Sequence record: OR397123.1
Reading direction: 5' to 3' (one strand)
From: Clostridioides phage AR1074-1
DNA length: 38,059 nt
Shown here: in pieces, positions 1 to 38,059 of the stretch
Position numbering within the stretch: position 1 is the first letter of the stretch
Layout: the number at the start of each line of letters is the position of its first letter
Made by a program: the position numbers and the translations under genes
Notes under the pieces: generated by a model
Database searches by the model: none
What the model was told of the DNA's origin: nothing
The model's input: the letters and a program-made list of their open reading frames with translations, nothing else

Positions 1-41
1 TTTATTTTTTCTTCATAACTTAAAACATTATTTTTTATCAT
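1..41 (-). CDS. Partial CDS (N-terminus only; continues beyond the left edge of the window), hypothetical protein
   Basis: On the minus strand AAAGGAGAG is followed by 7 nt and then ATG (start at 41), reading MIKNNVLSYEEKI and staying open to the window edge. Confidence 0.3.
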   Translation of the reverse strand, partial: MIKNNVLSYEEKI

Positions 42-86
42 TTTTTCACTCTCCTTTTTCACATGTAAAGATACTAATTTAAATAT

Positions 87-689
87 TTATTTCTTCATTT
101 TCTTAAACTGCTTTCTTCTTATAATACTCCACGAATTACCATCCAAACATTTCTCACAAATTTCAATATTTTTTATTTCTTTTGCTGAACTCAAATAATC
201 TCGTGTTAAAAAAGGTATTTTAAATACATCTTCTTGATTTTCTATTTTTTTAGAACAAATAAAACAAGTACATTCTGAATCACTAGTATCTTTACCTTTT
301 GAAACACTGTCATGATTGCAAGATATTGTATCCGTTTTTGCTGAACTAATTTCTTCGCAACTTGCAACAGTTTCAGAATTTTCTTTATCTCCATAATGAA
401 TTTTATAAATTTCTTCTATATCTGCATTTTCTAATCCTAGATAAGTTTTATATGCCTTTTCTTTTCTATCACTGTGCTTATGCTTTTTTATTATATCTAA
501 AGCATTTATTTCATATAATAGAGCATCATTCCAAGGTTTTTTAAATTTGTTTTCATTTGCTTTTATTAGTTCTTCGTTACTTAACTCGTTTACAGTTTCA
601 TTACAAGAAACAACATTGTTACTCTCTGCTTTTATAACTCCAAAAAGTTCAACCAATTCTTTTAACTCTCTTACACTATTAATTTCCAT
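87..689 (-). CDS. Hypothetical early protein with a C-terminal Cys cluster (zinc-ribbon-like)
   Basis: 200-aa ORF with CTCFICSKK...CEKCLDG at the C-terminus. It sits tightly downstream of the replisome organiser gene on the same strand. Confidence 0.5.
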   Translation of the reverse strand: MEINSVRELKELVELFGVIKAESNNVVSCNETVNELSNEELIKANENKFKKPWNDALLYEINALDIIKKHKHSDRKEKAYKTYLGLENADIEEIYKIHYGDKENSETVASCEEISSAKTDTISCNHDSVSKGKDTSDSECTCFICSKKIENQEDVFKIPFLTRDYLSSAKEIKNIEICEKCLDGNSWSIIRRKQFKKMKK

Positions 690-711
690 TTCTTACACCA
701 TCCCTATTTTT

Positions 712-1584
712 TTATTTAAATTTAACACTTTGACTTTTCTTTATAATTGCATCAAGTTCTTTTTCTGAATATTTATTAAATGTTTGGTCAAAATTAGCAA
801 ATTTATTATTATTTGTCTTTGTTTTTCCTTTGACGCTCTCATTGCCCTTTAGAGCCTTTTTAGGTGTCTCGTTTAAGTAAGACTCGAATTTGTTTCCGAA
901 AAGCGTCTCCGGGCGTAAATAAGCGTTCATTTTATCATCATCTAGCCAGTTTAACACTTTGTTATCTATCACCTTGTAAAATTCTTCTTCTGTAAAGCCT
1001 TCTTTGAGTCTTGCATCAATCAAAGATATAGTTTTCTTTGTTGTACTCTTAAAAGATTTATCTGCTGTTTTATTTAAGTAATCAACGATTCTTTTATATA
1101 TCTCTTTGTCTTTTGTCTTTTCTTCTTTTTGCTCTGCAGAACTATATATATTATTAGTTAAATTAGTCTTGTTAATATTAGTCTTGTTACTCAGCACCTC
1201 ATTCCTAACATGTACAGCACCACATGCCGTAGGGTTAAGCACCTCATTCCTAACGTTAGGCATTGTGTGCTGCACCTCTTGTTTAGCTGATAATAATATA
1301 TATAGATTGCTTTCTTTTTCATTACTACCTTTTCGCTTGCGGTTTTTTCTTATAAGTAACCCTTTTTCTTCTAAACTTTTCAAAACATTTGATACTTGCC
1401 TTTCGCTGCATCCGGCTTTTTTAGATATTGTCTTATAGCTTGGAAAACAACAACTTTCTTCATCGCTATATCTAATTAAAACTATATAAATCATCTTTTC
1501 GTATATGCTTAAATCTTCTCTATCAACTAAACTATTTTCTGCCCAAAACCAATCTCTTTTCCTTGAATCTTTTAAAAGTTCCAA
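712..1584 (-). CDS. Phage replisome organiser / DnaD-like replication protein (N-terminal HTH, C-terminal Phg_2220_C-like motif)
   Basis: 290 aa. The N-terminus has a winged-helix segment (RYSDEESCCFPSYKTISKKAGCSERQVSNVLKSLEEKGLL). The C-terminus has the ...MNAYLRPETLFGNKFESYL motif typical of the DnaD/phage replisome-organiser C-terminal domain. Typical early-operon position. Confidence 0.7.
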   Translation of the reverse strand: MELLKDSRKRDWFWAENSLVDREDLSIYEKMIYIVLIRYSDEESCCFPSYKTISKKAGCSERQVSNVLKSLEEKGLLIRKNRKRKGSNEKESNLYILLSAKQEVQHTMPNVRNEVLNPTACGAVHVRNEVLSNKTNINKTNLTNNIYSSAEQKEEKTKDKEIYKRIVDYLNKTADKSFKSTTKKTISLIDARLKEGFTEEEFYKVIDNKVLNWLDDDKMNAYLRPETLFGNKFESYLNETPKKALKGNESVKGKTKTNNNKFANFDQTFNKYSEKELDAIIKKSQSVKFK

Positions 1585-1617
1585 TCCCTCACCCCCCTTC
1601 CACTTATAAATTATTTA

Positions 1618-1842
1618 TTAAGATAGTAATTTAAGTTCATAGTCATTGAATATCAAATCTTCTTTAGTTAATACTTTGCATGTCATTTCTTTTATTTCTT
1701 CGTCATAATACGTTAATACTATTTCGTCTTTATCTATATATGTAACAATACATTTTCTATCATGATTAAATTTCACATCATGCAATCTAATAATTTCGCC
1801 TATTTTTATATTTTTACTTTTTAGTAATTTCAATCTATCCAC
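1618..1842 (-). CDS. Hypothetical small early protein
   Basis: 74-aa ORF lying between the cro-like gene and the replisome organiser on the same strand. Confidence 0.45.
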   Translation of the reverse strand: MDRLKLLKSKNIKIGEIIRLHDVKFNHDRKCIVTYIDKDEIVLTYYDEEIKEMTCKVLTKEDLIFNDYELKLLS

Positions 1843-1869
1843 CTCTTAATTTCGAATATTCTGATTCTT

Positions 1870-2091
1870 TCATATATATTTTTTACTTTTTTCTTCTTCA
1901 ATTTCAAAAAGATATTCGGTACTTAAATCAGGGAAGAATATTGTTTGTATTTTTTTTGCCTCAATATATTTTAGTCTATTAATACTATTTAACTTGGCGC
2001 AAATTGTACTTACATTTAAATTTAACGCTTTTGCTATTTTTTCATTTGTTATATTTTTTCTCGCCATTTCTGCTTTTAAATTTCTAAACAT
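1870..2091 (-). CDS. Cro-like XRE-family HTH regulator
   Basis: 73 aa with an HTH segment (ITNEKIAKALNLNVSTICAKLN). Transcribed divergently from the CI-like repressor across an operator-containing intergenic region. Confidence 0.65.
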   Translation of the reverse strand: MFRNLKAEMARKNITNEKIAKALNLNVSTICAKLNSINRLKYIEAKKIQTIFFPDLSTEYLFEIEEEKSKKYI

Positions 2092-2109
2092 TTTAATGCT
2101 CCTTTCTGA

Positions 2110-2212
2110 ATTTATTCACGAAATTGCGTGTCTTATATTTCATATAATACACTCAATTTCGTGAATAGTCAATATGTTTTTGTATTTTATTTTTGCAATT
2201 TCGTAAATTTTT
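2110..2212. promoter_or_regulatory. Genetic-switch region with three related operator sites (ATTCACGAAATTG family) between the cro-like and cI-like genes
   Basis: attcacgaaattgcgtg at 2114-2130 and its near-perfect inverted copy cactcaatttcgtgaat at 2150-2166. A third related copy, caatttcgtaaat, lies at 2195-2207. All fall within the divergent promoter region. Confidence 0.5.
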
Positions 2213-2262
2213 CTTGAATTTTTACGATTTTACCATTATATTAAAAACAAGGTGGTGATTAA

Positions 2263-2607
2263 ATGAATATAGAAGAACGTTTAAAACAATTAATACTTAG
2301 CAAATATAAAAGCATAAGAGCTTTTACAAAAGAAGTTAATATTCCTTATTCTACAGTTGATACTATGCTTAAGCGCGGAATAAGTGGTACTAGTATAACA
2401 ACAGTATTAAAAATTTGTAACGCTTTAAATATTGACGCTGATGCTCTTATTGACAACGAACTAAAAGAAAAAGAACTATCTTCAAAGATACAAACAAATC
2501 AGTTCGAACAAAAAATTTTAAAAATGTATAATGCTCTCGATGAACATGGAAAAGATATTGTATTTACTATATTAGAAAAAGAATATGTTAGAATTAATAA
2601 GCTCTAG
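2263..2607 (+). CDS. CI-like repressor, XRE-family HTH
   Basis: 114 aa with an N-terminal HTH (IRAFTKEVNIPYSTVDTMLKRG). An RBS (AAGGTGGTG) precedes the ATG. Transcribed divergently from the cro-like gene. Confidence 0.7.
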   Translation: MNIEERLKQLILSKYKSIRAFTKEVNIPYSTVDTMLKRGISGTSITTVLKICNALNIDADALIDNELKEKELSSKIQTNQFEQKILKMYNALDEHGKDIVFTILEKEYVRINKL

Positions 2608-2626
2608 TACTAGAGCTTATATTTTG
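2596..2626 (+). terminator. Hairpin at the repressor stop (perfect palindrome agctctagtactagagct)
   Basis: 18-bp perfect palindrome overlapping the stop codon, followed by an AT/T-rich tract. Confidence 0.35.
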
Positions 2627-2789
2627 TTCTACACTCTAATATTAACACGGAAAACCATTCCAAAAATATTCGTACGACGAATATTCCGACTTTAATTTAC
2701 AAAATTTACCAATTAATTTGTCTATTTTCTAAATTGTAAAAAATTTCTATTGATTTTAATATTTTTTAATACTATAGTTTAATTTCGAC

Positions 2790-3089
2790 ATGGAGTCTTT
2801 ATTAAAATATCATAGAAAAAAGAAAAAACTCACTCAACGTCGATTAAGTGAATTGACAGGAATAAGTCAAAGTTACATTTCAAGGATGGAAAACAAAAAA
2901 TTTAAACACAGCCCAACCTTAACTCAAATAATTTTATTAGCTGATATATTAGAAATTGACCAATTGATTTTATCTGAATTTTTTTTGGAAAAAGAAAGGG
3001 AGCATTTAAAAAATACTAAAAAATATAATAAAAAAGCAGTTAAAACACTTAGCAGGGATTTTTTAAAAGAATATAAAAATAAGGACTAG
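2790..3089 (+). CDS. Second XRE-family HTH regulator
   Basis: 99 aa with LTQRRLSELTGISQSYISRMENKK, a canonical HTH_XRE helix 2-3. Confidence 0.6.
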   Translation: MESLLKYHRKKKKLTQRRLSELTGISQSYISRMENKKFKHSPTLTQIILLADILEIDQLILSEFFLEKEREHLKNTKKYNKKAVKTLSRDFLKEYKNKD

Positions 3090-3116
3090 GTAATTATTTA
3101 TACCTAGCCCCTTTTT

Positions 3117-3791
3117 TTACTGCTCTACTTTAATTTCTCCTAGCTCAATCCAGTTATCTTTATATAATTCCGGAAATTTCTTTTCTACATCTGATTTTGA
3201 TGCTCCTTGATTTGCGTACTCCATTGCTTCAAAAAGTCTTGAATAATCTTTCAGGTTATATTTTAAAACTATTTCTTTTACATTCATATTCTTTTCAACT
3301 AATATTTTAACTTGTGCATCAAATTTGTAGTTAGCTGGTACTTGTTGATTGTCTAATTTATCAGTTACTTTTATGTCTTTAAATTCGTAACCATCTGTAC
3401 CGACTGCGTTCCATCCTGTTTGAAATAATTTAACTGCTTTATCTGTTTTATTTTCTACTTCTACATTTACAACTTCGTACACATAATCAGCTGCCTTTTT
3501 CTTTTCGATTCCATCACTAAAATATTCTCCATTTTCGTTAAAACTTCCGTCTTCGTTTATATCTCCTTTTATATCTTCTTTTGTAACATCTTTTACAGTT
3601 ATTTTAATTCCATCAACCTCATTTTCATTTGCTTTCTTTTCTTTTTTAGTTGTGTTTCCAGTATCTTTGTTATTAGTTGATGAACAAGCAACCAACCCTA
3701 CACTTAATAAACATACTGTAATTAATAATAATACTTTTTTCATCCTCGATTCCTCCATGTTTTTATGTTTTGTTATATATTTCAACATCAA
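3117..3791 (-). CDS. Prophage lipoprotein (candidate superinfection-exclusion or surface protein)
   Basis: 224 aa. The signal peptide MKKVLLLITVCLLSVGLVACSS carries the lipobox LVAC. The mature part is Lys/Asp/Glu-rich. The gene sits in the lysogeny region. Confidence 0.7.
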   Translation of the reverse strand: MMLKYITKHKNMEESRMKKVLLLITVCLLSVGLVACSSTNNKDTGNTTKKEKKANENEVDGIKITVKDVTKEDIKGDINEDGSFNENGEYFSDGIEKKKAADYVYEVVNVEVENKTDKAVKLFQTGWNAVGTDGYEFKDIKVTDKLDNQQVPANYKFDAQVKILVEKNMNVKEIVLKYNLKDYSRLFEAMEYANQGASKSDVEKKFPELYKDNWIELGEIKVEQ

Positions 3792-4183
3792 AACTTATAT
3801 TCCTTTAATTTTCTATTCTAGTAGTATGAAAATAATTTAAAAGAATAATACCTATTTATTTCCATTCTAAGCATTTTTTTATGCTATTTAACATAAATTA
3901 TTTATAACAAACAGAAAAATCGTTTCTGGTGTCTTGTATCGCTTCTAAATGATATTCTAGTTTCTTAATCAAATAATCATTTTCTTTTTATCCAAAGATA
4001 CATTCTAATAGTTTCTTTACTTTTGAAAAATGCTAATAATATTTTAAATAGCGACCACCACTTTTTGAGACAAGTTAGATTTCTAATTAAGTTAAGTACT
4101 TTAATAAATAAATACAAAAGATACATATTTTGTTCTCTATAATACAAGTTCTCTATAATAATATATTCTCTATATATTTACTG

Positions 4184-4267
4184 CACCACTTTTTGCACTA
4201 CCAAAGCACCACTTTTTGCACTACCAAAGCACCACTTTTTGCACTACCAAAGCACCACTTTTTGCAC
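4184..4267. repeat. Iterons: about 3.7 tandem copies of a 23-bp unit CACCACTTTTTGCACTACCAAAG
   Basis: Perfect head-to-tail 23-bp repeats at 4184, 4207, 4230 and 4253 (last copy partial). A related half-site, accaccactttttg, lies at 4055-4068. Three TTCTCTATAWA boxes lie at 4132-4182 in an AT-rich tract. Confidence 0.65.
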
Positions 4268-4406
4268 GTAGTAAGAAATCTAATTAATTTTTAAAAACTT
4301 ATTAACATGTTATCAACATAAAAATAATGGTTATCAACATAAAAATCAAAGTTATAAACAGCATTGTTATATTTAGACATAAAAATAGACCTTTTTTAAA
4401 GAAGGT

Positions 4407-5099
4407 CTATTTTTTACGTGCATTTTTCCATTCTGAAAAACTACATAGTCTATATAATTTTTGTATCCTAGGAACTTTTTTATTCTTTTCTTCGTCCCAC
4501 TCAAATTTATTTTCTTTTTTTACTTCGATATATTTGCTTACTTCAAATACTGTTATAATTTTTCTTATTTTACTTCTGTTATTTTTGCTATCACCACATA
4601 ACCCGATTTTTTCACAAATAAATTTTTCAGTCATACATTTAAAACTATTTTCAGTTGTCATGTAACATAAAAGGCAATAAACTTTTATTGCATTAGTATT
4701 AAATGCAGAAATTAATTCTTGTAGCATATCATGATGAATTGTAACAAATTTATGAACGTTATCGTTGTATCCTGTACTTGTACCATAGTTTAATCTATAA
4801 ATTATTCCGTTGCGGCTGTTTTCTATTTCAAGTACTTTACAATCTAAACTATTGAGCTTTTTTATATTTCTCTCTAAAGTAGTACGAGCAACCCCTATTT
4901 GTTTAGCTAATTCTTCCATTTTAAATTTATTTTGATACAAATATCTATTTTTTTCTATATGCATAATTCTCATGCTCCCTTTACTTATAAGCATTAAAGC
5001 GCCAAACTCTTTAGCACAATAATTTTTTTCATTTAAACAATACGTAGGCATTGGTAATTTATAATTTTTTTCTAATTCTTTTGCTTCTTCTAAAGACAT
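4407..5099 (-). CDS. Winged-helix HTH protein, candidate plasmid-type replication initiator (iteron-adjacent)
   Basis: The track ORF is 241 aa. The likely true start is the second Met (MSLEEAKELE...) at 5099, preceded by AAAGGGGGAA and 7 nt. The HTH segment is MEELAKQIGVARTTLERNIKKL. The iterons lie 140 bp beyond its 3' end. Confidence 0.5.
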   Translation of the reverse strand: MSLEEAKELEKNYKLPMPTYCLNEKNYCAKEFGALMLISKGSMRIMHIEKNRYLYQNKFKMEELAKQIGVARTTLERNIKKLNSLDCKVLEIENSRNGIIYRLNYGTSTGYNDNVHKFVTIHHDMLQELISAFNTNAIKVYCLLCYMTTENSFKCMTEKFICEKIGLCGDSKNNRSKIRKIITVFEVSKYIEVKKENKFEWDEEKNKKVPRIQKLYRLCSFSEWKNARKK

Positions 5100-5119
5100 T
5101 TTATTTCCCCCTTTTGACG

Positions 5120-5320
5120 GGGCTTGAAGCACTTTTAACTAATTAAGTTAAAAATTTCAAATTATTTTTAACCTTAAAACATTGATTTATAAGTTGTTTT
5201 AATCTATAATATAACTTATAAATTAGTTAAAAAAGGATATAATTATATCCTATAAGAGCTTCAAGCTCCGTTGGTAAGGAATAAGTCGAGTCGCCAAACA
5301 AACGCTTATTCCTTTTATTT
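5120..5320 (+). ncRNA. Candidate structured antisense/countertranscript RNA opposite the leader of the Rep-like gene, ending in a rho-independent terminator
   Basis: A long-range 13-bp stem pairs cggggcttgaagc (5118-5130) with gcttcaagctccg (5255-5267). Inside are an 18-bp perfect palindrome aggatataattatatcct (5233-5250) and a near-palindrome at 5143-5163. A terminator hairpin aaggaataag...cttattcctt followed by ttttatttgttttt lies at 5278-5325 on the plus strand. No plus-strand CDS lies upstream. Confidence 0.3.
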
Positions 5321-5411
5321 GTTTTTGTAATCTGTAATAAGTTAATATTAATTATAGCATAAATATAAAATAAAAAAATATATTGATTTTGAAAATAAAT
5401 TATATTTTAAA

Positions 5412-5442
5412 AGACTTAGTACACTTACTAAGTCTTTTTTTA
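5412..5442. terminator. Bidirectional hairpin terminator (gacttagta-cact-tactaagtc followed by a T7 run)
   Basis: Perfect 9-bp stem flanked by an A-run upstream and a T-run downstream. Confidence 0.45.
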
Positions 5443-5555
5443 TGTAAATATATGTTATAATAATTTTAGCGAGGAAAAAAGTGATTGAAAAAGCGTAAGA
5501 GTGGCTATTTCCATATTTAAACGCCAAATTCCATAACGGAAGGAGGTGGAACAAT

Positions 5556-5663
5556 ATGGTGATAAATTTTTTATTGAGTATACTAGCTGGTGTTATATCA
5601 GCTTCCATATATGATAAAATAAAAAACCACTCAAACGCCAATAAGAGTGGTTCAAGAAAATAA
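5556..5663 (+). CDS. Type I toxin-like small hydrophobic peptide (35 aa: MVINFLLSILAGVISASIYDKIKNHSNANKSGSRK)
   Basis: Not in the ORF track (under 60 aa). A strong RBS GGAAGGAGGTGG lies 6 nt upstream of the ATG. A single predicted transmembrane helix is followed by a Lys/Arg-rich tail. A convergent antisense promoter and terminator overlap its 3' end. Confidence 0.55.
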   Translation: MVINFLLSILAGVISASIYDKIKNHSNANKSGSRK

Positions 5664-5722
5664 GTTATTTTTCAAAACATTGGAAATAGCTACTCTTGTG
5701 TAAAGTAAATCATTATTTCCTT
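5611..5722 (-). ncRNA. Antisense RNA (type I antitoxin candidate) overlapping the 3' end of the toxin ORF
   Basis: Minus-strand sigmaA-like promoter: -35 TTGTAT (5758-5753), an 18-bp spacer, and an extended -10 TGATATAAT (5737-5729). Minus-strand terminator: hairpin aaccactc/gagtggtt (5625-5653) followed by TTTTTTATTTT. Confidence 0.45.
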
Positions 5723-5785
5723 GCTTTTATTATATCACATTTTTTAAAAAAGATACAATTTTACATCACTTCATATATGTTAATT

Positions 5786-5920
5786 AGTTTAAAAATACAA
5801 AACCACTCTGCGCAAAAGAGTGGTTGGGAATTTGATTTAAAAATCAAATTCAAAAAGTCTAGATAATTTTTTACTTTAGACGAAAACTCTACTCTTATGA
5901 CTGAAATACAGTTCTCTTGC
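5786..5920 (-). ncRNA. Second, orphan copy of the antitoxin-like sRNA module (no toxin ORF partner)
   Basis: A roughly 60-bp promoter repeat (5917-5972) duplicates 5718-5775 but its -35 is changed to TCGTAT. Minus-strand terminator hairpin aaccactct/agagtggtt (5800-5824) followed by TTTTGTATTTTT. No small ORF lies opposite. Confidence 0.35.
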
Positions 5921-6112
5921 TTTTATTATATCACATTTTCTTTAAAAGATACGAATTTATATCATTTCTAATATACTAAAATCTTTACTTTTTACCAAAA
6001 TTTGTTTAAAAATAGGAGAAAACTATTGCTTTTGACGCCCCGTCATGATATAATATATTTATAGAGAAGGAGGTGAGAAAGCAAAAAAAAATAAAAGAAA
6101 GGAGGAACGGGA

Positions 6113-6241
6113 ATGGGGAGATTAGAAAGAAGTAAAAAGAAAAGAGAAAACAAATTTAACATAGTTAAAAAAGTTTTCTCTTTCATCCTATTATTACTTA
6201 ACATAATCCTCGCAGTTCTAAGAATTTTAAAAGAACTGTAA
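6113..6241 (+). CDS. Small membrane peptide (42 aa: MGRLERSKKKRENKFNIVKKVFSFILLLLNIILAVLRILKEL)
   Basis: Not in the ORF track. RBS AAGGAGGAACGGGA then ATG. A basic N-terminus is followed by one transmembrane helix, then an imperfect hairpin (cctagaggg...ccttctctctagg). Confidence 0.4.
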   Translation: MGRLERSKKKRENKFNIVKKVFSFILLLLNIILAVLRILKEL

Positions 6242-6314
6242 GGATAAGCCTAGAGGGAATAGCCCTTCTCTCTAGGTGACTTCTTTCTAATATTATAACA
6301 CATTTCTAAAAAAC

Positions 6315-6476
6315 ATGAGTGATAAATTTTATAAGATTTGCATTGTTTTAGTTTTGATAACTATAGTCTTAAATATAGTATCTATAGTATTAAACTCTAG
6401 TACAAGCAACATGCTCGGTTTAGTTTTTAGTGTTGTATTATTGCTTTTCTTTGTAATACAGCAAAAAAGGAGCTAA
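6315..6476 (+). CDS. Small two-TM membrane peptide (53 aa)
   Basis: ATG at 6315 and stop at 6474-6476, 4 nt before the next gene's ATG. Two hydrophobic helices (ICIVLVLITIVLNIVSIVL and GLVFSVVLLLFFVI). No clear RBS, so weaker support. Confidence 0.3.
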   Translation: MSDKFYKICIVLVLITIVLNIVSIVLNSSTSNMLGLVFSVVLLLFFVIQQKRS

Positions 6477-6479
6477 TGA

Positions 6480-6662
6480 ATGGAAAAAGAAAAAAGAGAT
6501 TTAAAGTTTAACTTTCACAAAGGTGGGAGTGGGTCGTTTACTCCTAGAATGAGTGTTCCTAAAAAATGGGCTGATGAAATGGGCATAACAAGAGAAAACC
6601 CTAATGTTACGGCAACATTCGAGGGCGACAGGATAATAATTGAAAAGGCTAAGAATGAATGA
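6480..6662 (+). CDS. AbrB/MazE-family (SpoVT/AbrB swapped-hairpin) small DNA-binding protein
   Basis: 60 aa. RMSVPKKWADEMGI...VTATFEGDRIIIEKA matches the AbrB/MazE fold signature. RBS AAAAGGAG. Sits immediately upstream of the partition operon. Confidence 0.6.
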   Translation: MEKEKRDLKFNFHKGGSGSFTPRMSVPKKWADEMGITRENPNVTATFEGDRIIIEKAKNE

Positions 6663-6671
6663 CTTTTTCTA

Positions 6672-6712
6672 TAAAAGAAGGTTGCTTTTTTTCTTAGCCT
6701 TCTTTTTTTTAA
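6672..6712 (+). terminator. Rho-independent terminator after the AbrB-like gene
   Basis: Stem aaagaagg/ccttcttt followed by TTTTTTTT. Confidence 0.45.
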
Positions 6713-6940
6713 ATTTTACTATAATATAAAAATAATACTGTAATATTATAAAAATATTATTTTAGTATTGTATATACAATATTTTAGTATTTTTAATATA
6801 ATATATTGGTATTGTAAAAGCAATATGTAAATATTGTATTTATATTATTTGAATATTGTAATTAACAATATTAATATATTGTTGCAATATTATAAAAACA
6901 ATACTACAATATTGTTATAATATTATAAATATAATAATGA
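6713..6940. repeat. AT-rich centromere-like (parS-type) repeat field upstream of parA: many CAATATT/AATATTG boxes and short palindromes
   Basis: Examples: perfect palindrome acaatattgt (6906-6915), caatattaatatattg, attgtaattaacaat, and repeated taatattata/aatattgta units throughout the roughly 230 bp of non-coding DNA. Confidence 0.5.
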
Positions 6941-6941
6941 G

Positions 6942-7760
6942 GTGGAGAAAATGGCTAATACAAAGCTACTTACGTACTTTAACATAAAAGGAGGTATCTA
7001 TAAGACAACAACGTCTATAATGACAGCGTATGAACTTGCGAAAGATAAAGATAAAAAAATACTCTTATGGGACTTAGATGTACAAGCAAATCTAACACAA
7101 TATGTTTATGAAATAAATCATAATGATAATACTACATTAGATATTTTAAAAGGGATTAGTGCTAATGATGCAATAGTCAAGTCACCTAATGAAAAGTACA
7201 TTAATGTAGACTTAATTCCTTCTGACATACAAATGGCTAGATTTGAACAAGAGCTATCACCTTTACCAGCCAGAGAAAAATTTTTAGCTCGCTGGTACAT
7301 GCAAAACTTTAATACTTTGAGTGAGTATGATTATATTATCTGTGATTTATCTCCACGCTACGATTTGACAGCTAAAAATGTGCTTTTCTTAGCAGATAGT
7401 ATAATTATTCCAATTCAAGATAAAAACATTTCTTCTTTAAGAGGAGCAGAATTATTTAAACAACTCTGGGATGTTGATAGAACCTATTTTGATAAGGAGG
7501 ATAATATAAAAAGTACTGTTTTGGTTGGATTTGAGAAGAAGAAAACTCAAATTAGTGATACTTTCGATTCTTATCTGGAAGGGTTTAACGATATGAGAGA
7601 TATTATGTTAGATACATATATTAGAAAAAACGAGTTTATAGAGAAGGCACTATTGAAAAAACTATCTCTAACAGATTATACAAAAATAACTAAAGAGCAT
7701 TTCAGCAGACAAGAGTTTGCTAATATGTTAGAAGAACTAAAAGTGAAAGGAGTGTTGTAG
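6942..7760 (+). CDS. parA: ParA/MinD-family partition ATPase
   Basis: 272 aa with a deviant Walker A (NIKGGIYKTTTS, KGGxxK[ST] type) and Walker A'/B regions (LLWDLD, IICDLSP). RBS GAGGTGGAG. Confidence 0.85.
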   Translation: MEKMANTKLLTYFNIKGGIYKTTTSIMTAYELAKDKDKKILLWDLDVQANLTQYVYEINHNDNTTLDILKGISANDAIVKSPNEKYINVDLIPSDIQMARFEQELSPLPAREKFLARWYMQNFNTLSEYDYIICDLSPRYDLTAKNVLFLADSIIIPIQDKNISSLRGAELFKQLWDVDRTYFDKEDNIKSTVLVGFEKKKTQISDTFDSYLEGFNDMRDIMLDTYIRKNEFIEKALLKKLSLTDYTKITKEHFSRQEFANMLEELKVKGVL

Positions 7761-8096
7761 ATGCCAAAATTCGACGAAGAACTTTTATCTAATAAAGAAA
7801 AACCAGTTTTCAAAAAAAATGGAACAATCATACAAAATAATTCTACAACTACAGACAATAAGACATTAAACATATATAATCTAGTTAATAAGAAAAGTAA
7901 AAAGGTAACTATGAGTGCAACGCTTGATGAAGAACTTGTAAACAAATTAAAATCTTTTTCTATTGATATGAACAGCGACGTCAGCAAATTATTAAGTGAT
8001 GTACTAACTCAAATTTTATCTGATGTCACTATAAAAGAAGAGAATTTAAATATATACAATGAGAGAAATAGAAGAAATAAGACTAAGAAAAAGTAA
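7761..8096 (+). CDS. ParG/CopG-like ribbon-helix-helix partition adaptor (centromere-binding protein candidate)
   Basis: 111 aa. ATG immediately follows the parA stop. The C-terminal half, KKVTMSATLDEELVNKLKSFSIDMNSDVSKLLSDVLTQIL, fits a beta-strand-helix-helix RHH. The N-terminal half is disordered and basic. Confidence 0.6.
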   Translation: MPKFDEELLSNKEKPVFKKNGTIIQNNSTTTDNKTLNIYNLVNKKSKKVTMSATLDEELVNKLKSFSIDMNSDVSKLLSDVLTQILSDVTIKEENLNIYNERNRRNKTKKK

Positions 8097-8225
8097 ATAA
8101 TATTATATTTATATTGTTTAGATATTACTTAAATATTGTATATATAATATTTAAGTAATATTTTAATATTATTATTACAATATATCGATATTGTTTAAAT
8201 AATATGTTTTAACTATAATCTAAAA
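8097..8225. repeat. Second centromere-like AT-rich repeat field (ATATTGT boxes; 13-bp inverted repeat attacttaaatat/atatttaagtaat)
   Basis: Inverted repeat at 8126-8159 plus repeated atattgt/aatatt boxes, mirroring the field upstream of parA. Confidence 0.45.
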
Positions 8226-8238
8226 GGGGTTGGAAAAG

Positions 8239-8520
8239 ATGAATGTTTATTTGCAAATTGGAAAAGAGTTATCTGAAAAAATGACTAAATCTGAATTAAA
8301 TAAGTTTTCGCAGGAGGTGGCAAACTATCTGCAATACGCTGGACTTGATAAGAATATGAAAATTAAACTATTTCAAACAATTTTGGAAATGGTGGCAAGG
8401 AAAAAAATAACATTATCAAGCGATAGCGAATTTACGGAAGGAATATTGCAAAGCGACGAAGCAGAAATGACAATGAACGTAGGATTTATAATCGAAGGAT
8501 TAAGTTATCATAATAACTAA
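8239..8520 (+). CDS. Hypothetical protein (93 aa)
   Basis: The track begins at a TTG at 8230, but an RBS GGGG at 8226-8229 fits the ATG at 8239 (MNVYLQIGKEL...). A strong terminator follows. Confidence 0.5.
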   Translation: MNVYLQIGKELSEKMTKSELNKFSQEVANYLQYAGLDKNMKIKLFQTILEMVARKKITLSSDSEFTEGILQSDEAEMTMNVGFIIEGLSYHNN

Positions 8521-8536
8521 ACATTTTTAAAAAAAC

Positions 8537-8572
8537 AGTGTATTTATTGAATACACTGTTTTTATTTCCGCA
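8537..8572 (+). terminator. Rho-independent terminator (cagtgtatt-tattg-aatacactg plus TTTTTATTT)
   Basis: Perfect 9-bp stem followed by a T-run directly after the 8239-8520 gene. Confidence 0.7.
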
Positions 8573-8786
8573 TAGTTAATCTAAAATTGGATATTGTATC
8601 ATATGGATATAGATTAAATTGATATTTAAATCCCTTATAGTTAATCTTAAAAATTGTTATTATATTATTTCTCTATAAATTAAATTGACATTTAAATCCC
8701 TTGTAGTTAATATAAAAATTCTTATTACAATATCATTTCTAAATAAATTAAAAAATATTTTAAATCCCTCGTAGTTAATCTTAAAA
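8560..8786 (-). CRISPR. Orphan CRISPR-repeat-like mini-array: 3 well-conserved plus 1 degenerate 29-30-bp direct repeats at a 66-bp period. Minus-strand unit is TTTTTAWKATTAACTAYAAGGGATTTAAAT.
   Basis: On the plus strand the repeats lie at 8624-8652, 8690-8718 and 8757-8786 (ATTTAAATCCCTTRTAGTTAATMTWAAAA). A degenerate copy lies at about 8560-8587, as expected for a trailer-end repeat. Spacers are 35-38 bp. The minus-strand repeat begins TTTTATATTAACTA and ends GGGATTTAAAT, like clostridial type I-B repeats (recalled C. difficile consensus GTTTTATATTAACTAAGTGGTATGTAAAT). No cas genes in the window. The spacers share an AAATTAAATTGA motif, so a true array is uncertain. Confidence 0.4.
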
Positions 8787-8822
8787 GCGATACTATATAC
8801 ATTAATAATAATACTCTTCTAC

Positions 8823-9317
8823 TTAATTTTCAACTATATTTTGTAATTCTTGTTTACAACTTTCAATGCCTTCTCGTAATTCTTCTAAAAAAACTGATGT
8901 GCTATCGTCTATATTTCTTTCAGCAATTTCTTCAAAATTTTCTTTATTGAATTTTTTATAACTATCCCAATTCAAACTTTCGCATTTATTTTCGCACCAA
9001 TTTTCAAATTCTTCGTAATCATTTACGTAGTAAATTTCTCCAAACATATCGTCTAAGTTATTTCCTGTTTGTCTTGATGTGAAAATATTAATTTCTTTAT
9101 CATCATCTAAAAGTTTAGCATAAGCCTGGATTGCTATCGCTTCAACTTTTCCTTGTATATCGATATAAATTTTTATATCATTAGTCTCTTTGATTAAACA
9201 ACTTTCTTTAAAAGCTTTTATAGCTTCTTCCTCTATTTTATCTATATTCATATCTATAACCTTTAAAAATTTTTTAGCTTCTTTTTTATCCATTTTATCC
9301 ATTTTAATTTCCTCCAT
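8823..9317 (-). CDS. Hypothetical strongly acidic protein (164 aa, about 28% Asp+Glu); candidate anti-defence DNA mimic
   Basis: Last gene of the three-gene cargo operon. Its stop is 36 bp from the CRISPR-like repeats. No recognisable domain. Confidence 0.5.
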   Translation of the reverse strand: MEEIKMDKMDKKEAKKFLKVIDMNIDKIEEEAIKAFKESCLIKETNDIKIYIDIQGKVEAIAIQAYAKLLDDDKEINIFTSRQTGNNLDDMFGEIYYVNDYEEFENWCENKCESLNWDSYKKFNKENFEEIAERNIDDSTSVFLEELREGIESCKQELQNIVEN

Positions 9318-9324
9318 TTTTTAG

Positions 9325-9828
9325 TTATTTTTTATATATAACAGTTCTTTCGCTCTTTTCAATTTCTGTAAGATACTCTAAAAATTCTTTAATTTCTTGC
9401 TTGTTTATGCCTATAAATTCGTGTCTAATTTCACATTTTTCAATACGTGTAGAATATTTCTCTTCTAATTTATAAAATTTAGGTCTTACATTGGCTATAA
9501 GGTCACTTTCTACATTTTTGCTACACAAGCTATTTACATATATTAAAATGTTTTCTATATTTTCTATGTCTACTTTGTCGCCTTTTGAATAATAAAAATT
9601 AAATCTCAATCTTATTCCTATTTTACTGTTAATTTCACCATGACCCCACGTTTCAATGTTTAAACTTTTTCCAACTGTTTCTTTAACGCTTCCAATGTGA
9701 CCGTTCGCACAATCTTTAAGACTTATATCAAATATATCATTGTTGATTTTATTAATCTCTTTTTCTATCATTTTAACATTCTCTTTATTAACTTTTAAAT
9801 CTAATATTGTACTAAAATCTATATTCAT
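9325..9828 (-). CDS. Hypothetical protein (167 aa), cargo operon gene 2
   Basis: Tightly spaced with its neighbours (7-bp gap), suggesting translational coupling. No recognisable motif. Confidence 0.5.
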   Translation of the reverse strand: MNIDFSTILDLKVNKENVKMIEKEINKINNDIFDISLKDCANGHIGSVKETVGKSLNIETWGHGEINSKIGIRLRFNFYYSKGDKVDIENIENILIYVNSLCSKNVESDLIANVRPKFYKLEEKYSTRIEKCEIRHEFIGINKQEIKEFLEYLTEIEKSERTVIYKK

Positions 9829-9904
9829 GTTTTAAACCTCCAATTATTTTTTATTTTAATTATAGCATTCAATGGTGAACTATATTTGTATCAAGTTGAA
9901 ACTT

Positions 9905-10738
9905 TTAACACTCTACGCCATCTCTGAATACTTGGTATGCAATTTCTATTTTTCTTTCATCACTTTCTATTTTTCTATAGTTTTCAATCTGCTTCTTTTT
10001 AATGTCTGCAAATCCATTTCTATAAAATTGTGCATTTTTTTGTATTAATGTTTCTATTATGTATTTTTTAGCTTTCTCTATATATTCTGTGCTAGTAGCT
10101 TGTTTTACTGCGTCGTCAAATATTTCAACTATTTCAAGTACATTTTCTTTTATTTCATTAGACCAATTATCATTAAAATTTATTTCTTTAGCTATTTTCT
10201 TAGCTTCTTCATAGCTTATACTATAATCTTTAACTTTTTTAAGTCTATAAGATGCTTGTGTCTCCCCTTGTAAAAAACTCCAATTTCTGTTCTCTTTTGC
10301 AAATTGAGAATCTTTTAATATCTGATTTATATGAAATGCTTTTTGATTTAAAGAATTATACTTTAAAACATTTCTAAAATTATCTATAAAGAACTTAGCA
10401 TTCTCTATATTGCTTATTGCTTCTCTTATTCTTTCAAATTTTCTTTTACATCTTTCTGTCATTTCTTCTATACTCATGTCTTTAATTTTGTAGTCTTCAT
10501 TTTTTATTCTTTCTATTTTACTTTTTTCTAGTTCGTTAGTTAAATTTAAAATGTCTGTTCTTATATCATTAGCCCAAATAATTTGTTTTTCTGACCCTTT
10601 TAATTCTTTCAATTTTATATCCCCCTTTTTATTTAAGAATGATAAGCAAAGACTAAATTGTACTTTATAATCTACATTACTATATTTTCTTTTTATTTCT
10701 CTTGCCATTTTATGCGCTTCTTTAAATAAAATTTTCAT
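9905..10738 (-). CDS. Hypothetical protein (277 aa), cargo operon gene 1
   Basis: First gene downstream of a divergent promoter shared with a small XRE-like regulator. Lys/Glu-rich and helical, with no recognisable catalytic motif. Confidence 0.5.
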   Translation of the reverse strand: MKILFKEAHKMAREIKRKYSNVDYKVQFSLCLSFLNKKGDIKLKELKGSEKQIIWANDIRTDILNLTNELEKSKIERIKNEDYKIKDMSIEEMTERCKRKFERIREAISNIENAKFFIDNFRNVLKYNSLNQKAFHINQILKDSQFAKENRNWSFLQGETQASYRLKKVKDYSISYEEAKKIAKEINFNDNWSNEIKENVLEIVEIFDDAVKQATSTEYIEKAKKYIIETLIQKNAQFYRNGFADIKKKQIENYRKIESDERKIEIAYQVFRDGVEC

Positions 10739-10916
10739 TCTTTGCTTACCCCCTTGTTTTATTTGTTAATTATATTATAATCTATATGAATATCTAAGTC
10801 AACACTTTTTCAAAGTTTTTTCTTTGATTTCCAAAAATATAACTTTGATTAGCGTAGATTATTCTTTTACTTTTAATTTTTTTATGTTATTATATAAATA
10901 AGAGAGGTGCGAAAAA

Positions 10917-11129
10917 ATGACATGGAAGAATGAAATTAAAAGTATTCTTGTAAAAGAAAATATCAGCATGAATGAGTTAAATAATTTAATGAATGAACAT
11001 AATAATAAGAATAATACAGTTGAAAATTTAAGACAAAAAATAAATAATGAGACTATGAAGTATAGTGAAATCTTGACTATTGCTAATTTGATAGGATATG
11101 AAGTTGTTTGGAAAAAGAAAGAAAAGTAG
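10917..11129 (+). CDS. Small XRE-like HTH regulator divergent from the cargo operon
   Basis: 70 aa. RBS AGAGAGGTG 7 nt upstream of the ATG. ENISMNELNNLMN...MKYSEILTIANLIGYEV resembles an HTH_XRE helix 2-3 plus a C-terminal helix. Confidence 0.5.
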   Translation: MTWKNEIKSILVKENISMNELNNLMNEHNNKNNTVENLRQKINNETMKYSEILTIANLIGYEVVWKKKEK

Positions 11130-11132
11130 ACA

Positions 11133-11172
11133 TAAAAAAAGAAGGTAACAACTAACTAGTTGCTACCTTCTA
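11133..11172. terminator. Bidirectional terminator between the regulator gene and the endolysin gene
   Basis: Stem gaaggtaacaac/gttgctaccttc (1 mismatch) with A-rich and T-rich flanks, between convergent genes. Confidence 0.5.
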
Positions 11173-11174
11173 AT

Positions 11175-12014
11175 CTATCTATCAATAAAATCTAATGCTT
11201 TGTAAAGTGTTTCAAACCTATCATTACCTTTTATCATAGTATAATTTTCTTTAGTCATAGAACTTATCTTTTCACATGCTCCACCACCAACAACATAAAG
11301 ATTTTGTGTCTGGCCAGGTACATAATCTTTTATATCACATATTAATATTTTCCCATCATTATAACCCCATCCAACAACAGTTGCAGGGATTTTGTCAACT
11401 TCTCCATCATAAATGATTGTATGTTTGTACATCTGTTTAACTCCCTCATTATTTATATTTTTATTTAATACACCTTCTACAATCAACTTAGCAATACCTT
11501 CATGACCTAGTTTCTTAGCTTTCTCATAATCTTCTTTGTTATCGCAAAAGAAACTTTCAATTAGTATTGCAGTAGGTTTAGAACTATTTAAAATATATAA
11601 ACTTTTATCTAATTTAACACCTCTATTACCTACTTCTTTATCTCCTTTTTTTCTTATGAAAGGTTTAGATAATTTATCTACTACCCTTTGCGCATATTCC
11701 TTCCCTTTTTCACTATAGTAAAATACTTCTGTTCCAAAGGCTCCTACACCACTTGAATTTAAATGCAACTCTATAAGTAAGTCATATCCTCCACTATTAA
11801 CTTTAGGTATTTTGTAAGATTTTTCCTCACTCTTAGTTTTAAACTGCTTTTCGGGGCATATTATTACATCTGCCTTATGACCTTCTTTTCTAAAAGTATC
11901 TGCTAATACTGGTGCAAGAGATTTATTGTATTGATACTCGTTAACTACTCCATTAGCAGAAGTACATGCCCCGCTTTTTAAAATGCTGTGTCCTACTGTT
12001 ATACATATTTTCAT
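11175..12014 (-). CDS. Endolysin: N-acetylmuramoyl-L-alanine amidase (Amidase_3 catalytic domain, CD27L-like)
   Basis: 279 aa. MKICITVGHSILKSGACTSANGVVNEYQYNKSLAPVLADTFRKEGHK... is nearly identical in pattern to the C. difficile phage endolysin CD27L, as recalled from memory. Confidence 0.9.
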   Translation of the reverse strand: MKICITVGHSILKSGACTSANGVVNEYQYNKSLAPVLADTFRKEGHKADVIICPEKQFKTKSEEKSYKIPKVNSGGYDLLIELHLNSSGVGAFGTEVFYYSEKGKEYAQRVVDKLSKPFIRKKGDKEVGNRGVKLDKSLYILNSSKPTAILIESFFCDNKEDYEKAKKLGHEGIAKLIVEGVLNKNINNEGVKQMYKHTIIYDGEVDKIPATVVGWGYNDGKILICDIKDYVPGQTQNLYVVGGGACEKISSMTKENYTMIKGNDRFETLYKALDFIDR

Positions 12015-12445
12015 TATTTACTACCTCCTTTAACATTTAATTCATCTGTCATAGTATCTAATAAACTACCTATTCTATCTTTTAATTTTCTAGGTACTGG
12101 TAACCCACACAAATACATGTTTTTTAATATACTTACACTTTCATATAGAATAAATAAAATAGAGAAAAATTCAGATATTCCAAGATGATTTAATCGCAAA
12201 AAATCAACCCAATCTTGTGGTAACATAAATAAAAAGTTAAACTTTGTAAGAATGTCAACTACTGCTAGAAAAAATATACATGCTATCATTGCAACTTTTC
12301 TTATTCCTCCATTTATTCCAAAACTTGAATTAAACTGATGTGTTTTTATTGCTCTTAAACAACCTAGCAATGTATCAAATGCTATTGCTAATATTACTAA
12401 TTTTATAAATATATTTGTCGCTAAAAAAACTATTGTTACGTTCAT
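12014..12445 (-). CDS. Holin (phage_holin_4_1 / TcdE-like)
   Basis: 143 aa with 3-4 transmembrane helices and a charged C-terminus. Overlaps the endolysin start by 1 nt. Confidence 0.75.
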   Translation of the reverse strand: MNVTIVFLATNIFIKLVILAIAFDTLLGCLRAIKTHQFNSSFGINGGIRKVAMIACIFFLAVVDILTKFNFLFMLPQDWVDFLRLNHLGISEFFSILFILYESVSILKNMYLCGLPVPRKLKDRIGSLLDTMTDELNVKGGSK

Positions 12446-12513
12446 ATTTCCTCCTTATTTTGCATTAAAATAAGACTTAGAATTATCTAAGCCTATAGAA
12501 AAAGGAACATTAC

Positions 12514-12696
12514 CTATACTGTAGGTTCTGCTCCTTCTACTACTCCACTATGTTCTATAATGTAGTTTTCAACTGCCATCCTGTACTCTGTGTTAGTAAC
12601 ATCATCAAGTTCAAATACTCTATTTTTTAGAGGATTTAATCCCTTATTTAATATTCTCTCTGCTAATATTCTTACTACAACATTATTTATATTCAT
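12514..12696 (-). CDS. Small hypothetical protein (60 aa) between the tail fibre and the holin
   Basis: Compact ORF in the fibre/lysis junction, a position often held by XkdX-like small proteins. Confidence 0.4.
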   Translation of the reverse strand: MNINNVVVRILAERILNKGLNPLKNRVFELDDVTNTEYRMAVENYIIEHSGVVEGAEPTV

Positions 12697-12989
12697 TATA
12701 AAATTCCTCCTACCTTTTCATTTTCTGCAATTAGTAATTGATTTTCTAACTCTTGTATTCTCTTTTCTTCATCTGAAATAAATGTTGGTATTTCCTCTAA
12801 AATTGGTTCTTTTGTTTCTATATTTATACCTATAATTCTATTTCTTGTATAGTCTATACTTCCATACTCAACATCAATATAATGTAATTCTGTTATTGTA
12901 TCATGTTCTAGTATATCTCCTGTTGCTTCCCCTGTCTGTAGCAGTATTTTGCCTGTCTGGTCGTAAATTATTCTATTTGCTCTATCCAT
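12696..12989 (-). CDS. Hypothetical tail-fibre-associated protein (97 aa)
   Basis: Start/stop overlap with its neighbours. Position immediately downstream of the receptor-binding protein. Confidence 0.45.
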   Translation of the reverse strand: MDRANRIIYDQTGKILLQTGEATGDILEHDTITELHYIDVEYGSIDYTRNRIIGINIETKEPILEEIPTFISDEEKRIQELENQLLIAENEKVGGIL

Positions 12990-13005
12990 TTTATCACCTC
13001 ATTTA

Positions 13006-14688
13006 TTAAATAAATTTTATAGCTTGCCATTTAAAAGAAGAACCTTGTCTTGAACAAGGAAGTTGTATACCTCTATTATCCATATAAACATCACGTTCAT
13101 TTAATTTAAGAACCTCACCTCCAACTTTAAAATCTTGTAAATATGATGTTAGACGATAATAATGAGCAGTAATTACAAAATCTTGAGTGAAAATACCACG
13201 ACAAGCAAAAACAAAATATTTATGAAAATAACCATCATCAATTAATTCAAAAGTAGTAAAAAATATATTAGGAACAAAATTAAGTCCGTTAATTTGAATG
13301 GCTCCAGGAAATAGGAACAGATAGTCACTATTAAAATAAAATCCTTTTGTATTAGTACAATAATTAACAACACTATTGCCACTAGCAACTTTATATTTAG
13401 AATTTAACTGACTTATAGTGTTATTAGCTTGTGTTAACTGATTCATCAAATCCTGCAAACTAGCGTCCGAACTATCAAAACTTGTTTTTATTTTCTCTGA
13501 CAACTCTACTAGCGTATTATTTAAACTTGCTTCTATATTCTTTAATGCTAAAGTGTTTATAATACTTGTTTTGCCACTTTTGAATGTATCTTTAATTTCC
13601 ATCCATTTGCTTGTAACTTCATCTGTTGTAGAACCAGCAGGAAGAGGTGCAATTCCTTTGCTTATACTTACAACTTTTTCTGCTGTAGCATTAGCACTGT
13701 CTGTAACAACTATTTTAAGTGTGTGTAGTGCATTATCTTCTACTGTATAGTTAATTGTTTTTTCTGCTGTTAAATCTGTTGTTATAGTTTCTTTTAGTAC
13801 ATCATCTATAAAATATTCTATCTTAGTCAATAAAGTAGGGTCAGTGTGGTCAGCTTTGAATGTTGCTTGTGTAGAATTATAAGATGATATATTTAAAAAT
13901 GGTAATGATTGAAGTAAAGTTATTTGTGCGTAACCATAAGCACCAGCAGTATTTCCACCCGGTGTCATAACAATATTATCAAAATAATATTCAGATGTTG
14001 GTGTGTAGCCAGTAGGCTTATAACTGTCTTTAGTCAATACATAACTACTTCCACCTCCACCTGCTCCTACACCATTCATGCCTGCACCACCAAACCAGCC
14101 ACCTCCGCCGCCTTCGCCAGTTGAATCTTTAACAGAACACCCTTTTCCAAAACTTCCGTTTTCTGTATTTACACGACCAATACCACCTTGATATTGAGTA
14201 CCACCGGGACGGTATCTGTCATTAGAACTATACCCAGTACCTCCTTCTAATCCTCCTCCTGCACCACCAGTGGAAGGATAATATGAACCTCCGCCACCAC
14301 CTGCGACAATTATACGAGATAGCAAACCTTGCTCATTATCCCAAGCACCACCAACAAGTCTTATATCGGTAGCACCACCACCGTACATAGAATAATAAGT
14401 ACCCATAATCTGTTGATTTAAATAACCTTTACCACCGCCATTAAAACCACTTTTAGTGTTATTACTCGTAGATGAAGAAGCAAAACCACTTTCGCCGACG
14501 TAAACATATAATGTAGTTTGTTTTTTTAATGTAATTTCACCTTTAGAATATCCGCCTTTAGCATCAGTATACCAAGAAGAATTGTTGATACCTCCAGAAG
14601 AACCCCAGCATTCAAATTTATATTTGCCAGGTTTCAATATAACACTTTGTGGCGAACCATTGTACCCAAAGTTCCATTCTGTCTGCAT
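13006..14688 (-). CDS. Tail fibre / receptor-binding protein with a central glycine-rich domain
   Basis: 560 aa. A central region of about 120 aa is extremely Gly-rich (GGGGGSYYPSTGGAGGGLEGGTGY...GEGGGGGWFGGAGMNGVGAGGGGSSY). It is not Gly-X-Y collagen and resembles the glycine-rich domain of phage tail fibres. Last large structural gene before lysis. Confidence 0.7.
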   Translation of the reverse strand: MQTEWNFGYNGSPQSVILKPGKYKFECWGSSGGINNSSWYTDAKGGYSKGEITLKKQTTLYVYVGESGFASSSTSNNTKSGFNGGGKGYLNQQIMGTYYSMYGGGATDIRLVGGAWDNEQGLLSRIIVAGGGGGSYYPSTGGAGGGLEGGTGYSSNDRYRPGGTQYQGGIGRVNTENGSFGKGCSVKDSTGEGGGGGWFGGAGMNGVGAGGGGSSYVLTKDSYKPTGYTPTSEYYFDNIVMTPGGNTAGAYGYAQITLLQSLPFLNISSYNSTQATFKADHTDPTLLTKIEYFIDDVLKETITTDLTAEKTINYTVEDNALHTLKIVVTDSANATAEKVVSISKGIAPLPAGSTTDEVTSKWMEIKDTFKSGKTSIINTLALKNIEASLNNTLVELSEKIKTSFDSSDASLQDLMNQLTQANNTISQLNSKYKVASGNSVVNYCTNTKGFYFNSDYLFLFPGAIQINGLNFVPNIFFTTFELIDDGYFHKYFVFACRGIFTQDFVITAHYYRLTSYLQDFKVGGEVLKLNERDVYMDNRGIQLPCSRQGSSFKWQAIKFI

Positions 14689-14705
14689 TTTCTCACTCTC
14701 CTCTC

Positions 14706-15587
14706 TTATATAGGTAACATATCATTTTGTATAGATATATTAACCTCATTAAATTTTTCTATTTTTCTAACAACTTCATCTATTGCCCCTTGCACATTCG
14801 TAGCAGTAAGATTACTTGTTGCATTATTATAACTTGTTTTCTCTGCTGTTGTTTCTATTTTTGCTAACTCTTCTTTTACTTTGTTTATTTCATTTAATAA
14901 GTTTCCAGCTGCATCCTCATCCAAAATATCTTTTATACTTTCAAACCAAATGTTAAACTCTGATACAAAATTTGTTGTTGTAGTGTTATACCAATCTTCT
15001 TGTTTATTCTCTTGATTTTCCCGCCAAACATTGAAATTACTTATTTCTTCATCTTTCCAAGTATTTAGTTGTGCAAGTAATGTTGTTGTGTCTATTTCTT
15101 CTATCGTGCCTTTTACAATTCCACACAAATTTTTATCTAATCTTAAATCTGTTATAGAACTTTGTGTAATACTTATTGCTCCAGCTCTGATATAAATATC
15201 AGCTAATCCAAGTTCGTACGCATCTGCATCACGTTGTAATTCTGTTGCAACTGGGGAACTATTAAAAGTACATTTTTTAACAGCTAATTTAATATTTCTA
15301 TTTAAAGTATCAAATCTTAAAACTACTCTGTCTATTCTATTTAAAATTCCATCTGCGGGGTCTATATTAATTACTAAATCGTCTGTGTTTATATAGATAG
15401 CTCCGTTAATCCAGCCCTTGCCTTTTTTTACTGTTATAGTCATATTATTATTATCTACAACTTGCAAATTGCTACTTGGATTAGGGAATACACCATTACC
15501 TATAAAACTAGCAAAATATTCTCTAAAGTCCTCTGCCTTGTATCTCCTATCGCCATTTACACTATTAAATACAAAACTTTTTTCCAT
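14706..15587 (-). CDS. Baseplate protein (BppU-like upper baseplate component, by size and synteny)
   Basis: 293 aa between the Tal-like and receptor-binding genes. Order and sizes (Dit 288, Tal 359, BppU-like 293, RBP 560) mirror lactococcal p2-type baseplates. Confidence 0.45.
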   Translation of the reverse strand: MEKSFVFNSVNGDRRYKAEDFREYFASFIGNGVFPNPSSNLQVVDNNNMTITVKKGKGWINGAIYINTDDLVINIDPADGILNRIDRVVLRFDTLNRNIKLAVKKCTFNSSPVATELQRDADAYELGLADIYIRAGAISITQSSITDLRLDKNLCGIVKGTIEEIDTTTLLAQLNTWKDEEISNFNVWRENQENKQEDWYNTTTTNFVSEFNIWFESIKDILDEDAAGNLLNEINKVKEELAKIETTAEKTSYNNATSNLTATNVQGAIDEVVRKIEKFNEVNISIQNDMLPI

Positions 15588-16666
15588 TATTTCACCATCC
15601 TTTTTATTTTTGAAAATAAGGTTGGTATGCTGCTCCCAAACGTAATTTTTAATTTCATCCCATTTTTACTATAGCTTTCTTGTACTTCTACAATTCTAGT
15701 ATCCATTGTTACTTTCAATTTTCTATCTTGAACTGTAACAATATCCCCTAGTTTGTAGTCTTTTTCATACATAAAAGTATTTTTAGGGTCTATTTCTAAT
15801 TCAAAACTTTTTAACTCTTCATATTCTTTTAATTTAATTTCTCCTTCTTTTTGTAGTATGCTTATAGTATTTTCACTTACATCTGCAAAGACTTCGTTTC
15901 TCTCAAAACCTTCAACCTCACCAGTTGAAATTACCAGTTTTGTCGCGTCTTCTCTTGCTCCAGCATACACAACATTTTTAGAGTTAATTATACTTTCTGT
16001 AAAGTGTCTAGCTCTTATGTTATTAAAATCACTTCTAAAAATAACCGGCGGGTTTTCTGTTTGATTAATAGTCAAATCTTTACCAGTAATTACGTCAAAA
16101 ATAAATTTCTTTTTATTAGCATCCAACACTACCTCCCAACCAAGCCCACAAAATTCTGATATTTCTTGAATTTTATCACTTAAATTTTCGTAAGAACTTC
16201 GCCACATATCAGCACTTCCAAGATTTTTGTTTTCTGAAATGATAAGATTATCAATTACACGTTTTGGATTTGAAGGGTCTACGCAGTTATTATTAACAAA
16301 AGCTTTTATAATTTCTTCTTGTGTCCCTTCGTGACTTTCGAAAGCTTCTCCAGTGTCGGGTATGATGAGCCTTCTATTTAACAAGCCTTTTAAATCCACG
16401 CCTTTAACAGATAAAATGTCGCTTTTTTCTCCTGTTTCGGTGTACATGAACTCTCGATGAAGTATCAAACAAACTTTATTATAATTTTTACCAAGTAGAA
16501 TTATATTATTTTTAACTAATTTATCTACATGATTTTTATTAGCATTTATTTTTAAACTAAACTCTCCTACTTTGTGGAATTTTTTAATAATCTGTAATTC
16601 TTCGTAATTATCTATTTCAGCTATTAAATTTATATTTTTATCTAGTATTCTTATGCTCTGCTGCAT
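15587..16666 (-). CDS. Tail-associated protein Tal (short form, gp27-like N-terminal domain only)
   Basis: 359 aa immediately downstream of Dit. Size and position support the call; no C-terminal lysin extension. Confidence 0.5.
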   Translation of the reverse strand: MQQSIRILDKNINLIAEIDNYEELQIIKKFHKVGEFSLKINANKNHVDKLVKNNIILLGKNYNKVCLILHREFMYTETGEKSDILSVKGVDLKGLLNRRLIIPDTGEAFESHEGTQEEIIKAFVNNNCVDPSNPKRVIDNLIISENKNLGSADMWRSSYENLSDKIQEISEFCGLGWEVVLDANKKKFIFDVITGKDLTINQTENPPVIFRSDFNNIRARHFTESIINSKNVVYAGAREDATKLVISTGEVEGFERNEVFADVSENTISILQKEGEIKLKEYEELKSFELEIDPKNTFMYEKDYKLGDIVTVQDRKLKVTMDTRIVEVQESYSKNGMKLKITFGSSIPTLFSKIKRMVK

Positions 16667-16667
16667 A

Positions 16668-17534
16668 TTACACCCCCAAATAAAGTGGATTATAATATAT
16701 AGACATTTCTAAATTATCAATTCCTACGTCTGCGTCATATCTAAATAAATTGTCTCCAACTTCAAGTTGTAAAAATTCGCTATCCAAGTCAATCCAATTA
16801 AATACATTTATTCTTTCATAGTTTGATTTTACTAACTCTATTCTTTTATTTGCAAATTCTGTTGTTATTTCTAATAAGTCACCAGCTTCAAGGGTTCTGT
16901 TTATCTTAATATATTCTCTTGTGTTTACATTAAATAGGCTAGGATTATCAACTGTTGCAAGTGCTTTAAATTGTATTTTCATGCCACATTCAACGTCTCC
17001 GTTATTCACTACATTACAAATTAAATTACTTACCCTATGACCCATTTCTATTCCTTCATTACTTATTTCTAAAGTAAATTCGAAGTCACCAACCCATAAG
17101 GCGACTTCTTCTTTTAAAACAAACTCATCCATCCAAAATGGGCTTGGAGTTAAGAGCTGTATAAGAAACTTTTGCATCAATCTAACTGGTGTTTGAAATG
17201 TTATGTCTTGCACAACTCCTTTGACACGTTTAGTTAATGCGTTATTTGTATATATAAATTCCATTTCTCCTAATTTAGGATTAAACAAAGAGGTTAAATA
17301 TGCACGTTTTAATTCTAAATCTTCTTTATTTTTTGCATAAATAGCTGCTGAAATAGGAAGTAATCTCTCTTTTATGCTTATATCATCTATACTTACACCA
17401 TCACCTAGATTGTTCGAGACTGAAATATTAGCACTAGTATTTGCTCCGTTTTCTATTTTTTCTAACAAAAAAGGGCGTGAGTTTCCTAATTTAACTTCTT
17501 GCCCTTTCGAGTTTCTACATATTAATTTTTGCAA
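16668..17534 (-). CDS. Distal tail protein (Dit)
   Basis: 288 aa directly downstream of the tape measure gene, the canonical siphovirus position. Confidence 0.55.
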   Translation of the reverse strand: MQKLICRNSKGQEVKLGNSRPFLLEKIENGANTSANISVSNNLGDGVSIDDISIKERLLPISAAIYAKNKEDLELKRAYLTSLFNPKLGEMEFIYTNNALTKRVKGVVQDITFQTPVRLMQKFLIQLLTPSPFWMDEFVLKEEVALWVGDFEFTLEISNEGIEMGHRVSNLICNVVNNGDVECGMKIQFKALATVDNPSLFNVNTREYIKINRTLEAGDLLEITTEFANKRIELVKSNYERINVFNWIDLDSEFLQLEVGDNLFRYDADVGIDNLEMSIYYNPLYLGV

Positions 17535-17566
17535 GTTTCACACCCCTTTTTTTATAAACTATTTTT

Positions 17567-20500
17567 TTATAAACTAAATGCTAGACTTCTTATTGTTCTT
17601 TCGATTTCTCTTGCTGTGTTTGAGTCTGTACTATTAACGTTTACATTATAATTCGCTGTTCTTGAATTATTATTATAAGTTGCTTCTCTTCTTCCCGAAT
17701 TTGAATTAGCTGCTGAATTTCCTTTTCTAATATCGCTATTTAAACTCAATGCTTCATTTCTAGCATTATTTATTTCTCTTGTAATACTATCAATTAGATT
17801 TTTAATTTCGTTTATGGCAGGCTTAAATCCTTCAAGTAATTTTTCACCTAGAGTTTGACCTGCATTTTTATATGCATCTGAATAACTATTTAATAACGCA
17901 ACTATTTCTTTTTGATTTTTATCCATTATCAATTTTTCAGCTTCTGCTTGAAGTTTTGATTCTTTTATTCTTTCATCATAGAACTTTTTAGCGTCTTCAA
18001 GTCTTTTATTATAATATTCCTTTTCGCTTTCATAGATTTGATTTATATTTTCTATTTCGTCTTTTTTCTTTTCTTCTAATTCTTCTTTTCTCTTTTTTAA
18101 AGCTTCTTTTTTATCTTCTATTTCTTGTTGCTCTATTCTTTTTTTTCTTTCAGCTAAAACCTTCTCTAGTTCTTTTTGCAACTGTTCTTTGTTAGTATCA
18201 TCATGTTCAAACTTTATAGCTGTTTTAATTTCTTCTATTTTGTTTAATTCTTCTTTGTCTTGTTCAAGTCTATCTTTTTCCTTTTCAGCTTTTTCAAAAG
18301 CTTCTAATTCGTTGTCAATAGCTTTAATTTTCGCATCATAGACACTATTAATTCTATCTATACTTTCTTCCTTCCATTTATCTAGTGCGTCTAACTCTTT
18401 TTTTATACTCGCTTGCTGTGCTTCGTATTCTTGTTTGTATTTTTCTTTCAGCGCATCAACTATTGCTTTTGTTAAGTCATCAACTTTTTTTACAAACTCT
18501 TGTCTGTCTTGTAACTCTTTATTCAACTGTTCTTTAGCTGAATTTGCTATCTCTTTTAGCTGTTCAACTTCTTTTTCTTTTTGTTCTTTTCTTAGTGCTA
18601 TCGCTTCTTTTATTTTTTCTTTTTTAGCTGCATATTCTTCTTTCAATGCGTCTTTAGCGTCACCTTTTACTTTTTTAAGCGCTGCTTTTTCTTGTTTAGA
18701 TAATTCGTCTATTTGTTTATTAAATAGTTTTATATCTTCTTCGCATGCTTTTGTAGCTTTCTTTGTTTCTTCTTCTATAATCTTTGTTATCTTTTCAGTT
18801 GCTTTTTTGACCGAGTCGCTATTATTAGCAATCCCTTGTGCTAAACCTTCATCAACGAATTTACCAATCTCAGCCATAACACGAGATGGAGAATGTATTC
18901 CTAACACTTTTCTAACCGCATCAGCAGCCTTTTGCCCTAGTTTTTTGGCTTCGTCTACTACTTTATAAGCAAAGCCGGATATACCATTCGCTAAGCCGCT
19001 TACAAAATCTTTACCAACTTGCAGGAACTTGCTTGGGAACTCTTTTATTTTGTTTACAACATCAGTCCCGACTTTTTGAGATGCATTAACAGCATCTTGT
19101 TTTTTTGAGTCTATACCTTCTCTTAGTCTTGTAAACATGTCGATAGCTGCTTGTTTTAACTTGGCTGGAAGTGTTTTAAAAAATGTAATGACATTATTCC
19201 AAGTCGTCACAATGTTATTTTTAATTTCTCCTAGTTTTGTTGTTACAGCTGTTTTCATGCTTTCCCACGCATTTGTAAGAGTTGACTTTATATTTTCCCA
19301 AGTGTTGGAGCAAATTGTTTTTAGCCCTTCCCAAGCAGTCGAACATGTCGACTTTATATTTTCCCATATATTGCTTAGAGTTTGCGTTATAGACTCCCAA
19401 ATGGTTATTGCAGTACTTTTCATACTTTCCCACATACCAGAAAGTAAATCACCTATTGCGGCTAATGCATTGTTAAATACTTCTTTTATAGATTCCCACG
19501 TATTCGAAAGTCCTTGTTTTATATTTTCCCAAATTTGCAAAGCGTCTGTTTTTAACTTATCAAAATTTCCTGTTACAACATCTAAAATTAATAAAACCGC
19601 TCCAAGCACCACATTTTTTATAACTTCCCAAACATTATTAAAAAGCTCTTTTATACTATCAAAAATAAGTTTTAATTTTTCGATAAAGGGTGCAAATTTT
19701 TCTTCTAATTGTTGTTTTATAGCATCCCAAGCATTACTAAAAATAAGTTTTATACTTTCCCAAGTTGTTTGAAAAAATAATTTTATAGACTCCCATTTCT
19801 CGCTTATGCCTTGTTTTATTTCTTCTATTTTTAAGCTGATACTTTCTTTTATTTCTGTCCACTTATTTGTAACAGTAAGCTTTATATTATCCCATAAAAG
19901 GACTGTATTTTCTTTTAAATTAGCCCATCCAATAGATATTTTTTCTTTTAAGCCTTCTACCCAGTTCCCCGCTATGTCGTCCCATTCTTGCATCTTACCT
20001 TTTACCGTATCATTTAAAACTTGCCATTTCGACTTAATTTCTCCTGTTGTCCAATCAACTTTATTCGCTTGATTTTCTGCTTGTTTCTGTGCTTCTGCAA
20101 CGACTCCTTGATGCATTTCTTTTGCTTTATTTATTGATTCGTCTTTTTGTCTTGTTGCTTCTTCTACTACTTTATCCGCTAACTTTTCATTTTCTGCGCC
20201 ACCCTCTGTTCTAAGCTGTGCGGCTATTTTTAATCTTTCGTTATATTCTTCATTAGCTGCTTTTATACTTTCGTCTTTTTTCTTTATTGAGTTTTTAACT
20301 ACTTCCGCAGCTTCTTTAGCTGACAAATCAACATGATTTGCTTTCATTCTTTCCATTATTGCAGCTTGCTCTGCTTCGCTTTTACTCATTGTGTCAACTG
20401 CGGTATTTAGCATATCTGTTTTTATTTGATTTATCTCTGCTGATTCTTCTTTTGTTAATGTTCTGTGTTCTTGACTAGCTTTAGTCATTATCTGATTTAC

Positions 20501-22768
20501 TTTTTCATTGCTCTTTTTTATCTTTTCTTCTTTGCTTGAATACGCTTCTTCAGTATTTTTTATTAACTCTTCTTTTTCTTTGTCACTTAAATTTTTAGAA
20601 GTTGCAAACATTTCTTGCAAAGACTGAATACCTTGCTCTTTACTCTCTTGAAGTTTAGCAATGATTTGATTTGACATTTCTGTAAAATTAGATACTATTG
20701 ATTGTTTCATTTTCTCTGAAACAGTCTCACCACTCCACATTAATTGATTTAAAGATATTGTTGTCTTTTCCTCTAAATCCATAAAAGCGCCTACAGCTTC
20801 TTTTGTAGATTCTGATACACTTTTACCAAAACGGCTAATTGGCTCTATAGCATCCTTTGACATGTCTTTAGCGACTGTTGCAACCGATATGCCTAGCGCA
20901 GTAATTCCAGCTATAGCTACAGCTGCGGGGCTTGATAATGCACCTAAAATTGCAGCTAAAGCACCAACAGCTGGAGTTGCTGCGGCTGCTCCTGTCGTTA
21001 CGACTGCCATTGCTGCTGAAAAAGTCCCAAAAGCTCCTACGACCCCACCAATCATACCAATTATTTTTCCACCAATCAATAAAACTGGTCCGAGTGCCGC
21101 TGCTAATCCTGCTATTTTAACTATAGTTTCTACCGTGCTAGGCTTCATTTCGTTTAATTTATTTGTAAGATTTTGAAACCAGCTAACCGCTTGCGCTATG
21201 CTAGGTTTTAAGGCATCATATATCTTAAGTCCCAATTCCTCAATAGCTGACATTAAAGCAGTTATAGAACCCTTGTTATTGTTTTGCATAGTCTTAGCCA
21301 TTTTATCTAACGCACCTGTACTATTGCCAACTTTTTTTTCAAGTTCTGAATATTCTTCTCCAACTCCGGACAAAAGAGCCTGTAAAGTAGATATTTGTGT
21401 TTTTCCACCTATCATAGATAGATACATTGTTCGTTGTTCTTCTGTCATGTCTTTTGTTTTTTCTTTAAGTTCCATCAAGACATTAGCCATGCCTTTAAAT
21501 TTTCCGTTAGAGTCAAAAGCGCTTAGTCCTAACTTCTCCATCGCTACGCCGGCTTGACCAGCTCCACTCGTCAAATTTATCATAATTGAATTTAAAGAGT
21601 TTCCTGCCTCGCTGCCTTTTAGTCCTCTGTTTGCAAGTATTCCAAGCAGTGCATTAGCTTCCGAAAGAGGTACGTTTAAATTTTTAAAAGTACCTCCAGA
21701 CACAATCATAGCTTCCATAAGTGCGTCAATGTTAGTGTTTGAACTTGCGGCAGTTTTAGCAACTTGGTCTAAGTAAGTTGGTAACTCTTTTACACTAAGT
21801 CCAAGTGATGACATAGAGTCGGTTACTAAATCCGAGGTTCTTGCCAAATCAAGGTTTCCAGCTTCCGACAATCGCAAAACAGGCATTAAAGCCTCCATTG
21901 ATGTTTTTGCATCCCATCCAGCCAAAGCCATATATCCAAGCGCATCCGCTGCGTCTTTAGCTGTTTTTGATGTAGAAGCCCCTGCTTCTCTAGCTGCTTT
22001 TTCAAGTTGAACCATTTCGTCAGCTGTTGCCCCACTCAATCCTTGTACATTTGACATAGATGCTTCAAAATCCATTCCAAGTTTACTAGCCGCTGCTCCG
22101 ACTGCTAGAATAGGAGCAGTAATACTCATAGTCATTTTTTTACCTACATCTTGCATTTGTTTTCCAGCCGAGCTGAATTTATTACCTATTTCAGTCATTT
22201 TAGTTGCCAACTGATTCCATTTATTTTCCTGCTGATTTATTCTTTCTGTTGTGTCATCTAGTTCTGAACGCATTTCAGAAAGTCTCGACTCTGCATTATT
22301 AACTCGAATAGACCAATTATCAACCGCTGCCGAGTTAGACCTTATTTTTTCTTCATTTTTAGCATATTCTTGTTCTAAACTATCAAGTTCAGATTTTAAT
22401 CTTTTTGTTTCTTCTGCATTTTCACCTAACGTCGCTTTGCTCTGTTCGTAAGCACTCTTAGCTTGATTAACTTTTTCTTTAAGTTCAACTTGCTTTTGTG
22501 CTGTGTTGCTTAAAGTTGTTTTACTTTCATTTAGTTTATTTTTATATGCTTCAACTACTTTAGTTTGCTGCTGTATAGTACTAGATAACATTTGTTGCTT
22601 AGATTTCAAACCATCAAGACTTGTTCCAAAATTTTTCACTCCAGCGCCAGAATTTTTAAACTCGCTTCTTATTAACTTCATTTGCCTATTTAGATTATTA
22701 ACACCTTGCTGAAATGAACTATTTTCCATAGCGACCCGAACAACTAATTCACCTACATCTTCCGCCAT
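17567..22768 (-). CDS. Tail tape measure protein
   Basis: 1733 aa. Contains N-terminal coiled coils, a hydrophobic Gly/Ala-rich membrane segment (around residues 560-640), a block of tandem roughly 11-residue WESIK/WENIK repeats, and a C-terminal Lys/Glu-rich coiled coil. Confidence 0.9.
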   Translation of the reverse strand: MAEDVGELVVRVAMENSSFQQGVNNLNRQMKLIRSEFKNSGAGVKNFGTSLDGLKSKQQMLSSTIQQQTKVVEAYKNKLNESKTTLSNTAQKQVELKEKVNQAKSAYEQSKATLGENAEETKRLKSELDSLEQEYAKNEEKIRSNSAAVDNWSIRVNNAESRLSEMRSELDDTTERINQQENKWNQLATKMTEIGNKFSSAGKQMQDVGKKMTMSITAPILAVGAAASKLGMDFEASMSNVQGLSGATADEMVQLEKAAREAGASTSKTAKDAADALGYMALAGWDAKTSMEALMPVLRLSEAGNLDLARTSDLVTDSMSSLGLSVKELPTYLDQVAKTAASSNTNIDALMEAMIVSGGTFKNLNVPLSEANALLGILANRGLKGSEAGNSLNSIMINLTSGAGQAGVAMEKLGLSAFDSNGKFKGMANVLMELKEKTKDMTEEQRTMYLSMIGGKTQISTLQALLSGVGEEYSELEKKVGNSTGALDKMAKTMQNNNKGSITALMSAIEELGLKIYDALKPSIAQAVSWFQNLTNKLNEMKPSTVETIVKIAGLAAALGPVLLIGGKIIGMIGGVVGAFGTFSAAMAVVTTGAAAATPAVGALAAILGALSSPAAVAIAGITALGISVATVAKDMSKDAIEPISRFGKSVSESTKEAVGAFMDLEEKTTISLNQLMWSGETVSEKMKQSIVSNFTEMSNQIIAKLQESKEQGIQSLQEMFATSKNLSDKEKEELIKNTEEAYSSKEEKIKKSNEKVNQIMTKASQEHRTLTKEESAEINQIKTDMLNTAVDTMSKSEAEQAAIMERMKANHVDLSAKEAAEVVKNSIKKKDESIKAANEEYNERLKIAAQLRTEGGAENEKLADKVVEEATRQKDESINKAKEMHQGVVAEAQKQAENQANKVDWTTGEIKSKWQVLNDTVKGKMQEWDDIAGNWVEGLKEKISIGWANLKENTVLLWDNIKLTVTNKWTEIKESISLKIEEIKQGISEKWESIKLFFQTTWESIKLIFSNAWDAIKQQLEEKFAPFIEKLKLIFDSIKELFNNVWEVIKNVVLGAVLLILDVVTGNFDKLKTDALQIWENIKQGLSNTWESIKEVFNNALAAIGDLLSGMWESMKSTAITIWESITQTLSNIWENIKSTCSTAWEGLKTICSNTWENIKSTLTNAWESMKTAVTTKLGEIKNNIVTTWNNVITFFKTLPAKLKQAAIDMFTRLREGIDSKKQDAVNASQKVGTDVVNKIKEFPSKFLQVGKDFVSGLANGISGFAYKVVDEAKKLGQKAADAVRKVLGIHSPSRVMAEIGKFVDEGLAQGIANNSDSVKKATEKITKIIEEETKKATKACEEDIKLFNKQIDELSKQEKAALKKVKGDAKDALKEEYAAKKEKIKEAIALRKEQKEKEVEQLKEIANSAKEQLNKELQDRQEFVKKVDDLTKAIVDALKEKYKQEYEAQQASIKKELDALDKWKEESIDRINSVYDAKIKAIDNELEAFEKAEKEKDRLEQDKEELNKIEEIKTAIKFEHDDTNKEQLQKELEKVLAERKKRIEQQEIEDKKEALKKRKEELEEKKKDEIENINQIYESEKEYYNKRLEDAKKFYDERIKESKLQAEAEKLIMDKNQKEIVALLNSYSDAYKNAGQTLGEKLLEGFKPAINEIKNLIDSITREINNARNEALSLNSDIRKGNSAANSNSGRREATYNNNSRTANYNVNVNSTDSNTAREIERTIRSLAFSL

Positions 22769-22836
22769 TCTCTCACCTCACTTGCAAAAAAATAAACCAA
22801 GATTTTTATCTTGGTTTATTTTATATAAAACTTATA

Positions 22837-23055
22837 TTAAATTAATTTTCTTCCGCAAAATGGACAATATTTAATAGTTTCCTTACTACTGATTCCTAAA
22901 TAGTCGTAACTTGCTCCTGTTAGAAAATGCTTTCCGTTTTTAAGTTCTATATACATATCTATGTCGGAGTCGTTAGTTAATAATTCACCTCTTACAACTG
23001 TATCATACATGCTAAACGGTTCTGTATTAATTTTAACTTCACAGTACTTACACAT
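22837..23055 (-). CDS. Small zinc-ribbon protein inserted between the tail chaperone and the tape measure gene
   Basis: 72 aa with CKYC...CPFCGRK (CxxC...CxxC). An unusual extra gene at the G/T-TMP junction. Confidence 0.5.
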   Translation of the reverse strand: MCKYCEVKINTEPFSMYDTVVRGELLTNDSDIDMYIELKNGKHFLTGASYDYLGISSKETIKYCPFCGRKLI

Positions 23056-23067
23056 ACACTCACATCC

Positions 23068-23316
23068 TTATAACCAGCTTATCTGGTCAATATAAACATC
23101 ATTTTCATTTGGATTATTATTATCTTTTTTATTCTCTTTCATATACACAAGTATATCTAAATAATAAAATATATCCATGTTGTCTATGTCCGTCATGCTC
23201 CAATTTTTTTCAAATAAAAACATGCTATATAAATCTTTTATAAAATCACGTGGAGATAGATACCTATTTTCTTTATTAGAATTATTTTCTGTATCTTCTC
23301 CATTACCTAGTTTTTT
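23068..23316 (-). CDS. gpT-like -1 frameshift extension of the tail chaperone (G-T fusion; slippery heptamer A_AAA_AAC at 23316-23310)
   Basis: The -1 frame is open from the slippery site for 81 codons to TAA at 23070-23068, with no initiating ATG or RBS (KLGNGEDTENNSNKENRYLSPRDFIKDLYSMFLFEKNWSMTDIDNMDIFYYLDILVYMKENKKDNNNPNENDVYIDQISWL). Classic G/GT arrangement upstream of the TMP. Confidence 0.6.
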   Translation of the reverse strand, partial: KKLGNGEDTENNSNKENRYLSPRDFIKDLYSMFLFEKNWSMTDIDNMDIFYYLDILVYMKENKKDNNNPNENDVYIDQISWL

Positions 23317-23594
23317 ACTTTTTCTTCGAAACCTCCACTTACTTTTGATAAATCTTCTAACGCTTTATTTATAAAATCACCAGCTGGATAAAAACCATCT
23401 AATAACTCATCTTTTGAAAATTGTTCCCCGTATATATCAACTGTAAAATCAAGCAATTCGCGGAATAATTCTGTAGAGTTAAGACCATCTTCGATTTTAT
23501 CGGTTAGTGTAAAAACTTTATCTAATTTTCTAAGTGCAATAGGAGGTGCTTTGAATATTTTTTCTTCTTCATTTATAGTTAATTTTATTTCCAT
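23307..23594 (-). CDS. Tail assembly chaperone (gpG-like), zero-frame product
   Basis: 95-aa acidic protein directly downstream of the major tail gene. The slippery site A_AAA_AAC lies at its last codons. Confidence 0.65.
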   Translation of the reverse strand: MEIKLTINEEEKIFKAPPIALRKLDKVFTLTDKIEDGLNSTELFRELLDFTVDIYGEQFSKDELLDGFYPAGDFINKALEDLSKVSGGFEEKVKN

Positions 23595-23608
23595 TTTTAA
23601 TTTTCTCC

Positions 23609-24205
23609 TTATTTATTTAAATTTGCTTTCGCTGGTGCTGTTGGTTTTACTCCTGTTTTTAAAAAATCTGTTGTAAAAAATTGCGCATTAGTAGGTGCAT
23701 TTTCGACGTCCGTATCTGCGGTTATTTTATGTCTACCATCATGTATTCTTGGCATAAATTTAAGTTTAATCTTTTGTGATTGAAATTCGATTTTATCCTC
23801 TTTTGTTTTTGCTTCTTCTTCGAAAGGTTCACACACGCCTTTAGTTAGCCAAACCATTCTACTCCCGTTTTGACTTTTTGGAGATTCAAAACCAAAAGCA
23901 AGATTCGGAGGCGCGAAATTTTTATCTTCTATCAGTACACCATCTTTATATTGGTATCCAAGGATAAGCGCACGTTCTTCTAATGTTAAGTCAGCGACCT
24001 CAATTTCCACCTCTATAGCTCCCATAGCCGAAGCAGTCTCTAAAAGCTGGTCATCCCCATAATTTTCAGCAGAATCAACCTTAGGTGATATTTTTACACT
24101 TTTAGCACCTGTTAATCTTGTTATTTTAGTATCGTATTCAAGTGTTTCCTCTGTATCTGTTAGTAGCTTTACAATTCTATAGTTTCTTAATCCTATAATA
24201 GCCAT
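23609..24205 (-). CDS. Major tail protein (phi13/TP901-1-like family)
   Basis: 198 aa at the canonical position upstream of the chaperones, with the composition typical of siphovirus tail tube proteins. Confidence 0.7.
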   Translation of the reverse strand: MAIIGLRNYRIVKLLTDTEETLEYDTKITRLTGAKSVKISPKVDSAENYGDDQLLETASAMGAIEVEIEVADLTLEERALILGYQYKDGVLIEDKNFAPPNLAFGFESPKSQNGSRMVWLTKGVCEPFEEEAKTKEDKIEFQSQKIKLKFMPRIHDGRHKITADTDVENAPTNAQFFTTDFLKTGVKPTAPAKANLNK

Positions 24206-24208
24206 TTC

Positions 24209-24544
24209 TTAATCCTCCTTTTTTTCTGCAAAAAATAAGAATCTAAAAATAGTATGGTAACTATAATCAGATTCTTTTATTTCGTGTATACTTCTTTTTA
24301 TAAAATTATTTTTTTTAAGAAGTCTTTCAATTTCTTTATTTATATAACTCATTTTATTCTTACTAAACAAATCTATTTGTATATAATGTTCTGTGCCTAC
24401 TACTTCATCATCAGCATAGCGGTTTTGTTCTAAATAACTAAAAAAAGTTATATATGTTTTTTCTTCTCCATCAAACCTTTGAAATGAAACAGGAATTTTT
24501 AAAGGTTTTAATGTTTCTATTACTAAATCATTTATATTAATCAT
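24209..24544 (-). CDS. Tail terminator / gp11-like head-tail joining protein
   Basis: 111 aa between the tail-completion gene and the major tail gene. Confidence 0.5.
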   Translation of the reverse strand: MININDLVIETLKPLKIPVSFQRFDGEEKTYITFFSYLEQNRYADDEVVGTEHYIQIDLFSKNKMSYINKEIERLLKKNNFIKRSIHEIKESDYSYHTIFRFLFFAEKKED

Positions 24545-24987
24545 TATAACCCCAACCCTCTTTTTAATATTTCTTTCATTACATTTTTAGCTTCATCTTT
24601 TTTTGATTCGTATGCGGGTGCTAGAAACGGTTTAGAACTGGTTCCTGGATGATTTACTACCCTTCCTTTTTTCTTACCTTTTTTAATTGGTATTTTATGC
24701 GCAGATGCTCCAAACTCTAAAAACTTTCCATAAAAAATTTCTGAATTATCCTCTTTCGTAATACCAACTAAAACATACTTAGTACCACCTTTTTTCTTAA
24801 CTCCACTTACTTTTAAACCATCTTTTAACTTTCCGCTTCTTTTGCTTACCCTTGGTAATGCATCTTGCAAAATAACATTACCGCCAGCTTTTACAGCTTC
24901 ATTTAACAGTTTATCGCCTGTTTTACCCATGCTTTCTATTTTAGATAAAATAGCGTCAAATCCTTCTGTTGTTATCTCCACACTCAT
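24544..24987 (-). CDS. HK97 gp10-family tail completion protein
   Basis: 147 aa. MSVEITTEGFDAILSKIESMGKTGDKLLNEAVKAGGNVILQDALPRVSKRSGKLKDG fits the HK97 gp10 family. Confidence 0.6.
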   Translation of the reverse strand: MSVEITTEGFDAILSKIESMGKTGDKLLNEAVKAGGNVILQDALPRVSKRSGKLKDGLKVSGVKKKGGTKYVLVGITKEDNSEIFYGKFLEFGASAHKIPIKKGKKKGRVVNHPGTSSKPFLAPAYESKKDEAKNVMKEILKRGLGL

Positions 24988-25314
24988 TTAAACAACTTCC
25001 TCATATTTAAATTTTAATTCTTTACAATAATATTCATTTTCTATAAAATCACTAGAATTTAAAAAGATAAAATTTTCTTTTTTAAATATATCTTTTATAC
25101 TAATATATTTGTTTATATTCTTTAAGCTCTTATACCAATATTCTATTTTTATTGAATATACAATACTTTTATTTTCATTATCAGAAAAATTTGCATCATA
25201 TTCATTTTCTATAAAAAATATTATATATTCTTCATCATTTGAAAAATTGTCGTATTCTTGAAAACCAATACCTAGATTTAATTTTTTAAGTATAGTAACT
25301 ATTTTTGAGTGCAT
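24988..25314 (-). CDS. Hypothetical Asn/Lys/Tyr-rich protein in the connector module (possible moron)
   Basis: 108 aa, very AT-rich, with no counterpart in the canonical HK97-type connector gene order. Confidence 0.4.
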   Translation of the reverse strand: MHSKIVTILKKLNLGIGFQEYDNFSNDEEYIIFFIENEYDANFSDNENKSIVYSIKIEYWYKSLKNINKYISIKDIFKKENFIFLNSSDFIENEYYCKELKFKYEEVV

Positions 25315-25333
25315 ACTATCTCCTAACTTTTTT

Positions 25334-25984
25334 TTACTTAGATTCTGCTGTTATTTCAAGTATTTTATTTTCTTCTTCTAAATTTAAGATTTGAGTTATA
25401 TTATAAAATTTATCTTTGTATTTAATAACAAAATTAGTTATAGCATTTTGTTTTATACTTAAATCTAATTCTTCAATATATCTAATTTTAAACTTTTTAT
25501 TTGTAGAAGTTTTAATCGAATTATTTTCTATCAATTCTTTACTATTTAAATCTTCAACACAAGCCCAAATTTTTTTATAAAATTTTATTGTTACATCCTC
25601 AAGAACATTTTTTCTCTCTTTGATAAAAATAGAAATATGTTTATCTAATACGTCAACTAATTCAGTTAAGTATAAATACACACTAGTTTTGTCATTGCTA
25701 ATATCAAGTTTTACTATGCTGTAAAATTCATTATTTAACTTTATAACATCACTTGTTTTAATTAATCTCATGTAAGGAACTTTTAATTTAATAGATACCT
25801 TTAACCCTGTATCGTCAAATTTAAGTTTGTCTTGCTCTCTTATATATTCATTAGAATAAAAGAGTTTACCACTTACAATAAACTCTTTTTCATCTAACGC
25901 ATTACCTTCTATATCATAACTTTCCTTGTATTCTCCAAACTCAACAATACCATCATTAAAATTATTAAATTTTATTTTTTTCAT
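25334..25984 (-). CDS. Head-tail adaptor (head closure) protein with an about 100-aa C-terminal extension
   Basis: 216 aa. Residues 1-110 match the head closure pattern (...KVPYMRLIKTSDVIKLNNEFYSIVKLDISNDKTSVYLYLTEL). The C-terminal half ends in a similar ...ILEITAE motif and may be a partial internal duplication. Confidence 0.5.
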   Translation of the reverse strand: MKKIKFNNFNDGIVEFGEYKESYDIEGNALDEKEFIVSGKLFYSNEYIREQDKLKFDDTGLKVSIKLKVPYMRLIKTSDVIKLNNEFYSIVKLDISNDKTSVYLYLTELVDVLDKHISIFIKERKNVLEDVTIKFYKKIWACVEDLNSKELIENNSIKTSTNKKFKIRYIEELDLSIKQNAITNFVIKYKDKFYNITQILNLEEENKILEITAESK

Positions 25985-25986
25985 AT

Positions 25987-26283
25987 CTATATTACCTCAT
26001 TAGCTGCACTTTTAATTTGAAGTCTAAGAAGCTCTTTACTAAAATTTTCCTCGAAATATTCAATAGCATTGTTTCTTACATATCTGCAATAATTAAATAG
26101 CAATTCTCTATTAAAATTATCTTTAAAATCCAGTGCTATTCCTGCTATTTCATTTTCAAAGTAATCAATTCCTCTTACAACCATTTTTTCTATTTTTGCA
26201 TCTTCTTCTATCCAAGTTATATTTAGATATTCTTTTACCTCTTCAACTACACTTTTAATGTTTTCATTTTCCATATATTTCAC
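25987..26283 (-). CDS. Head-tail connector (gp6-like)
   Basis: 98 aa directly downstream of the capsid gene. Confidence 0.5.
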   Translation of the reverse strand: MKYMENENIKSVVEEVKEYLNITWIEEDAKIEKMVVRGIDYFENEIAGIALDFKDNFNRELLFNYCRYVRNNAIEYFEENFSKELLRLQIKSAANEVI

Positions 26284-27450
26284 CTATTTCGCTCTAGCAG
26301 CTGACGTTTTTGTGTTTGAATTAATTTCTGTTGCTAAAGTTGTGTCTAAGTTTTCTATATCAAATACTAAAAATGAATCATTGTCTTTTGGCGCTCCTGT
26401 TGCATATTGTTTTACTAGATAAGTTCTTTCGTCCTCTAAAAATTTATATTCGTCTGAATACTCTATTTTTCCGCTTGAAGCAACTCCCATAAAATAATCT
26501 TTTGCCATACCAGCTATTAATTTACCTTTAGGGACAGCAACTGATTGAATTATATTCCCAGGGATAGGTAAAACTCCATACACATAAGTACCATTAGATG
26601 TTAACATAGTTGTGGCAGCGAAAATTTTAGCCCAGTAATCAACCGGATTTACAAGCATTATAACGCTTGGGACTGCCCTTTTACCATTGTTTGTAAGTGG
26701 TGCCATAATCTCTTTGCCAAGTGTTATTGGTTTAAAATCAGCCAGTGGTTTTGCAGTTTTGTCTGGAAATACGCCTTCAACGACTGCGCCTTTTAAATCT
26801 TTTATCATACCTTTCGGCTGGTCTTTTCCTGTTCCTGCTACTATTCCCATTTCAAGCCCCAATGATATAGATTCAGTCAAAACTACTCTTACATATCTGT
26901 CTAACCATTCAGCCCCTAAATCAAGCATGGCTTTTGCAACTGGAAGATAAGCAGATAATTTATAAGCTTCTGTATTAATTTTATCAAATCCATGCTCTAG
27001 CTCTTTTTTGATAGTATCATCTAATCTACCCCACCATGCAGCTTCTGCGTTCGTTTTCCTTATTATCCACTCCGTAACTCCTGTTGTATTTTCAAAAGTT
27101 ATGGCACTAAGCAAAGGGTGATTTTGTTCTAAGTCGTCAAATACTCTATCAAATACAGTACGTGGCATAGTTATCTCTAAGTTGGTAAATCCTCTTTTTT
27201 CTATAACTTTACTATAGTATGCTCTTTCCTCGCTAGTTAATTGCGGCATCCCTCTTTTGTCAAGTATTGCTCTGTCAGCTGATTCTATATTAGCAATAGA
27301 ACGCGCTTCTTTTAGTAGATTTTCTTGTATATCTTCCGCCATCCTCAAAAACGCAGTTGTTATTTTTTCCTCGTCATTACCCTTTATTGCTTCCATTAAA
27401 TCTGCTCTTAGTTCAACATTAGTTGCTTCATCTAAATTTTTAATTGCCAT
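26284..27450 (-). CDS. Major capsid protein (HK97 fold)
   Basis: 388 aa following the prohead protease, with typical HK97-family MCP length and composition. Confidence 0.85.
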   Translation of the reverse strand: MAIKNLDEATNVELRADLMEAIKGNDEEKITTAFLRMAEDIQENLLKEARSIANIESADRAILDKRGMPQLTSEERAYYSKVIEKRGFTNLEITMPRTVFDRVFDDLEQNHPLLSAITFENTTGVTEWIIRKTNAEAAWWGRLDDTIKKELEHGFDKINTEAYKLSAYLPVAKAMLDLGAEWLDRYVRVVLTESISLGLEMGIVAGTGKDQPKGMIKDLKGAVVEGVFPDKTAKPLADFKPITLGKEIMAPLTNNGKRAVPSVIMLVNPVDYWAKIFAATTMLTSNGTYVYGVLPIPGNIIQSVAVPKGKLIAGMAKDYFMGVASSGKIEYSDEYKFLEDERTYLVKQYATGAPKDNDSFLVFDIENLDTTLATEINSNTKTSAARAK

Positions 27451-27452
27451 TT

Positions 27453-28088
27453 TTATTTTCCTCCTCGATTAAATGCATTAAAAAAAGCCGATACTAAATC
27501 GACATTTCTTTTTTCTATGTTATCTTTATTATCATTTTGCTTTGTTTCTTCTTTTTGCGATTCTCTAAGCTCCTTTATAGATATATCACTTCTACAATTT
27601 ATTTCTGTGTCATTGTAAGCTGGTATCGGGGTTGCAGTAATTTCAAACAATTCAACTTCCGTAATATCTCTGTAAAATGTCCAATCATCATCCCATCGAG
27701 TTTTAGAATTTACAATATTAAAACCAAAAGAACATCCTTTAATCAATCCAAGCCTTACATTTTCAAGTAAGTCATTACCATCTGTTGTAGCTGGTATATC
27801 TACTTCAAACCTTAACCCATGTTCATCTTCTTCTAAAATTAGATTTGAGTTAGTTCTACCTACAACTTTGTTCCAATCATGATTTATGAGCATAAACTTA
27901 TCTCTAGTGTTATCTGCTAAAGTTTTTAAAAATGCACCTCTTGAAATTTTTTCATAAAAGGTATCGCCCCATCTATCTTGTAACTTAGTGTAATCGTCGC
28001 TAAAAACTGCTGCATAACCACTTATCTTACGGCTTTCTAAATTACTATCCCTTATTTCCAGCGACACCGTTCTTTTCTCCATTTCCAT
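27453..28088 (-). CDS. Prohead serine protease (HK97 family, S78)
   Basis: 211 aa. GYAAVFSDDY...ISRGAF...INHDWNKVVG matches the HK97 prohead protease signature. Confidence 0.85.
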   Translation of the reverse strand: MEMEKRTVSLEIRDSNLESRKISGYAAVFSDDYTKLQDRWGDTFYEKISRGAFLKTLADNTRDKFMLINHDWNKVVGRTNSNLILEEDEHGLRFEVDIPATTDGNDLLENVRLGLIKGCSFGFNIVNSKTRWDDDWTFYRDITEVELFEITATPIPAYNDTEINCRSDISIKELRESQKEETKQNDNKDNIEKRNVDLVSAFFNAFNRGGK

Positions 28089-29232
28089 TGTTAGCCCCTC
28101 CTTTCAAATCTGGATTTAAAATTGACTGATAGTTTTTAGTTACATAGTGTTCATCAGCCCAAGACTCGTTTATTTTTTCTCTGCCAAGCATTTCTAAATT
28201 GTCATTTATAGAATTTACACCTATTCTAAATAATAGGTCGCTTGCTTTCGATATTTTTTCAAGTCCCATATTAGCAATTTTTTGTGTATCTACTTTTACA
28301 TAACTCTTTTCAAAAAAATTATCTCTACCATACATTTTTCTAGTTAATTCATTTGTAATAAGTTTTGCTACTGGATTGACAGAAAAATTCAAGAAATTAT
28401 CTGTTATACCTTCAACTCCAGCAACATTACCTTTTACAAGTCCAGCAGGAACATGAAAAGCAGCGCATACAAAATCCATGACGTCATCAATAATCGCTCT
28501 TATATCCCTGCTATCTTTTATACTTGAAGCTTTTGTATTTTCTGTATATTTTAATCCATTTGAAAGCGGTAAAACAGCATTATCACTTTCAAAATAACGT
28601 TTAAACTTATTACTCATCAAATCGTTAAGTCGTTCCTGCGCTTCTTTTGTCTGCGGGTAATTTGTGTCTATTTCAAGTACGCCCTTTTCGCTATTATTTT
28701 TTTTATAACCCTTCATGGCACTACTTAATAAATCTTTATAATCATTATAAAGATAATCTATTACAGTTTTTATACTTTCAACATTTAATTTGAAATATAA
28801 AACATCTGACTCTCTAAAACTTCTATCTAATTTATAGTTTCTAATTGTAACATCTTTGTATATATCTTCATAAAAAACATACTTATCTACACTAAAACTT
28901 TCAGCTACGAAAAGTTGTTCGTTTTCTTGTATAACTAGACATTCATTGTCATACACAAGTCTTGTAATTACTTCTTGCCAAAATTCTGTTGCGTTTTGGT
29001 TTTGGTTAGGTTCTATATTAAACAAGTAATAATTTTTTTCTTTAATAGATTTTCCATTTTTAAATGTCTGAAATTCACTTAAAACTAAAGCATTTGCAAT
29101 AATAGAAATACATGACTTTAACGCAAATTCTTTATAAAATATCGTAGCTTCTAGTTTTTTAAAATATTCTCCATCTGCTCCTGACATTTTATCTTTAAAT
29201 AAAAAATTACTTATAAAATTTTTAAAATTCAA
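28045..29232 (-). CDS. Portal protein (HK97 family)
   Basis: 395 aa between terL and the protease. Its end overlaps the protease start. Confidence 0.8.
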   Translation of the reverse strand: MNFKNFISNFLFKDKMSGADGEYFKKLEATIFYKEFALKSCISIIANALVLSEFQTFKNGKSIKEKNYYLFNIEPNQNQNATEFWQEVITRLVYDNECLVIQENEQLFVAESFSVDKYVFYEDIYKDVTIRNYKLDRSFRESDVLYFKLNVESIKTVIDYLYNDYKDLLSSAMKGYKKNNSEKGVLEIDTNYPQTKEAQERLNDLMSNKFKRYFESDNAVLPLSNGLKYTENTKASSIKDSRDIRAIIDDVMDFVCAAFHVPAGLVKGNVAGVEGITDNFLNFSVNPVAKLITNELTRKMYGRDNFFEKSYVKVDTQKIANMGLEKISKASDLLFRIGVNSINDNLEMLGREKINESWADEHYVTKNYQSILNPDLKGGANNGNGEKNGVAGNKG

Positions 29233-29247
29233 TTCACCACCTCATTA

Positions 29248-30882
29248 TTAATACGTATAACAATCATAAAACTTAATTGTTGATTCTTGCATCAGTTCAT
29301 CATCTTTTGATAAAGCATGTAAAAACGCAAAAAAGCCATCAGTTTTCCGCTTGATTGGCTCTATCTTTAAAAAAGTTTTATTTCCTTTTTTGTCTGTATC
29401 TACATAAACATTATTAGTATACCAACGCATCATCATGTCGTCGCCCCACTTAATTGTCCTCTCTGCGAAGATTTGTTCTACAAGAGGGGCTATTTTTGCG
29501 TGAGTTATCGACCCATTTCGAACTTCTTCAATCGGTAAACCTTTGTTAGTAAACTCTTCTTTTACATGTGCAGCTCTATAAGAGTCACAACAGATTTTTA
29601 ATATATTATAATCTTCTGCTTTTTCAATGAACCAATCAGCAATATATTCCGCTTTTATCGTTTCATCATAAATTATTGTGCAGAGACCTTTTTGCTTTGC
29701 TAATTCAATATCAAATTTAAAATTTGTTATTTCTAAAGACTTATAACATATAAAAGTGTGATGCATGATATATCGTTTTTTATCTTTTTTAAATAACAAT
29801 ACCACGCTTGTAAAATCTCTTATACTAGAAAAATCTAATCCTCCAATGCACGAAAAGCCTTTTAAGTCTGGTAATTCTTCGTTTGTTGCAACTATGTCAT
29901 CCCATTCAGCGACAACAGTTGCCAAATCTTCAGCTGGCAAATTAAATCTTTTAGTTAGTAGCTCTATCATCATTTGTGGTCTATTTTTAGCTTTGTCAAT
30001 GTCTTTTAAAATTTGTGTCCTTAAGTCTGAATTATACTTTATACTTGGGTTTGCCTTTTCTAGCAAATTAACATCTTCCATTTCTTCTATACTATCAAGT
30101 TTAAAAATAAGTGGCAGCATTTTAGAGTTTTTAATTTCTTCATTTAAAATTTGTTTAGCTTCTTCTTTGAAATCGTCTAATACTCCACCTCTTACATTCC
30201 CATCAGTTGTAATATAAAAAATTCTAGGATTTTTTACTTTTCCAAGCGCAGAGGTAAAGACTTTTATATTATCATAATTTTCGTATGCATGAACCTCATC
30301 AAAAATAATGCAGCCGGGTCTTAATCCATCCTTTGACTTAGCATTATTTGTGCGGAACTTTAAATAGCTGTTAGTTTTTTTAAATGTTATTACTTCTTTA
30401 GTTCTGTTAAAAAACTTTTTACATATAGCAGGATGTTCAGATAACATGTTATAAACATCATCAAAACTTGTTTTTGCTTGTTCCTCTGACATTGCAACAA
30501 TGTCAATACCATAATTTTTTACACCATGCAAGTGCGTTTGTAAATAATTAGCTAATTGGGATATAAAACCATTTTTCCCATTTCCCCTACCCATCATGAT
30601 AAAAATTTCATCATATAAAAGTTCGTCGCCTTCAAAGCAGCCAACCACTAAAGCAACAACAAATTTTTCCCAAGCATACATTTTATAGAAATACTTTTCC
30701 ATATATTCTATAGCTTTTTCAACTTTTTCATGGTCGATATAGATATTAGGTTTTTTTAAATCTTTTTTTATTTTCTTAACTGCAAGTTTCATTTCTTTAC
30801 ATAGAACAATTTCGCCTTTATCAGCCAAGCTGAAATACTCATCTATGTATTTATTGTACTTATAATTCAATATCATCATCAC
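29248..30882 (-). CDS. terL: Terminase large subunit
   Basis: 544 aa with an ATPase Walker A (IMMGRGNGKNG) and a nuclease region. Overlaps the end of terS. Confidence 0.9.
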   Translation of the reverse strand: MMMILNYKYNKYIDEYFSLADKGEIVLCKEMKLAVKKIKKDLKKPNIYIDHEKVEKAIEYMEKYFYKMYAWEKFVVALVVGCFEGDELLYDEIFIMMGRGNGKNGFISQLANYLQTHLHGVKNYGIDIVAMSEEQAKTSFDDVYNMLSEHPAICKKFFNRTKEVITFKKTNSYLKFRTNNAKSKDGLRPGCIIFDEVHAYENYDNIKVFTSALGKVKNPRIFYITTDGNVRGGVLDDFKEEAKQILNEEIKNSKMLPLIFKLDSIEEMEDVNLLEKANPSIKYNSDLRTQILKDIDKAKNRPQMMIELLTKRFNLPAEDLATVVAEWDDIVATNEELPDLKGFSCIGGLDFSSIRDFTSVVLLFKKDKKRYIMHHTFICYKSLEITNFKFDIELAKQKGLCTIIYDETIKAEYIADWFIEKAEDYNILKICCDSYRAAHVKEEFTNKGLPIEEVRNGSITHAKIAPLVEQIFAERTIKWGDDMMMRWYTNNVYVDTDKKGNKTFLKIEPIKRKTDGFFAFLHALSKDDELMQESTIKFYDCYTY

Positions 30883-31366
30883 CCAAAACTTTTGGCGTCG
30901 CTTTTATACCTAGTTTATCAAGTAAACTTAACATTTGAGCGTTATACTTGATAAGCTCTGATACACTATCGTTTTTTTTATAGCCCCATTGATTTTGACC
31001 ATTTTTGTATTTAACTTGAACACCTCTAGTTTTTACATCTTCTATTAATTCATTTTTTATATCCCACATTTTTAAATAGTCTTCAACTAAGTCTTTGAAG
31101 TATTCTTCTGTCATGTTATTCTCTTTTATTTGTCTTAATAAATCTTTTCTTATAGAGTTTTTTAAATTATTTCCCGACTCTTGCAACCCATTTTTCACGC
31201 AACCCTTTTTTGGGGTGCAGTTGCGAGTCCAACCCCCTCTTTTTCTCCAACTTTTCAAAGTGTTTTCGGGTATGTTATACTTGGCTGACATTTCTTTATA
31301 AGTCATACCTAAAACGTAGTCATTCTGTACGTCTCGCCTAATTTCTAATTCCTCATTATCATCCAT
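30860..31366 (-). CDS. terS: Terminase small subunit (P27-like, HTH-containing)
   Basis: Start revised to MDDNEELEIRR at 31366 (RBS GAGGTGG plus 6 nt). HTH segment MTYKEMSAKYNIPENTLKSWRKRGGW. The track's 181-aa form includes an N-terminal extension that is probably not coding. Confidence 0.7.
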   Translation of the reverse strand: MDDNEELEIRRDVQNDYVLGMTYKEMSAKYNIPENTLKSWRKRGGWTRNCTPKKGCVKNGLQESGNNLKNSIRKDLLRQIKENNMTEEYFKDLVEDYLKMWDIKNELIEDVKTRGVQVKYKNGQNQWGYKKNDSVSELIKYNAQMLSLLDKLGIKATPKVLGDDDIEL

Positions 31367-31537
31367 TTTCACCACCTCATTTTTATGTTTTTTCTGCACC
31401 CGCAACCATGAATTTTGGTTGCAAGACCCCCACCCCCCACACCTTTTGTTAAATTGGTGTCTCCTTGCGGAGCCATGTACCTACCTCGGTTCACAAAATT
31501 TTGCCTTGAAAGCCAGTTTTTTCAATAGGGGGGCTAT
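31367..31537. other. Candidate cos (cohesive end) packaging site: locally GC-rich gap between the HNH endonuclease and terS
   Basis: Strikingly GC-rich for this genome, with C/G tracts (cccccaccccccacacc), an inverted repeat gcaaccatgaattttggttgc, and gggggg. The HNH-terS arrangement is typical of cos-type siphoviruses. Confidence 0.4.
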
Positions 31538-31870
31538 CTACCATCGCTCTTCACTGAAAAATTTTTTCTTTTTTTCTTGATTAATTTTTAGTATTTTTTC
31601 GTGAATTTCGTTGTGACAAAGGTTGCACAAGCTTGTTAGGTTATTAAGCTTCAAAGCTTCACCTGGATACTCTTTTACCTCTTTGATATGATGTACACAT
31701 TCCGCCTTAGATACTTTCTTTTTTTCTTTACAAATCTGACATTCATTATTATCTCTTTCAAGTGCTTTTTTTCTTAATTTACGCCAGTCTGTACTTCTAT
31801 AGAATATATCAAGTCTATCAATTAAAATTAATTCTTTTAATCTATCTAGTGTCATGTGCTTATAACTCAT
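31538..31870 (-). CDS. HNH homing-type endonuclease (packaging-associated)
   Basis: 110 aa. CQICKEKKKVSKAECVHHIKEVKEYPGEALKLNNLTSLCNLCHNEIHE carries the HNH motif with flanking CxxC pairs. Confidence 0.85.
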   Translation of the reverse strand: MSYKHMTLDRLKELILIDRLDIFYRSTDWRKLRKKALERDNNECQICKEKKKVSKAECVHHIKEVKEYPGEALKLNNLTSLCNLCHNEIHEKILKINQEKKKKFFSEERW

Positions 31871-32132
31871 TAATATACAGCTCTCCTAGACCGTCGCTAT
31901 ACTCTTTCATGTCTTGCAATAGCTTGACTTCATCATCTTTAAGCTTCTTATATTCTTCTCTCTTATGTTTAATATAATCATCCTCACATGATACAACAAA
32001 CTTCTCAAAGCATCTGCGACACATGAAGTATGTAACAGTAGTATTATCAATAACTTTAGTCTTTAAATCTCTATTATTTACATTAACTTTCTTTCCGCAA
32101 TTATTACATTTAAACTTACCATACTTATTCAT
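31860..32132 (-). CDS. Small zinc-ribbon protein
   Basis: 90 aa with CNNC...CRRC motifs. Overlaps the HNH start. Confidence 0.5.
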   Translation of the reverse strand: MNKYGKFKCNNCGKKVNVNNRDLKTKVIDNTTVTYFMCRRCFEKFVVSCEDDYIKHKREEYKKLKDDEVKLLQDMKEYSDGLGELYINEL

Positions 32133-32304
32133 AGTGATACTCCTTTAATTTCCTAGTTGAGTTTAACATAAGATATATTCTGTTAAACTCATTCAAGTAT
32201 TATTAAACAGCCTTACATTTTAGTACTAACAATACATTCAAGACTTTATTATTAGACTATATTTTATCCAGTTTAACGTGACCTTTTTATGTTAAATTCT
32301 TAAG

Positions 32305-32853
32305 CTAAAAGTATTTAATATTCCTATATGCTTTGTTTAAATCATCCTGTTCAATTCCAATATAACGCAAGGTTATCGTCGCTGAACTATGATTAAAAAG
32401 CTTCTGTAAGGTCACAACATCATGAGTCCTTTTATAGTAATGATAACCAAAAGTTTTACGCATTGTATGTGTGCCTAGATTATCTATGCCAAACATTTCG
32501 CCTACTTCTCGTATTATCTTATAAGCCATTACTCTACTTATAGCTTTATTAGTCTGTTCTCTACTCTTAATTAAAAACTCATTCTGATTCTTATCTTTTG
32601 TATATTCTTTTAGTATTCTTTTTAGAATAGGATTAACTTCAATAGGCTTGGTTTTACCTGTCTTACTTTCTTTAATAGTTATAAACCGTTTGTCATGAAC
32701 ATCTTTTATTCTAAGCTTTAATATGTCACCTACTCTAAGTCCTGTATATATGCCCATACTAAAGAGCACATTGTTTCTCATGTTAGCTTCTTCTAAATAA
32801 GCACACATGCTTTCTAGCTTCTCTAAATCTCGAATAGGTTCTACAAAGTTCAT
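32305..32853 (-). CDS. Truncated tyrosine recombinase (catalytic domain only; Xer/integrase family), candidate multimer resolvase
   Basis: 182 aa. R..(HTMRKTFGYHYYK)..(HSSATITLRYI) gives the R/H-x-x-R/H/Y catalytic residues. It lacks an N-terminal arm-binding domain and sits in the late region rather than by an att site. Confidence 0.7.
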   Translation of the reverse strand: MNFVEPIRDLEKLESMCAYLEEANMRNNVLFSMGIYTGLRVGDILKLRIKDVHDKRFITIKESKTGKTKPIEVNPILKRILKEYTKDKNQNEFLIKSREQTNKAISRVMAYKIIREVGEMFGIDNLGTHTMRKTFGYHYYKRTHDVVTLQKLFNHSSATITLRYIGIEQDDLNKAYRNIKYF

Positions 32854-33029
32854 TTACTCACCCCCTTCCTTTTCGGCAATAAAAAAAGTCTAAACTTCGA
32901 GCCAAGTTTAGACTTTAGGTTTAAGGGGATATTCAGTTGTTAATGTACACTTTTTTCTATGATACAATTCTAACATGCTTTCTTTAGAAATGAAGTATAA
33001 AAATAGTCTTTTTTTTGTAAAAATATTGT

Positions 33030-33491
33030 TTACGCTAAAGCTTCATCACCGTATATCATTAGAGCTATTTTATTAATAGCAATAGCTTTTTTGTTATAAA
33101 GACTAGTTCTATCATAATTTAATTCATAAGCTATTTTTGTGATAGGTAGTTTTTCATCCCAATTATAAAAATATATTAATTCTATCATCTTCTGTTCAAG
33201 CTCTGATAATTCTTTTAAGTAAATATTATAAAACTCTAGCTTTCGCTCTATAATTTCAATTTCAGTTTCTTTGTTGTAGATAGTATCCTCTATTGTTACA
33301 ACTATATCATCTATACCTTTCGTACTTCTTTTAACTTTAAATCCCAGTTCTTCGAAATTAATTTCTCTATAGTTTTCTTTGTGTTTAAGAATTGCTATTT
33401 CTTTTTTTAATATTCTTAACTTTCTATATTTATCTCCTAACATTTTTAATATATTTTCCACTTTTTCAATATACTCTTTTTTTATTTTCAT
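33030..33491 (-). CDS. ArpU-family late transcriptional activator (sigma-70 region-4-like)
   Basis: 153 aa. ELSELEQKMIELIYFYNWDEKLPITKIAYELNYDRTSLYNKKAIAINKIALMI fits the ArpU/RinA-like region-4 HTH. Positioned upstream of the packaging genes. Confidence 0.7.
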   Translation of the reverse strand: MKIKKEYIEKVENILKMLGDKYRKLRILKKEIAILKHKENYREINFEELGFKVKRSTKGIDDIVVTIEDTIYNKETEIEIIERKLEFYNIYLKELSELEQKMIELIYFYNWDEKLPITKIAYELNYDRTSLYNKKAIAINKIALMIYGDEALA

Positions 33492-33733
33492 TTTTGCACC
33501 TCTTGCACTTTTTGTTATAAATACCTAACTAATCCTTAAATTTAGCTTTTGGGACTAGTTAGGTATTTTGTAGCATTTCCAACCCGTCTATATTATTCAA
33601 AATATTCTGTATTTTTATTTTGTTTTTTTGTTATAAGACTTCATTTTTTTAAGTTTAAATAAAATCTATATTTATAAAGCATTTTATCTATTTTAATTTA
33701 AAAATTAATCTAATTGCGTTTTATATTGCCTAT

Positions 33734-33943
33734 TTACTTTAATTTATTTTTAAATAACTTTTTTTCATTTCCAATTGGTTTTGCACATTGAGAACAATTC
33801 CCCTTGAACATTTCTGAACAGCTAGGACACATTTTCCCAACTGGAGTTTTTATAGAAAAAAATTCTTGACCACATAAAATACATTCGCCTACTACTAGTT
33901 CATCTAAATAGTCTCCGCACAAACATTTTCTACACATACTCAT
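33734..33943 (-). CDS. Cys-rich small protein (multiple CxxC)
   Basis: 69 aa with 12 Cys in CxxC pairs. Confidence 0.45.
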   Translation of the reverse strand: MSMCRKCLCGDYLDELVVGECILCGQEFFSIKTPVGKMCPSCSEMFKGNCSQCAKPIGNEKKLFKNKLK

Positions 33944-33960
33944 TTTAACTCCCCCCTATG

Positions 33961-34221
33961 CTAATTTATTTTTTCGAGTTTCCATTTTCTTTTTCTTAGT
34001 TTTTTATTATGTAGCTTCAAACCTTCGCGTATTTCTTTATCAATCTTTAATACTTTAAATAGTGTAAAAATTGCTTGAATAACATCCAAACCTTCTTCCA
34101 TTATTTTTTTGTTATCTTTTAATTCAATAGCTTCTTTAAGTTCTAAAACTTCTTCAAGTACTTTTTCAAATTGTTCTTTTGCTGTCAATTCTGGTATATT
34201 TGCAATCATTTTAAAATTCAT
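33961..34221 (-). CDS. Hypothetical protein (86 aa)
   Basis: ORF in the early-gene array on the same strand. Confidence 0.4.
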   Translation of the reverse strand: MNFKMIANIPELTAKEQFEKVLEEVLELKEAIELKDNKKIMEEGLDVIQAIFTLFKVLKIDKEIREGLKLHNKKLRKRKWKLEKIN

Positions 34222-34238
34222 CTTTTATTTTCTCCTTT

Positions 34239-34514
34239 TTATATTTCTTCTAAAATTTCTTCATGTTGTTTTTTTATTGCATCAAGACCTTCAAGTATCA
34301 TTTTTCTTATAATTTCTTTCATGTATTCATCATGTGTAAATTTAACAATTTCTCCAATTTTATTTTTCTTGTCAATAAATAAAATTCTAACTTCTGTTTC
34401 TCCGATTTCAATTTCTTTTAAAATATTCTCTAAGTCTTTTATACTTTCTTTTGTTGTGCATTGTATCTCCTCTTTAATCTTAGTTAAAAATTCTTCGATT
34501 GTTGTTTTTCCCAT
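34239..34514 (-). CDS. Hypothetical protein (91 aa)
   Basis: ORF in the early-gene array, tightly packed. Confidence 0.4.
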   Translation of the reverse strand: MGKTTIEEFLTKIKEEIQCTTKESIKDLENILKEIEIGETEVRILFIDKKNKIGEIVKFTHDEYMKEIIRKMILEGLDAIKKQHEEILEEI

Positions 34515-34515
34515 T

Positions 34516-34764
34516 TTATTTTTCTCCTTTTTTTATTCTTCTGCAGCTTTCAACTGTAAAGTCACTATCTCTTCTTTTACCTTCTATAAAATTTAATTGT
34601 TTGCCACCATTTTTTTCTATATATTCAGATATTTCACTTTTGTCTTGGCATTCATTTTCTACATATTCAAGTATGTCAAGTATGCACATTTCTTCTGGAA
34701 CTTCAATAATAACTTTATGTTTTAAAAATATCGTTTCTTCAATTTCAATTCTATACTCTTTCAT
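34516..34764 (-). CDS. Hypothetical protein (82 aa)
   Basis: ORF in the early-gene array, 1-nt gap to its neighbour. Confidence 0.4.
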   Translation of the reverse strand: MKEYRIEIEETIFLKHKVIIEVPEEMCILDILEYVENECQDKSEISEYIEKNGGKQLNFIEGKRRDSDFTVESCRRIKKGEK

Positions 34765-34815
34765 TTTTTCTCCCCTTCTTTTCTGTATTAAAAAAATTTA
34801 TCTGTCTTTCATTTT

Positions 34816-35490
34816 CTATTTCTTCATCACTAAATCGTTTTTCCAAGTCATGCACTGTAGTTCCATCGGCTTTGAAAGAAACAGGACTATCCTTATCCAA
34901 TTTAAGCATACCCCCCACAAATCTGGATAATATCTTCTTAGAGTTCTAAGGCTCTCTAAACTTTGTTTAGGACATAAGTAACAACCAGTTCGTTTAAATC
35001 TATGATGTATTTTATAATAGAACCCTTTTTCTTCTAAATACTTCAAGCAATCTTTTTCAGTCATTTTTGCTTCGTAAAGTGGTGCTATACAGTTTTCTTC
35101 CAGTCTTTTATATCTATTAGGTTCATCAAAGGCAATTCCAATGTACCTTTTATGTTCTCCAACCGAATTGAAATATTTATTAGCAGGAGCAAGTTTTAAT
35201 CGACTATTACACCATGCTCCCAAGGTGTATGGAAAACCCCATATTTGCCCTTTACGCTTACCTTGTTTATTAACAGTATAAAAGTATTCCTCAAAGGTTT
35301 TTTCTGCTTTAATTCTTGTTATTTTAAAGTTTATTCTTTTTTCAAAATCATCTATTATGTTATAAATTTCTTCAAATTCTAGTCCTGTATCTATAAATAC
35401 GATTTCATCAAGAGTTAATTTCTTTTCTAATATTAGAAGGAGCATTGCTGCTGAATCTTTTCCTCCACTAAAACTTGCAATATACTTCAT
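34816..35490 (-). CDS. Phosphoadenosine-phosphosulfate (PAPS) reductase-family protein (PP-loop ATP pyrophosphatase)
   Basis: 224 aa with the SFSGGKDS PP-loop at the N-terminus and a C-terminal Cys pair (CYLC). Confidence 0.85.
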   Translation of the reverse strand: MKYIASFSGGKDSAAMLLLILEKKLTLDEIVFIDTGLEFEEIYNIIDDFEKRINFKITRIKAEKTFEEYFYTVNKQGKRKGQIWGFPYTLGAWCNSRLKLAPANKYFNSVGEHKRYIGIAFDEPNRYKRLEENCIAPLYEAKMTEKDCLKYLEEKGFYYKIHHRFKRTGCYLCPKQSLESLRTLRRYYPDLWGVCLNWIRIVLFLSKPMELQCMTWKNDLVMKK

Positions 35491-35675
35491 TTTTTCGCCC
35501 CTTCTGTTTCTAAATTTTTTTCTCTTTTTTTCTTACATTTCTTAGAACAATATGCAATTTTACCATCCGTATAAGAATAAATCGTTGTTCCACACCATCC
35601 GCAAATTTTAGCTGTTTTTTTATTTATATTAGACATTATTATCCCTCCAACTTTAAAATGGTATATCCGGGTCAT
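35487..35675 (-). CDS. Small zinc-ribbon protein
   Basis: 62 aa with CGWCG...CSKKC. Overlaps the PAPS reductase gene start. Confidence 0.45.
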   Translation of the reverse strand: MTRIYHFKVGGIIMSNINKKTAKICGWCGTTIYSYTDGKIAYCSKKCKKKREKNLETEGAKK

Positions 35676-36060
35676 CTATAGCTTGAAATCCCTGTTGGTC
35701 TAAACCTTTCGGTTCAAACATATATTCTTTTTCATTATCCTCTTTTTTATAGTCTAAAAATTTAATCTTATTAGCATGAACTTTTGTATAAGTTCTCTTC
35801 TCGCCTTCTTTTTCATAACTATTAACTCTTATAGACCCTTCGACCCCTATTAGCCTACCTTTAGTCAGATTATTAGCACATACTTCTGCTAACTTCCCCA
35901 TCACCTCAATAGGTATAAAATCAGTTTCCTTAGTTCCATCTTTTTTGATATAATCTCTATCTATTGCTATTGTAAAAGTAGATACAGCTGTTCCAGAACC
36001 TGGTATATATTTCAATTCAGGGTCTTTTGTTAGTCTTCCAATCATTGCAACATTATTCAT
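35653..36060 (-). CDS. ssb: Single-stranded DNA-binding protein
   Basis: 135 aa. An OB fold (MIGRLTKDPELKYIPGSGTAVSTFTIA) and the acidic C-terminal tail DDPDIPF. Confidence 0.9.
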   Translation of the reverse strand: MNNVAMIGRLTKDPELKYIPGSGTAVSTFTIAIDRDYIKKDGTKETDFIPIEVMGKLAEVCANNLTKGRLIGVEGSIRVNSYEKEGEKRTYTKVHANKIKFLDYKKEDNEKEYMFEPKGLDQQGFQAIDDPDIPF

Positions 36061-36091
36061 TTTAAACCACCTTTCACTTTTTTATATTTCT

Positions 36092-36331
36092 TCAATTCCA
36101 AAATGGCGCTTCTTCTCCATTTCTTTCATCATTTAAAACTTCAACTATCTTATAATTTTGTAAACTATCTTTTCTTTCAAGTGACTTTATCCAGTCGTAA
36201 AATTTACCTCTATATTCTTTTTTATAAACATGATTCGGAAGGTCGTTCCAATTATCTAGTAAACTATCAAATTTCTCTAATGCTTGTGTAACACTAATCT
36301 TATTCATTTTCTCCCTCCACTTGTTCTTCAA
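36092..36331 (-). CDS. Hypothetical protein (79 aa)
   Basis: ORF in the early array. Confidence 0.45.
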   Translation of the reverse strand: MKNKWREKMNKISVTQALEKFDSLLDNWNDLPNHVYKKEYRGKFYDWIKSLERKDSLQNYKIVEVLNDERNGEEAPFWN

Positions 36332-36467
36332 TTATTTTATCTACGCAGCCTAAACAGAAATACAACGCAAAACTTAAATTTAAAGTTTCTTCTTCATACT
36401 TCACATAATTATTTTCTTCTACATTTATTGTTCTTTCGCATCTAGCGCATGTTACGAACTTATCCAT
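36300..36467 (-). CDS. Small zinc-ribbon protein (55 aa; start revised)
   Basis: RBS AAGGAGAGG plus 7 nt then the ATG at 36467 (MDKFVTCARCERT...CLGC). The track's N-terminal extension overlaps the upstream gene and is Arg/Lys junk. Confidence 0.4.
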   Translation of the reverse strand: MDKFVTCARCERTINVEENNYVKYEEETLNLSFALYFCLGCVDKIIEEQVEGENE

Positions 36468-36481
36468 TATTAAACCTCTCC

Positions 36482-36787
36482 TTATATTTCTTCCATTTTT
36501 CGAACATTTTTTTCTTTTAGTTCTATAAAAAAATTTTTTAATAGTATTTTTTCTTCTTCTCCTACTGAAAAATGAACGCAAGATACATCACAAGAACCTC
36601 GTATGTTAAACTCCATACTTAATTCTCCAATTCCAAAATAAGAATCAATATTTCTTATCATTGTATCAATGCCTTTTCTTCTATCCTCTAAAACCTCGTA
36701 TACCTTAATTTTTTCTTTTGTTTCTTTGTATTGTTCATACAGTAATTCCTGCTGCTCGCATAATTTTTCATATTTATTTATGTTCAT
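36482..36787 (-). CDS. Hypothetical protein (101 aa)
   Basis: ORF in the early array. Confidence 0.45.
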   Translation of the reverse strand: MNINKYEKLCEQQELLYEQYKETKEKIKVYEVLEDRRKGIDTMIRNIDSYFGIGELSMEFNIRGSCDVSCVHFSVGEEEKILLKNFFIELKEKNVRKMEEI

Positions 36788-36816
36788 TTTTGCGCTCCTT
36801 TTTAAATCTTTTATTT

Positions 36817-37182
36817 CTACAAGGAAATTATTTGCTTTATTTTTTCAATTTTATTAGATATAGAATTAATATTTTTATTTTTAATTCTAATACTTTTAGT
36901 CCTGTTATAAATCGCAATAGCTTTCCTTATATTTTTGTTTAAAATACAATCTATGAATAAATTATAAGTTTCTAATTCTAAAGCCTGTTCTATTAAAATA
37001 TTTTCAATATCTATTATGCATTCTTCTGACTCTAACGCATCCCTTGCAAAATTTTCTAAACTCTTTTCTAAACCTTTTATATGTTTTTCACATTCTTTTA
37101 AATATTCTTCTTTTTGTTTATTTCCTTCTTCCAACTCTTCAATTAGTTGTTTCTTAACTAATGTATAACTACCTATATTCAA
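36817..37182 (-). CDS. Hypothetical coiled-coil protein (121 aa; TTG start)
   Basis: Translationally coupled (tTGa overlap) to the upstream small ORF. Confidence 0.45.
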   Translation of the reverse strand: MNIGSYTLVKKQLIEELEEGNKQKEEYLKECEKHIKGLEKSLENFARDALESEECIIDIENILIEQALELETYNLFIDCILNKNIRKAIAIYNRTKSIRIKNKNINSISNKIEKIKQIISL

Positions 37183-37343
37183 AATTTTCCCTCCTGTTCT
37201 TCTATTTTTTTAACTTCATTACAAGCAATAGAAAATAATTCTCCTTTACTTAGATTTTTATATTTTTCTTGTAGTTTCTTTTGTTTCTTACTAATCAAAT
37301 CAGCTTTTTCTAATATACTCATCTCTGAAATTTTCTTTTGCAT
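37179..37343 (-). CDS. Small hypothetical protein (54 aa; not in the track)
   Basis: RBS GAAGGAGC plus 7 nt then ATG at 37343 (MQKKISEMSILEKADLISKK...). Its stop overlaps the next gene's start. Confidence 0.4.
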   Translation of the reverse strand: MQKKISEMSILEKADLISKKQKKLQEKYKNLSKGELFSIACNEVKKIEEQEGKF

Positions 37344-37431
37344 TTACTTTGCTCCTTCTTGTTCTGCTACAGTAAAATTTATTATCGTCTCATTTCCCCT
37401 GTGCTATACTAAAGCAAAAGGAGGCGATACT

Positions 37432-37776
37432 ATGGTTACTAACCAAGATTGTATAAGAGATATTTTATTATTTATTGAATCTAATACAACTCCCATTTCT
37501 CCTGTATTACAATTTGATACTATACTAGATAATCTCAAATATGATGAATCAACTATTATTCATCATATAAATTTAATTTATCAAAACAGTCTCGTTGATG
37601 ATGTTAATTATGGTGATGATACTGTTTTAGAGGTCACGCAGTTGTCTTTAAAAGGCTATCAATATTTAGATGAAATACGAGACAGCACTAAATGGAATAA
37701 AATAAAAAGTTCCACCTCAAGTTTTTTAAATATGTCTCTACCTATCGCAATAGAGTACATATTAGGTAAGTTTTAA
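37432..37776 (+). CDS. YjcQ/DUF2513-like hypothetical protein
   Basis: 114 aa with RBS AAAGGAGGCG. Divergent from the minus-strand early operon. Confidence 0.5.
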   Translation: MVTNQDCIRDILLFIESNTTPISPVLQFDTILDNLKYDESTIIHHINLIYQNSLVDDVNYGDDTVLEVTQLSLKGYQYLDEIRDSTKWNKIKSSTSSFLNMSLPIAIEYILGKF

Positions 37777-37818
37777 TAGTTTTAAATATAAGGTTTAGAT
37801 TATAGATATTTCTAAGCC

Positions 37819-38059
37819 TTATCCTAGTATTTTTCTAATACGTTCTTCTTCTTTTAGTAGTTCACTGATAGTGTGTGTTTTTATAAAACCTTCTGAAAAT
37901 TGGTGCTGACCTTTTTCAAATTTTTTAATTAGTACACTTTTTTTGCTGTCATCTCTTTCTATTGCTCTTAAAAATGATTCATAAAATATATGCTCCTTGC
38001 CAAATTCTTTTAAAATATATTCCTTGGTAGAATCATTATAGCCATGCTCTTTTAATACT
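37819..38059 (-). CDS. Partial CDS (C-terminal 79 aa; gene continues beyond the right edge)
   Basis: Minus-strand frame open from the window edge to TAA at 37821-37819 (...FEKGQHQFSEGFIKTHTISELLKEEERIRKILG*). Confidence 0.35.
   Translation of the reverse strand, partial: VLKEHGYNDSTKEYILKEFGKEHIFYESFLRAIERDDSKKSVLIKKFEKGQHQFSEGFIKTHTISELLKEEERIRKILG

What the first reader, a model, noticed from the sequence alone, without database searches (positions are those of the whole stretch)
5380..5780. Type I toxin-antitoxin locus with a 35-aa membrane toxin missed by ORF calling
Directly readable:
- A strongly initiated ORF (RBS GGAAGGAGGTGG then ATG at 5556) encodes MVINFLLSILAGVISASIYDKIKNHSNANKSGSRK, one transmembrane helix plus a basic tail.
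- On the opposite strand a near-consensus sigmaA promoter (-35 TTGTAT, 18-bp spacer, extended -10 TGATATAAT; 5758-5729) fires toward the ORF.
- A minus-strand terminator hairpin (5625-5653 plus a T-run) lies inside the ORF's 3' end, predicting an antisense RNA of about 110 nt that overlaps the last roughly 50 nt of the toxin mRNA.

This layout (short hydrophobic toxin with a convergent overlapping sRNA) matches type I TA modules. Such modules are reported in C. difficile prophages, often adjacent to CRISPR arrays. Here the locus sits in the plasmid-maintenance block of a phage-plasmid, consistent with a post-segregational killing role.
Basis: partly seen in the sequence, partly recalled or inferred. 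Interest (0 to 1): 0.7.

Follow-up and report, generated by a model that had tools for sequence, protein, structure and literature searches.

The report
Type I toxin-antitoxin on phage-plasmid
A tiny membrane-toxin gene and the antisense RNA that silences it sit beside the partition genes of a Clostridioides difficile phage-plasmid; the module is real but belongs to an already described family, and a second, toxin-less antidote RNA gene lies next to it.

Summary
Window 5453-5758 is a complete type I toxin-antitoxin module. It consists of an extended -10 promoter, an 88-nt leader, a strong RBS, a 35-aa one-helix toxin (5556-5663), and a convergent antisense RNA of about 105 nt (5722 to about 5617).

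The whole locus aligns base by base with CD0904.1-RCd13 and CD0956.3-RCd14 of prophage phiCD630-1. Peltier et al. 2020 showed those modules to be toxic, to be neutralised by their RNAs, and to stabilise plasmids. The same paper reported such toxins in all C. difficile phages, in plasmids, and next to parA in phiCD38-2. This locus is therefore a new, unannotated member of a known kind, not a new system.

- Window 5792-5956 is a second antitoxin gene of the 50-aa toxin class with only the last 22 toxin codons, so it is an orphan. phiCD38-2 has the mirror arrangement.
- The toxin mRNA is predicted to close into a 5'-3' panhandle (z = -9) that is kept by compensatory changes across the family.
- The antitoxin terminator lies inside the toxin's conserved KNHS...KSG motif, and its stem covaries.

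No part of this was tested for expression or toxicity.

The parts
5409..5445 (+). Hairpin plus T-run immediately upstream of the toxin promoter. It is T-rich on both sides, so it probably insulates the module from outside transcription.
   Evidence: Terminator scan. Fold -13.9 kcal/mol, z = -4.8.
5453..5461 (+). Toxin promoter: extended -10 TGTTATAAT with a weak -35. The predicted start is A5468.
   Evidence: Read. TATAAT is invariant in 6 homologous loci, and the same box precedes AGCAAGG in most family members. The start site is inferred, not mapped.
5468..5513 (+). 5' arm of the predicted toxin-mRNA panhandle, inside the 88-nt leader. Its 3' end (UUUCCAUAUU, 5508-5517) is also complementary to the start-codon region.
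   Evidence: The leader length matches the 83 and 88 nt measured for relatives.
5538..5549 (+). Ribosome-binding site GGAAGGAGGTGG. It lies in a local hairpin together with the AUG.
   Evidence: GGAGGTG is invariant in the 14-sequence alignment. The local hairpin is -10.3 kcal/mol, z = -2.4.
5556..5663 (+). Toxin gene: 35 aa, one predicted helix (residues 2-31), hydrophobic N-terminal half, basic tail.
   Evidence: AlphaFold single-sequence model with pLDDT 82.7.
5612..5652 (-). Intrinsic terminator of antitoxin A, inside toxin codons 19-33. The stems are 5652-5645 and 5632-5625, and the U-tract is the complement of 5624-5612.
   Evidence: Fold. 8 pairs, 3 of them compensatory and none broken in 13 sequences.
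5617..5722 (-). Antitoxin A RNA, about 105 nt. It has a 5' hairpin, a single-stranded A/U-rich middle and a terminator hairpin. It is fully complementary to the toxin mRNA 3' part.
   Evidence: Fold -21.7 kcal/mol, z = -2.7. It is homologous to RCd13 and RCd14. Both ends are inferred.
5681..5725 (+). 3' arm of the predicted panhandle in the toxin 3'UTR, followed by U-rich UUUUAUUAU. No local hairpin exists here.
   Evidence: (I1).
5729..5758 (-). Antitoxin A promoter: -35 TTGTAT, 18-nt spacer, extended -10 TGATATAAT.
   Evidence: It aligns with the RCd13 promoter, whose -35 TTGAAT lies inside published primer JP635 and which has the same 18-nt spacer.
5798..5866 (+). Remnant of a 50-aa-class toxin gene: the last 22 codons plus the stop (QNHSAQKSGWEFDLKIKFKKSR). 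It has no start codon, RBS or promoter.
   Evidence: Of the 22 remnant residues, the last 21 equal the C-terminus of phiCD6356_34 and the first (Q) replaces its K.
5792..5918 (-). Orphan antitoxin B RNA, about 127 nt, of the 50-aa toxin class. Its terminator stem is at 5825-5801.
   Evidence: Terminator scan. Fold -33.6 kcal/mol, z = -4.6. Its transcribed body differs by 3 nt from the cognate antitoxin of phiCD6356_34.
5925..5954 (-). Promoter of orphan antitoxin B: extended -10 TGATATAAT and -35 TCGTAT. It lies in a 64-nt direct repeat (83% identical) that includes the antitoxin A promoter.
   Evidence: (D1).

Best explanation
Window 5453-5758 is a type I toxin-antitoxin module of the C. difficile short-toxin class (CD0904.1-RCd13 and CD0956.3-RCd14).

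**Components.**
- A sigma-A promoter with an extended -10 makes a toxin mRNA of about 258 nt. It encodes a 35-aa single-helix membrane peptide.
- A convergent promoter 60-100 bp past the stop codon makes an antisense RNA of about 105 nt. Its terminator lies inside the toxin's last codons. The RNA is perfectly complementary to the 3' 105 nt of the toxin mRNA.

**Proposed action (inferred, by analogy with the validated relatives).** The short-lived antisense RNA pairs with the long-lived toxin mRNA and prevents toxin synthesis. Cells that lose the phage-plasmid lose the antitoxin first and are arrested. The module therefore backs up the adjacent ParA partition system.

**My own structural inference.**
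- The toxin mRNA closes into a panhandle: leader 5468-5513 pairs with 3'UTR 5681-5725.
- The antitoxin competes with the leader for the 3' arm.
- In silico, antitoxin binding frees the 5' end and lets the leader segment CCAUAUU cover the AUG. The likely consequences are decay, a translation block, or both.

**Shown here:** sequence anatomy, homology, purifying selection and covariation. **Inferred:** transcription, toxicity, RNA half-lives, the maintenance role and the refolding mechanism.
For: **Homology to validated modules.**
- tblastn gives 68.6% identity to the CDMH1 peptide (CD0904.1) and 73.5% to the phiCDKH02 peptide (CD0956.3).
- These two loci were identified through zero-mismatch hits of the published primers (JP595, JP635, JP661 and JP662; JP694, JP695 and JP663) at the published offsets, and through the exact-sequence name CDIF630_01025 [phage p630P1].
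- The whole locus aligns with them. The RBS, the leader block TAAACGCCAAATTCCA and the box CCTTGCT.TTATTATA.CACA are conserved.
- NCBIfam NF047374 matches at E = 1.5e-10.

**The ORF is a gene.**
- pN/pS is 0.29 and 0.18 in the 20 codons outside the antisense overlap.
- The ORF is kept open with a GGAGGTG RBS in 14 loci.
- It is predicted to form a single helix.

**The antisense RNA is a gene.**
- The extended -10 is found in every family member scanned except Terrisporobacter and the frameshifted pESS10701b.
- The terminator stem has 3 compensatory pairs and no broken pair.

**Published function of the relatives (PMC7699646).**
- CD0904.1 and CD0956.3 arrest growth when induced, and the arrest is reversed by the antisense RNA.
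- Plasmids carrying these modules are retained by 22-64% of cells against 1% for the empty vector.
- phiCD38-2 gp33, which lies next to parA, is cited there as such a module.

**Context.** ParA matches PF13614 at 7e-33, 1.3 kb downstream. TerL and a tape-measure protein are also present. The window is identical to circular plasmids pCd18_3 and NZ_CP083618.1.

**Panhandle.**
- MFE is -84.6 kcal/mol against -46.2 for shuffles, z = -9.05.
- The same closure (28-43 bp) appears in all 14 family mRNAs.
- Arm duplexes score z = -2.3 to -11.3.
- 90.9% of cells are paired against 39-61% with slid partners. 11 of 23 pairs have compensatory changes, and 0 of 500 shuffles reach the observed score.
- G-U pairs are biased to the sense strand, 46 against 12.
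- Masking the antitoxin target lowers P(AUG unpaired) from 0.39 to 0.02 and raises 5'-end exposure from 0.05 to 0.74.
Against: - No transcript, toxicity or stability data exist for this allele.
- The exact peptide is rare. It was seen on one contig in the 15-billion-protein collection and in two plasmid records.
- It has Ser17 where the relatives have Phe or Tyr, so an attenuated toxin cannot be excluded.
- The NCBIfam score of 41.3 bits is below the curated cut-off of 60. The two validated short toxins are also below it, at 53.4 and 53.6 bits.
- The antitoxin -35 is weak, and promoter-like matches are not enriched in this A+T-rich region.
- The panhandle evidence rests on about 7 independent lineages. 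One lineage (phiCD38-2 and phiCD6356) folds slightly better on the opposite strand.
- Gene conversion between inverted repeats could mimic covariation.
- The anti-AUG pairing is weak in several members, at -4 to -6 kcal/mol and close to shuffles.
Confidence: 0.85

Rival explanations
1. The module is a genuine type I TA, but its main role is defence or competition rather than post-segregational killing. It could act in abortive infection or exclusion of other phages. Together with the orphan antitoxin, it could act in interference between rival phage-plasmids.
For: - The element is a phage-plasmid.
- The neighbouring orphan antitoxin B nearly equals the cognate antitoxin of the toxin carried by phiCD38-2/phiCD6356-type elements, and phiCD38-2 carries the mirror orphan.
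- Reviews list phage exclusion among the validated TA functions.
Against: - The only direct data for this family are plasmid stabilisation and prophage maintenance.
- The locus sits in the partition block.
- No defence-system model was searched; PADLOC was not run.
Confidence: 0.2
2. The module is a decaying or attenuated copy. The RNAs may still be made, but the Ser17/SGSRK peptide is no longer toxic, so the locus contributes nothing to maintenance.
For: - The exact allele is rare.
- Degraded relatives exist: phiCD506 is truncated to 32 aa, pESS10701b is frameshifted, and the window itself has a toxin remnant at 5798-5866.
- Loss of the toxin before the antitoxin is the expected decay path.
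Against: - The ORF, RBS, both promoters and the terminator are all intact.
- Only 2 residues differ from the phiCD146 allele (94.3%).
- The overall substitution pattern is purifying.
Confidence: 0.12
3. A chance short ORF next to chance promoter-like and hairpin sequences in A+T-rich intergenic DNA.
For: - 35-aa ORFs are common; 52 ORFs of at least 20 aa overlap 3500-8000.
- Promoter-like sites are at background frequency.
- There is no Pfam or Rfam match.
Against: - Full-length homology to validated modules.
- A family HMM match.
- Purifying selection.
- Compensatory changes in two RNA structures.
- Exact duplication of the promoter box.
Confidence: 0.01

Closest known systems
CD0904.1-RCd13 and CD0956.3-RCd14 of prophage phiCD630-1 (Peltier et al. 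2020, PMC7699646)
   Same: - Toxins of 34-35 aa sharing the core FLLSI(L/V)AG..SA.IY.KIKNH.NANK.
- The same RBS, leader block, convergent antisense promoter box and 18-nt spacer.
- The same terminator position inside the toxin's 3' codons.
- The same module size: the published clone spanning -43 to +230 would contain all of it.

   Different: - 27-31% of residues differ.
- The tail is SGSRK instead of GDLKK.
- The terminator stem is AACCACTC/GAGTGGTT instead of AATCACCC/GGGTGATT.
- The -35 is TTGTAT instead of TTGAAT.
- The module sits on an extrachromosomal phage-plasmid next to parA, not in an integrated myovirus prophage next to an integrase or a CRISPR array.
phiCD38-2 gp33 / phiCD6356_34 module (50-aa toxin class; also CD0956.2-RCd10 and CD2517.1-RCd8, Maikova et al. 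2018)
   Same: - The same syntenic slot upstream of the 60-aa ORF and parA.
- An identical sequence upstream of the toxin promoter.
- The same promoter boxes and the same panhandle architecture.
- The window's orphan unit B belongs to this class.

   Different: - The toxin is 50 aa with an extra WEFDLKIKFKK tail, and the antitoxin is about 128 nt.
- NCBI names these toxins (94-97 bits) but not the short class.
- In phiCD38-2 the complete and orphan units are swapped relative to the window.
Bacillus subtilis prophage type I modules with 3'-overlapping antitoxins (bsrG/SR4, txpA/RatA); comparison rests on my own knowledge plus the summary in PMC5961336
   Same: - A Gram-positive prophage setting and a small membrane toxin.
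- A convergent antisense RNA overlapping the toxin's 3' end.
- For SR4, a 3' antisense that also changes the structure around the RBS at a distance, which resembles the refolding predicted.
   Different: No sequence similarity; there is no Pfam hit. The refolding here is only a prediction.
hok/sok of plasmid R1 and aapA1/IsoA1 of Helicobacter pylori (my own knowledge; cited as concepts in PMC5961336)
   Same: - Plasmid addiction by a stable toxin mRNA and a labile antisense RNA.
- A long-distance 5'-3' pairing that locks the full-length toxin mRNA.
   Different: - In those systems the antisense RNA targets the 5' region, and 3' trimming activates the mRNA.
- Here the antisense RNA targets the very 3' arm of the lock.
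- The peptides are unrelated.

Membership tests
C. difficile type I TA, short-toxin class (CD0904.1-RCd13 / CD0956.3-RCd14) | Toxin peptide homologous to a validated member. | tested here: met
   68.6% identity to CD0904.1 and 73.5% to CD0956.3 over the full length.
C. difficile type I TA, short-toxin class (CD0904.1-RCd13 / CD0956.3-RCd14) | NCBIfam NF047374 (CD_typeI_toxin) at or above the curated cut-off of 60 bits. | tested here: not met
   41.3 bits, E = 1.5e-10. The cut-off also excludes the two validated short toxins (53.4 and 53.6 bits) and passes only the 50-53-aa class. The failure therefore reflects the model's length, not non-membership.
C. difficile type I TA, short-toxin class (CD0904.1-RCd13 / CD0956.3-RCd14) | Consensus RBS a few nt upstream of the ATG; hydrophobic N-terminus and positively charged tail. 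| tested here: met
   AGGAGG lies at 5541-5546, 9 nt before the ATG. The peptide has VINFLLSILAGVISASIY followed by K21, K23, K30, R34 and K35. It is predicted to be a helix over residues 2-31.
C. difficile type I TA, short-toxin class (CD0904.1-RCd13 / CD0956.3-RCd14) | Convergent antisense RNA gene with its own sigma-A promoter within about 120 nt downstream of the stop codon, homologous to RCd13/RCd14. | tested here: met
   The promoter at 5758-5729 aligns with the RCd13 promoter contained in primer JP635. The terminator stem covaries. Homology is met; transcription was not observed.
[quoted passage not shown] | Induced toxin arrests growth, and co-expressed antisense RNA rescues it. | not testable with these tools
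   Shown only for the relatives (PMC7699646).
[quoted passage not shown] | [quoted passage not shown] | not testable with these tools
   Perfect complementarity follows from the overlap. A strongly structured toxin mRNA (z = -9.05) against a modestly structured antitoxin (z = -2.7) is compatible but is not a measurement.
[quoted passage not shown] | Stabilises the replicon that carries it. | not testable with these tools
   Relatives raise plasmid retention from 1% to 22-64%. The location beside ParA is consistent.
hok/sok (Hok/Gef family) | Hok-family peptide and a Sok-type antisense RNA against the 5' leader/mok region. | tested here: not met
   There is no Pfam or Rfam match, and the antisense RNA overlaps the 3' end. 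The resemblance is functional only.

The most novel reading that the evidence does not exclude
Two readings go beyond the literature I could search.

**(1) Toxin-less antitoxin genes as cross-immunity or anti-addiction determinants.** Rival C. difficile phage-plasmids may carry a toxin-less copy of each other's RNA antitoxin.
- The window and phiCD146 have a short-class TA plus an orphan long-class antitoxin.
- phiCD38-2 has a long-class TA plus an orphan short-class antitoxin.
- The orphans differ from the other element's cognate antitoxin by only 1-3 nt in the transcribed body.
- Each element could therefore neutralise the other's addiction toxin and displace it or coexist with it.

**(2) A conserved 5'-3' panhandle in the toxin mRNA of the whole family.** Its outer stem followed by a U-rich run may serve as the transcription terminator and stability lock. 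The antitoxin may act by invading the 3' arm.
Probability: 0.3. Interest if true: 0.6.

Novelty: new member of a known kind. Interest (0 to 1): 0.3.

Why it matters
**As a TA module, little is new.**
- It adds one more unannotated copy of a family already shown to stabilise C. difficile mobile elements.
- It confirms that current annotation misses the short class: the NCBIfam cut-off excludes even the validated members.

**Practical value.** pCd18_3-type phage-plasmids probably resist curing because of this locus.

**The side observations are more useful.**
- If orphan RNA antitoxins give cross-immunity, they would help explain which C. difficile phage-plasmids can coexist or replace one another.
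- If the conserved panhandle is real, it offers a testable answer to how an antisense RNA bound at the 3' end can control a toxin whose RBS is 100-200 nt away.

Tried and rejected
- **Rfam** at a permissive threshold found only sub-threshold noise. **Pfam** found nothing. **PHROGs** gave only phrog_738, 'unknown function'.
- **The exhaustive phmmer search** of 1.84 billion representatives found only 2 hits at E <= 1e-3. The family is narrow and the query is short.
- **The published toxin sequences** are in figure images, not in text. I recovered them indirectly through the published primers and exact-sequence names.
- **A CRISPR array** was looked for with the C. difficile repeat as I remember it and with TRF. 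None was found.
- **A local intrinsic terminator for the toxin mRNA** in the 3'UTR was looked for. None was found in the window, CDMH1 or phiCD38-2 (z about 0). This led to the panhandle-as-terminator idea.
- **MAFFT on full-length mRNAs** put the 5' ends out of register, so I used arm-only constructs.
- **One script** timed out and was rerun.
- **The idea that antitoxin B could act on the window's own toxin** was dropped. A and B are only 66.5% identical, and no second intact toxin gene exists in the window.

Full report
**What is in the sequence.**
The ORF at 5556-5663 encodes MVINFLLSILAGVISASIYDKIKNHSNANKSGSRK and follows the RBS GGAAGGAGGTGG at 5538-5549. On the minus strand, TTGTAT (5758-5753), an 18-nt spacer and TGATATAAT (5737-5729) point toward the ORF. 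A hairpin (5652-5645 with 5632-5625) followed by UUUUUUAUUUU lies inside the last codons.

The generic scan listed neither the promoter (its -35 matches only 3 of 6) nor the terminator (its loop is 12 nt). Promoter-like sites in this A+T-rich stretch are at background frequency, 12 found against 9.4 expected. The case therefore rests on comparative evidence, not on consensus matches.

**Where the window comes from.**
The region is 100% identical to two circular C. difficile plasmids, pCd18_3 (NZ_CP037808.1, 38.2 kb) and NZ_CP083618.1. It is 96% identical to phage phiCD146. The window encodes ParA (6942-7760, PF13614, 7e-33), a large terminase and a tail tape-measure protein, so 'phage-plasmid' is correct. 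No CDS is listed over the toxin ORF in pCd18_3, phiCD146, CDMH1 or phiCD506.

**Identity of the module.**
The peptide matches NCBIfam NF047374 'type I toxin-antitoxin system toxin' at E = 1.5e-10.

Peltier et al. 2020 (PMC7699646) described two short toxins in prophage phiCD630-1: CD0904.1 (35 aa) and CD0956.3 (34 aa), with antitoxins RCd13 and RCd14. Both toxins arrest growth when induced and are rescued by their antisense RNAs. Both modules raise retention of an unstable plasmid from 1% to 22-64%.

The toxin sequences appear only in figures, so I located them through the published primers:
- All four CD0904.1-RCd13 primers checked hit phage CDMH1 (L002) with no mismatch at the published offsets.
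- Three CD0956.3-RCd14 primers hit phiCDKH02 (L003) in the same way.
- The CDMH1 peptide is exactly the protein named CDIF630_01025 of phage p630P1.

The window peptide is 68.6% and 73.5% identical to these two. The alignment runs through the whole locus: the toxin -10, the leader block TAAACGCCAAATTCCA, the RBS, the ORF and the antisense promoter box CCTTGCTTTTATTATATCACA. The RCd13 -35 (TTGAAT, inside primer JP635) sits at the same 18-nt spacing as the window's TTGTAT. The predicted 88-nt leader matches the 83 and 88 nt measured for relatives, and the predicted sizes for the 50-aa class (295-299 nt) match the measured 298-306 nt.

**Is the ORF a gene?**
Against the two validated toxins, the 20 codons outside the antisense overlap give pS 0.38-0.49 and pN 0.07-0.14, so pN/pS is 0.18-0.29. 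Inside the overlap, synonymous change is rarer (pS 0.12-0.25), as expected if the RNA also constrains those sites. The ORF with its GGAGGTG RBS is kept in 14 loci from phages, small plasmids, 130-300-kb plasmids and a Terrisporobacter plasmid. A single-sequence AlphaFold model is one helix over residues 2-31, with pLDDT 82.7.

**Is the antisense RNA a gene?**
- The extended -10 is found in every scanned member except Terrisporobacter and the frameshifted pESS10701b.
- The 24-nt box occurs twice in the window against 0.00 expected.
- The terminator stem keeps 8 of 8 pairs in 13 sequences and has three compensatory pairs: AACCACTC/GAGTGGTT, AATCACCC/GGGTGATT and AGCCACTC/GAGTGGCT.

These stem changes are the S/P, S/G and N/S differences in the peptide motif KNHS...KSG. 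The U-tract is the complement of the KIK codons. The conserved C-terminal half of the toxin is therefore doubly constrained.

- The antisense RNA is about 105 nt. If the toxin mRNA ends near the antitoxin start, as mapped for CD0977.1, CD2517.1 and CD2907.1, the antisense RNA is complementary over its whole length, not only over 50 nt.
- No CRISPR array is present.
- The family, its spread in all C. difficile phages and in plasmids, its evasion of annotation, and the parA-linked copy in phiCD38-2 were already published.

**Extra finding 1: an orphan antitoxin.**
The promoter box and terminator recur 176-199 bp downstream. Window 5792-5956 is a complete antitoxin gene of the 50-aa toxin class.
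- Its transcribed body differs from the cognate antitoxin of phiCD6356_34 by 3 nt.
- It folds well, at -33.6 kcal/mol, z = -4.6.
- Only the last 22 codons of that toxin remain (5798-5866), and no other intact toxin gene exists in the window.

phiCD38-2 has the mirror layout. It carries the complete 50-aa TA (gp33) followed by the last codons of a short toxin plus a short-class antitoxin gene that differs from the window's antitoxin A by 1 nt in its body. phiCD630-1 and phiCDKH02 carry both modules complete in tandem. phiCD506 equals the window minus the 196 bp between the direct repeats. Toxin-first decay explains orphans. Whether they are kept for cross-immunity is open; Peltier et al. showed that 3 mismatches still allow cross-protection.

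**Extra finding 2: a panhandle.**
The predicted toxin mRNA (5468-5725) folds at -84.6 kcal/mol against -46.2 for shuffles, z = -9.05. Leader 5468-5513 pairs with 3'UTR 5681-5725, and the RBS and AUG sit in a local hairpin.
- All 14 family mRNAs fold to the same closure, with 28-43 bp.
- Arm duplexes are far stronger than shuffles.
- On an arm alignment, 90.9% of cells pair against 39-61% with slid partners. 11 of 23 pairs show compensatory change, and no shuffle reaches the score.
- G-U pairs favour the sense strand, 46 against 12. One lineage goes the other way.

The toxin and antitoxin transcripts both begin AGCAAGGAAA after TATAAT, so the module is bounded by an inverted repeat of promoter plus leader. 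The 3'UTR has no local hairpin, so the outer stem plus UUUUAUUAU may itself end transcription. Masking the antitoxin target in silico frees the 5' end (0.05 to 0.74 unpaired) and covers the AUG (0.39 to 0.02 unpaired). The anti-AUG element is present in all lineages but is weak in some. The papers I could search mention only a sequestered RBS and a long leader. A published Mfold figure may show the closure.

**Verdict.**
This is a correct call on a real module. It is a new member of a known kind, with low surprise for a specialist. Two side observations are worth a bench test.

Noticed in passing
window 5792-5956, and L006 (phiCD38-2) 1795-1943: There are reciprocal orphan antitoxin genes. The window has a short-class TA plus a toxin-less long-class antitoxin. 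phiCD38-2 has the long-class TA plus a toxin-less short-class antitoxin. Each orphan differs by only 1-3 nt (transcribed body) from a cognate antitoxin of the opposite class: phiCD38-2's orphan by 1 nt from the window's antitoxin A, the window's orphan by 3 nt from phiCD6356's cognate (8 nt from phiCD38-2's own).
   Followed up: yes
window 5468-5513 with 5681-5725; same in L001-L008, L010-L013, L015: The toxin-mRNA leader and 3'UTR are complementary, forming a panhandle. The pairing is kept by compensatory changes across the family. Toxin and antitoxin transcripts both start with AGCAAGGAAA.
   Followed up: yes
window 5612-5652: The conserved peptide motif KIKNHS...KSG is encoded by the antitoxin's terminator stem and U-tract. 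Amino-acid differences S/P, S/G and N/S between family members are the two sides of compensatory stem changes.
   Followed up: partly
NCBIfam NF047374 (not a window coordinate): The curated cut-off of 60 bits excludes the experimentally validated short toxins CD0904.1 and CD0956.3 (53.4 and 53.6 bits). PGAP therefore cannot name any short-class toxin, and database copies are unnamed or 'hypothetical'.
   Followed up: yes
L005 (phiCD506) 1665-1760 versus window 5720-5979: phiCD506-type elements look like the window after deletion of the 196 bp between the two 64-nt direct repeats of the antitoxin promoter. The phiCD506 toxin also stops 3 codons early, at 32 aa. pESS10701b (L016) has a frameshifted toxin.
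   Followed up: partly
window 6032-6313: A second small membrane ORF (6113-6241, 42 aa, basic N-terminus and hydrophobic C-terminus; phiCD38-2 gp32) has its own extended -10 promoter (TGATATAAT, about 6046-6054) and a terminator at 6248-6277. It faces a minus-strand TGTTATAAT box (6300-6292) that is exactly conserved in phiCD146, phiCD506, phiCD38-2 and phiCD6356. This may be another convergent antisense arrangement.
   Followed up: partly
window 4183-4267: There are 3.7 perfect tandem copies of a 23-bp unit (GCACCACTTTTTGCACTACCAAA) just downstream of the 3' end of the minus-strand HTH gene 4407-5132. They look like iterons.
   Followed up: no
window 8572-8786: There are 3.2 copies of a 66-bp repeat (80% matches) downstream of the ParA operon. 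This is a possible partition site, not a CRISPR array.
   Followed up: no
window 5182-5330: A plus-strand promoter-like site (TTGATT, 17 nt, TATAAT; 10 of 12) is followed by a hairpin at 5276-5314 plus a T-run. The fold is -11.7 kcal/mol, z = -1.0, which is not significant. It lies between the HTH gene and the TA module and could be a small transcript.
   Followed up: partly

Follow-up and report, generated by a model that had tools for sequence, protein, structure and literature searches.

In Bacillus subtilis, txpA/RatA and bsrG/SR4 are convergent pairs of a toxin mRNA and an antitoxin RNA, which overlap at their 3' ends and reside on prophage-like elements. In hok/Sok and aapA1/IsoA1 it is the 5' region with which the antitoxin RNA pairs, and the toxin mRNA is activated by 3' trimming. 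A further layer of control is known from tisB/istR-1, where the promoter of the type I toxin is also repressed by LexA, a global regulator of the host. Type I toxin-antitoxin (TA) modules stabilise phages of Clostridioides difficile and have already been made into counter-selection tools (PMC7699646). One such module, phiCD38-2 gp33, lies beside the cassette described here, which was not found when Peltier et al. 2020 surveyed phages by homology (PMC7699646). Together with a predicted antisense RNA, this cassette has the appearance of a new module of the toxin–antitoxin type.

The DNA analysed (38,059 nt of Clostridioides phage AR1074-1, OR397123.1; hereafter the window) is a C. difficile phage-plasmid of the phiCD38-2/phiCD146 kind. 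The original prediction placed two small membrane peptides between its TA locus and an AbrB-like gene, and both reading frames are present exactly as described: ORF-A (6113..6241, plus strand; 42 aa, ATG start, MGRLERSKKKRENKFNIVKKVFSFILLLLNIILAVLRILKEL) and ORF-B (6315..6476, plus strand; 53 aa, ATG start). They are followed by gene C (6480..6662, plus strand), encoding a 60-aa AbrB/MazE/SpoVT-like protein. Counting the ORF of a known-type type I toxin at 5556-5663 (35 aa; NF047374 at E = 1.5e-10, below the curated cutoff), three hydrophobic micro-ORFs indeed lie within 1 kb.

An open frame alone is weak evidence for a gene here, because this AT-rich DNA holds 41 ORFs of at least 20 aa in 3.5 kb. 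ORF-A and ORF-B stand above chance because their frames are conserved in 32/32 distinct homologous cassettes, with dN/dS below 1. In all 32, A, B and C are intact and their order is unchanged, the gap between A and B measures 73-77 nt, and the sense frames hold 0 stops against 2-13 in most other frames. Pairwise dN/dS among cassettes is below 1 for A, B and C, mostly 0.2-0.5, and the averages of pN/pS are 0.25/0.46 (A), 0.29/0.56 (B) and 0.32/0.65 (C). All three frames are under purifying selection. ORF-A and ORF-B are genuine conserved genes, not chance ORFs, and the view of them as real small membrane-type peptides is borne out by conservation of the peptides across relatives and by selection on their frames. 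In a distant cassette, L081, C is only 40% identical and A cannot be aligned, yet the layout is alike.

The cassette occurs in two unrelated contexts, phage-plasmids and integrating prophages. In integrating prophages it is present as one to three diverged copies arranged in tandem, which adjoin the lysis genes on their downstream side and in convergent orientation; phiCD24-1 has an integrase gene on the other side. The proposed clustering with a TA locus holds for the ParA phage-plasmids, the only elements in which the cassette adjoins one. In integrating prophages no type I toxin neighbours it, and the link to the TA locus is thus incidental. Beyond what the original prediction saw, A, B and C are one invariant cassette, independent of the neighbouring type I TA, self-contained and mobile between C. 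difficile temperate phages and phage-plasmids. It is common in this important pathogen, since the public assembly index lists the exact 42-aa ORF-A sequence in 1384 of its blocks. A scan of a genome collection returned one locus, labelled as a Veillonella MAG; this 35-kb contig bears two cassettes of C. difficile prophage types, and we interpret it as a phage contig that was misbinned.

The description of both peptides as unannotated was right in part. ORF-A has existing records (WP_009894330.1; phiCD38-2 gp32, 'putative membrane protein'), and B is annotated in phiCD111, phiCD24-1, phiCDKH01 and Hain-Saunders-2022a. B is skipped in 6/6 inspected NCBI assembly contigs and in the RefSeq plasmid record, and the published accounts of JD032, phiCDKH01 and AcrIB2 mention neither A nor B. 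ORF-B, for which no clear ribosome-binding site had been noted, lacks a Shine-Dalgarno (SD) sequence in the window and in every homologue. Gene callers usually miss it because it has no ribosome-binding site, which makes it an example of a conserved gene lost to automatic annotation.

ORF-A begins, as predicted, with a basic segment: nine of its first 20 residues are K/R (net charge +8). Residues 21-36 form an uncharged stretch of 16 residues, which in divergent A types is only 13 residues long, short for a membrane span. The C-terminal half reads as a hydrophobic/amphipathic helix, with a best 17-residue KD window of 2.6, and ORF-A falls within the size and hydrophobicity range of type I toxins (<60 aa, hydrophobic or predicted membrane-active). 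ORF-B has the two hydrophobic segments ascribed to it, both helices, and a short charged C-terminus. A matches PHROG 5134 over its full length (positions 1-42 of 42, E = 7e-28) and B matches PHROG 11497 (positions 1-53 of 55, E = 1e-26), both families without an assigned molecular function. Searches of Pfam, NCBIfam and PADLOC with A and B gave nothing meaningful among known toxin families, and neither peptide matches NF047374, the HMM of the C. difficile CD_typeI_toxin family. Word-indexed homologue searches returned close relatives only, and a full HMMER search found 3 matches for A among 1.84 billion representatives, which marks A as an orphan family. In all cassettes, one of the antisense frames of ORF-A is open, and phiCD111 has a gene annotated there. 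We rejected this frame as coding; the minus strand has no conserved start codon. A stop in it would need a sense-frame codon for Tyr, His or Gln, which A lacks, with Gln present solely in a context unable to form an antisense stop.

Four weak, concordant signals point to an AbrB-like nature of C. Its best Pfam match is MazE_antitoxin (PF04014; 17.0 bits, cutoff 24.7), TIGR01439 scores 14.1 against a cutoff of 28.3, and a profile search of the PDB places AbrB first at E = 0.025. The AF2 model has a beta-alpha-beta-beta order at pLDDT 58, too weak for a reliable fold search; Foldseek with this low-confidence model ranks AbrB or Abh in the top three places, not significantly. C matches PHROG 2329 at E = 2e-33, and RefSeq names its homologues AbrB/MazE/SpoVT family proteins, with PemI in one plasmid record. 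The SD of gene C lies inside the 3' end of ORF-B, and the stop of B and the start of C abut or overlap (ATGA) in other types of the cassette. Between 6241 and 6315 we found no convincing plus-strand promoter for B and C, so they are assumed to be expressed by transcription that reads through the A terminator. A hairpin followed by a T-run downstream of gene C (6673..6712, plus strand; fold, inverted repeat I19) is likely the end of a B-C (or A-B-C) transcript.

The strongest signals of the locus are non-coding, and all are predicted: an operator dyad, an anti-SD clamp and an antisense RNA gene. The sigma-A promoter P_A (6026..6054, plus strand) combines a -35 element TTGCTT at 6026-6031, a TG at 6046-6047 and a -10 element TATAAT at 6049-6054 over a 17-nt spacer, with +1 predicted near 6061; an overlapping scan match reads TTGACG-16-TATATT. 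The -35, the extended -10 and their spacing are kept in the aligned cassette types and in L081. Within the spacer lies the dyad TGACG-ccc-CGTCA (6033..6045), whose half-sites covary symmetrically: TGACG/CGTCA, TCACG/CGTGA, TGCCG/CGGCA and ATTACG/CGTAAT, to which L081 adds ATTCG/CGAAT and L080 adds AAACGG/CCGTTT, six variants in total. Tandem copies within one genome carry different dyads. We presume from this pattern that the dyad is an operator bound by C. The 5' UTR of ORF-A (6061..6112, plus strand) contains SD1 (AAGGAGG, 6067-6073) and SD2 (AAAGGAGG, 6098-6105). SD2 serves the ORF-A ATG from 7 nt upstream and is the good ribosome-binding site expected there. The second SD arose by a ~30-nt duplication that is polymorphic in one cassette type, with the long form at L004:448 and the short form at L009:305.

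On the opposite strand, an extended -10 promoter, P_as (6292..6302, minus strand; TGTG-T-TATAAT with the -10 at 6297..6292), is predicted to fire towards ORF-A; no -35 match accompanies it. The sequence TTATAACA is invariant in 14/14 distinct intergenic sequences, and the minus strand has an invariant TGTGTTATAAT. The same TGTGnTATAAT form occurs at minus-strand 5729-5739 and 5925-5935, flanking type I toxin ORFs, and L081 has a minus-strand TATAAT at the equivalent place. Inside ORF-A, a hairpin (6141..6183; arms 6141-6151 and 6173-6183) shows compensatory changes at 3 pairs, all Watson-Crick. On the minus strand a U-tract, complementary to the Lys/Arg codons at 6126-6140, comes after this hairpin. 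Hairpin and U-tract are found in every cassette type, in L081 as a textbook terminator, and we predict that they terminate the antisense RNA. Promoter and terminator would delimit an antisense RNA of ~155 nt (6128..6286, minus strand, ends approximate), covering ORF-A codons ~6-42 and the 3' UTR.

The mRNA of ORF-A is itself highly structured, with a predicted fold of -62.8 kcal/mol (z = -5.2). The hairpin reported after the ORF-A stop was recovered by a terminator scan (6248..6277, plus strand; 12 bp, then a T-rich tail); compensatory changes affect 4 of its pairs, and its G-U pairs fit plus-strand RNA. Just beyond it, the pyrimidine element CUUCUUUCUA (6280..6289, plus strand) is complementary to SD-like sequence and has two alternative predicted partners, the SD element at the 5' end (6065-6074) and codons 4-7 of ORF-A (6123-6132). 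By both MFE and consensus folds, CUUCUUUCU is predicted to clamp the 3' end of the A mRNA onto its 5' end. CTTCTTTCT is invariant in 14/14 distinct intergenic sequences, and the predicted unpaired probability of the anti-SD element is <=0.07 in all types. In the consensus structure 94% of cells are paired, a share that drops to 48-66% on sliding the partners; compensatory change is seen at seven pairs, and 0/500 shuffles match the observed covariation score. The long-range helix lacks covariation support because it is invariant. For every type a 5'-3' clamp is predicted, and in short-UTR cassettes the sole SD is predicted to be sequestered (P paired 0.4-0.8). In the long-UTR form of the window, SD2, the functional one, is predicted to be mostly unpaired (P unpaired 0.73), so silencing of translation by the clamp is not predicted there. 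An Rfam search of 5100-7000 at E <= 5 returned noise only.

ORF-A is organised like a type I toxin locus, with its predicted and conserved convergent antisense promoter and terminator, structured mRNA and tandem diverged copies. The proposal that it is an additional toxin is, on these features, a live option. We give about even chances to the reading that A and the antisense RNA would be a type-I-TA-like pair, with C as repressor and B as a co-translated membrane partner. P_A would produce an ORF-A mRNA of ~230 nt whose 3' pyrimidine element is clamped to the 5' end. From the convergent extended -10 promoter would come the ~155-nt antisense RNA, running over most of ORF-A to an intrinsic terminator made from A-rich Lys/Arg codons. 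This RNA would keep ORF-A down by duplex-triggered decay or by a translational block, in analogy to type I TA pairs with 3' overlap in Firmicutes. ORF-A itself may be a cationic, tail-anchored, membrane-active toxin. C would be a dimeric AbrB-type DNA binder that represses P_A through the cassette-specific spacer dyad, and B a two-helix membrane protein, made without an SD and translationally linked to C, which might serve as partner or immunity factor of A, or as a second effector. Tandem copies would be orthogonal through their differing operators and RNA sequences, and the module may function in maintenance of the element or in exclusion of competitors. Speaking against a type-I-like reading, B and C are invariably present, although a classical type I TA has no need of either, and the polarity of A is reversed relative to the known C. 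difficile type I toxins.

Among the alternatives, A and/or B could be non-toxic prophage membrane proteins of lysogenic conversion ('morons'), blocking superinfection at DNA entry or altering the envelope, and regulated locally by C. A classical moron position beside the lysis genes of integrating prophages agrees with this, diversified tandem copies could be aimed at different competitors, and PHROG 11497, the family of B, is placed in the category 'moron, auxiliary metabolic gene and host takeover', although such a category is an annotation and not a test. A structured mRNA with a convergent antisense RNA gene is, however, not usual for exclusion proteins, and the operator and RNA elements diversify as much as the proteins, which argues for recognition of self rather than of foreign phages. 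We consider this explanation unlikely, and a holin or exclusion function for ORF-B conceivable.

A type II-like or tripartite module with a protein antitoxin would make B (GhoT- or holin-like) or A the killer and C a labile antitoxin and autorepressor, with the minus-strand promoter an insulator or functionless. Toxin-first type II operons typically pair a weak ribosome-binding site for the toxin with a strong one for the antitoxin. The translationally coupled B and C are of this form (weak or absent for B, strong for C), the promoter dyad would suit antitoxin autoregulation, and both the MazE_antitoxin match and the PemI label of C point the same way, although the Pfam match is under the gathering score. 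It is hard to picture, however, how a soluble 60-aa AbrB fold would neutralise an almost wholly membrane-embedded peptide, and this explanation does not account for the minus-strand extended -10, which is invariant, for the conservation of the terminator or for the covariation of the hairpin in ORF-A. We judge a protein antitoxin distinctly improbable.

We regard an accessory role in lysis timing, with B acting like a holin or pinholin and A as an antiholin-type modulator, as very improbable. The two hydrophobic helices and short charged C-terminus of B would fit, as would the endolysin-holin pair that abuts the cassette in phiCD24-1- and phiCDKH01-like prophages, yet these phages already have a holin, transcription of the cassette converges with that of the lysis genes instead of joining it, the amidase gene of the window (11178-12014) is ~4.5 kb away, and neither Pfam nor PHROGs gave a holin family match. 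Furthermore, the JD032 homologue of C belongs to the 'middle' expression class, together with replication and partition genes, and not to the late lysis class (PMC7205517). The suggestion of quorum- or arbitrium-like pre-peptides, or else of chance ORFs without a product, is hardly credible: small size and an ORF-B without a ribosome-binding site that gene callers skip would suit it, but it is already contradicted by the conserved open frames and their dN/dS, neither A nor B shows a signal-peptide-like N-terminus with a short mature peptide behind it, both are of membrane type over most of their length, A, B and C are the sole conserved neighbours of one another, and no TPR receptor gene adjoins them in either context.

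If the type-I-like reading is right, phage-plasmids would possess, in a second, unrelated and more elaborate family, an extra determinant of maintenance or competition, and the cassettes would be a source of naturally orthogonal repressor-operator and RNA-RNA pairs. More tentatively, the cassette may represent a new class of addiction or defence system, in which a type I pair is hard-wired to a co-diversifying AbrB-type repressor and a dedicated membrane partner. The RNA duplex and the operator would then be two independent, cassette-specific locks, allowing several orthogonal copies to be stacked in one prophage.

Like the C. difficile type I TA modules (CD2517.1-RCd8, CD0977.1-RCd11, phiCD38-2 gp33), the cassette encodes a small peptide of membrane type on phages and plasmids, has a convergent gene (here predicted) for an antisense RNA with the TGTGnTATAAT promoter form, and occurs in multiple diverged copies; in the window it directly adjoins such a module. 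It differs in that A and B have no sequence similarity to these toxins and no NF047374 match, that the N-terminus of ORF-A is charged and its C-terminus hydrophobic, the reverse of their polarity, and that it always comes with B and an AbrB-like gene and with a putative operator dyad in the toxin promoter. Likewise, the predicted convergent 3' overlap, the location on prophage-like elements and a duplex expected to trigger decay recall txpA/RatA and bsrG/SR4, whereas the peptide families are unrelated, the overlap would span almost the whole ORF and the predicted antisense terminator lies inside the coding region. Long-distance 5'-3' closure of the mRNA by sequence complementary to the ribosome-binding region is a feature of hok/Sok and aapA1/IsoA1; in contrast to these, the predicted antisense RNA overlaps the 3' end, and the functional SD of the window's long-UTR form is predicted to be open. 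With MazE, PemI/Kis and AbrB-type VapB the cassette has in common a putative small DNA binder of the swapped-hairpin type beside a putative killing function, and a palindrome overlapping the promoter, whereas C scores below threshold and its partners are membrane peptides, with no enzymatic protein toxin. Finally, as in tisB/istR-1, a putative protein repressor would act on top of type I control; unlike LexA, it would be encoded by the cassette itself and would co-diversify with its operator.

The region resembles Clostridioides difficile siphophage-plasmids of the phiCD38-2/phiCD146/phiCD6356 group, and over 5100-7000 its identity is 99.9% with plasmid pCd18_3 and 99.4% with phiCD146. In order, it carries a minus-strand replication-region gene (4407-5132), a C. 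difficile type I toxin ORF of the short variant (5556-5663; NCBIfam CD_typeI_toxin, E = 1.5e-10, under the curated cutoff), ORF-A (A, 6113-6241), ORF-B (B, 6315-6476), the AbrB-like gene C (6480-6662), an AT-rich repeat field and parA (6942-7760). The region's best plus-strand promoter match, TTGATT-17-TATAAT at 5182-5210, lies ahead of an ORF-free stretch with three short hairpins and a T-run (~5230-5310); 5182-5310 may encode a small RNA adjoining the divergent replication-region gene. Immediately upstream of parA, AT-rich DNA at 6720-6940, with about six imperfect repeats phased every 22 bp and many inverted copies, is a candidate for the parA operator or a partition (parS/centromere) site.

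ORF-A and ORF-B lie exactly where the original prediction placed them, and the good ribosome-binding site of A, the hairpin that follows its stop codon (6248-6277), the lack of such a site at B and the hydrophobic segments of both peptides were all borne out. The ORFs themselves are not new: they belong to catalogued families without assigned function (PHROG 5134 for A, E = 7e-28; PHROG 11497 for B, E = 1e-26), and several phage records annotate one or both. Their description as unannotated fails for A, which is WP_009894330.1 (phiCD38-2 gp32), and for B in four phage records (phiCD111, phiCD24-1, phiCDKH01 and Hain-Saunders-2022a), but holds for B in NCBI assembly contigs, where it is skipped in all six inspected while A and C are called. 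Likewise, in a large protein collection the B sequence is called on 3 contigs only, versus 835 for A. Neither A nor B displayed homology to any toxin.

Open frames of this size are unremarkable in DNA this AT-rich, where 3.5 kb contain 41 ORFs of at least 20 aa, thus conservation must serve as the test. We gathered homologous regions by distant-mode BLAST and pattern scans, down to ~65% nucleotide identity. Among 32 distinct full-length cassettes, comprising A, B, C and flanking non-coding elements, all three genes are intact and in constant order in every one, with A of 42 aa, B of 51-55 aa, C of 57-62 aa and 73-77 nt separating A from B. C starts next to the B stop or overlaps it (ATGA in one cassette type). 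Between types, protein identity falls as low as 38% (A), 39% (B) and 38% (C). Averaged over seven divergent types, pN/pS comes to 0.25/0.46 (A), 0.29/0.56 (B) and 0.32/0.65 (C), and pairwise dN/dS is mostly 0.2-0.5. Sense frames hold no stops versus 2-13 in other frames, one antisense frame of A excepted. On this comparative evidence, A and B are very probably both expressed genes of one conserved unit. A 53-aa minus-strand ORF overlapping A (6043-6204) is annotated in phiCD111 as 'Putative membrane protein' (PHICD111_28032). The antisense frame is open in all cassettes because A has no Tyr or His codons, and Gln only in a non-stop-forming context; as its start is not conserved, this ORF is probably spurious.

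ParA phage-plasmids carry one cassette, between the CD-type toxin ORF and parA, whereas integrating phiCD24-1- and phiCDKH01-like prophages carry between one and three diverged copies in tandem, which converge with the endolysin and holin genes, and no CD-type toxin ORF was found near the cassette there. The proposed clustering with the type I toxin-antitoxin (TA) locus therefore holds for the former and not the latter, and the link is incidental. Between toxin ORF and cassette, 5696-5980 seems to be what is left of another type I TA module, resembling an antitoxin RNA gene orphaned beside a truncated toxin: an ORF at 5696-5866 ends in 22 codons (...NHSAQKSGWEFDLKIKFKKSR) that match the phiCD38-2 gp33-type toxin at its C-terminus, and there is a minus-strand TGTGATATAAT promoter, with a second copy at 5925-5935, and a minus-strand terminator (5825-5801). 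Such a remnant accounts for the direct repeat 5715-5760/5910-5975; related elements harbor one or both toxin variants.

Relatives of A outside the group were not detected, 1.84 billion representatives giving 3 matches, plus a single genome locus, probably on a phage contig binned in error. Proteins like C occur more widely, the majority without A and B. Two distant viral contigs from other hosts, L081 (45% GC; cassette at 1090-1680) and L080 (35% GC; 1140-1685), display the entire architecture with peptides of unrelated sequence. Each carries a promoter with a dyad in its spacer, a short basic peptide, a hairpin, a small membrane ORF lacking a Shine-Dalgarno (SD) element and an AbrB-like gene. 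The L081 peptide has 38 aa, a basic N-terminus and a hydrophobic C-terminus; its SD-less ORF encodes two helices in 59 aa and overlaps the start of C, whose product is 40% identical to that of the window. L080 is laid out similarly. The cassette design may be wider than C. difficile.

The predicted A promoter (plus strand, 6026-6054; TTGCTT-17-TATAAT with an upstream TG) harbors in its spacer the dyad TGACG-ccc-CGTCA (6033-6045). The half-sites vary symmetrically by cassette type (TCACG/CGTGA, TGCCG/CGGCA, ATTACG/CGTAAT), read ATTCG/CGAAT in L081 and AAACGG/CCGTTT in L080, and differ between tandem copies within one genome. Since the dyad lies upstream of the mRNA start, such symmetry suggests a protein that binds DNA as a dimer; we infer that this would be C, the sole candidate in the cassette. 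The A 5' UTR (6061-6112) has two SD elements in the window form (6067-6073 and 6098-6105) and one in a short form. The difference, a ~30-nt duplication, is polymorphic inside one cassette type (L004 448 versus L009 305) and could tune peptide translation.

For the mRNA predicted to span 6061-6292, the folding energy is -62.8 kcal/mol (z = -5.2). Three helices emerge from the consensus fold of 11 diverse sequences: 10 invariant base pairs joining codons 4-7 (6123-6132) to the pyrimidine element CUUCUUUCUA (6280-6289), a hairpin within A (6141-6151 with 6173-6183) and the terminator hairpin. In the consensus structure 94% of cells are paired, versus 48-66% with partners slid; seven pairs show compensatory changes, and none of 500 shuffles reached the observed covariation score. 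Partition-function folding leaves the pyrimidine element essentially always paired, alternately with the 5'-terminal SD element or codons 4-7. In short-UTR cassettes this pairing hides the sole SD with a predicted probability of ~0.4-0.8; in the window form the functional second SD is predicted mostly open. The intragenic hairpin changes between Watson-Crick pairs only, and such pairs can form on either strand; the G-U pairs of the mRNA terminator can form only on the plus strand.

After the terminator, 6278-6306 hardly varies among 14 distinct intergenic sequences (CTTCTTTCT and TTATAACA not at all), whereas about half of flanking synonymous positions differ. On the minus strand this block reads TGTG-T-TATAAT, the form of the promoter-like sites at 5729-5739 and 5925-5935 flanking type I toxin ORFs. 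This predicted antisense promoter (6292..6302) showed no -35 match. The predicted RNA, from ~6285, would form three hairpins, the last being the complement of the intragenic hairpin, followed in every cassette type by a U-tract complementary to A's Lys/Arg codons. The predicted L081 antisense terminator is textbook-like: its long GC-closed stem runs into UUUUCUUUUUUCUUUUGUUUUG.

We give about an even chance, judging from sequence, to the most parsimonious explanation, a composite module of A with its predicted antisense RNA, a C repressor and a B membrane protein. A and a ~155-nt convergent antisense RNA would have the layout of 3'-overlapping type I TA pairs, C probably represses the A promoter via a cassette-specific operator, and B would be a membrane protein produced in fixed linkage with C; no B-C promoter was found. 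That tandem copies have diverged and differ in their operators suggests selection for orthogonality, which is usual among stacked addiction modules. Counting against this mechanism are the short hydrophobic stretch of divergent A types, the second SD predicted open in the window, the missing toxin homology, the reversed polarity of A, the missing -35 of the antisense promoter and the missing B-C promoter. Genomic position and PHROG label are consistent with a 'moron' that acts in exclusion and is not toxic. A protein-antitoxin module, with B or A as toxin and MazE-like C as antitoxin, fits in part, being consistent with B-C coupling and the dyad but leaving the antisense gene out of account. 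The cassette's orientation makes a lysis-timing role unlikely, as do its separation from the lysis genes in the window and the expression of the JD032 homologue of C in the 'middle' class (PMC7205517). The data contradict both chance ORFs and the arbitrium-like pre-peptides originally proposed.

In the literature searched, neither the cassette as a single unit nor its regulatory elements or predicted antisense RNA are described. Peltier et al. (PMC7699646) found that C. difficile prophages and plasmids are stabilised by type I TA modules, one of which includes phiCD38-2 gp33, encoded just upstream of the cassette; as that survey was homology-based, A would have been missed. Were the composite module true, it would be a previously unseen variation on type I TA, one that carries its own repressor and membrane partner. 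The layout of A and its predicted antisense RNA is like that of 3'-overlapping type I TA pairs of Firmicutes, whereas the known C. difficile type I toxins have a polarity opposite to that of A.

Follow-up and report, generated by a model that had tools for sequence, protein, structure and literature searches.

The window, that is, the whole stretch of 38,059 nt of Clostridioides phage AR1074-1 (OR397123.1) that was analyzed, contains a tandem repeat at positions 8572–8786 (Tandem Repeats Finder: period 66, 3.2 copies, 80% matches, score 240), and a repeat search of the window placed the direct-repeat families D1–D3 at the same location. The locus consists of four 29-nt repeats and three spacers of 39, 37 and 36 nt, with the minus strand as the crRNA sense. 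Read in this direction, the leader-proximal repeat R1 (TTTTAAGATTAACTACGAGGGATTTAAAA; 8758–8786) is followed by spacer S1 (39 nt, TATTTTTTAATTTATTTAGAAATGATATTGTAATAAGAA; 8719–8757), repeat R2 (TTTTTATATTAACTACAAGGGATTTAAAT; 8690–8718), spacer S2 (37 nt, GTCAATTTAATTTATAGAGAAATAATATAATAACAAT; 8653–8689), repeat R3 (TTTTAAGATTAACTATAAGGGATTTAAAT; 8624–8652), spacer S3 (36 nt, ATCAATTTAATCTATATCCATATGATACAATATCCA; 8588–8623) and the degenerate terminal repeat R4 (ATTTTAGATTAACTATGCGGAAATAAAAA; 8559–8587). R4 has kept its 5′ 21 nt, from which the last crRNA would take its 3′ handle, and has a degenerate 3′ end, as is likewise the case for the terminal repeats of true C. difficile arrays. The three conserved repeats and one degenerate repeat that an earlier, sequence-only reading of this DNA had proposed are confirmed. 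Its view that the repeats diverge less than the intervening segments also holds (25–26 of 29 positions identical between R1, R2 and R3, vs. 62–70% pairwise identity between S1, S2 and S3), but the period, taken to be a strict 66 bp, is in fact 65, 66 and 68 bp. The AAATTAAATTGA motif that it saw at the repeat junction of the spacers forms the 5′ end (RTCAATTTAATyT) of S2 and S3, whereas S1 has only a related version.

No ORF of at least 30 aa in the ORF list of the window overlaps the array. Short ORFs are annotated here in AR1086-1 and phiCDHM11; a small protein gene was set aside, as the ORFs at this position in the window are 25–29 aa long, and the differing number of repeat units between phages weakens this reading further. 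A stable RNA structure was also set aside, with a fold z-score of only -1.75 for the array and no structure in the individual repeats.

Upstream of the array in its own orientation lies a gene for an AcrIB2 homologue of 164 aa (8823–9317, minus strand), which is 82% identical to phiCD38-2 gp27 and belongs to phrog_4337. The phiCD38-2 protein is the validated AcrIB2, a type I-B anti-CRISPR (PMC10732046). R1 begins 36 nt past the acrIB2 stop codon, with no terminator in between. Two minus-strand genes of unknown function precede acrIB2 (9325–10738), encoding proteins of 167 aa (9325–9828) and 277 aa (9905–10738), and orf167 and orf277 share an operon with acrIB2 in phiCD38-2 as well (gp26, gp25). 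The best promoter-like site of the operon, TTGACT-17-TATAAT (11/12; 10774–10802, minus strand), is located downstream of the endolysin terminator (11171–11140). As the sequence-only reading had it, the array is situated in the 3′ region of a minus-strand operon, its most degenerate copy is leader-distal, and cas genes are absent, both from the ORF list of the window and from domain scans of the eight ORFs nearest to the array.

The interval between acrIB2 and R1 forms part of a short conserved "leader" (8787–8833, minus strand), in which a promoter-like TTGAAA-17-TATTAT (8833–8805) overlaps the acrIB2 stop codon. This element is also preserved in copies that have a different acrIB2 C-terminus. 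The region leading into R1 does not resemble the canonical leader of C. difficile CRISPR arrays (...TTTATTTTGGG). At the other end of the array, an inverted repeat (I6) folds into a perfect 14-bp hairpin with T-runs on both sides (8531–8563, both strands), which is predicted to be a bidirectional terminator serving the array transcript on the minus strand and orf96 on the plus strand. orf96 (8230–8520, plus strand; phrog_4021), of unknown function, is convergent to the array. An antisense "anti-repeat" RNA from the plus strand was set aside, as the orf96 terminator intervenes before the array and the orientation signals favor the minus strand.

The C. difficile host carries a type I-B system (PMC4556805). 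Compared with the commonest C. difficile repeat, GTTTTAGATTAACTATATGGAATGTAAAT, the four repeats are identical at 24 (R3), 23 (R2), 22 and 21 (R1) of 29 positions (72–83%), and no other site in the window exceeds 19. Maxima in 200 Markov-1 simulations of the window mostly fell at 19–21, with 23 attained twice and 24 never. The clostridial type I-B origin advanced in the sequence-only reading is upheld by these values, which exceed the next-best site and, for the top repeat, the simulation maxima, so that the repeats match the host repeat better than chance, a check which that reading had itself named. The C. difficile consensus that it gave, GTTTTATATTAACTAAGTGGTATGTAAAT, is real, as an existing repeat variant of the species. 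In Rfam, CRISPR-DR14 is the best match for R2, R3 and R4 (27.2, 23.3 and 21.3 bits), though not for R1, and all three matches are below the gathering score of 45. The array repeats are diverged C. difficile type I-B repeats. Across arrays, repeat positions 9–15 and 19–28 are invariant and positions 1–2, 5–8 and 16–18 are variable; the host repeat variants also differ at positions 1, 7 and 16–18. Each of the three fixed differences between phage and host repeats also exists in other species, in type I-B arrays that are long and linked to cas genes (GGGATGTAAAT, GGAATTTAAAT), suggesting that the phage repeat is plausibly still a Cas substrate. The phage repeat variant GGGATTTAAA was present in none of the long arrays found.

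The acrIB2-array-orf96 module occurs in approximately 24 GenBank phage records (phage JD032 also carries the array), 27 IMG/VR contigs, C. difficile plasmids and integrated prophages, and the AcrIB2 family is seemingly confined to C. difficile. Each of the 27 contigs with the phage-type repeat has only 1–3 exact copies. In 26 of them the repeat sits between an acrIB2 homologue (52–91% identical) and orf96, and the 27th ends at the contig edge. The array is found strictly together with acrIB2, to which it is physically fused. orf96 adjoins the array in all 27 contigs and in most other copies, and is missing from the CD160 copy (L176). Among 19 distinct arrays we found 23 spacer variants of 36–40 nt, which fall into three paralogous families present in 0–3 copies, with S1 as the best-conserved family; units have been gained and lost, and recombinant chimeric units are present. 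None of the 19 arrays contained a novel spacer, whereas true C. difficile arrays sampled in the same way yielded 426 distinct spacers out of 917 and have a canonical leader. The closed set of three spacer families and the absence of both new spacers and a canonical leader indicate that the array no longer adapts.

With about even confidence, we read the locus as a non-adapting, CRISPR-derived mini-array that has become part of the anti-CRISPR operon of the phage, and that would act, expressed together with AcrIB2, as an RNA anti-CRISPR of Racr or Cracr type. We infer from the sequence that the array may be transcribed, processed by Cas6, loaded onto Cas proteins and inhibitory. Transcription of the minus strand would proceed together with orf277-orf167-acrIB2 from the promoter at approximately 10800, or from the TTGAAA-17-TATTAT element of the array at the acrIB2 stop codon, and would end at the 8531–8563 hairpin. 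The host type I-B Cas6 would cut 8 nt before each repeat end, giving three crRNA-like RNAs with the 5′ tag AUUUAAAU (AUUUAAAA for S1). These would compete with host crRNAs for Cas6 and Cascade subunits and, together with AcrIB2, would weaken type I-B interference; the conserved spacers might also direct Cascade, without cleavage, to a site in the host, for instance a cas promoter (Cracr type). The position of the array directly behind acrIB2, with a strong terminator only after the array, supports this reading, as do the linkage of the two across phages, plasmids and prophages, the lack of adaptation and the occurrence of the fixed repeat differences in type I-B arrays elsewhere. On the other hand, as the repeats are 72–83% identical to the host repeat and below threshold for CRISPR-DR14, Cas6 or Cas5 of C. 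difficile may not accept them. The sequence-only reading had included an RNA anti-CRISPR built of solitary repeat units among its options; the identity of the upstream ORF as acrIB2 favors that option, but the element is a repeat-spacer array and not a set of solitary units.

The closest parallel for an RNA partner of an Acr protein is acrIC5-racrIC1, in which RacrIC1 lies 11 nt downstream of AcrIC5 and both share a single transcript, in a prophage of Bifidobacterium pseudocatenulatum (Camara-Wilpert et al. 2023, PMC10651486). Here, as in the phage array, a repeat mimic of the host's subtype follows an acr gene by a few nt in a cas-less phage; for the phage array, co-transcription is presumed. 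The context by which Racrs are recognized is found here as well: the array is intergenic, on a cas-less mobile element, next to a promoter-like site and an acr gene, and of the host subtype. Racrs, however, are solitary repeats, whereas the phage arrays have 2–4 repeats, with canonical-length spacers and 72–83% identity to the host repeat. SRUFinder, the search pipeline of PMC10651486, keeps only matches that are at least 90% identical to a known repeat, and would therefore discard this locus on two counts, its arrayed layout and its lower identity. Screens for solitary repeats thus have a blind spot for arrayed, diverged repeat mimics. The phage repeat does not occur in the portion of the PMC10651486 supplement that was covered.

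While deviating from a strict Racr, the phage array resembles the newer class of Cracr arrays. In viral Cracr arrays the spacers are related to one another, and an Acr protein is encoded alongside (Liu et al., bioRxiv 10.1101/2024.10.29.618823). Like them, the phage array is multi-unit, outside CRISPR-Cas loci and on a temperate phage, with degenerate repeats, interrelated spacers and a co-encoded Acr. What defines a Cracr is PAM-proximal pairing with the promoter of cas or creT, often together with similarity to a host CreR/CreA gene, whereas the likeness of the phage array lies in layout and acr context. Cracr arrays were reported for types I-C, I-E and I-F, with type I-B represented by candidates only and C. 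difficile absent from the main text (bioRxiv 10.1101/2024.10.29.618823). A more specific proposal, which we regard as rather doubtful, is a multiplexed type I-B Cracr: three related RNAs would load into Cascade and, by partial PAM-proximal pairing at cas-operon promoters or array-adjacent toxin promoters, stop CRISPR-Cas transcription while AcrIB2 blocks existing complexes. If true, this would explain why the cas operon is down-regulated during infection by JD032; infection lowers the eight-gene type I-B cas operon by a mechanism left unexplained in that study (PMC7205517). JD032 itself carries the array, and the cas down-regulation is also circumstantial evidence for an RNA anti-CRISPR in general, tempered by the fact that in the same infection more host genes go down than up. 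AcrIB2 is thought to be a DNA mimic (PMC10732046) and as such would also block the Cascade-DNA binding that a guide mechanism requires.

We consider it unlikely that the array is a decaying remnant, i.e., a CRISPR fragment that was captured once, travels with acrIB2/orf96, shrinks by repeat-mediated deletion and is functionless now. Its units do fall from three spacers to one hybrid R1/R4 repeat or to no array while acrIB2 is kept (phiCD481-1, phiCD506, LIBA6276, ES-S-0107-01), indicating that the array is dispensable; the chimeric spacers reflect ongoing unequal recombination, and the repeats have diverged from every host repeat. The rate of change argues otherwise: the non-coding leader, array and terminator diverge by 0.054 per site, approximately threefold less than the synonymous third positions of orf96 (0.158). 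The invariant repeat positions are non-random and cover the whole 8-nt handle, and the terminal repeat keeps exactly the 21-nt portion that forms the 3′ handle. This slow divergence, the invariant positions and the intact terminal portion all count in favor of an RNA anti-CRISPR. Further points against decay are the retention of TTGAAA-17-TATTAT despite differing acrIB2 C-termini, and the persistence of the array in siphoviruses, myoviruses, 131-kb plasmid phages and integrated prophages, with acrIB2 alleles that are only 52–56% identical to each other. The strong conservation could nevertheless stem from recent horizontal spread of a mosaic module and not from selection, as the block-wise mosaic pattern of identity suggests similarity via recent exchange, and in closely related acrIB2 alleles the synonymous sites are conserved to about the same degree as the array. 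In phiCDHM11, phiCDHM13 and phiCDHM14, acrIB2 is split and the full three-spacer array is kept, which again counts for the RNA anti-CRISPR; the split phiCDHM13 acrIB2 genes were inactive in a published test (PMC10732046).

The sequence-only reading had also offered a phage-borne mini-array directed at competing phages. A working array of this kind, whose crRNAs would use the host type I-B Cascade and Cas3 against a competing phage or plasmid, is quite improbable. Its layout is fully crRNA-competent (29-nt repeats, 36–40-nt spacers, a terminal repeat with an intact 3′-handle portion), the good conservation of the spacers, chiefly S1, fits a guide with a conserved target, and transcribed arrays are common on C. 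difficile prophages (PMC4173771; PMC6127314). Those true prophage arrays (Hargreaves 2014, PMC4173771; Boudry 2015, PMC4556805) share the repeat family, the 29 + ~37 nt period, the cas-less phage context and the degenerate terminal repeat with the phage array, but differ in having 3–20+ repeats, diverse spacers with phage protospacers, and a canonical leader or a defined short promoter-leader. The phage array shows their repeat architecture, but its spacers are interrelated and matched no foreign source in the phage, plasmid and IMG/VR collections, and it has neither spacer acquisition nor a canonical leader. The CRISPR of phiCD211/phiCDIF1296T (LN681537) is the orthologous locus, with the same repeats, three spacers that are 92–100% identical, and acrIB2 and orf96 as neighbors. 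It is annotated rpt_family=CRISPR and, in the passage of PMC10732046 that cites Garneau 2018, is said to be an array of four spacers directed against known C. difficile phages; in AR1074-1, four repeats enclose three spacers. A protein search with the 49-aa "Cas3" fragment of phiCD211 matched only the fragment itself.

Searches of 50,697 phage records, 72,556 plasmids and IMG/VR yielded no protospacer for S1, S2 or S3. All matches of the three spacers in C. difficile phages lie within homologous arrays, with repeats on either side in place of a CCW PAM, so the comparison with phages and plasmids that the sequence-only reading had called for speaks against its mini-array. It may also correct the literature: within the collections searched, every phage "target" of the phiCD211 array is a further copy of this array. 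No PAM-flanked seed match extended further in IMG/VR, plasmids or 1.26 Mb of C. difficile phage DNA; a scan of metagenome contigs for CCW with a 16-nt seed produced 103 matches, which look like chance and are in no case near cas genes, and a literature search with the repeat and spacer strings returned nothing relevant. The lack of a target in phage DNA, metagenome contigs and IMG/VR counts against any guide function. Virus-borne mini-arrays carry one to few spacers without cas genes, depend on the Cas proteins of the host and have spacers that match related viruses. Such arrays in archaeal viruses are said, in work of 2019 attributed to Medvedeva et al. and to Faure et al., to act in inter-virus conflict. 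The phage array is alike in its few spacers and lack of cas genes, but the AR1074-1 spacers match only their own orthologues, and no match to a related or competing virus emerged from the phage, plasmid and IMG/VR searches. The mutual paralogy of the three spacers, the lack of a new spacer in any array and of a canonical leader, and an operon that also encodes a protein disabling the very machinery needed are likewise difficult to reconcile with a weapon.

Very improbable, finally, is a role at the DNA level, in which the repeats would be iterons (as the sequence-only reading had suggested), a centromere or an operator bound by a ParA/RHH pair or by orf96, or a recombination hot spot: units are regularly spaced, orf96 always adjoins the array in viral contigs, and the array lies ~460 bp downstream of parA (6942–7760) and an RHH gene (7761–8096), but phiCD211, the integrated prophages L298 and L299, and L301 carry it with no ParA next to it, the CD160 copy has no orf96, the 22- and 33-bp tandem repeats upstream of parA (6717–6938) are better centromere candidates, and the 29 + 37 nt periodicity, strand asymmetry, degenerate terminal copy and full crRNA architecture are CRISPR hallmarks that binding sites do not need. 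A partition site or iterons of a ParA plasmid-prophage system were rejected on the same ground, the persistence of the array where adjacent parA is absent (phiCD211, L298, L299).

AcrIB2 alone among anti-CRISPRs has been validated against the type I-B system of C. difficile, and the array may be its RNA partner; the region downstream of AcrIB2 has been described as a divergent lysogenic-conversion module (PMC10732046). Should the array be an RNA anti-CRISPR, the AcrIB2 protein may account for only part of the ~10-fold protection that phiCD38-2 lysogens show. The two would form a protein-plus-RNA pair like AcrIC5/RacrIC1, and the array would be a first among RNA anti-CRISPR candidates, both for C. 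difficile and for type I-B hosts of clinical relevance. Both phage therapy of C. difficile and genome editing with its endogenous CRISPR depend on type I-B activity.

A tblastn search with six Cas proteins against the collected loci found cas genes only in other species, and a scan of IMG/VR with a Cas7 profile gave one locus, which is unrelated. The Cas7 of L187, an oral Clostridiales type I-B locus, retrieved no C. difficile protein among the best 120 of 4,200 matches. Among the type I-B loci compared, L187 alone carries a solitary repeat in its cas3–cas4 interval, a feature considered as a potential host origin for the GGGATTTAAAT variant.

A tandem array with a period of 66 and 3.2 copies was identified at positions 8572–8786 using Tandem Repeats Finder (score 240), and a separate repeat search returned matching families, confirming the direct-repeat array that the sequence-only reading had placed here. 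Read in the crRNA sense (minus strand), it comprises the repeats R1 (8758–8786), R2 (8690–8718), R3 (8624–8652) and a degenerate R4 (8559–8587), separated by the spacers S1 (8719–8757, 39 nt), S2 (8653–8689, 37 nt) and S3 (8588–8623, 36 nt). The spacing is 65, 66 or 68 bp and not the strict 66 bp that had been proposed. As also noted earlier, the repeats are less diverged than the intervening segments, with pairwise agreement of 25–26 of 29 positions for R1–R3 versus 62–70% identity for the spacers. The four repeats match the commonest C. difficile repeat, GTTTTAGATTAACTATATGGAATGTAAAT, at 24, 23, 22 and 21 of 29 positions, and the best site elsewhere in the window at 19. Simulating the window 200 times gave a maximum score of 23 in two cases and 24 in none, so the suggested likeness to clostridial type I-B repeats exceeds chance. 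The nearest Rfam family for three of the repeats is CRISPR-DR14 (27.2, 23.3, and 21.3 bits, all below the curated threshold of 45). We conclude that the array repeats are CRISPR in origin.

The window represents a temperate C. difficile phage, with structural genes on the minus strand that are 93% identical to phiCD6356; C. difficile plasmids of 37–38 kb show 96% identity to its array region. Only 36 nt separate R1 from the stop codon of an ORF (8823–9317, minus strand) that is 82% identical (128/156, E = 1e-94) to phiCD38-2 gp27, the product of acrIB2, whose inhibition of the type I-B system in C. difficile has been validated (PMC10732046). In phiCD38-2, acrIB2 is described as the third and final gene of a unit behind the lysis genes and as strongly transcribed in lysogens (PMC10732046). 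The same unit is present here on the minus strand, as orf277 (9905–10738), orf167 (9325–9828) and acrIB2, with a promoter-like site (11/12 match, 10802–10774, minus strand) downstream of the endolysin terminator. No terminator was found between acrIB2 and the array in the window. A second, weaker promoter-like site, TTGAAA-17-TATTAT (8833–8805, minus strand), overlaps the acrIB2 stop codon and is kept even in copies with a different AcrIB2 C-terminus. At the end of the array, a perfect 14-bp hairpin with T-runs on either side (8531–8563, both strands) serves as terminator for the convergent plus-strand gene orf96 (8230–8520) as well as for the array.

The acrIB2-array-orf96 module is found in phiCDHM11/13/14, JD032/033, phiCD38-2/111/146, CDSH1, slur17, CD1801, phiCD418, AR1075-1, AR1086-1 and phiCD211/phiCDIF1296T/LIBA2945, and also in C. 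difficile plasmids and chromosomally integrated prophages. Of 2.9 million viral contigs scanned, 27 contain the phage-type repeat TTAACTAYRAGGGATTTAAA, with 1–3 exact copies apiece; in 26 of these it is flanked by an acrIB2 homologue (52–91% identical) and orf96, and the remaining contig is cut at its end. The AcrIB2 family comprises 61 clusters, whose named members are all from C. difficile. In the divergent C. difficile lineage CD160 (AVHW01000024.1, L176 1–200), two repeats and one S1-like spacer, TGTTTTTTAATTTATTATGAAATAATATTATATCATT, sit behind an acrIB2-like C-terminus without orf96, indicating that the array tracks acrIB2 and not orf96. The full three-spacer array is retained in phiCDHM11/13/14 despite a split acrIB2, which there consists of two overlapping ORFs (L002 3782–4205 in phiCDHM11), unlike the intact gene of the window; in phiCDHM13 the split genes were inactive in a published assay (PMC10732046).

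The sequence-only reading had left three explanations open: a mini-array against competing phages, an RNA anti-CRISPR that mimics the repeat, and protein-binding iterons. Judged from sequence comparisons, the RNA anti-CRISPR appears to fit best. The array would yield crRNA-like products, cut by Cas6, that rival host crRNAs for Cas6 and Cascade; we infer each step from transcription onward, and regard the chances of this mechanism as about even. A programmed silencing function is additionally possible. The arrangement with acrIB2 parallels the acrIC5-racrIC1 bicistron, which contains a solitary-repeat RNA anti-CRISPR (Racr), and the arrays of viral crRNA-like regulatory RNAs (Cracr), which likewise have several related spacers and adjacent Acr genes. 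JD032, which infects strain TW11, carries both an acrIB2 homologue and the array, and its infection down-regulates the eight-gene type I-B cas operon (TW11_0693-0700) by a mechanism that the authors call unknown (PMC7205517); this is suggestive, but not specific, support. The retention of a full array beside a split acrIB2 in phiCDHM-type phages also counts towards this reading.

That the array is an inert relic is possible, but the constraint on it agrees poorly with this. Across the 20 distinct inner repeats, positions 3–4, 9–15 (TTAACTA) and 19–28 (GGGATTTAAA, including the 8-nt 5′ handle) are invariant, and positions 1–2, 5–8, 16–18 and 29 vary, of which 1, 7 and 16–18 are variable in host repeat variants too. 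In the terminal repeat, the first 21 nt, forming the 3′ handle of the final crRNA, are preserved and the rest is degenerate, as are the ends of terminal repeats in true arrays. Three differences from host repeats (A at position 18, G at 21, T at 24) are fixed in all copies examined except the divergent CD160 copy, which has T at position 18. Individually, all three turn up in cas-linked long arrays from other Clostridia and Bacilli (GGGATGTAAAT; GGAATTTAAAT, in C. bornimense and Laceyella); in none of the long arrays from 185,579 species genomes was their combination, GGGATTTAAAT, seen. Conservation of S1 equals or exceeds that of the repeats. Divergence per site is 0.054 for leader, array and terminator (51 locus pairs) versus 0.158 at synonymous third positions of orf96. 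Since acrIB2 alleles close enough for ungapped alignment show a comparable level (0.072), this conservation could alternatively be due to mosaic exchange. A relic also accords poorly with retention of the array in very different phages and beside different acrIB2 alleles.

A working array directed at competing elements is disfavoured. Over all copies we distinguished 19 arrays, in which all 23 spacer variants belong to the families S1, S2 and S3 and no spacer of a new kind occurs. They differ by gain or loss of whole units and by chimeras, such as an S2/S3 hybrid spacer in phiCD418 and a single R1/R4 hybrid repeat in phiCD481-1 and phiCD506. This closed set indicates that the locus evolves via recombination, not adaptation. 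Similarly collected C. difficile prophage arrays show as many as 20 listed exact copies of the repeat per locus, 426 distinct spacers out of 917, and a canonical leader or defined short promoter-leader unrelated to the region upstream of R1. BLAST of S1, S2 and S3 against 50,697 phage records returned, in C. difficile phages, only orthologous arrays; an exact scan of IMG/VR for the S1 core gave back the same loci, and in 72,556 plasmids a BLAST search with the entire array hit homologous arrays and noise only. PAM-anchored scans covered 1.26 Mb of phage DNA from C. difficile, the window among it (CCN plus 14 nt, ≤2 mismatches), as well as IMG/VR and metagenome contigs (CCW plus 16 nt each); none produced a match past the forced seed. 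The phiCD211 array is said in print to target known C. difficile phages (cited in PMC10732046); since spacer matches in these phages are orthologous arrays only, this probably reflects array-to-array matches. Besides its closed, paralogous spacers and lack of targets in the phage, plasmid, viral-contig and metagenome collections searched, the array has no canonical leader and is fused to a gene disabling the machinery it would use. Iterons or a partition site are excluded, as the array occurs without adjacent parA, upstream of which there are more convincing centromere candidates.

Phage-borne CRISPR arrays in C. difficile, like Racrs and Cracr arrays, have been described before, and the phiCD211 copy is already annotated as CRISPR. 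New are the strict linkage to acrIB2 in many phages, the non-adaptive set of three spacer families, the absence of targets in the collections searched, and the consequent re-reading of the array as an RNA anti-CRISPR candidate of type I-B.

Other repeats were observed in the window. The dense tandem repeats at 6717–6938 (a 22-bp unit ×4.6 at 6725–6826 and a 33-bp unit ×2.5 at 6852–6936), immediately upstream of parA (6942–7760) and its RHH partner (7761–8096), probably constitute the centromere or operator of the plasmid-prophage partition system. A perfect 23-bp tandem repeat, GCACCACTTTTTGCACTACCAAA (4183–4267, 100% matches over 3.7 copies), and the 21-bp repeat ×2.5 that comes next (4309–4360) resemble iterons and possibly mark where the episomal prophage begins replication. 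Between the RHH gene and orf96 (8098–8198), a 42-nt near-palindrome (8100–8183) and a 33-bp repeat overlap promoter-like sites and may form the orf96 operator.

Some C. difficile arrays (L188 1000–1450, chromosome OX244046.1; many IMG/VR loci) form a second class, with repeat GTTTTATATTAACTATGTGGTATGTAAAT and without a long leader. Their layout resembles that of the mini-array: a promoter (TTGTTA-17-TATAAT) and a terminator hairpin precede a 5′-degenerate first repeat by ~10 nt. In Clostridiales bacterium oral taxon 876 (KE993473.1, L187 3290–3360), a cas operon contains, between cas3 and cas4, a solitary repeat of type I-B, GTTTTTATATTAACTATGTGGGATTTAAAT, which ends in the unusual GGGATTTAAAT common to the phage repeats and is followed by a 37-nt spacer-like stretch. 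No counterpart was found at the equivalent position in 14 further type I-B loci; the repeat could be a crRNA-like regulator of the host. In large phiCD211-like phages (L011 1–1771 in LIBA6276; L012 1–1476 in ES-S-0107-01), a helicase that shares 26% identity with type I-B Cas3 is encoded ~1 kb or less from the acrIB2 homologue. In phiCD211, a 49-aa ‘Cas3’ ORF, with no homologues among 5.8 billion proteins searched, adjoins two transposase genes, suggesting that the helicase gene may be disrupted in this phage.

What the first reader, a model, noticed from the sequence alone, without database searches (positions are those of the whole stretch)
8823..11129. Regulated three-gene cargo operon of unknown function between the lysis cassette and the CRISPR-like repeats: candidate anti-defence or defence island
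Three tightly spaced minus-strand genes of 277, 167 and 164 aa lie downstream of a divergent promoter shared with a 70-aa XRE-like HTH gene. The HTH-divergent layout is typical of Aca-controlled acr loci and of many defence operons. None of the three proteins has a motif I can recognise. The last one is strongly acidic (about 28% Asp+Glu, net charge about -20), the signature of DNA-mimic anti-restriction or anti-CRISPR proteins. Its stop codon is 36 bp from the CRISPR-like units. The position between the endolysin and the plasmid partition module is the classic moron/accessory slot of temperate phages. The block is insulated by a bidirectional terminator on the lysis side and a strong terminator on the par side.
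Basis: inference. Interest (0 to 1): 0.8.

Follow-up and report, generated by a model that had tools for sequence, protein, structure and literature searches.

The report
Known phage anti-CRISPR (AcrIB2) operon
This three-gene block is the already published anti-CRISPR locus of phiCD38-2-type Clostridioides difficile phages: its last, acidic gene is an orthologue of the validated inhibitor AcrIB2, and I find that its first gene carries a domain related to a second known anti-CRISPR, AcrIE7.

Summary
Three tightly spaced minus-strand genes (277, 167 and 164 aa as maximal ORFs) lie between the endolysin and the partition module. They have their own strong promoter and face a divergent 70-aa gene.

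The window is a phiCD38-2-like (Leicestervirus) plasmid prophage of C. difficile. The acidic third protein is 82% identical to phiCD38-2 gp27. That protein is AcrIB2, which was shown experimentally to block type I-B CRISPR interference and is proposed to act as a DNA mimic binding Cas3 (Muzyukina et al. 2023, PMC10732046). That paper describes this same operon, noting "two unknown-function genes upstream".

New leads:
- **CRISPR-like units:** they lie inside the operon's 3' end, before the terminator. Their "spacers" are conserved across unrelated phages, so they form a fixed pseudo-array, possibly an RNA anti-CRISPR.

The parts
10774..10802 (-). Promoter of the three-gene operon (TTGACT, 17-nt spacer, TATAAT)
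   Evidence: Best sigma-70-like match in 8000-12100, 11 of 12 positions. It lies about 36 nt upstream of the 277-aa start codon. Function is inferred, not shown.
10810..10848 (.). Inverted repeat between the divergent promoters (TCAAAGTT...AACTTTGA); candidate operator
   Evidence: Arms of 17 nt, 82% complementary, 5 nt apart. Its role as an operator is inference only.
9905..10738 (-). Gene 1, 277 aa (orthologue of phiCD38-2 gp25): basic, all-helical protein with an AcrIE7-like region (residues ~48-122) between a swappable N-terminal module and a C-terminal helical domain
9325..9828 (-). Gene 2, 167 aa (orthologue of gp26): alpha/beta protein of unknown function, found almost only in Clostridioides phages
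8823..9302 (-). Gene 3, acrIB2 orthologue (159 aa from Met6; the maximal ORF reaches 9317)
   Evidence: 82% identical to phiCD38-2 gp27 (AcrIB2) over 156 aa, with the NDYEEF motif (D92, E94, E95) conserved (PMC10732046). Matches PHROG 4337 at E 1e-84. GGAGG lies 8 nt before Met6. Asp+Glu is 25% and net charge -17.
8559..8786 (-). Four CRISPR-repeat-like 29-mers (8758-8786, 8690-8718, 8624-8652, degenerate 8559-8587) separated by three 36-39-nt 'spacers'. This pseudo-array lies in the 3' untranslated part of the operon.
   Evidence: Each unit has 6-8 mismatches of 29 to the repeat consensus used for the scan (the reverse complement of Rfam CRISPR-DR14), which is the second most frequent repeat in the C. 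difficile arrays fetched. Rfam CRISPR-DR14 matches below threshold, 27 bits against 45. The spacers resemble each other, because whole 66-nt units are 65-80% alike. They are nearly identical in phiCD38-2, phiCDHM13, AR1086-1 and phiCD211. The element occurs at the homologous place in 28 phage records and nowhere else.
8531..8563 (.). Bidirectional intrinsic terminator ending the operon (minus strand) and the convergent 93-aa gene (plus strand)
   Evidence: Perfect 14-bp stem. Free energy is -14.5 and -15.7 kcal/mol with z-scores of -5.1 and -6.7, and U-runs follow on both strands.
10917..11129 (+). Divergent 70-aa gene (orthologue of gp24, 99% identical): candidate regulator (Aca-like), unproven
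   Evidence: Identity. Homologues occur only in Clostridioides. All 8 aligned members give a sub-threshold match to DUF6471, and no HTH family is hit. There is no PDB relative.
11140..11171 (-). Terminator of the endolysin (late) transcript, insulating the operon from late read-through
   Evidence: 14-bp stem followed by U7 on the minus strand, -22.1 kcal/mol. There is no U-run on the plus strand.
8239..8520 (+). Convergent, highly conserved 93-aa gene (orthologue of gp28) that always accompanies acrIB2 and the pseudo-array
   Evidence: 77-93% identical across the phages compared, with dN/dS 0.07-0.27. Assigned to PHROG 4021, function unknown. [quoted passage not shown]

Best explanation
The block is the anti-CRISPR (acr) locus of a phiCD38-2-like plasmid prophage of Clostridioides difficile.

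**Transcription.** A dedicated sigma-A-type promoter (10802-10774) is insulated from the late lysis transcript by the terminator at 11140-11171. It should drive one minus-strand transcript that encodes the 277-aa protein, the 167-aa protein and AcrIB2. The transcript then runs through four CRISPR-repeat-like units and stops at the bidirectional hairpin 8531-8563.

**Shown, in the orthologous phage.** AcrIB2 blocks interference by the host type I-B system (the 'partial' cas operon). It works both when expressed alone and from the prophage. It is acidic and aromatic-rich, co-purifies with Cas3, and is proposed to act as a DNA mimic that keeps Cas3 away from Cascade-bound DNA. In phiCD38-2 lysogens the gene and the genes upstream are highly transcribed.

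**Inferred here.**
- The first gene is a second anti-CRISPR. Its residues ~48-122 are homologous to AcrIE7, which binds the displaced single strand of the R-loop and shields it from Cas3. The same operon would then attack the Cas3 step twice, by DNA mimicry and by substrate shielding.
- The 167-aa protein is most likely a further anti-defence protein of unknown target.
- The pseudo-array is co-transcribed and may act as an RNA decoy for Cas6 or Cascade subunits (Racr- or Cracr-like).
- The divergent 70-aa protein may autoregulate the locus through the inverted repeat at 10810-10848.
For: - **Identity of the locus.** Region 8500-11200 is 92.9% identical to phiCD38-2 24783-27404 with the same gene order. 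Protein identities to gp27, gp26, gp25 and gp24 are 82%, 93%, 90% and 99%.
- **AcrIB2.** PMC10732046 identifies acrIB2 as the phiCD38-2 fusion homologue of phiCDHM13 gp28-gp29. [quoted passage not shown] D92, E94 and E95 fit gp27 and are conserved in the window.
- **AcrIE7 link of the 277-aa protein.**
  - The profile of short-spaced family members hits only AcrIE7 significantly in the PDB (E 5e-5).
  - hhalign of the whole family against AcrIE7 residues 2-56 gives 93% probability, E 3.4e-7.
  - The shared motifs are GSEKQ(I/V)xWAxxI and xA(K/R)xxIDN. They contain AcrIE7 K6 and flank R49, the two residues needed for ssDNA binding and Cas3 blocking (PMC12002350).
  - K51 is conserved in 28 of 32 homologues, and a basic residue follows IDN in 29 of 32.
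  - In AR1086-1 the module upstream of GSEKQ is replaced, which puts a domain boundary exactly at the start of the AcrIE7 homology.
- **Linkage.** The 277-aa and 167-aa genes travel with acrIB2 in two unrelated phage backbones: 41-kb Leicestervirus and the 130-kb AR1086-1 and LIBA6276.
- **Transcription unit.**
- **Pseudo-array.** The precedent is RacrIC1, encoded 11 nt downstream of an AcrIC5 homologue in one operon (PMC10651486). Array-like viral crlRNAs that synergise with Acrs are a second precedent (bioRxiv 2024.10.29.618823).
Against: - Only AcrIB2 has been tested, and only the phiCD38-2 allele. The window's allele differs at 18% of positions.
- The authors did not test gp25 or gp26.
- The AcrIE7 similarity covers about 50 aligned residues of a 277-aa protein, with a 31-residue insertion. 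The whole-family HMM alone reaches only E 0.15. R49 aligns with Phe, and the basic residue sits one position later.
- AcrIE7's mechanism rests on in-vitro work, and its authors note that their AlphaFold models deviated from the crystal structure.
- Short homologues of the 277-aa protein lie between the par and lysis modules of other plasmid phages with no recognised acr gene annotated nearby. A plasmid-lifestyle role is therefore not excluded.
- Nothing assigns the 167-aa protein.
- No target was found for the pseudo-spacers.
- Transcription through the units is inferred from sequence only.
- The 70-aa protein is not demonstrably a DNA-binding protein.
Confidence: 0.85

Rival explanations
1. 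Only the last gene is anti-CRISPR. The 277-aa and 167-aa proteins would serve the plasmid-prophage lifestyle (replication, partition, lysogeny maintenance or superinfection exclusion) and merely share a promoter with acrIB2.
For: The block abuts the ParA module. Short homologues of the 277-aa protein lie between the partition and lysis modules in other episomal phages: phiSM101 and a metagenomic phage with a ParM-like gene. The 277-aa protein is basic (+10), and an AcrIE7-like ssDNA-binding surface could serve DNA metabolism. A distant homologue of the 167-aa protein sits in a phage replication and early region and carries a weak HTH_17-like tail.
Against: In the 130-kb phage AR1086-1 the two genes lie next to acrIB2 and no partition gene is annotated in the surrounding stretch, though that record names every product 'hypothetical protein'. 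In other phages the equivalent slot upstream of acrIB2 is filled with AP2-domain proteins, the class found in acr loci. The only characterised relative of the 277-aa protein is an anti-CRISPR. Neither protein matches a replication or partition family.
Confidence: 0.25
2. The operon, or its first two genes, is a prophage-encoded defence or superinfection-exclusion system that protects the lysogen.
For: It occupies a moron-like position, has its own promoter and is reported to be highly transcribed in lysogens (PMC10732046). Its gene content varies between related phages.
Against: None of the proteins matches any PADLOC model or any enzymatic or effector domain. The third gene is a validated anti-CRISPR. 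The first gene's only relative is an anti-CRISPR.
Confidence: 0.07
3. The CRISPR-like units downstream of acrIB2 are a functional mini-CRISPR array used for inter-phage competition, as proposed for phiCD211, and have nothing to do with the acr operon.
For: The units are annotated as CRISPR in phiCD211. The literature describes that element as a 4-spacer array targeting known C. difficile phages. The spacing (66-68 nt) and the repeat family are those of C. difficile type I-B arrays.
Against: The three 'spacers' are the same in phages whose AcrIB2 proteins are only 50% identical. They resemble one another, which indicates tandem duplication of a 66-nt unit. The array region (8525-8822) matches phage genomes only at the homologous locus, and the spacers alone have no other match in the window. 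No canonical leader precedes them. Repeats carry 6-8 changes of 29, including changes in the part that would form the crRNA 5' tag. The array would depend on the very Cascade-Cas3 pathway that the adjacent gene inhibits.
Confidence: 0.1

Closest known systems
acrIB2 locus of C. difficile phage phiCD38-2 (gp24-gp28; Muzyukina et al. 2023, mSphere, PMC10732046)
   Same: Gene order, orientation and position between endolysin and parA are the same. The DNA is 93% identical. The proteins are 82% (AcrIB2), 93%, 90% and 99% identical. The conserved convergent downstream gene and the repeat units are also shared.
   Different: The AcrIB2 allele is diverged at 18% of residues, mostly at positions 55-90 and the N-terminus. 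The window has one more repeat unit, four against three. The window's allele has not been tested.
AcrIE7 (Pseudomonas type I-E/I-C anti-CRISPR; binds R-loop ssDNA and blocks Cas3; PDB 9L2Q/9KJB; PMC12002350)
   Different: AcrIE7 is a 106-aa single-domain protein from Proteobacteria. The window protein has 277 aa, with an extra N-terminal module, a 31-residue helical insertion between the motifs and a ~150-aa C-terminal domain. The R49 equivalent is shifted by one position. The host system is type I-B. No activity has been shown.
acr-racr operons and array-like viral crlRNAs (RacrIC1 downstream of an AcrIC5 homologue, Camara-Wilpert et al. 2023, PMC10651486; Cracr RNAs, bioRxiv 2024.10.29.618823)
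   Same: CRISPR-repeat mimics without cas genes or a leader lie a few tens of nt downstream of an acr gene, ahead of the terminator.
   Different: Here there are 3-4 units at array spacing rather than a solitary repeat. The pseudo-spacers are full length (36-39 nt), whereas Cracrs typically have 17-21 nt. No complementarity to a cas or toxin promoter was found in the loci I could examine. There are no expression or activity data.
Alternative acrIB2 loci with AP2-domain proteins (phiCDHM13 gp26-gp29, JD032_24-26, phiCD418) and the CasPR family (CapR+AP2 cas repressors, bioRxiv 10.64898/2026.02.23.707548)
   Same: The slot downstream of the endolysin is the same, as are the terminal acrIB2, the pseudo-array and the convergent gene.
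   Different: Those phages carry a 149-aa protein and a ~211-aa AP2-domain protein where this window carries the 277-aa and 167-aa genes. The window has no AP2 or CapR protein.

Membership tests
AcrIB2 family | Full-length sequence homology to phiCD38-2 gp27 (AcrIB2) | tested here: met
   82% identity over 156 aa. PHROG 4337 matches at E 1e-84 over the full profile. tblastn finds 30 phage records, 23 of them at 80-90% identity.
AcrIB2 family | Acidic and aromatic-rich composition with the conserved acidic linker residues D92, E94 and E95 | tested here: met
   Asp+Glu is 25%, net charge -17, and Asp+Glu+Phe+Trp+Tyr is 35%. The NDYEEF motif is identical to gp27. The paper's figure of 53% could not be reproduced with this definition.
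AcrIB2 family | Locus position: downstream of the lysis module, same direction as the late genes, followed by a conserved convergent gene | tested here: met
AcrIB2 family | Inhibition of C. difficile type I-B interference | not testable with these tools
   Shown for the phiCD38-2 allele only (PMC10732046).
AcrIE7 family (277-aa protein) | Significant sequence similarity to AcrIE7 | tested here: met
   The sub-family profile A3 hits only AcrIE7 chains in the PDB: E 5e-5, 26.8 bits, 54 residues. hhalign of family A1 against AcrIE7 residues 2-56 gives 93% probability, E 3.4e-7. The A1 HMM alone reaches only E 0.15. A3 and A1 are the same family at 100% probability.
AcrIE7 family (277-aa protein) | Seven-helix bundle fold | tested here: inconclusive
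AcrIE7 family (277-aa protein) | ssDNA-binding residues K6 and R49 | tested here: inconclusive
   The K6 equivalent (K51 of GSEKQ) is conserved in 28 of 32 homologues. R49 aligns with F121, and a basic residue (R122 or K) follows in 22 of 32, or sits at 121 in 7 of 32.
AcrIE7 family (277-aa protein) | Small single-domain protein (~106 aa) | tested here: not met
   The protein has 277 aa, with N- and C-terminal additions and a 31-aa insertion. It is best described as containing an AcrIE7-like domain, not as an AcrIE7 orthologue.
AcrIE7 family (277-aa protein) | Binds R-loop ssDNA and blocks Cas3 cleavage | not testable with these tools
Aca-regulated acr operon | Adjacent HTH (or AP2) transcriptional repressor | tested here: inconclusive
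   The 70-aa protein gives only a sub-threshold DUF6471 match (E 2e-4) and no HTH family or PDB relative. It is transcribed divergently, not encoded downstream in the operon as classical aca genes are.
Aca-regulated acr operon | Inverted-repeat operator at the acr promoter | tested here: inconclusive
   One 17-nt inverted repeat (82% complementary) lies at 10810-10848, just upstream of the -35 box. Such repeats are not rare in DNA this AT-rich.
RNA anti-CRISPR (Racr / Cracr) | Close mimic of the host CRISPR repeat, without cas genes or a leader | tested here: met
   21-23 of 29 positions match the repeat consensus used for the scan (reverse complement of Rfam CRISPR-DR14), which is the second most frequent repeat in the C. 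difficile arrays fetched. The Rfam DR14 match is sub-threshold. The conserved leader of the chromosomal arrays is absent.
RNA anti-CRISPR (Racr / Cracr) | Encoded in an acr locus and in the same transcription unit | tested here: met
   The units start 36 nt after the acrIB2 stop and lie before the only terminator. They accompany acrIB2 in 28 of 30 phage records. Co-transcription is inferred.
RNA anti-CRISPR (Racr / Cracr) | Solitary repeat (Racr), or short pseudo-spacer complementary to a cas or creT promoter (Cracr) | tested here: not met
   There are 3-4 units with 36-39-nt pseudo-spacers. No CCW-flanked partial target was found in the window or in nine C. difficile array loci. The cas promoters were not necessarily among those loci.
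Cas-derived anti-CRISPR (AcrIB3/AcrIB4-like), for the 167-aa protein | Sequence homology to a Cas protein | tested here: not met
   No Pfam, PADLOC or NCBIfam Cas family is hit at E<=1.
Cas-derived anti-CRISPR (AcrIB3/AcrIB4-like), for the 167-aa protein | Cas7-like (RAMP) fold | tested here: inconclusive
Known anti-phage defence systems (PADLOC-DB v2) | Match of any component to a defence-system model | tested here: not met
   There are no matches apart from one hit at E 0.57.

The most novel reading that the evidence does not exclude
The operon is a layered anti-CRISPR cassette that attacks the type I-B Cas3 step by several independent means from one transcript. The components would be an AcrIE7-like protein that shields the R-loop single strand, the DNA mimic AcrIB2, an unassigned 167-aa protein (conceivably a Cascade-subunit mimic), and a fixed pseudo-CRISPR array in the 3' UTR that acts as an RNA decoy or regulator for Cas6 or Cascade. 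This would extend the AcrIE7 family from Pseudomonas type I-E to Bacillota type I-B phages. It would also add the first array-shaped type I-B RNA anti-CRISPR.
Probability: 0.3. Interest if true: 0.6.

Novelty: already known. Interest (0 to 1): 0.38.

Why it matters
[quoted passage not shown] AcrIB2 is the first inhibitor described for that system in C. difficile, so recognising its locus in prophage episomes matters for predicting phage-host outcomes.

The locus itself is published and is not a discovery. Two additions may be worth a specialist's bench time.

- **gp25-type protein.** It contains an AcrIE7-like domain. This gives a concrete, testable function to one of the paper's 'unknown-function genes upstream'. 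It also links a Pseudomonas Acr family to a widespread, unannotated family of Clostridia phage proteins.
- **phiCD211 'CRISPR array'.** It is a fixed pseudo-array that accompanies acrIB2 in 28 of the 30 phage records that carry it. This argues against an inter-phage targeting role and for an acr-linked RNA function.

Tried and rejected
- **Family scans.** Pfam, NCBIfam and PADLOC scans of all five proteins gave nothing above threshold. PHROGs gave only strong matches to families annotated 'unknown function'.
- **167-aa protein.**
  - A full HMMER search of 1.84 billion representatives with the family profile found only 4 proteins.
  - The contexts of the two distant ones were uninformative, apart from a weak HTH_17-like C-terminal fusion in one of them.
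  - The afdb50 library was unavailable.
- **AcrIB2.** The sequence has no PDB relative.
- **70-aa protein.** Neither its profile against the PDB nor a Pfam scan of all members confirmed an HTH.
- **Cracr idea.** I looked for pseudo-spacer targets with a CCW PAM in the window and in nine C. difficile CRISPR loci. Only T-rich chance seeds turned up.
- **Leader comparison.** The pseudo-array has no similarity to the conserved leader of the chromosomal arrays.
- **Lysogen RNA-seq.** The phiCD38-2 lysogen paper (PMC4309704) is not held. Expression in lysogens is therefore cited second-hand from PMC10732046.
- **CDHS-1 transcriptome.** This paper gave no gene-level information on the block.
Full report
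**1. What is there**

The ORF list reproduces the finding exactly. There are three minus-strand ORFs: 9905-10738 (277 aa), 9325-9828 (167 aa) and 8823-9317 (164 aa). A plus-strand 70-aa ORF lies at 10917-11129. An Amidase-type endolysin (11175-12014, minus) is on one side. On the other side lie a ParA gene (6942-7760), a 111-aa gene and a 96-aa ORF (8230-8520).

The first two genes have strong ribosome-binding sites: AAGGGGG 8 nt and GGAGG 9 nt upstream. The third has none before its first ATG, but GGAGG lies 8 nt before Met6. The protein is therefore probably 159 aa, starting at 9302.

Pairwise dN/dS against orthologues from three other phages is 0.33-0.57 for the acidic gene, 0.18-0.35 for the 167-aa gene and 0.28-0.49 for the 277-aa gene. 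All three are genuine coding genes, and the acidic one evolves fastest.

The best sigma-70-like site in 8000-12100 is TTGACT-17-TATAAT at 10802->10774 on the minus strand.

Both flanking hairpins are real:
- The lysis-side hairpin (11140-11171) is -22 kcal/mol with U7 on the minus strand only. It ends the endolysin transcript.
- The par-side hairpin (8531-8563) has U-runs on both strands.

The acidic protein has 25% Asp+Glu and net charge -17 to -18, slightly less than stated. The 36-nt distance to the first CRISPR-like unit is exact.

**2. Identity of the element**

Megablast of 8500-11200 against phage genomes gives 92.9% identity over the full length to phiCD38-2, phiCD146, phiCD111, slur17 and CDSH1. 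The phiCD38-2 annotation shows the same order: endolysin gp23, gp24 (+), gp25, gp26, gp27 (-), gp28 (+), gp29, ParA gp30. The window proteins are 99% (gp24), 90% (gp25), 93% (gp26), 82% (gp27) and 77% (gp28) identical to these.

**3. The acidic protein is AcrIB2**

Muzyukina et al. 2023 (PMC10732046) tested the phiCD38-2 'fused homolog of phiCDHM13 gp28-gp29'. They showed that it:
- restores conjugation of a CRISPR-targeted plasmid;
- abolishes self-targeting toxicity and the accompanying loss of genomic DNA;
- acts on the 'partial' cas operon;
- reduces interference about 10-fold when expressed from the prophage.

They named it AcrIB2. They describe it as rich in acidic and aromatic residues and as co-purifying with Cas3 and many nucleic-acid-binding proteins. 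They propose it is a DNA mimic that keeps Cas3 from Cascade-bound DNA.

[quoted passage not shown] Three observations tie this to the window's gene:
- phiCDHM13 gp28 and gp29 lie under the same DNA and tblastn matches as the window's acidic gene.
- The paper's conserved D92, E94 and E95 fall on the NDYEEF motif of gp27, which is identical in the window.
- PHROGs still lists the family (phrog_4337, plus the two halves 27416 and 30435) as 'unknown function'.

**4. The 277-aa protein**

*Distribution.* Homologues are abundant in C. difficile; individual clusters are seen on 454 and 697 contigs. The alignment shows three parts:
- an N-terminal module (AHKMxxEIKxxYxxVDYKxQFxLCLS);
- two conserved motifs, GSEKQ(I/V)KWAxDIR (residues 48-60) and xAKFFIDNF(K/R) (114-122);
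- a C-terminal helical region.

Shorter relatives (150-225 aa) occur in Clostridium perfringens phages and in metagenomes.

*Sequence.* Three independent comparisons point the same way:
- The family profile picks out AcrIE7 by exactly those two motifs, although weakly (E 0.15).
- A profile of the family members whose motif spacing equals that of AcrIE7 hits only AcrIE7 chains in the whole PDB, at E 5e-5 over 54 residues. These members (P0074, P0076, P0077 and others) are full-length homologues of the window protein at hhalign 100%.
- hhalign of the whole family against AcrIE7 residues 2-56 gives 93% probability, E 3.4e-7. It aligns window residues 48-122 with a 31-residue insertion.

*Functional residues.* AcrIE7 binds single-stranded DNA, protects the displaced strand of Cascade R-loops from Cas3, and needs K6 and R49 (PMC12002350). 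K6 is the Lys of GSEKQ, conserved in 28 of 32 homologues. R49 follows IIDN; in the window family a basic residue sits one position later, or at that position in 7 of 32. The protein is basic (+10).

*Domain boundary.* In phage AR1086-1 the part upstream of GSEKQ is replaced by an unrelated 130-residue module. The domain boundary therefore coincides with the start of the AcrIE7 homology.

*Conclusion.* The protein contains an AcrIE7-like domain. It is not an AcrIE7 orthologue, because it is 2.6 times larger and multi-domain, and its activity is untested. The mSphere study cloned only acrIB2 from phiCD38-2.

**5. The 167-aa protein**

It is confined to Clostridioides phages. There are 11 clusters at 90% identity and 4 representatives among 1.84 billion proteins with a profile search.

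However, Foldseek finds nothing significant and ranks generic ferredoxin-like folds first. No Cas HMM matches either. I treat the Cas7 resemblance as an unconfirmed lead.

One distant homologue carries a weak HTH_17-like C-terminal extension.

**6. Accessory behaviour**

acrIB2 homologues occur in 30 phage records from at least four backbones. The 167-aa and 277-aa genes occur only in the Leicestervirus group and, again next to acrIB2, in the 130-kb phages AR1086-1 and LIBA6276.

Other phages fill the slot upstream of acrIB2 differently:
- phiCDHM13, phiCD418 and JD032 carry a 149-aa protein and an AP2-domain protein.
- phiCD211 carries three regulators and a 110-aa protein.
- Some related phages carry two other genes (163 and 188-199 aa) and a 68-aa chimera of the gp28 N-terminus and the gp24 C-terminus.

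This mix-and-match pattern is typical of acr loci. AP2-plus-CapR proteins in such loci have recently been shown to be cas repressors, named CasPRs.

**7. The CRISPR-like units belong to the operon's 3' end**

On the minus strand, the acrIB2 stop is followed after 36 nt by four 29-nt units at 66-68-nt spacing, and then by the terminator.

The units have 6-8 mismatches of 29 to the consensus used for the scan, GTTTTATATTAACTATGTGGTATGTAAAT (the reverse complement of Rfam CRISPR-DR14). That sequence is the second most frequent repeat in the C. difficile arrays I fetched, whose repeats follow GTTTTATATTAACTA[AT]GTGGTATGTAAA[GT]. They match Rfam CRISPR-DR14 below threshold.

They do not behave as an adaptive array:
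- Whole 66-nt units are 65-80% alike, so the 'spacers' resemble each other.
- The same three spacers recur almost unchanged in phiCD38-2 (one unit fewer), phiCDHM13, AR1086-1 and phiCD211, where AcrIB2 itself is only 50% identical.
- The element matches phage genomes only at the homologous locus, in 28 records.
- There is no canonical leader.

The closest known arrangements are RacrIC1, which lies 11 nt downstream of an AcrIC5 homologue in one operon (PMC10651486), and array-like viral crlRNAs that cooperate with Acrs. I found no pseudo-spacer target with a CCW PAM, so the Cracr variant is unsupported and an RNA-decoy role is only inferred.

**8. Regulator**

The 70-aa protein is 99% identical to gp24 and restricted to Clostridioides. 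It gives only a sub-threshold, full-length DUF6471 match and has no PDB relative. Its helix pattern looks XRE-like to the eye, but that is inference. A 17-nt inverted repeat at 10810-10848 lies between the divergent promoters.

**9. Verdict**

It describes the published acrIB2 locus, so its novelty is low.

Worth passing on:
- the AcrIE7-like domain in the gp25-type protein;
- the fixed pseudo-array co-located with acrIB2;
- the still unassigned 167-aa protein.

Noticed in passing
window 8559-8786; L001, L002, L003, L004 homologous places: The 'CRISPR array' annotated in phiCD211 is the same conserved pseudo-array found next to acrIB2 in 28 phage records, with near-identical 'spacers'. It is described in the literature as targeting known C. 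difficile phages. In the phage collection searched, its matches in other phages are all to the homologous locus itself, so I found no protospacers.
   Followed up: yes
L014 5001-5207, L016 5001-5207 (proteins P0111, P0112): These are 68-aa chimeric proteins. Their N-terminus is that of the conserved 93-99-aa gene (gp28 type) and their C-terminal half is that of the 70-aa gp24-type protein. They occur in phages whose slot between this gene and the endolysin holds two different genes (163 and 188-199 aa). This suggests that the two small flanking genes are related and serve as recombination points for cargo exchange.
   Followed up: partly
L002 4877-5512 (phiCDHM13 gp27), L019 3796-4443 (phiCD418), L043 2765-3400 (JD032_25): The gp27-type proteins just upstream of acrIB2 in other phages resemble the newly described CasPR class (CapR+AP2 cas-gene repressors). 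phiCDHM13 gp27 and the phiCD418 protein have a C-terminal AP2 domain in Pfam; JD032_25 was not scanned but has the same position and a similar length (211 aa). The JD032 transcriptome paper reports that eight type I-B cas genes are down-regulated during infection. The CapR domain was not checked.
   Followed up: partly
C. difficile array loci L021-L041: Rare degenerate variants among the repeats of the chromosomal C. difficile arrays fetched (...TGTGGATTTAAAAT...GGACTTAAAAT; their position within the arrays was not checked) share the GGATTTAAA 3' end with the phage pseudo-repeats (...AGGGATTTAAAT). The phage units may derive from, or mimic, the degenerate leader-distal repeat described in the literature.
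   Followed up: no
P0099 (L005 6001-6666): A distant homologue of the 167-aa protein carries a C-terminal HTH_17-like extension (E 0.016). It lies among small genes downstream of a phage replication module. This is compatible with an Acr-Aca-type fusion or with a regulatory role.
   Followed up: partly
L018 3492-3905 (phiSM101 CPR_C0048); L012 5001-5678: Short relatives of the 277-aa protein also lie between the partition and lysis modules. They have the N-terminal module plus the AcrIE7-like motifs. They occur in the episomal C. perfringens phage phiSM101 and in a metagenomic phage with a ParM-like gene. The family appears to be an unannotated, widespread Clostridia-phage family.
   Followed up: partly
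window 8097-8229: The extremely AT-rich intergenic region upstream of the conserved 93-aa gene contains several promoter-like hexamer pairs and, by eye, internal repeats (e.g. 'tacttaaatatt' / 'aatatttaagta'). It could be a regulatory or partition (centromere-like) site for the adjacent ParA module.
   Followed up: no

What the first reader, a model, noticed from the sequence alone, without database searches (positions are those of the whole stretch)
13006..14688. Receptor-binding tail fibre with a non-collagen glycine-rich domain
About 120 residues are dominated by Gly in irregular runs (GGGGGSYYPSTGGAGGGLEGGTGY...GGGGGWFGGAGMNGVGAGGGGSS), flanked by beta-rich N- and C-terminal domains. This composition is characteristic of the glycine-rich fibre domains of Firmicute phages and differs from Gly-X-Y collagen repeats. 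Being the last structural gene before lysis, it is the prime host-range determinant (for example an S-layer or cell-wall glycopolymer receptor in C. difficile).
Basis: partly seen in the sequence, partly recalled or inferred. Interest (0 to 1): 0.4.

Follow-up and report, generated by a model that had tools for sequence, protein, structure and literature searches.

The report
C. difficile phage receptor-binding protein PtsM
The gene encodes a known type of Clostridioides difficile phage receptor-binding protein (PtsM); its glycine-rich part is a folded N-terminal domain related to the ligand-binding domain of the human ALK/LTK receptors, and it most likely anchors the fibre to the tail while the variable C-terminal head binds the host.

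Summary
ORF 13006-14688 (- strand, 560 aa) has 35% Gly over residues 85-215 with no Gly-X-Y phase.

The protein belongs to the PtsM family of C. difficile phage and Avidocin receptor-binding proteins. It sits in a ptsL-ptsM-ptsN-ptsO cassette between the Dit/Tal genes and holin/endolysin. Residues 272-560 match the solved 'Tail fiber protein' 31he (E=3.6e-78). It is 96% identical to phiMMP02 gp26 and 61% to CDMH1 gp30.

An Ig-like domain, a helical stalk and a hypervariable beta head (433-560) follow. In a published homologue the C-terminal part binds SlpA.

New here: in 67 distinct PtsM/PtsL pairs, glycine-rich PtsMs pair only with two PtsL tail types and glycine-poor PtsMs only with a third, despite recombination on both sides. 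This points to the glycine-rich domain as the PtsL-docking shoulder.

The family is already known, so interest is low to moderate.

The parts
13006..14688 (-). ptsM: 560-aa receptor-binding protein (the finding)
   Evidence: ORF. Pfam PF12810. phrog_1589 matched end to end (E=5e-259). 96.4% nucleotide identity to phiMMP02 gp26. Residues 272-560 match PDB 31he 'Tail fiber protein'.
13906..14688 (-). N-terminal TNF-like/glycine-rich domain (aa 1-261), ALK/LTK GRD type; proposed PtsL-docking shoulder
13663..13899 (-). Ig/FN3-like beta-sandwich (aa 264-342), the most conserved part of the family
   Evidence: Seven strands in the full-length model. Foldseek hits to FN3/Ig-like modules. 92% mean pairwise identity among 124 homologues.
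13396..13626 (-). alpha-helical stalk (aa 355-431), probable coiled-coil oligomerisation region
   Evidence: Helices 355-371, 373-405 and 411-431 in the model, with low pLDDT as a monomer. 80% mean identity. The equivalent region of PtsHN10M (376-465) is needed for co-elution with PtsL (PMC9615553).
13009..13392 (-). hypervariable C-terminal beta-rich head (aa 433-560), probable receptor-binding domain
   Evidence: Column entropy rises from below 1 bit to 1.4-2.3 bits after residue 440. Mean identity is 40%, minimum 3%. The head aligns with that of 31he and ends in the conserved W.AIKFI motif. The C-terminal half of PtsHN10M is sufficient for cell binding (PMC9615553).
14706..15587 (-). ptsL: 293-aa baseplate-attachment protein; the last ~20 aa (…KFNEVNISIQNDMLPI) form the tail matched to glycine-rich PtsMs
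   Evidence: Lies immediately upstream of ptsM. 89.5% identical to phiCD6356 gp18 over residues 1-267, then diverges. The tail is identical to that of the 267-aa myovirus PtsL in L059 and one residue different from the CDMH1 PtsL tail.
12696..12989 (-). ptsN: 97-aa probable fibre chaperone
   Evidence: Lies immediately downstream of ptsM. 94% identical to phiMMP02 gp27. Its variants track the head type. PtsHN10N improves PtsM activity (PMC9615553), and ptsN plus ptsO raise Avidocin activity (PMC4453579). The PHROG name 'rhodanese-related sulfurtransferase' has no Pfam support.
12514..12696 (-). ptsO: 60-aa second short downstream gene
   Evidence: ORF. phrog_1243 matched over its full length. 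Always present after the 97-aa gene in related loci. Named ptsO after the gene in the same position in PMC4453579.
12473..12494 (-). terminator-like hairpin between the fibre cassette and the lysis genes
   Evidence: Consensus scan only: 9-pair stem followed by a T-rich tail.
15587..17534 (-). siphovirus baseplate genes upstream: Tal (15587-16666) and Dit (16668-17534)
   Evidence: PF14594 Sipho_Gp37 E=2e-81. PF05709 and PF22768 for Dit.
11175..12445 (-). lysis module downstream: holin (12014-12445) and Amidase_3 endolysin (11175-12014)
   Evidence: PF05105 and PF01520. Strong terminator-like hairpin at 11171-11140.

Best explanation
The ORF encodes the PtsM-type receptor-binding protein of a phiCD6356-like C. 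difficile siphophage. It has four modules.
1. An N-terminal domain of about 260 residues, homologous to the TNF-like/glycine-rich ligand-binding domain of the ALK/LTK receptors. A beta-sandwich carries a block of glycine-rich extended segments.
2. A conserved Ig-like domain.
3. A helical stalk that oligomerises the protein.
4. A hypervariable C-terminal beta head.

Proposed mechanism, inferred and not shown: the stalk brings two or three N-terminal domains together. These form the socket ('shoulder') that receives the C-terminal tail of the baseplate-attachment protein PtsL. The head then points outward and binds the host S-layer protein SlpA (low-molecular-weight subunit), which sets host range. 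PtsN and PtsO help folding and assembly.

The cassette moves as a plug-in unit. The identical protein is found on siphovirus and myovirus baseplates.
For: Shown here:
- Gene order is TMP-Dit-Tal-ptsL-ptsM-ptsN-ptsO-holin-endolysin.
- Residues 272-560 match the solved C. difficile fibre protein 31he (E=3.6e-78).
- The protein is 96% identical to phiMMP02 gp26 and 61% identical over its full length to CDMH1 gp30.
- Module boundaries come from the models.
- Variability by module: glycine-rich domain 73%, Ig 92%, stalk 80%, head 40% mean identity among 124 homologues.
- The exact protein occurs behind a 293-aa siphovirus PtsL, behind 341-aa and 267-aa myovirus PtsLs, and behind a lone 109-aa PtsL tail.

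For the docking role:
- In 67 distinct PtsM/PtsL-tail pairs from 142 loci, all 45 glycine-rich PtsMs follow tails ending …SSIATSVNELITYC or …NEVNISIQNDMLPI.
- All 22 PtsMs with another N-domain follow tails ending …RTSIISSINNNLIPM (Fisher p=4e-18).
- Head types 0, 1, 2 and 4 and PtsL bodies (for example the 341-aa form) occur in both classes.
- Recombination is therefore frequent on both sides and at the junction, yet never crosses the class boundary.

From papers:
- PtsM of phi027 retargets diffocin only when fused through the distal part of its own PtsL (PMC4453579).
- PtsHN10M competes with phage adsorption, and its residues 259-570 bind cells and LMW SlpA (PMC9615553).
- SlpA is the general receptor for C. 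difficile phages and Avidocins (reviewed in PMC13324602).
Against: - No binding, virion or host-range data exist for this protein, so the receptor is inferred from homologues whose heads differ in sequence.
- Residues 1-269 and 1-376 of PtsHN10M did not co-elute with PtsL, and residues 376-465 were needed (PMC9615553). The N-domain alone is therefore not sufficient for docking, and the contact could lie in the stalk.
- The tail/N-domain association is between adjacent DNA segments, and the loci are related. Linkage contributes, and the p-value overstates independence.
- In the solved phage fibres with this kind of domain (Pam3 gp24, S16 gp38), the glycine-rich block is the distal receptor-binding tip, not the proximal end (PMC9608196).
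- The oligomeric state is unresolved: dimer or trimer.
Confidence: 0.75

Rival explanations
1. The glycine-rich N-terminal domain is itself a ligand-binding module. PtsM would then be a two-headed adhesin. The C-terminal head binds LMW SlpA, and the glycine-rich block binds a second envelope component such as a cell-wall polysaccharide or another cell-wall protein. This would match the role of the domain in the Pam3 gp24 and S16 gp38 fibre tips and in ALK/LTK.
For: - In Pam3 the TNF-like plus glycine-rich domains are described as the receptor-recognising tip (PMC9608196).
- The domain diversifies into at least 12 subtypes only 41-55% identical, mostly in the loops between glycine motifs.
- It occurs in tandem arrays in giant bacterial proteins, one of them with a bacterial surface Ig-like domain, as adhesin modules do.
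- In phiMMP03 and L054 the glycine-rich PtsM accompanies another large fibre protein.
Against: - The N-terminal fragment 1-269 of PtsHN10M did not bind C. difficile cells in ELISA, whereas 259-570 did (PMC9615553).
- The domain is much less variable than the head (73% against 40%).
- PtsMs without it work; phi027 PtsM retargets Avidocin (PMC4453579).
- The perfect pairing with PtsL tail class is better explained by docking.
Confidence: 0.15
2. The protein is an accessory or secondary fibre rather than the primary host-range determinant of this phage. Another tail protein (Tal or PtsL) would provide the decisive receptor contact.
For: In some relatives the same or a similar protein lies downstream of another large fibre protein (a 1759-aa WD40/RCC1 protein in L054; a second fibre set in phiMMP03). 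The parent-like phage phiCD6356 carries three different fibre genes at this position.
Against: In the window no other candidate exists. Tal is a short 359-aa Sipho_Gp37 protein with no added binding domain, and PtsL is 293 aa with no recognisable binding domain. PtsHN10L did not bind cells or compete with adsorption (PMC9615553). The hypervariable, cassette-swapped head is the signature of the specificity determinant.
Confidence: 0.07
3. The glycine-rich stretch is a flexible, low-complexity or collagen-like linker with no defined fold.
For: High glycine content and almost no DSSP-assigned helix or strand between residues 64 and 236 of the model.
Against: - There is no Gly-X-Y periodicity.
- The glycines are invariant family columns.
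- The model is confident (pLDDT 91, pTM 0.92).
Confidence: 0.02

Closest known systems
PtsM receptor-binding proteins of C. difficile phages, prophages and Avidocin-CDs (phi027 PtsM; PtsHN10M; CDMH1 gp30; phiMMP02 gp26)
   Same: Same gene position (ptsL-ptsM-ptsN-ptsO before the lysis genes). Same conserved Ig-like and helical centre. Head of the same family as the solved 31he chain. Same N-terminal Pfam glycine-rich domain as PtsHN10M (14-267). 96% identical to phiMMP02 gp26 (PMC4453579, PMC9615553, PMC13324602).
   Different: This copy sits on a siphovirus (phiCD6356-like) baseplate rather than a myovirus or diffocin. Its head is only about 35-40% identical to the 31he head by eye (alignment), so its S-layer type specificity is unknown. 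The 31he protein (probably phi027 PtsM) and phiMMP04 gp23 carry a different N-terminal domain, not a glycine-rich one.
TNF-like/glycine-rich ('TG') ligand-binding domain of ALK and LTK receptor tyrosine kinases (Pfam PF12810; PDB 7lrz, 7nx1, 7n00, 7lir)
   Different: The phage domain is shorter (about 260 against about 300 residues), with TM-scores of only 0.45-0.51. It sits at the N-terminus of a phage fibre, and no ALKAL-like cytokine ligand is involved. The proposed partner here is the PtsL tail. That the glycine segments form polyglycine-II helices is assumed from ALK (my knowledge of the 2021 Nature structures) and was not measured on the model.
Glycine-rich fibre tips of other phages: cyanophage Pam3 gp24 (7ypx), Salmonella phage S16 gp38 (6f45), mycobacteriophage Bxb1 gp33 'tail wing brush' (9d93)
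   Different: In Pam3 and S16 the glycine block is the C-terminal, distal, receptor-binding tip with hypervariable end loops. Here it is N-terminal, less variable than the C-terminal head, and co-segregates with the PtsL tail. S16 gp38 was not among the listed hits.
Shoulder-neck-head receptor-binding proteins of lactococcal siphophages (p2 ORF18, TP901-1 BppL); comparison from my own knowledge
   Same: The same logic of a conserved N-terminal docking domain, a connecting neck and an exchangeable C-terminal head that sets host range.
   Different: No sequence or fold relation was found. Those proteins are trimers that bind cell-wall polysaccharide. Here the receptor is probably an S-layer protein, and the oligomer may be a dimer.

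Membership tests
PtsM-type RBP of C. difficile phages/Avidocins | Gene lies directly after the baseplate-attachment gene ptsL and before two short genes (ptsN, ptsO) and the lysis genes | tested here: met
   Order Tal-ptsL(293 aa)-ptsM(560)-97 aa-60 aa-holin-amidase. Definition from PMC4453579.
PtsM-type RBP of C. difficile phages/Avidocins | Sequence homology to characterised or solved PtsM proteins | tested here: met
   31he 'Tail fiber protein' E=3.6e-78 over residues 272-560. 61% identity over the full length to CDMH1 gp30, which PMC9615553 reports as about 54% identical to PtsHN10M. That 31he is phi027 PtsM is inferred; the paper gives no PDB code.
PtsM-type RBP of C. difficile phages/Avidocins | Conserved centre with a hypervariable, cassette-like C-terminal head | tested here: met
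   Ig 92%, stalk 80%, head 40% mean identity. At least 7 head types occur on one subtype of the glycine-rich domain.
PtsM-type RBP of C. difficile phages/Avidocins | Binds C. difficile cells / LMW SlpA and determines killing or host range | not testable with these tools
   Shown only for homologues (PMC9615553, PMC4453579, PMC13324602).
PtsM-type RBP of C. difficile phages/Avidocins | Present in the virion, attached through PtsL | not testable with these tools
   Indirect only: PtsL tail class co-segregates with PtsM N-domain class.
Pfam PF12810 ALK_LTK_GRD | Match to the family HMM above the gathering score, covering the whole profile | tested here: met
   182.5 bits against a cut-off of 24.5; profile positions 2-243 of 243; residues 15-259.
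Pfam PF12810 ALK_LTK_GRD | Independent profile recovers ALK/LTK | tested here: met
   A profile of 30 phage and metagenomic domains hits 8 PDB sequences, all ALK or LTK ectodomains (E=4e-5 to 3e-3).
Pfam PF12810 ALK_LTK_GRD | Same three-dimensional fold as the ALK/LTK TG domain | tested here: met
Pfam PF12810 ALK_LTK_GRD | Glycine segments form a hexagonal lattice of polyglycine-II helices | tested here: inconclusive
   The glycine-rich segments carry no DSSP helix or strand in a confident model, which is compatible.
Collagen-like phage fibre | Gly at every third residue (Gly-X-Y repeats) | tested here: not met
   16, 15 and 15 glycines in the three registers of residues 85-215.
Glycine-rich distal adhesin tip (S16 gp38 / Pam3 gp24 type) | TNF-like or beta domain carrying a glycine-rich lattice | tested here: met
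Glycine-rich distal adhesin tip (S16 gp38 / Pam3 gp24 type) | Domain lies at the distal (C-terminal) end of the fibre and is its most variable part | tested here: not met
   The domain is N-terminal (residues 1-261), and the most variable part is the C-terminal head.

The most novel reading that the evidence does not exclude
The N-terminal ALK/LTK-type glycine-rich domain may be more than a passive shoulder. It could be a working ligand-binding module that clamps the helical C-terminal tail of PtsL in the way ALK/LTK clamp their helical cytokines, or it could additionally bind a second host-envelope component. The phage and bacterial domains would then be the prokaryotic counterpart of the metazoan ALK/LTK ligand-binding domain and a tractable model for how this glycine lattice recognises partners. 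They number 5,126 clusters at 50% identity and often form tandem arrays in giant proteins.
Probability: 0.2. Interest if true: 0.6.

Novelty: already known. Interest (0 to 1): 0.27.

Why it matters
PtsM proteins decide which C. difficile strains a phage or an engineered Avidocin can attack, so knowing which module does what guides retargeting.

This analysis adds a practical rule. The last ~20 residues of PtsL must match the class of the PtsM N-terminal domain (glycine-rich or not), whereas heads and PtsL bodies can be exchanged freely. The identical PtsM works, or at least circulates widely, on both siphovirus and myovirus baseplates.

The analysis also documents, with profile and fold evidence, that the 'glycine-rich domain' of these fibres is a homologue of the ALK/LTK ligand-binding domain. 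That domain has thousands of uncharacterised bacterial relatives. None of this changes the basic, already published picture of the family.

Tried and rejected
- Collagen-like repeat: rejected, because there is no Gly-X-Y phase.
- Direct sequence search of the PDB with the single protein did not find ALK. Only a profile of diverse domains did.
- I first looked for co-variation between the PtsL tail and the subtype of the glycine-rich domain. The first sample of 39 loci suggested a one-to-one pairing with the window as the only exception. The exact-sequence look-ups showed the identical PtsM behind both tail types, so subtype-level pairing was rejected. Only the class-level pairing (glycine-rich against other N-domains) survived in the larger sample.
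- BLASTP found no similarity between the window's PtsL and phiMMP02 PtsL, although their PtsMs are nearly identical.
- A PDB sequence search with PtsL gave nothing useful.
- The Foldseek PDB library (entries to April 2026) does not hold 31he, so the predicted head fold could not be compared with the crystal structure. The head gave no significant fold match.
- The three 2021 ALK/LTK structure papers are not in the held library. Statements about polyglycine-II helices in ALK therefore rest on my own knowledge and on citing papers (PMC11364801, PMC13243192).
- Searches for PF12810 or for ALK together with phage in the literature found no paper discussing the phage proteins.
- Overlapping plus-strand ORFs of 54-66 aa inside the gene were treated as chance ORFs. 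They were not investigated further.
Full report
**Observation.** Window 13006-14688 is exactly one minus-strand ORF of 560 codons. Glycine makes up 35% of residues 85-215 (46 of 131), against 4.3% in residues 260-560. The three Gly-X-Y registers hold 16, 15 and 15 glycines, so there is no collagen periodicity. The glycine codons raise local G+C to 37.6% in an otherwise roughly 29% G+C region.

**Context.**
- The gene lies in the late operon of a siphovirus-type prophage: tape measure (1733 aa), Dit (PF05709/PF22768), Tal (PF14594), a 293-aa protein, the 560-aa protein, 97-aa and 60-aa ORFs, holin (PF05105) and Amidase_3 endolysin.
- A terminator-like hairpin follows the 60-aa ORF, and a strong one follows the endolysin.
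- The structural region is 93% identical to phage phiCD6356 as far as window 14841, which lies inside the 293-aa gene.
- Window 12499-14702 (the 560-, 97- and 60-aa genes) is 94.7% identical to the myovirus phiMMP02.
- The roughly 140 bases between these two blocks encode a PtsL tail of the CDMH1 type.
- At this position phiCD6356 itself carries three other fibre genes.
- The window is therefore a mosaic in which a myovirus-type fibre cassette sits on a siphovirus baseplate.

**Family.**
- PHROG phrog_1589 matches end to end (E=5e-259), function 'unknown'.
- Megablast finds the gene only in C. difficile phages (27 records), with phiMMP02 gp26 at 96.4%.
- The large protein database gives 3,136 relatives, and the best 120 are all Clostridioides.
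- Residues 272-560 match PDB 31he, a 514-aa 'Tail fiber protein' with two chains (E=3.6e-78).
[quoted passage not shown] It gives no PDB code (PMC13324602). I take 31he to be that entry, but this is an inference.
- Gebhart et al. defined the cluster ptsL (baseplate attachment), ptsM (receptor-binding protein) and ptsN/ptsO (two short downstream genes that raise activity). They showed that phi027 PtsM retargets a diffocin when joined through the distal part of its own PtsL (PMC4453579).
- Phetruen et al. showed several things for PtsHN10M, a 570-aa homologue with a Pfam glycine-rich domain at 14-267. The protein competes with phage adsorption. Residues 259-570 bind cells and residues 1-269 do not. 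[quoted passage not shown] Residues 376-465 are needed for co-elution with PtsL (PMC9615553).
- The window protein is 61% identical over its full length to CDMH1 gp30, one of the proteins those authors compare PtsHN10M with (about 54% identity).
- The gene is therefore a PtsM. The 293-aa gene is ptsL, and the 97- and 60-aa genes are ptsN and ptsO.

**The glycine-rich part.**
- Pfam places residues 15-259 in PF12810 ALK_LTK_GRD, covering the whole profile (E=1.7e-53).
- As an independent test, I searched the first 262 residues against 1.84 billion representative proteins. This gave 5,126 clusters at E<=1e-3 and 2,303 at E<=1e-10. Many are proteins of 2,000-7,000 residues with up to nine tandem copies.
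- Nine of these proteins scanned against Pfam carry only PF12810, apart from one with a bacterial surface Ig-like domain and one with a weak DUF7713 match.
- An alignment of 30 diverse copies has 21 invariant columns, mostly glycines, in motifs such as GGGATD, SRIIVAGGGGG and GGGGGWYGG.
- The profile of that alignment hits eight PDB sequences, all ALK or LTK ectodomains (E=4e-5 to 3e-3).
- An AlphaFold2 model of residues 1-262 is confident (pLDDT 91.3, pTM 0.92).
- Foldseek's 21 best PDB hits are all ALK/LTK 'TG' domains (E=2e-8 to 1e-4), and the next hit has E=0.5.
- The glycine-rich stretch is therefore the core of one folded TNF-like/glycine-rich domain, not a linker and not flanked by a separate N-terminal domain.
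- Among 50,697 phage genomes, tblastn finds the window's domain only in C. difficile phages (36 records).
- A scan of one genome per species finds the domain in uncultured Bacilli, Erysipelotrichaceae, Clostridia, Bacteroidota, Saccharibacteria and others.

**Architecture and variability.**
- The full-length model (pLDDT 72) gives four modules: the glycine-rich domain (1-261), a seven-stranded Ig-like sandwich (264-342), long helices (355-431, low confidence as a monomer) and a beta-rich head (433-558, pLDDT about 80-89).
- Among 124 full-length homologues, mean pairwise identity is 73% (glycine-rich domain), 92% (Ig), 80% (stalk) and 40% (head, minimum 3%). Column entropy jumps after residue 440.
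- One subtype of the glycine-rich domain carries at least seven head types, and PtsN variants follow the head type.
- This is the signature of an exchangeable receptor-binding head on a conserved stem.

**Role of the glycine-rich domain.**
- The exact 560-aa sequence is on record in 94 blocks of public assemblies, in four contexts:
  - the window's siphovirus arrangement (many contigs of about 36-38 kb);
  - a myovirus with a 341-aa PtsL ending …SSIATSVNELITYC;
  - a myovirus with a 267-aa PtsL ending …NEVNISIQNDMLPI;
  - downstream of a 1759-aa WD40/RCC1 protein, preceded by a 109-aa ORF that is only a PtsL tail.
- I then collected 142 loci with a PtsM and an upstream PtsL, which gave 67 distinct PtsM/tail pairs.
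- All 45 glycine-rich PtsMs (at least 12 subtypes) follow one of the two tails above, or a truncated variant of the first.
- All 22 PtsMs with a different N-domain (the phiMMP04 type; the 31he protein likewise shows no match to the glycine-rich domain) follow a third tail, …RTSIISSINNNLIPM. There are no exceptions (Fisher p=3.7e-18).
- Four head types and the PtsL body forms occur in both classes.
- Recombination therefore happens upstream of the tail, at the ptsL/ptsM junction and downstream of the N-domain, yet never produces a cross-class pair.
- Adjacency and shared ancestry inflate the statistic. Even so, the pattern is what selection for a tail/N-domain fit would give, and it agrees with the engineering rule of Gebhart et al.
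- I conclude, at moderate confidence, that the glycine-rich domain is the PtsL-docking shoulder.
- The failure of PtsHN10M fragments 1-269 and 1-376 to bind PtsL is most simply explained by a need for stalk-mediated oligomerisation. It also leaves open a contact in the stalk.

**Rivals.**
- The Pam3, S16 and ALK precedents and the tandem arrays in bacterial giants support a role for the domain as a second binding site. The negative cell-binding result for the PtsHN10M N-terminal fragment, the lower variability of the domain and the tail pairing argue against it.
- A role as a mere accessory fibre is unlikely in this window, because no other binding candidate exists.
- A disordered or collagen-like linker is excluded.

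**Verdict.** The protein belongs to a published, experimentally studied family, and its exact sequence is already in public assemblies. What is added here is the demonstration that the domain is an ALK/LTK-type fold, the module map, and the tail/N-domain class rule. Interest is low to moderate.

Noticed in passing
window 12499-14841; L002 (phiCD6356) 6728-10827: phiCD6356 carries three fibre genes at this place: gp19 with kelch repeats, gp22 with a phi027-PtsM-like head, and gp25. gp22 and gp25 begin with the helical motif MIEKLNE.ASLS.LI.AFE (gp19 with a weaker variant) and are each followed by a PtsN-like gene. In the window all of this is replaced by a single ptsM-ptsN-ptsO cassette. One breakpoint lies inside ptsL (about 14841) and another at the ptsL/ptsM junction (14702).
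   Followed up: partly
L054 (GCA_018855015.1) 1-5683: The identical PtsM lies downstream of a 1759-aa WD40/RCC1-repeat protein (like the diffocin RtbM described in PMC13324602). It is preceded by a 109-aa ORF that consists only of the C-terminal part of PtsL, including the …NDMLPI tail.
   Followed up: partly
window 12696-12989 and 14706-15587: Public names look wrong. PtsN is called 'rhodanese-related sulfurtransferase' and PtsL 'head protein' (PHROG/RefSeq), with no Pfam support. Some PtsM clusters are named 'receptor protein-tyrosine kinase' in UniRef, evidently because of PF12810.
   Followed up: partly
L057 and L058 (GCA_025906295.1, GCA_030164145.1) 6244-8609: In sibling prophages with the same fibre cassette, no Amidase_3 endolysin is called after the holin. 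A 172-aa gene with a PF18967 PycTM domain (a Pycsar-type effector domain) follows instead.
   Followed up: no
P0121-P0270; L068-L134: The ALK/LTK-type glycine-rich domain occurs in up to nine tandem copies in uncharacterised metagenomic proteins of up to about 7,000 residues. It is also spread over uncultured Bacilli, Erysipelotrichaceae, Clostridia, Bacteroidota, Saccharibacteria and Myxococcales genomes.
   Followed up: partly
window 25001-26000: G+C falls to 20%, the lowest in the window, within the structural operon (ORF 25334-25984, minus strand).
   Followed up: no
L060 (GCA_015702275.1) 7132-8882: A sibling siphophage with the same PtsL but a different PtsM head carries an additional ORF of more than 633 aa directly after ptsO, where the window has the holin.
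   Followed up: no
L061-L066: Many contigs carrying the window's arrangement are 36-38 kb long, close to the window length. Close relatives (phiCD6356, phiMMP04) carry ParA-like partition genes. This suggests a complete extrachromosomal (plasmid-like) prophage.
   Followed up: no
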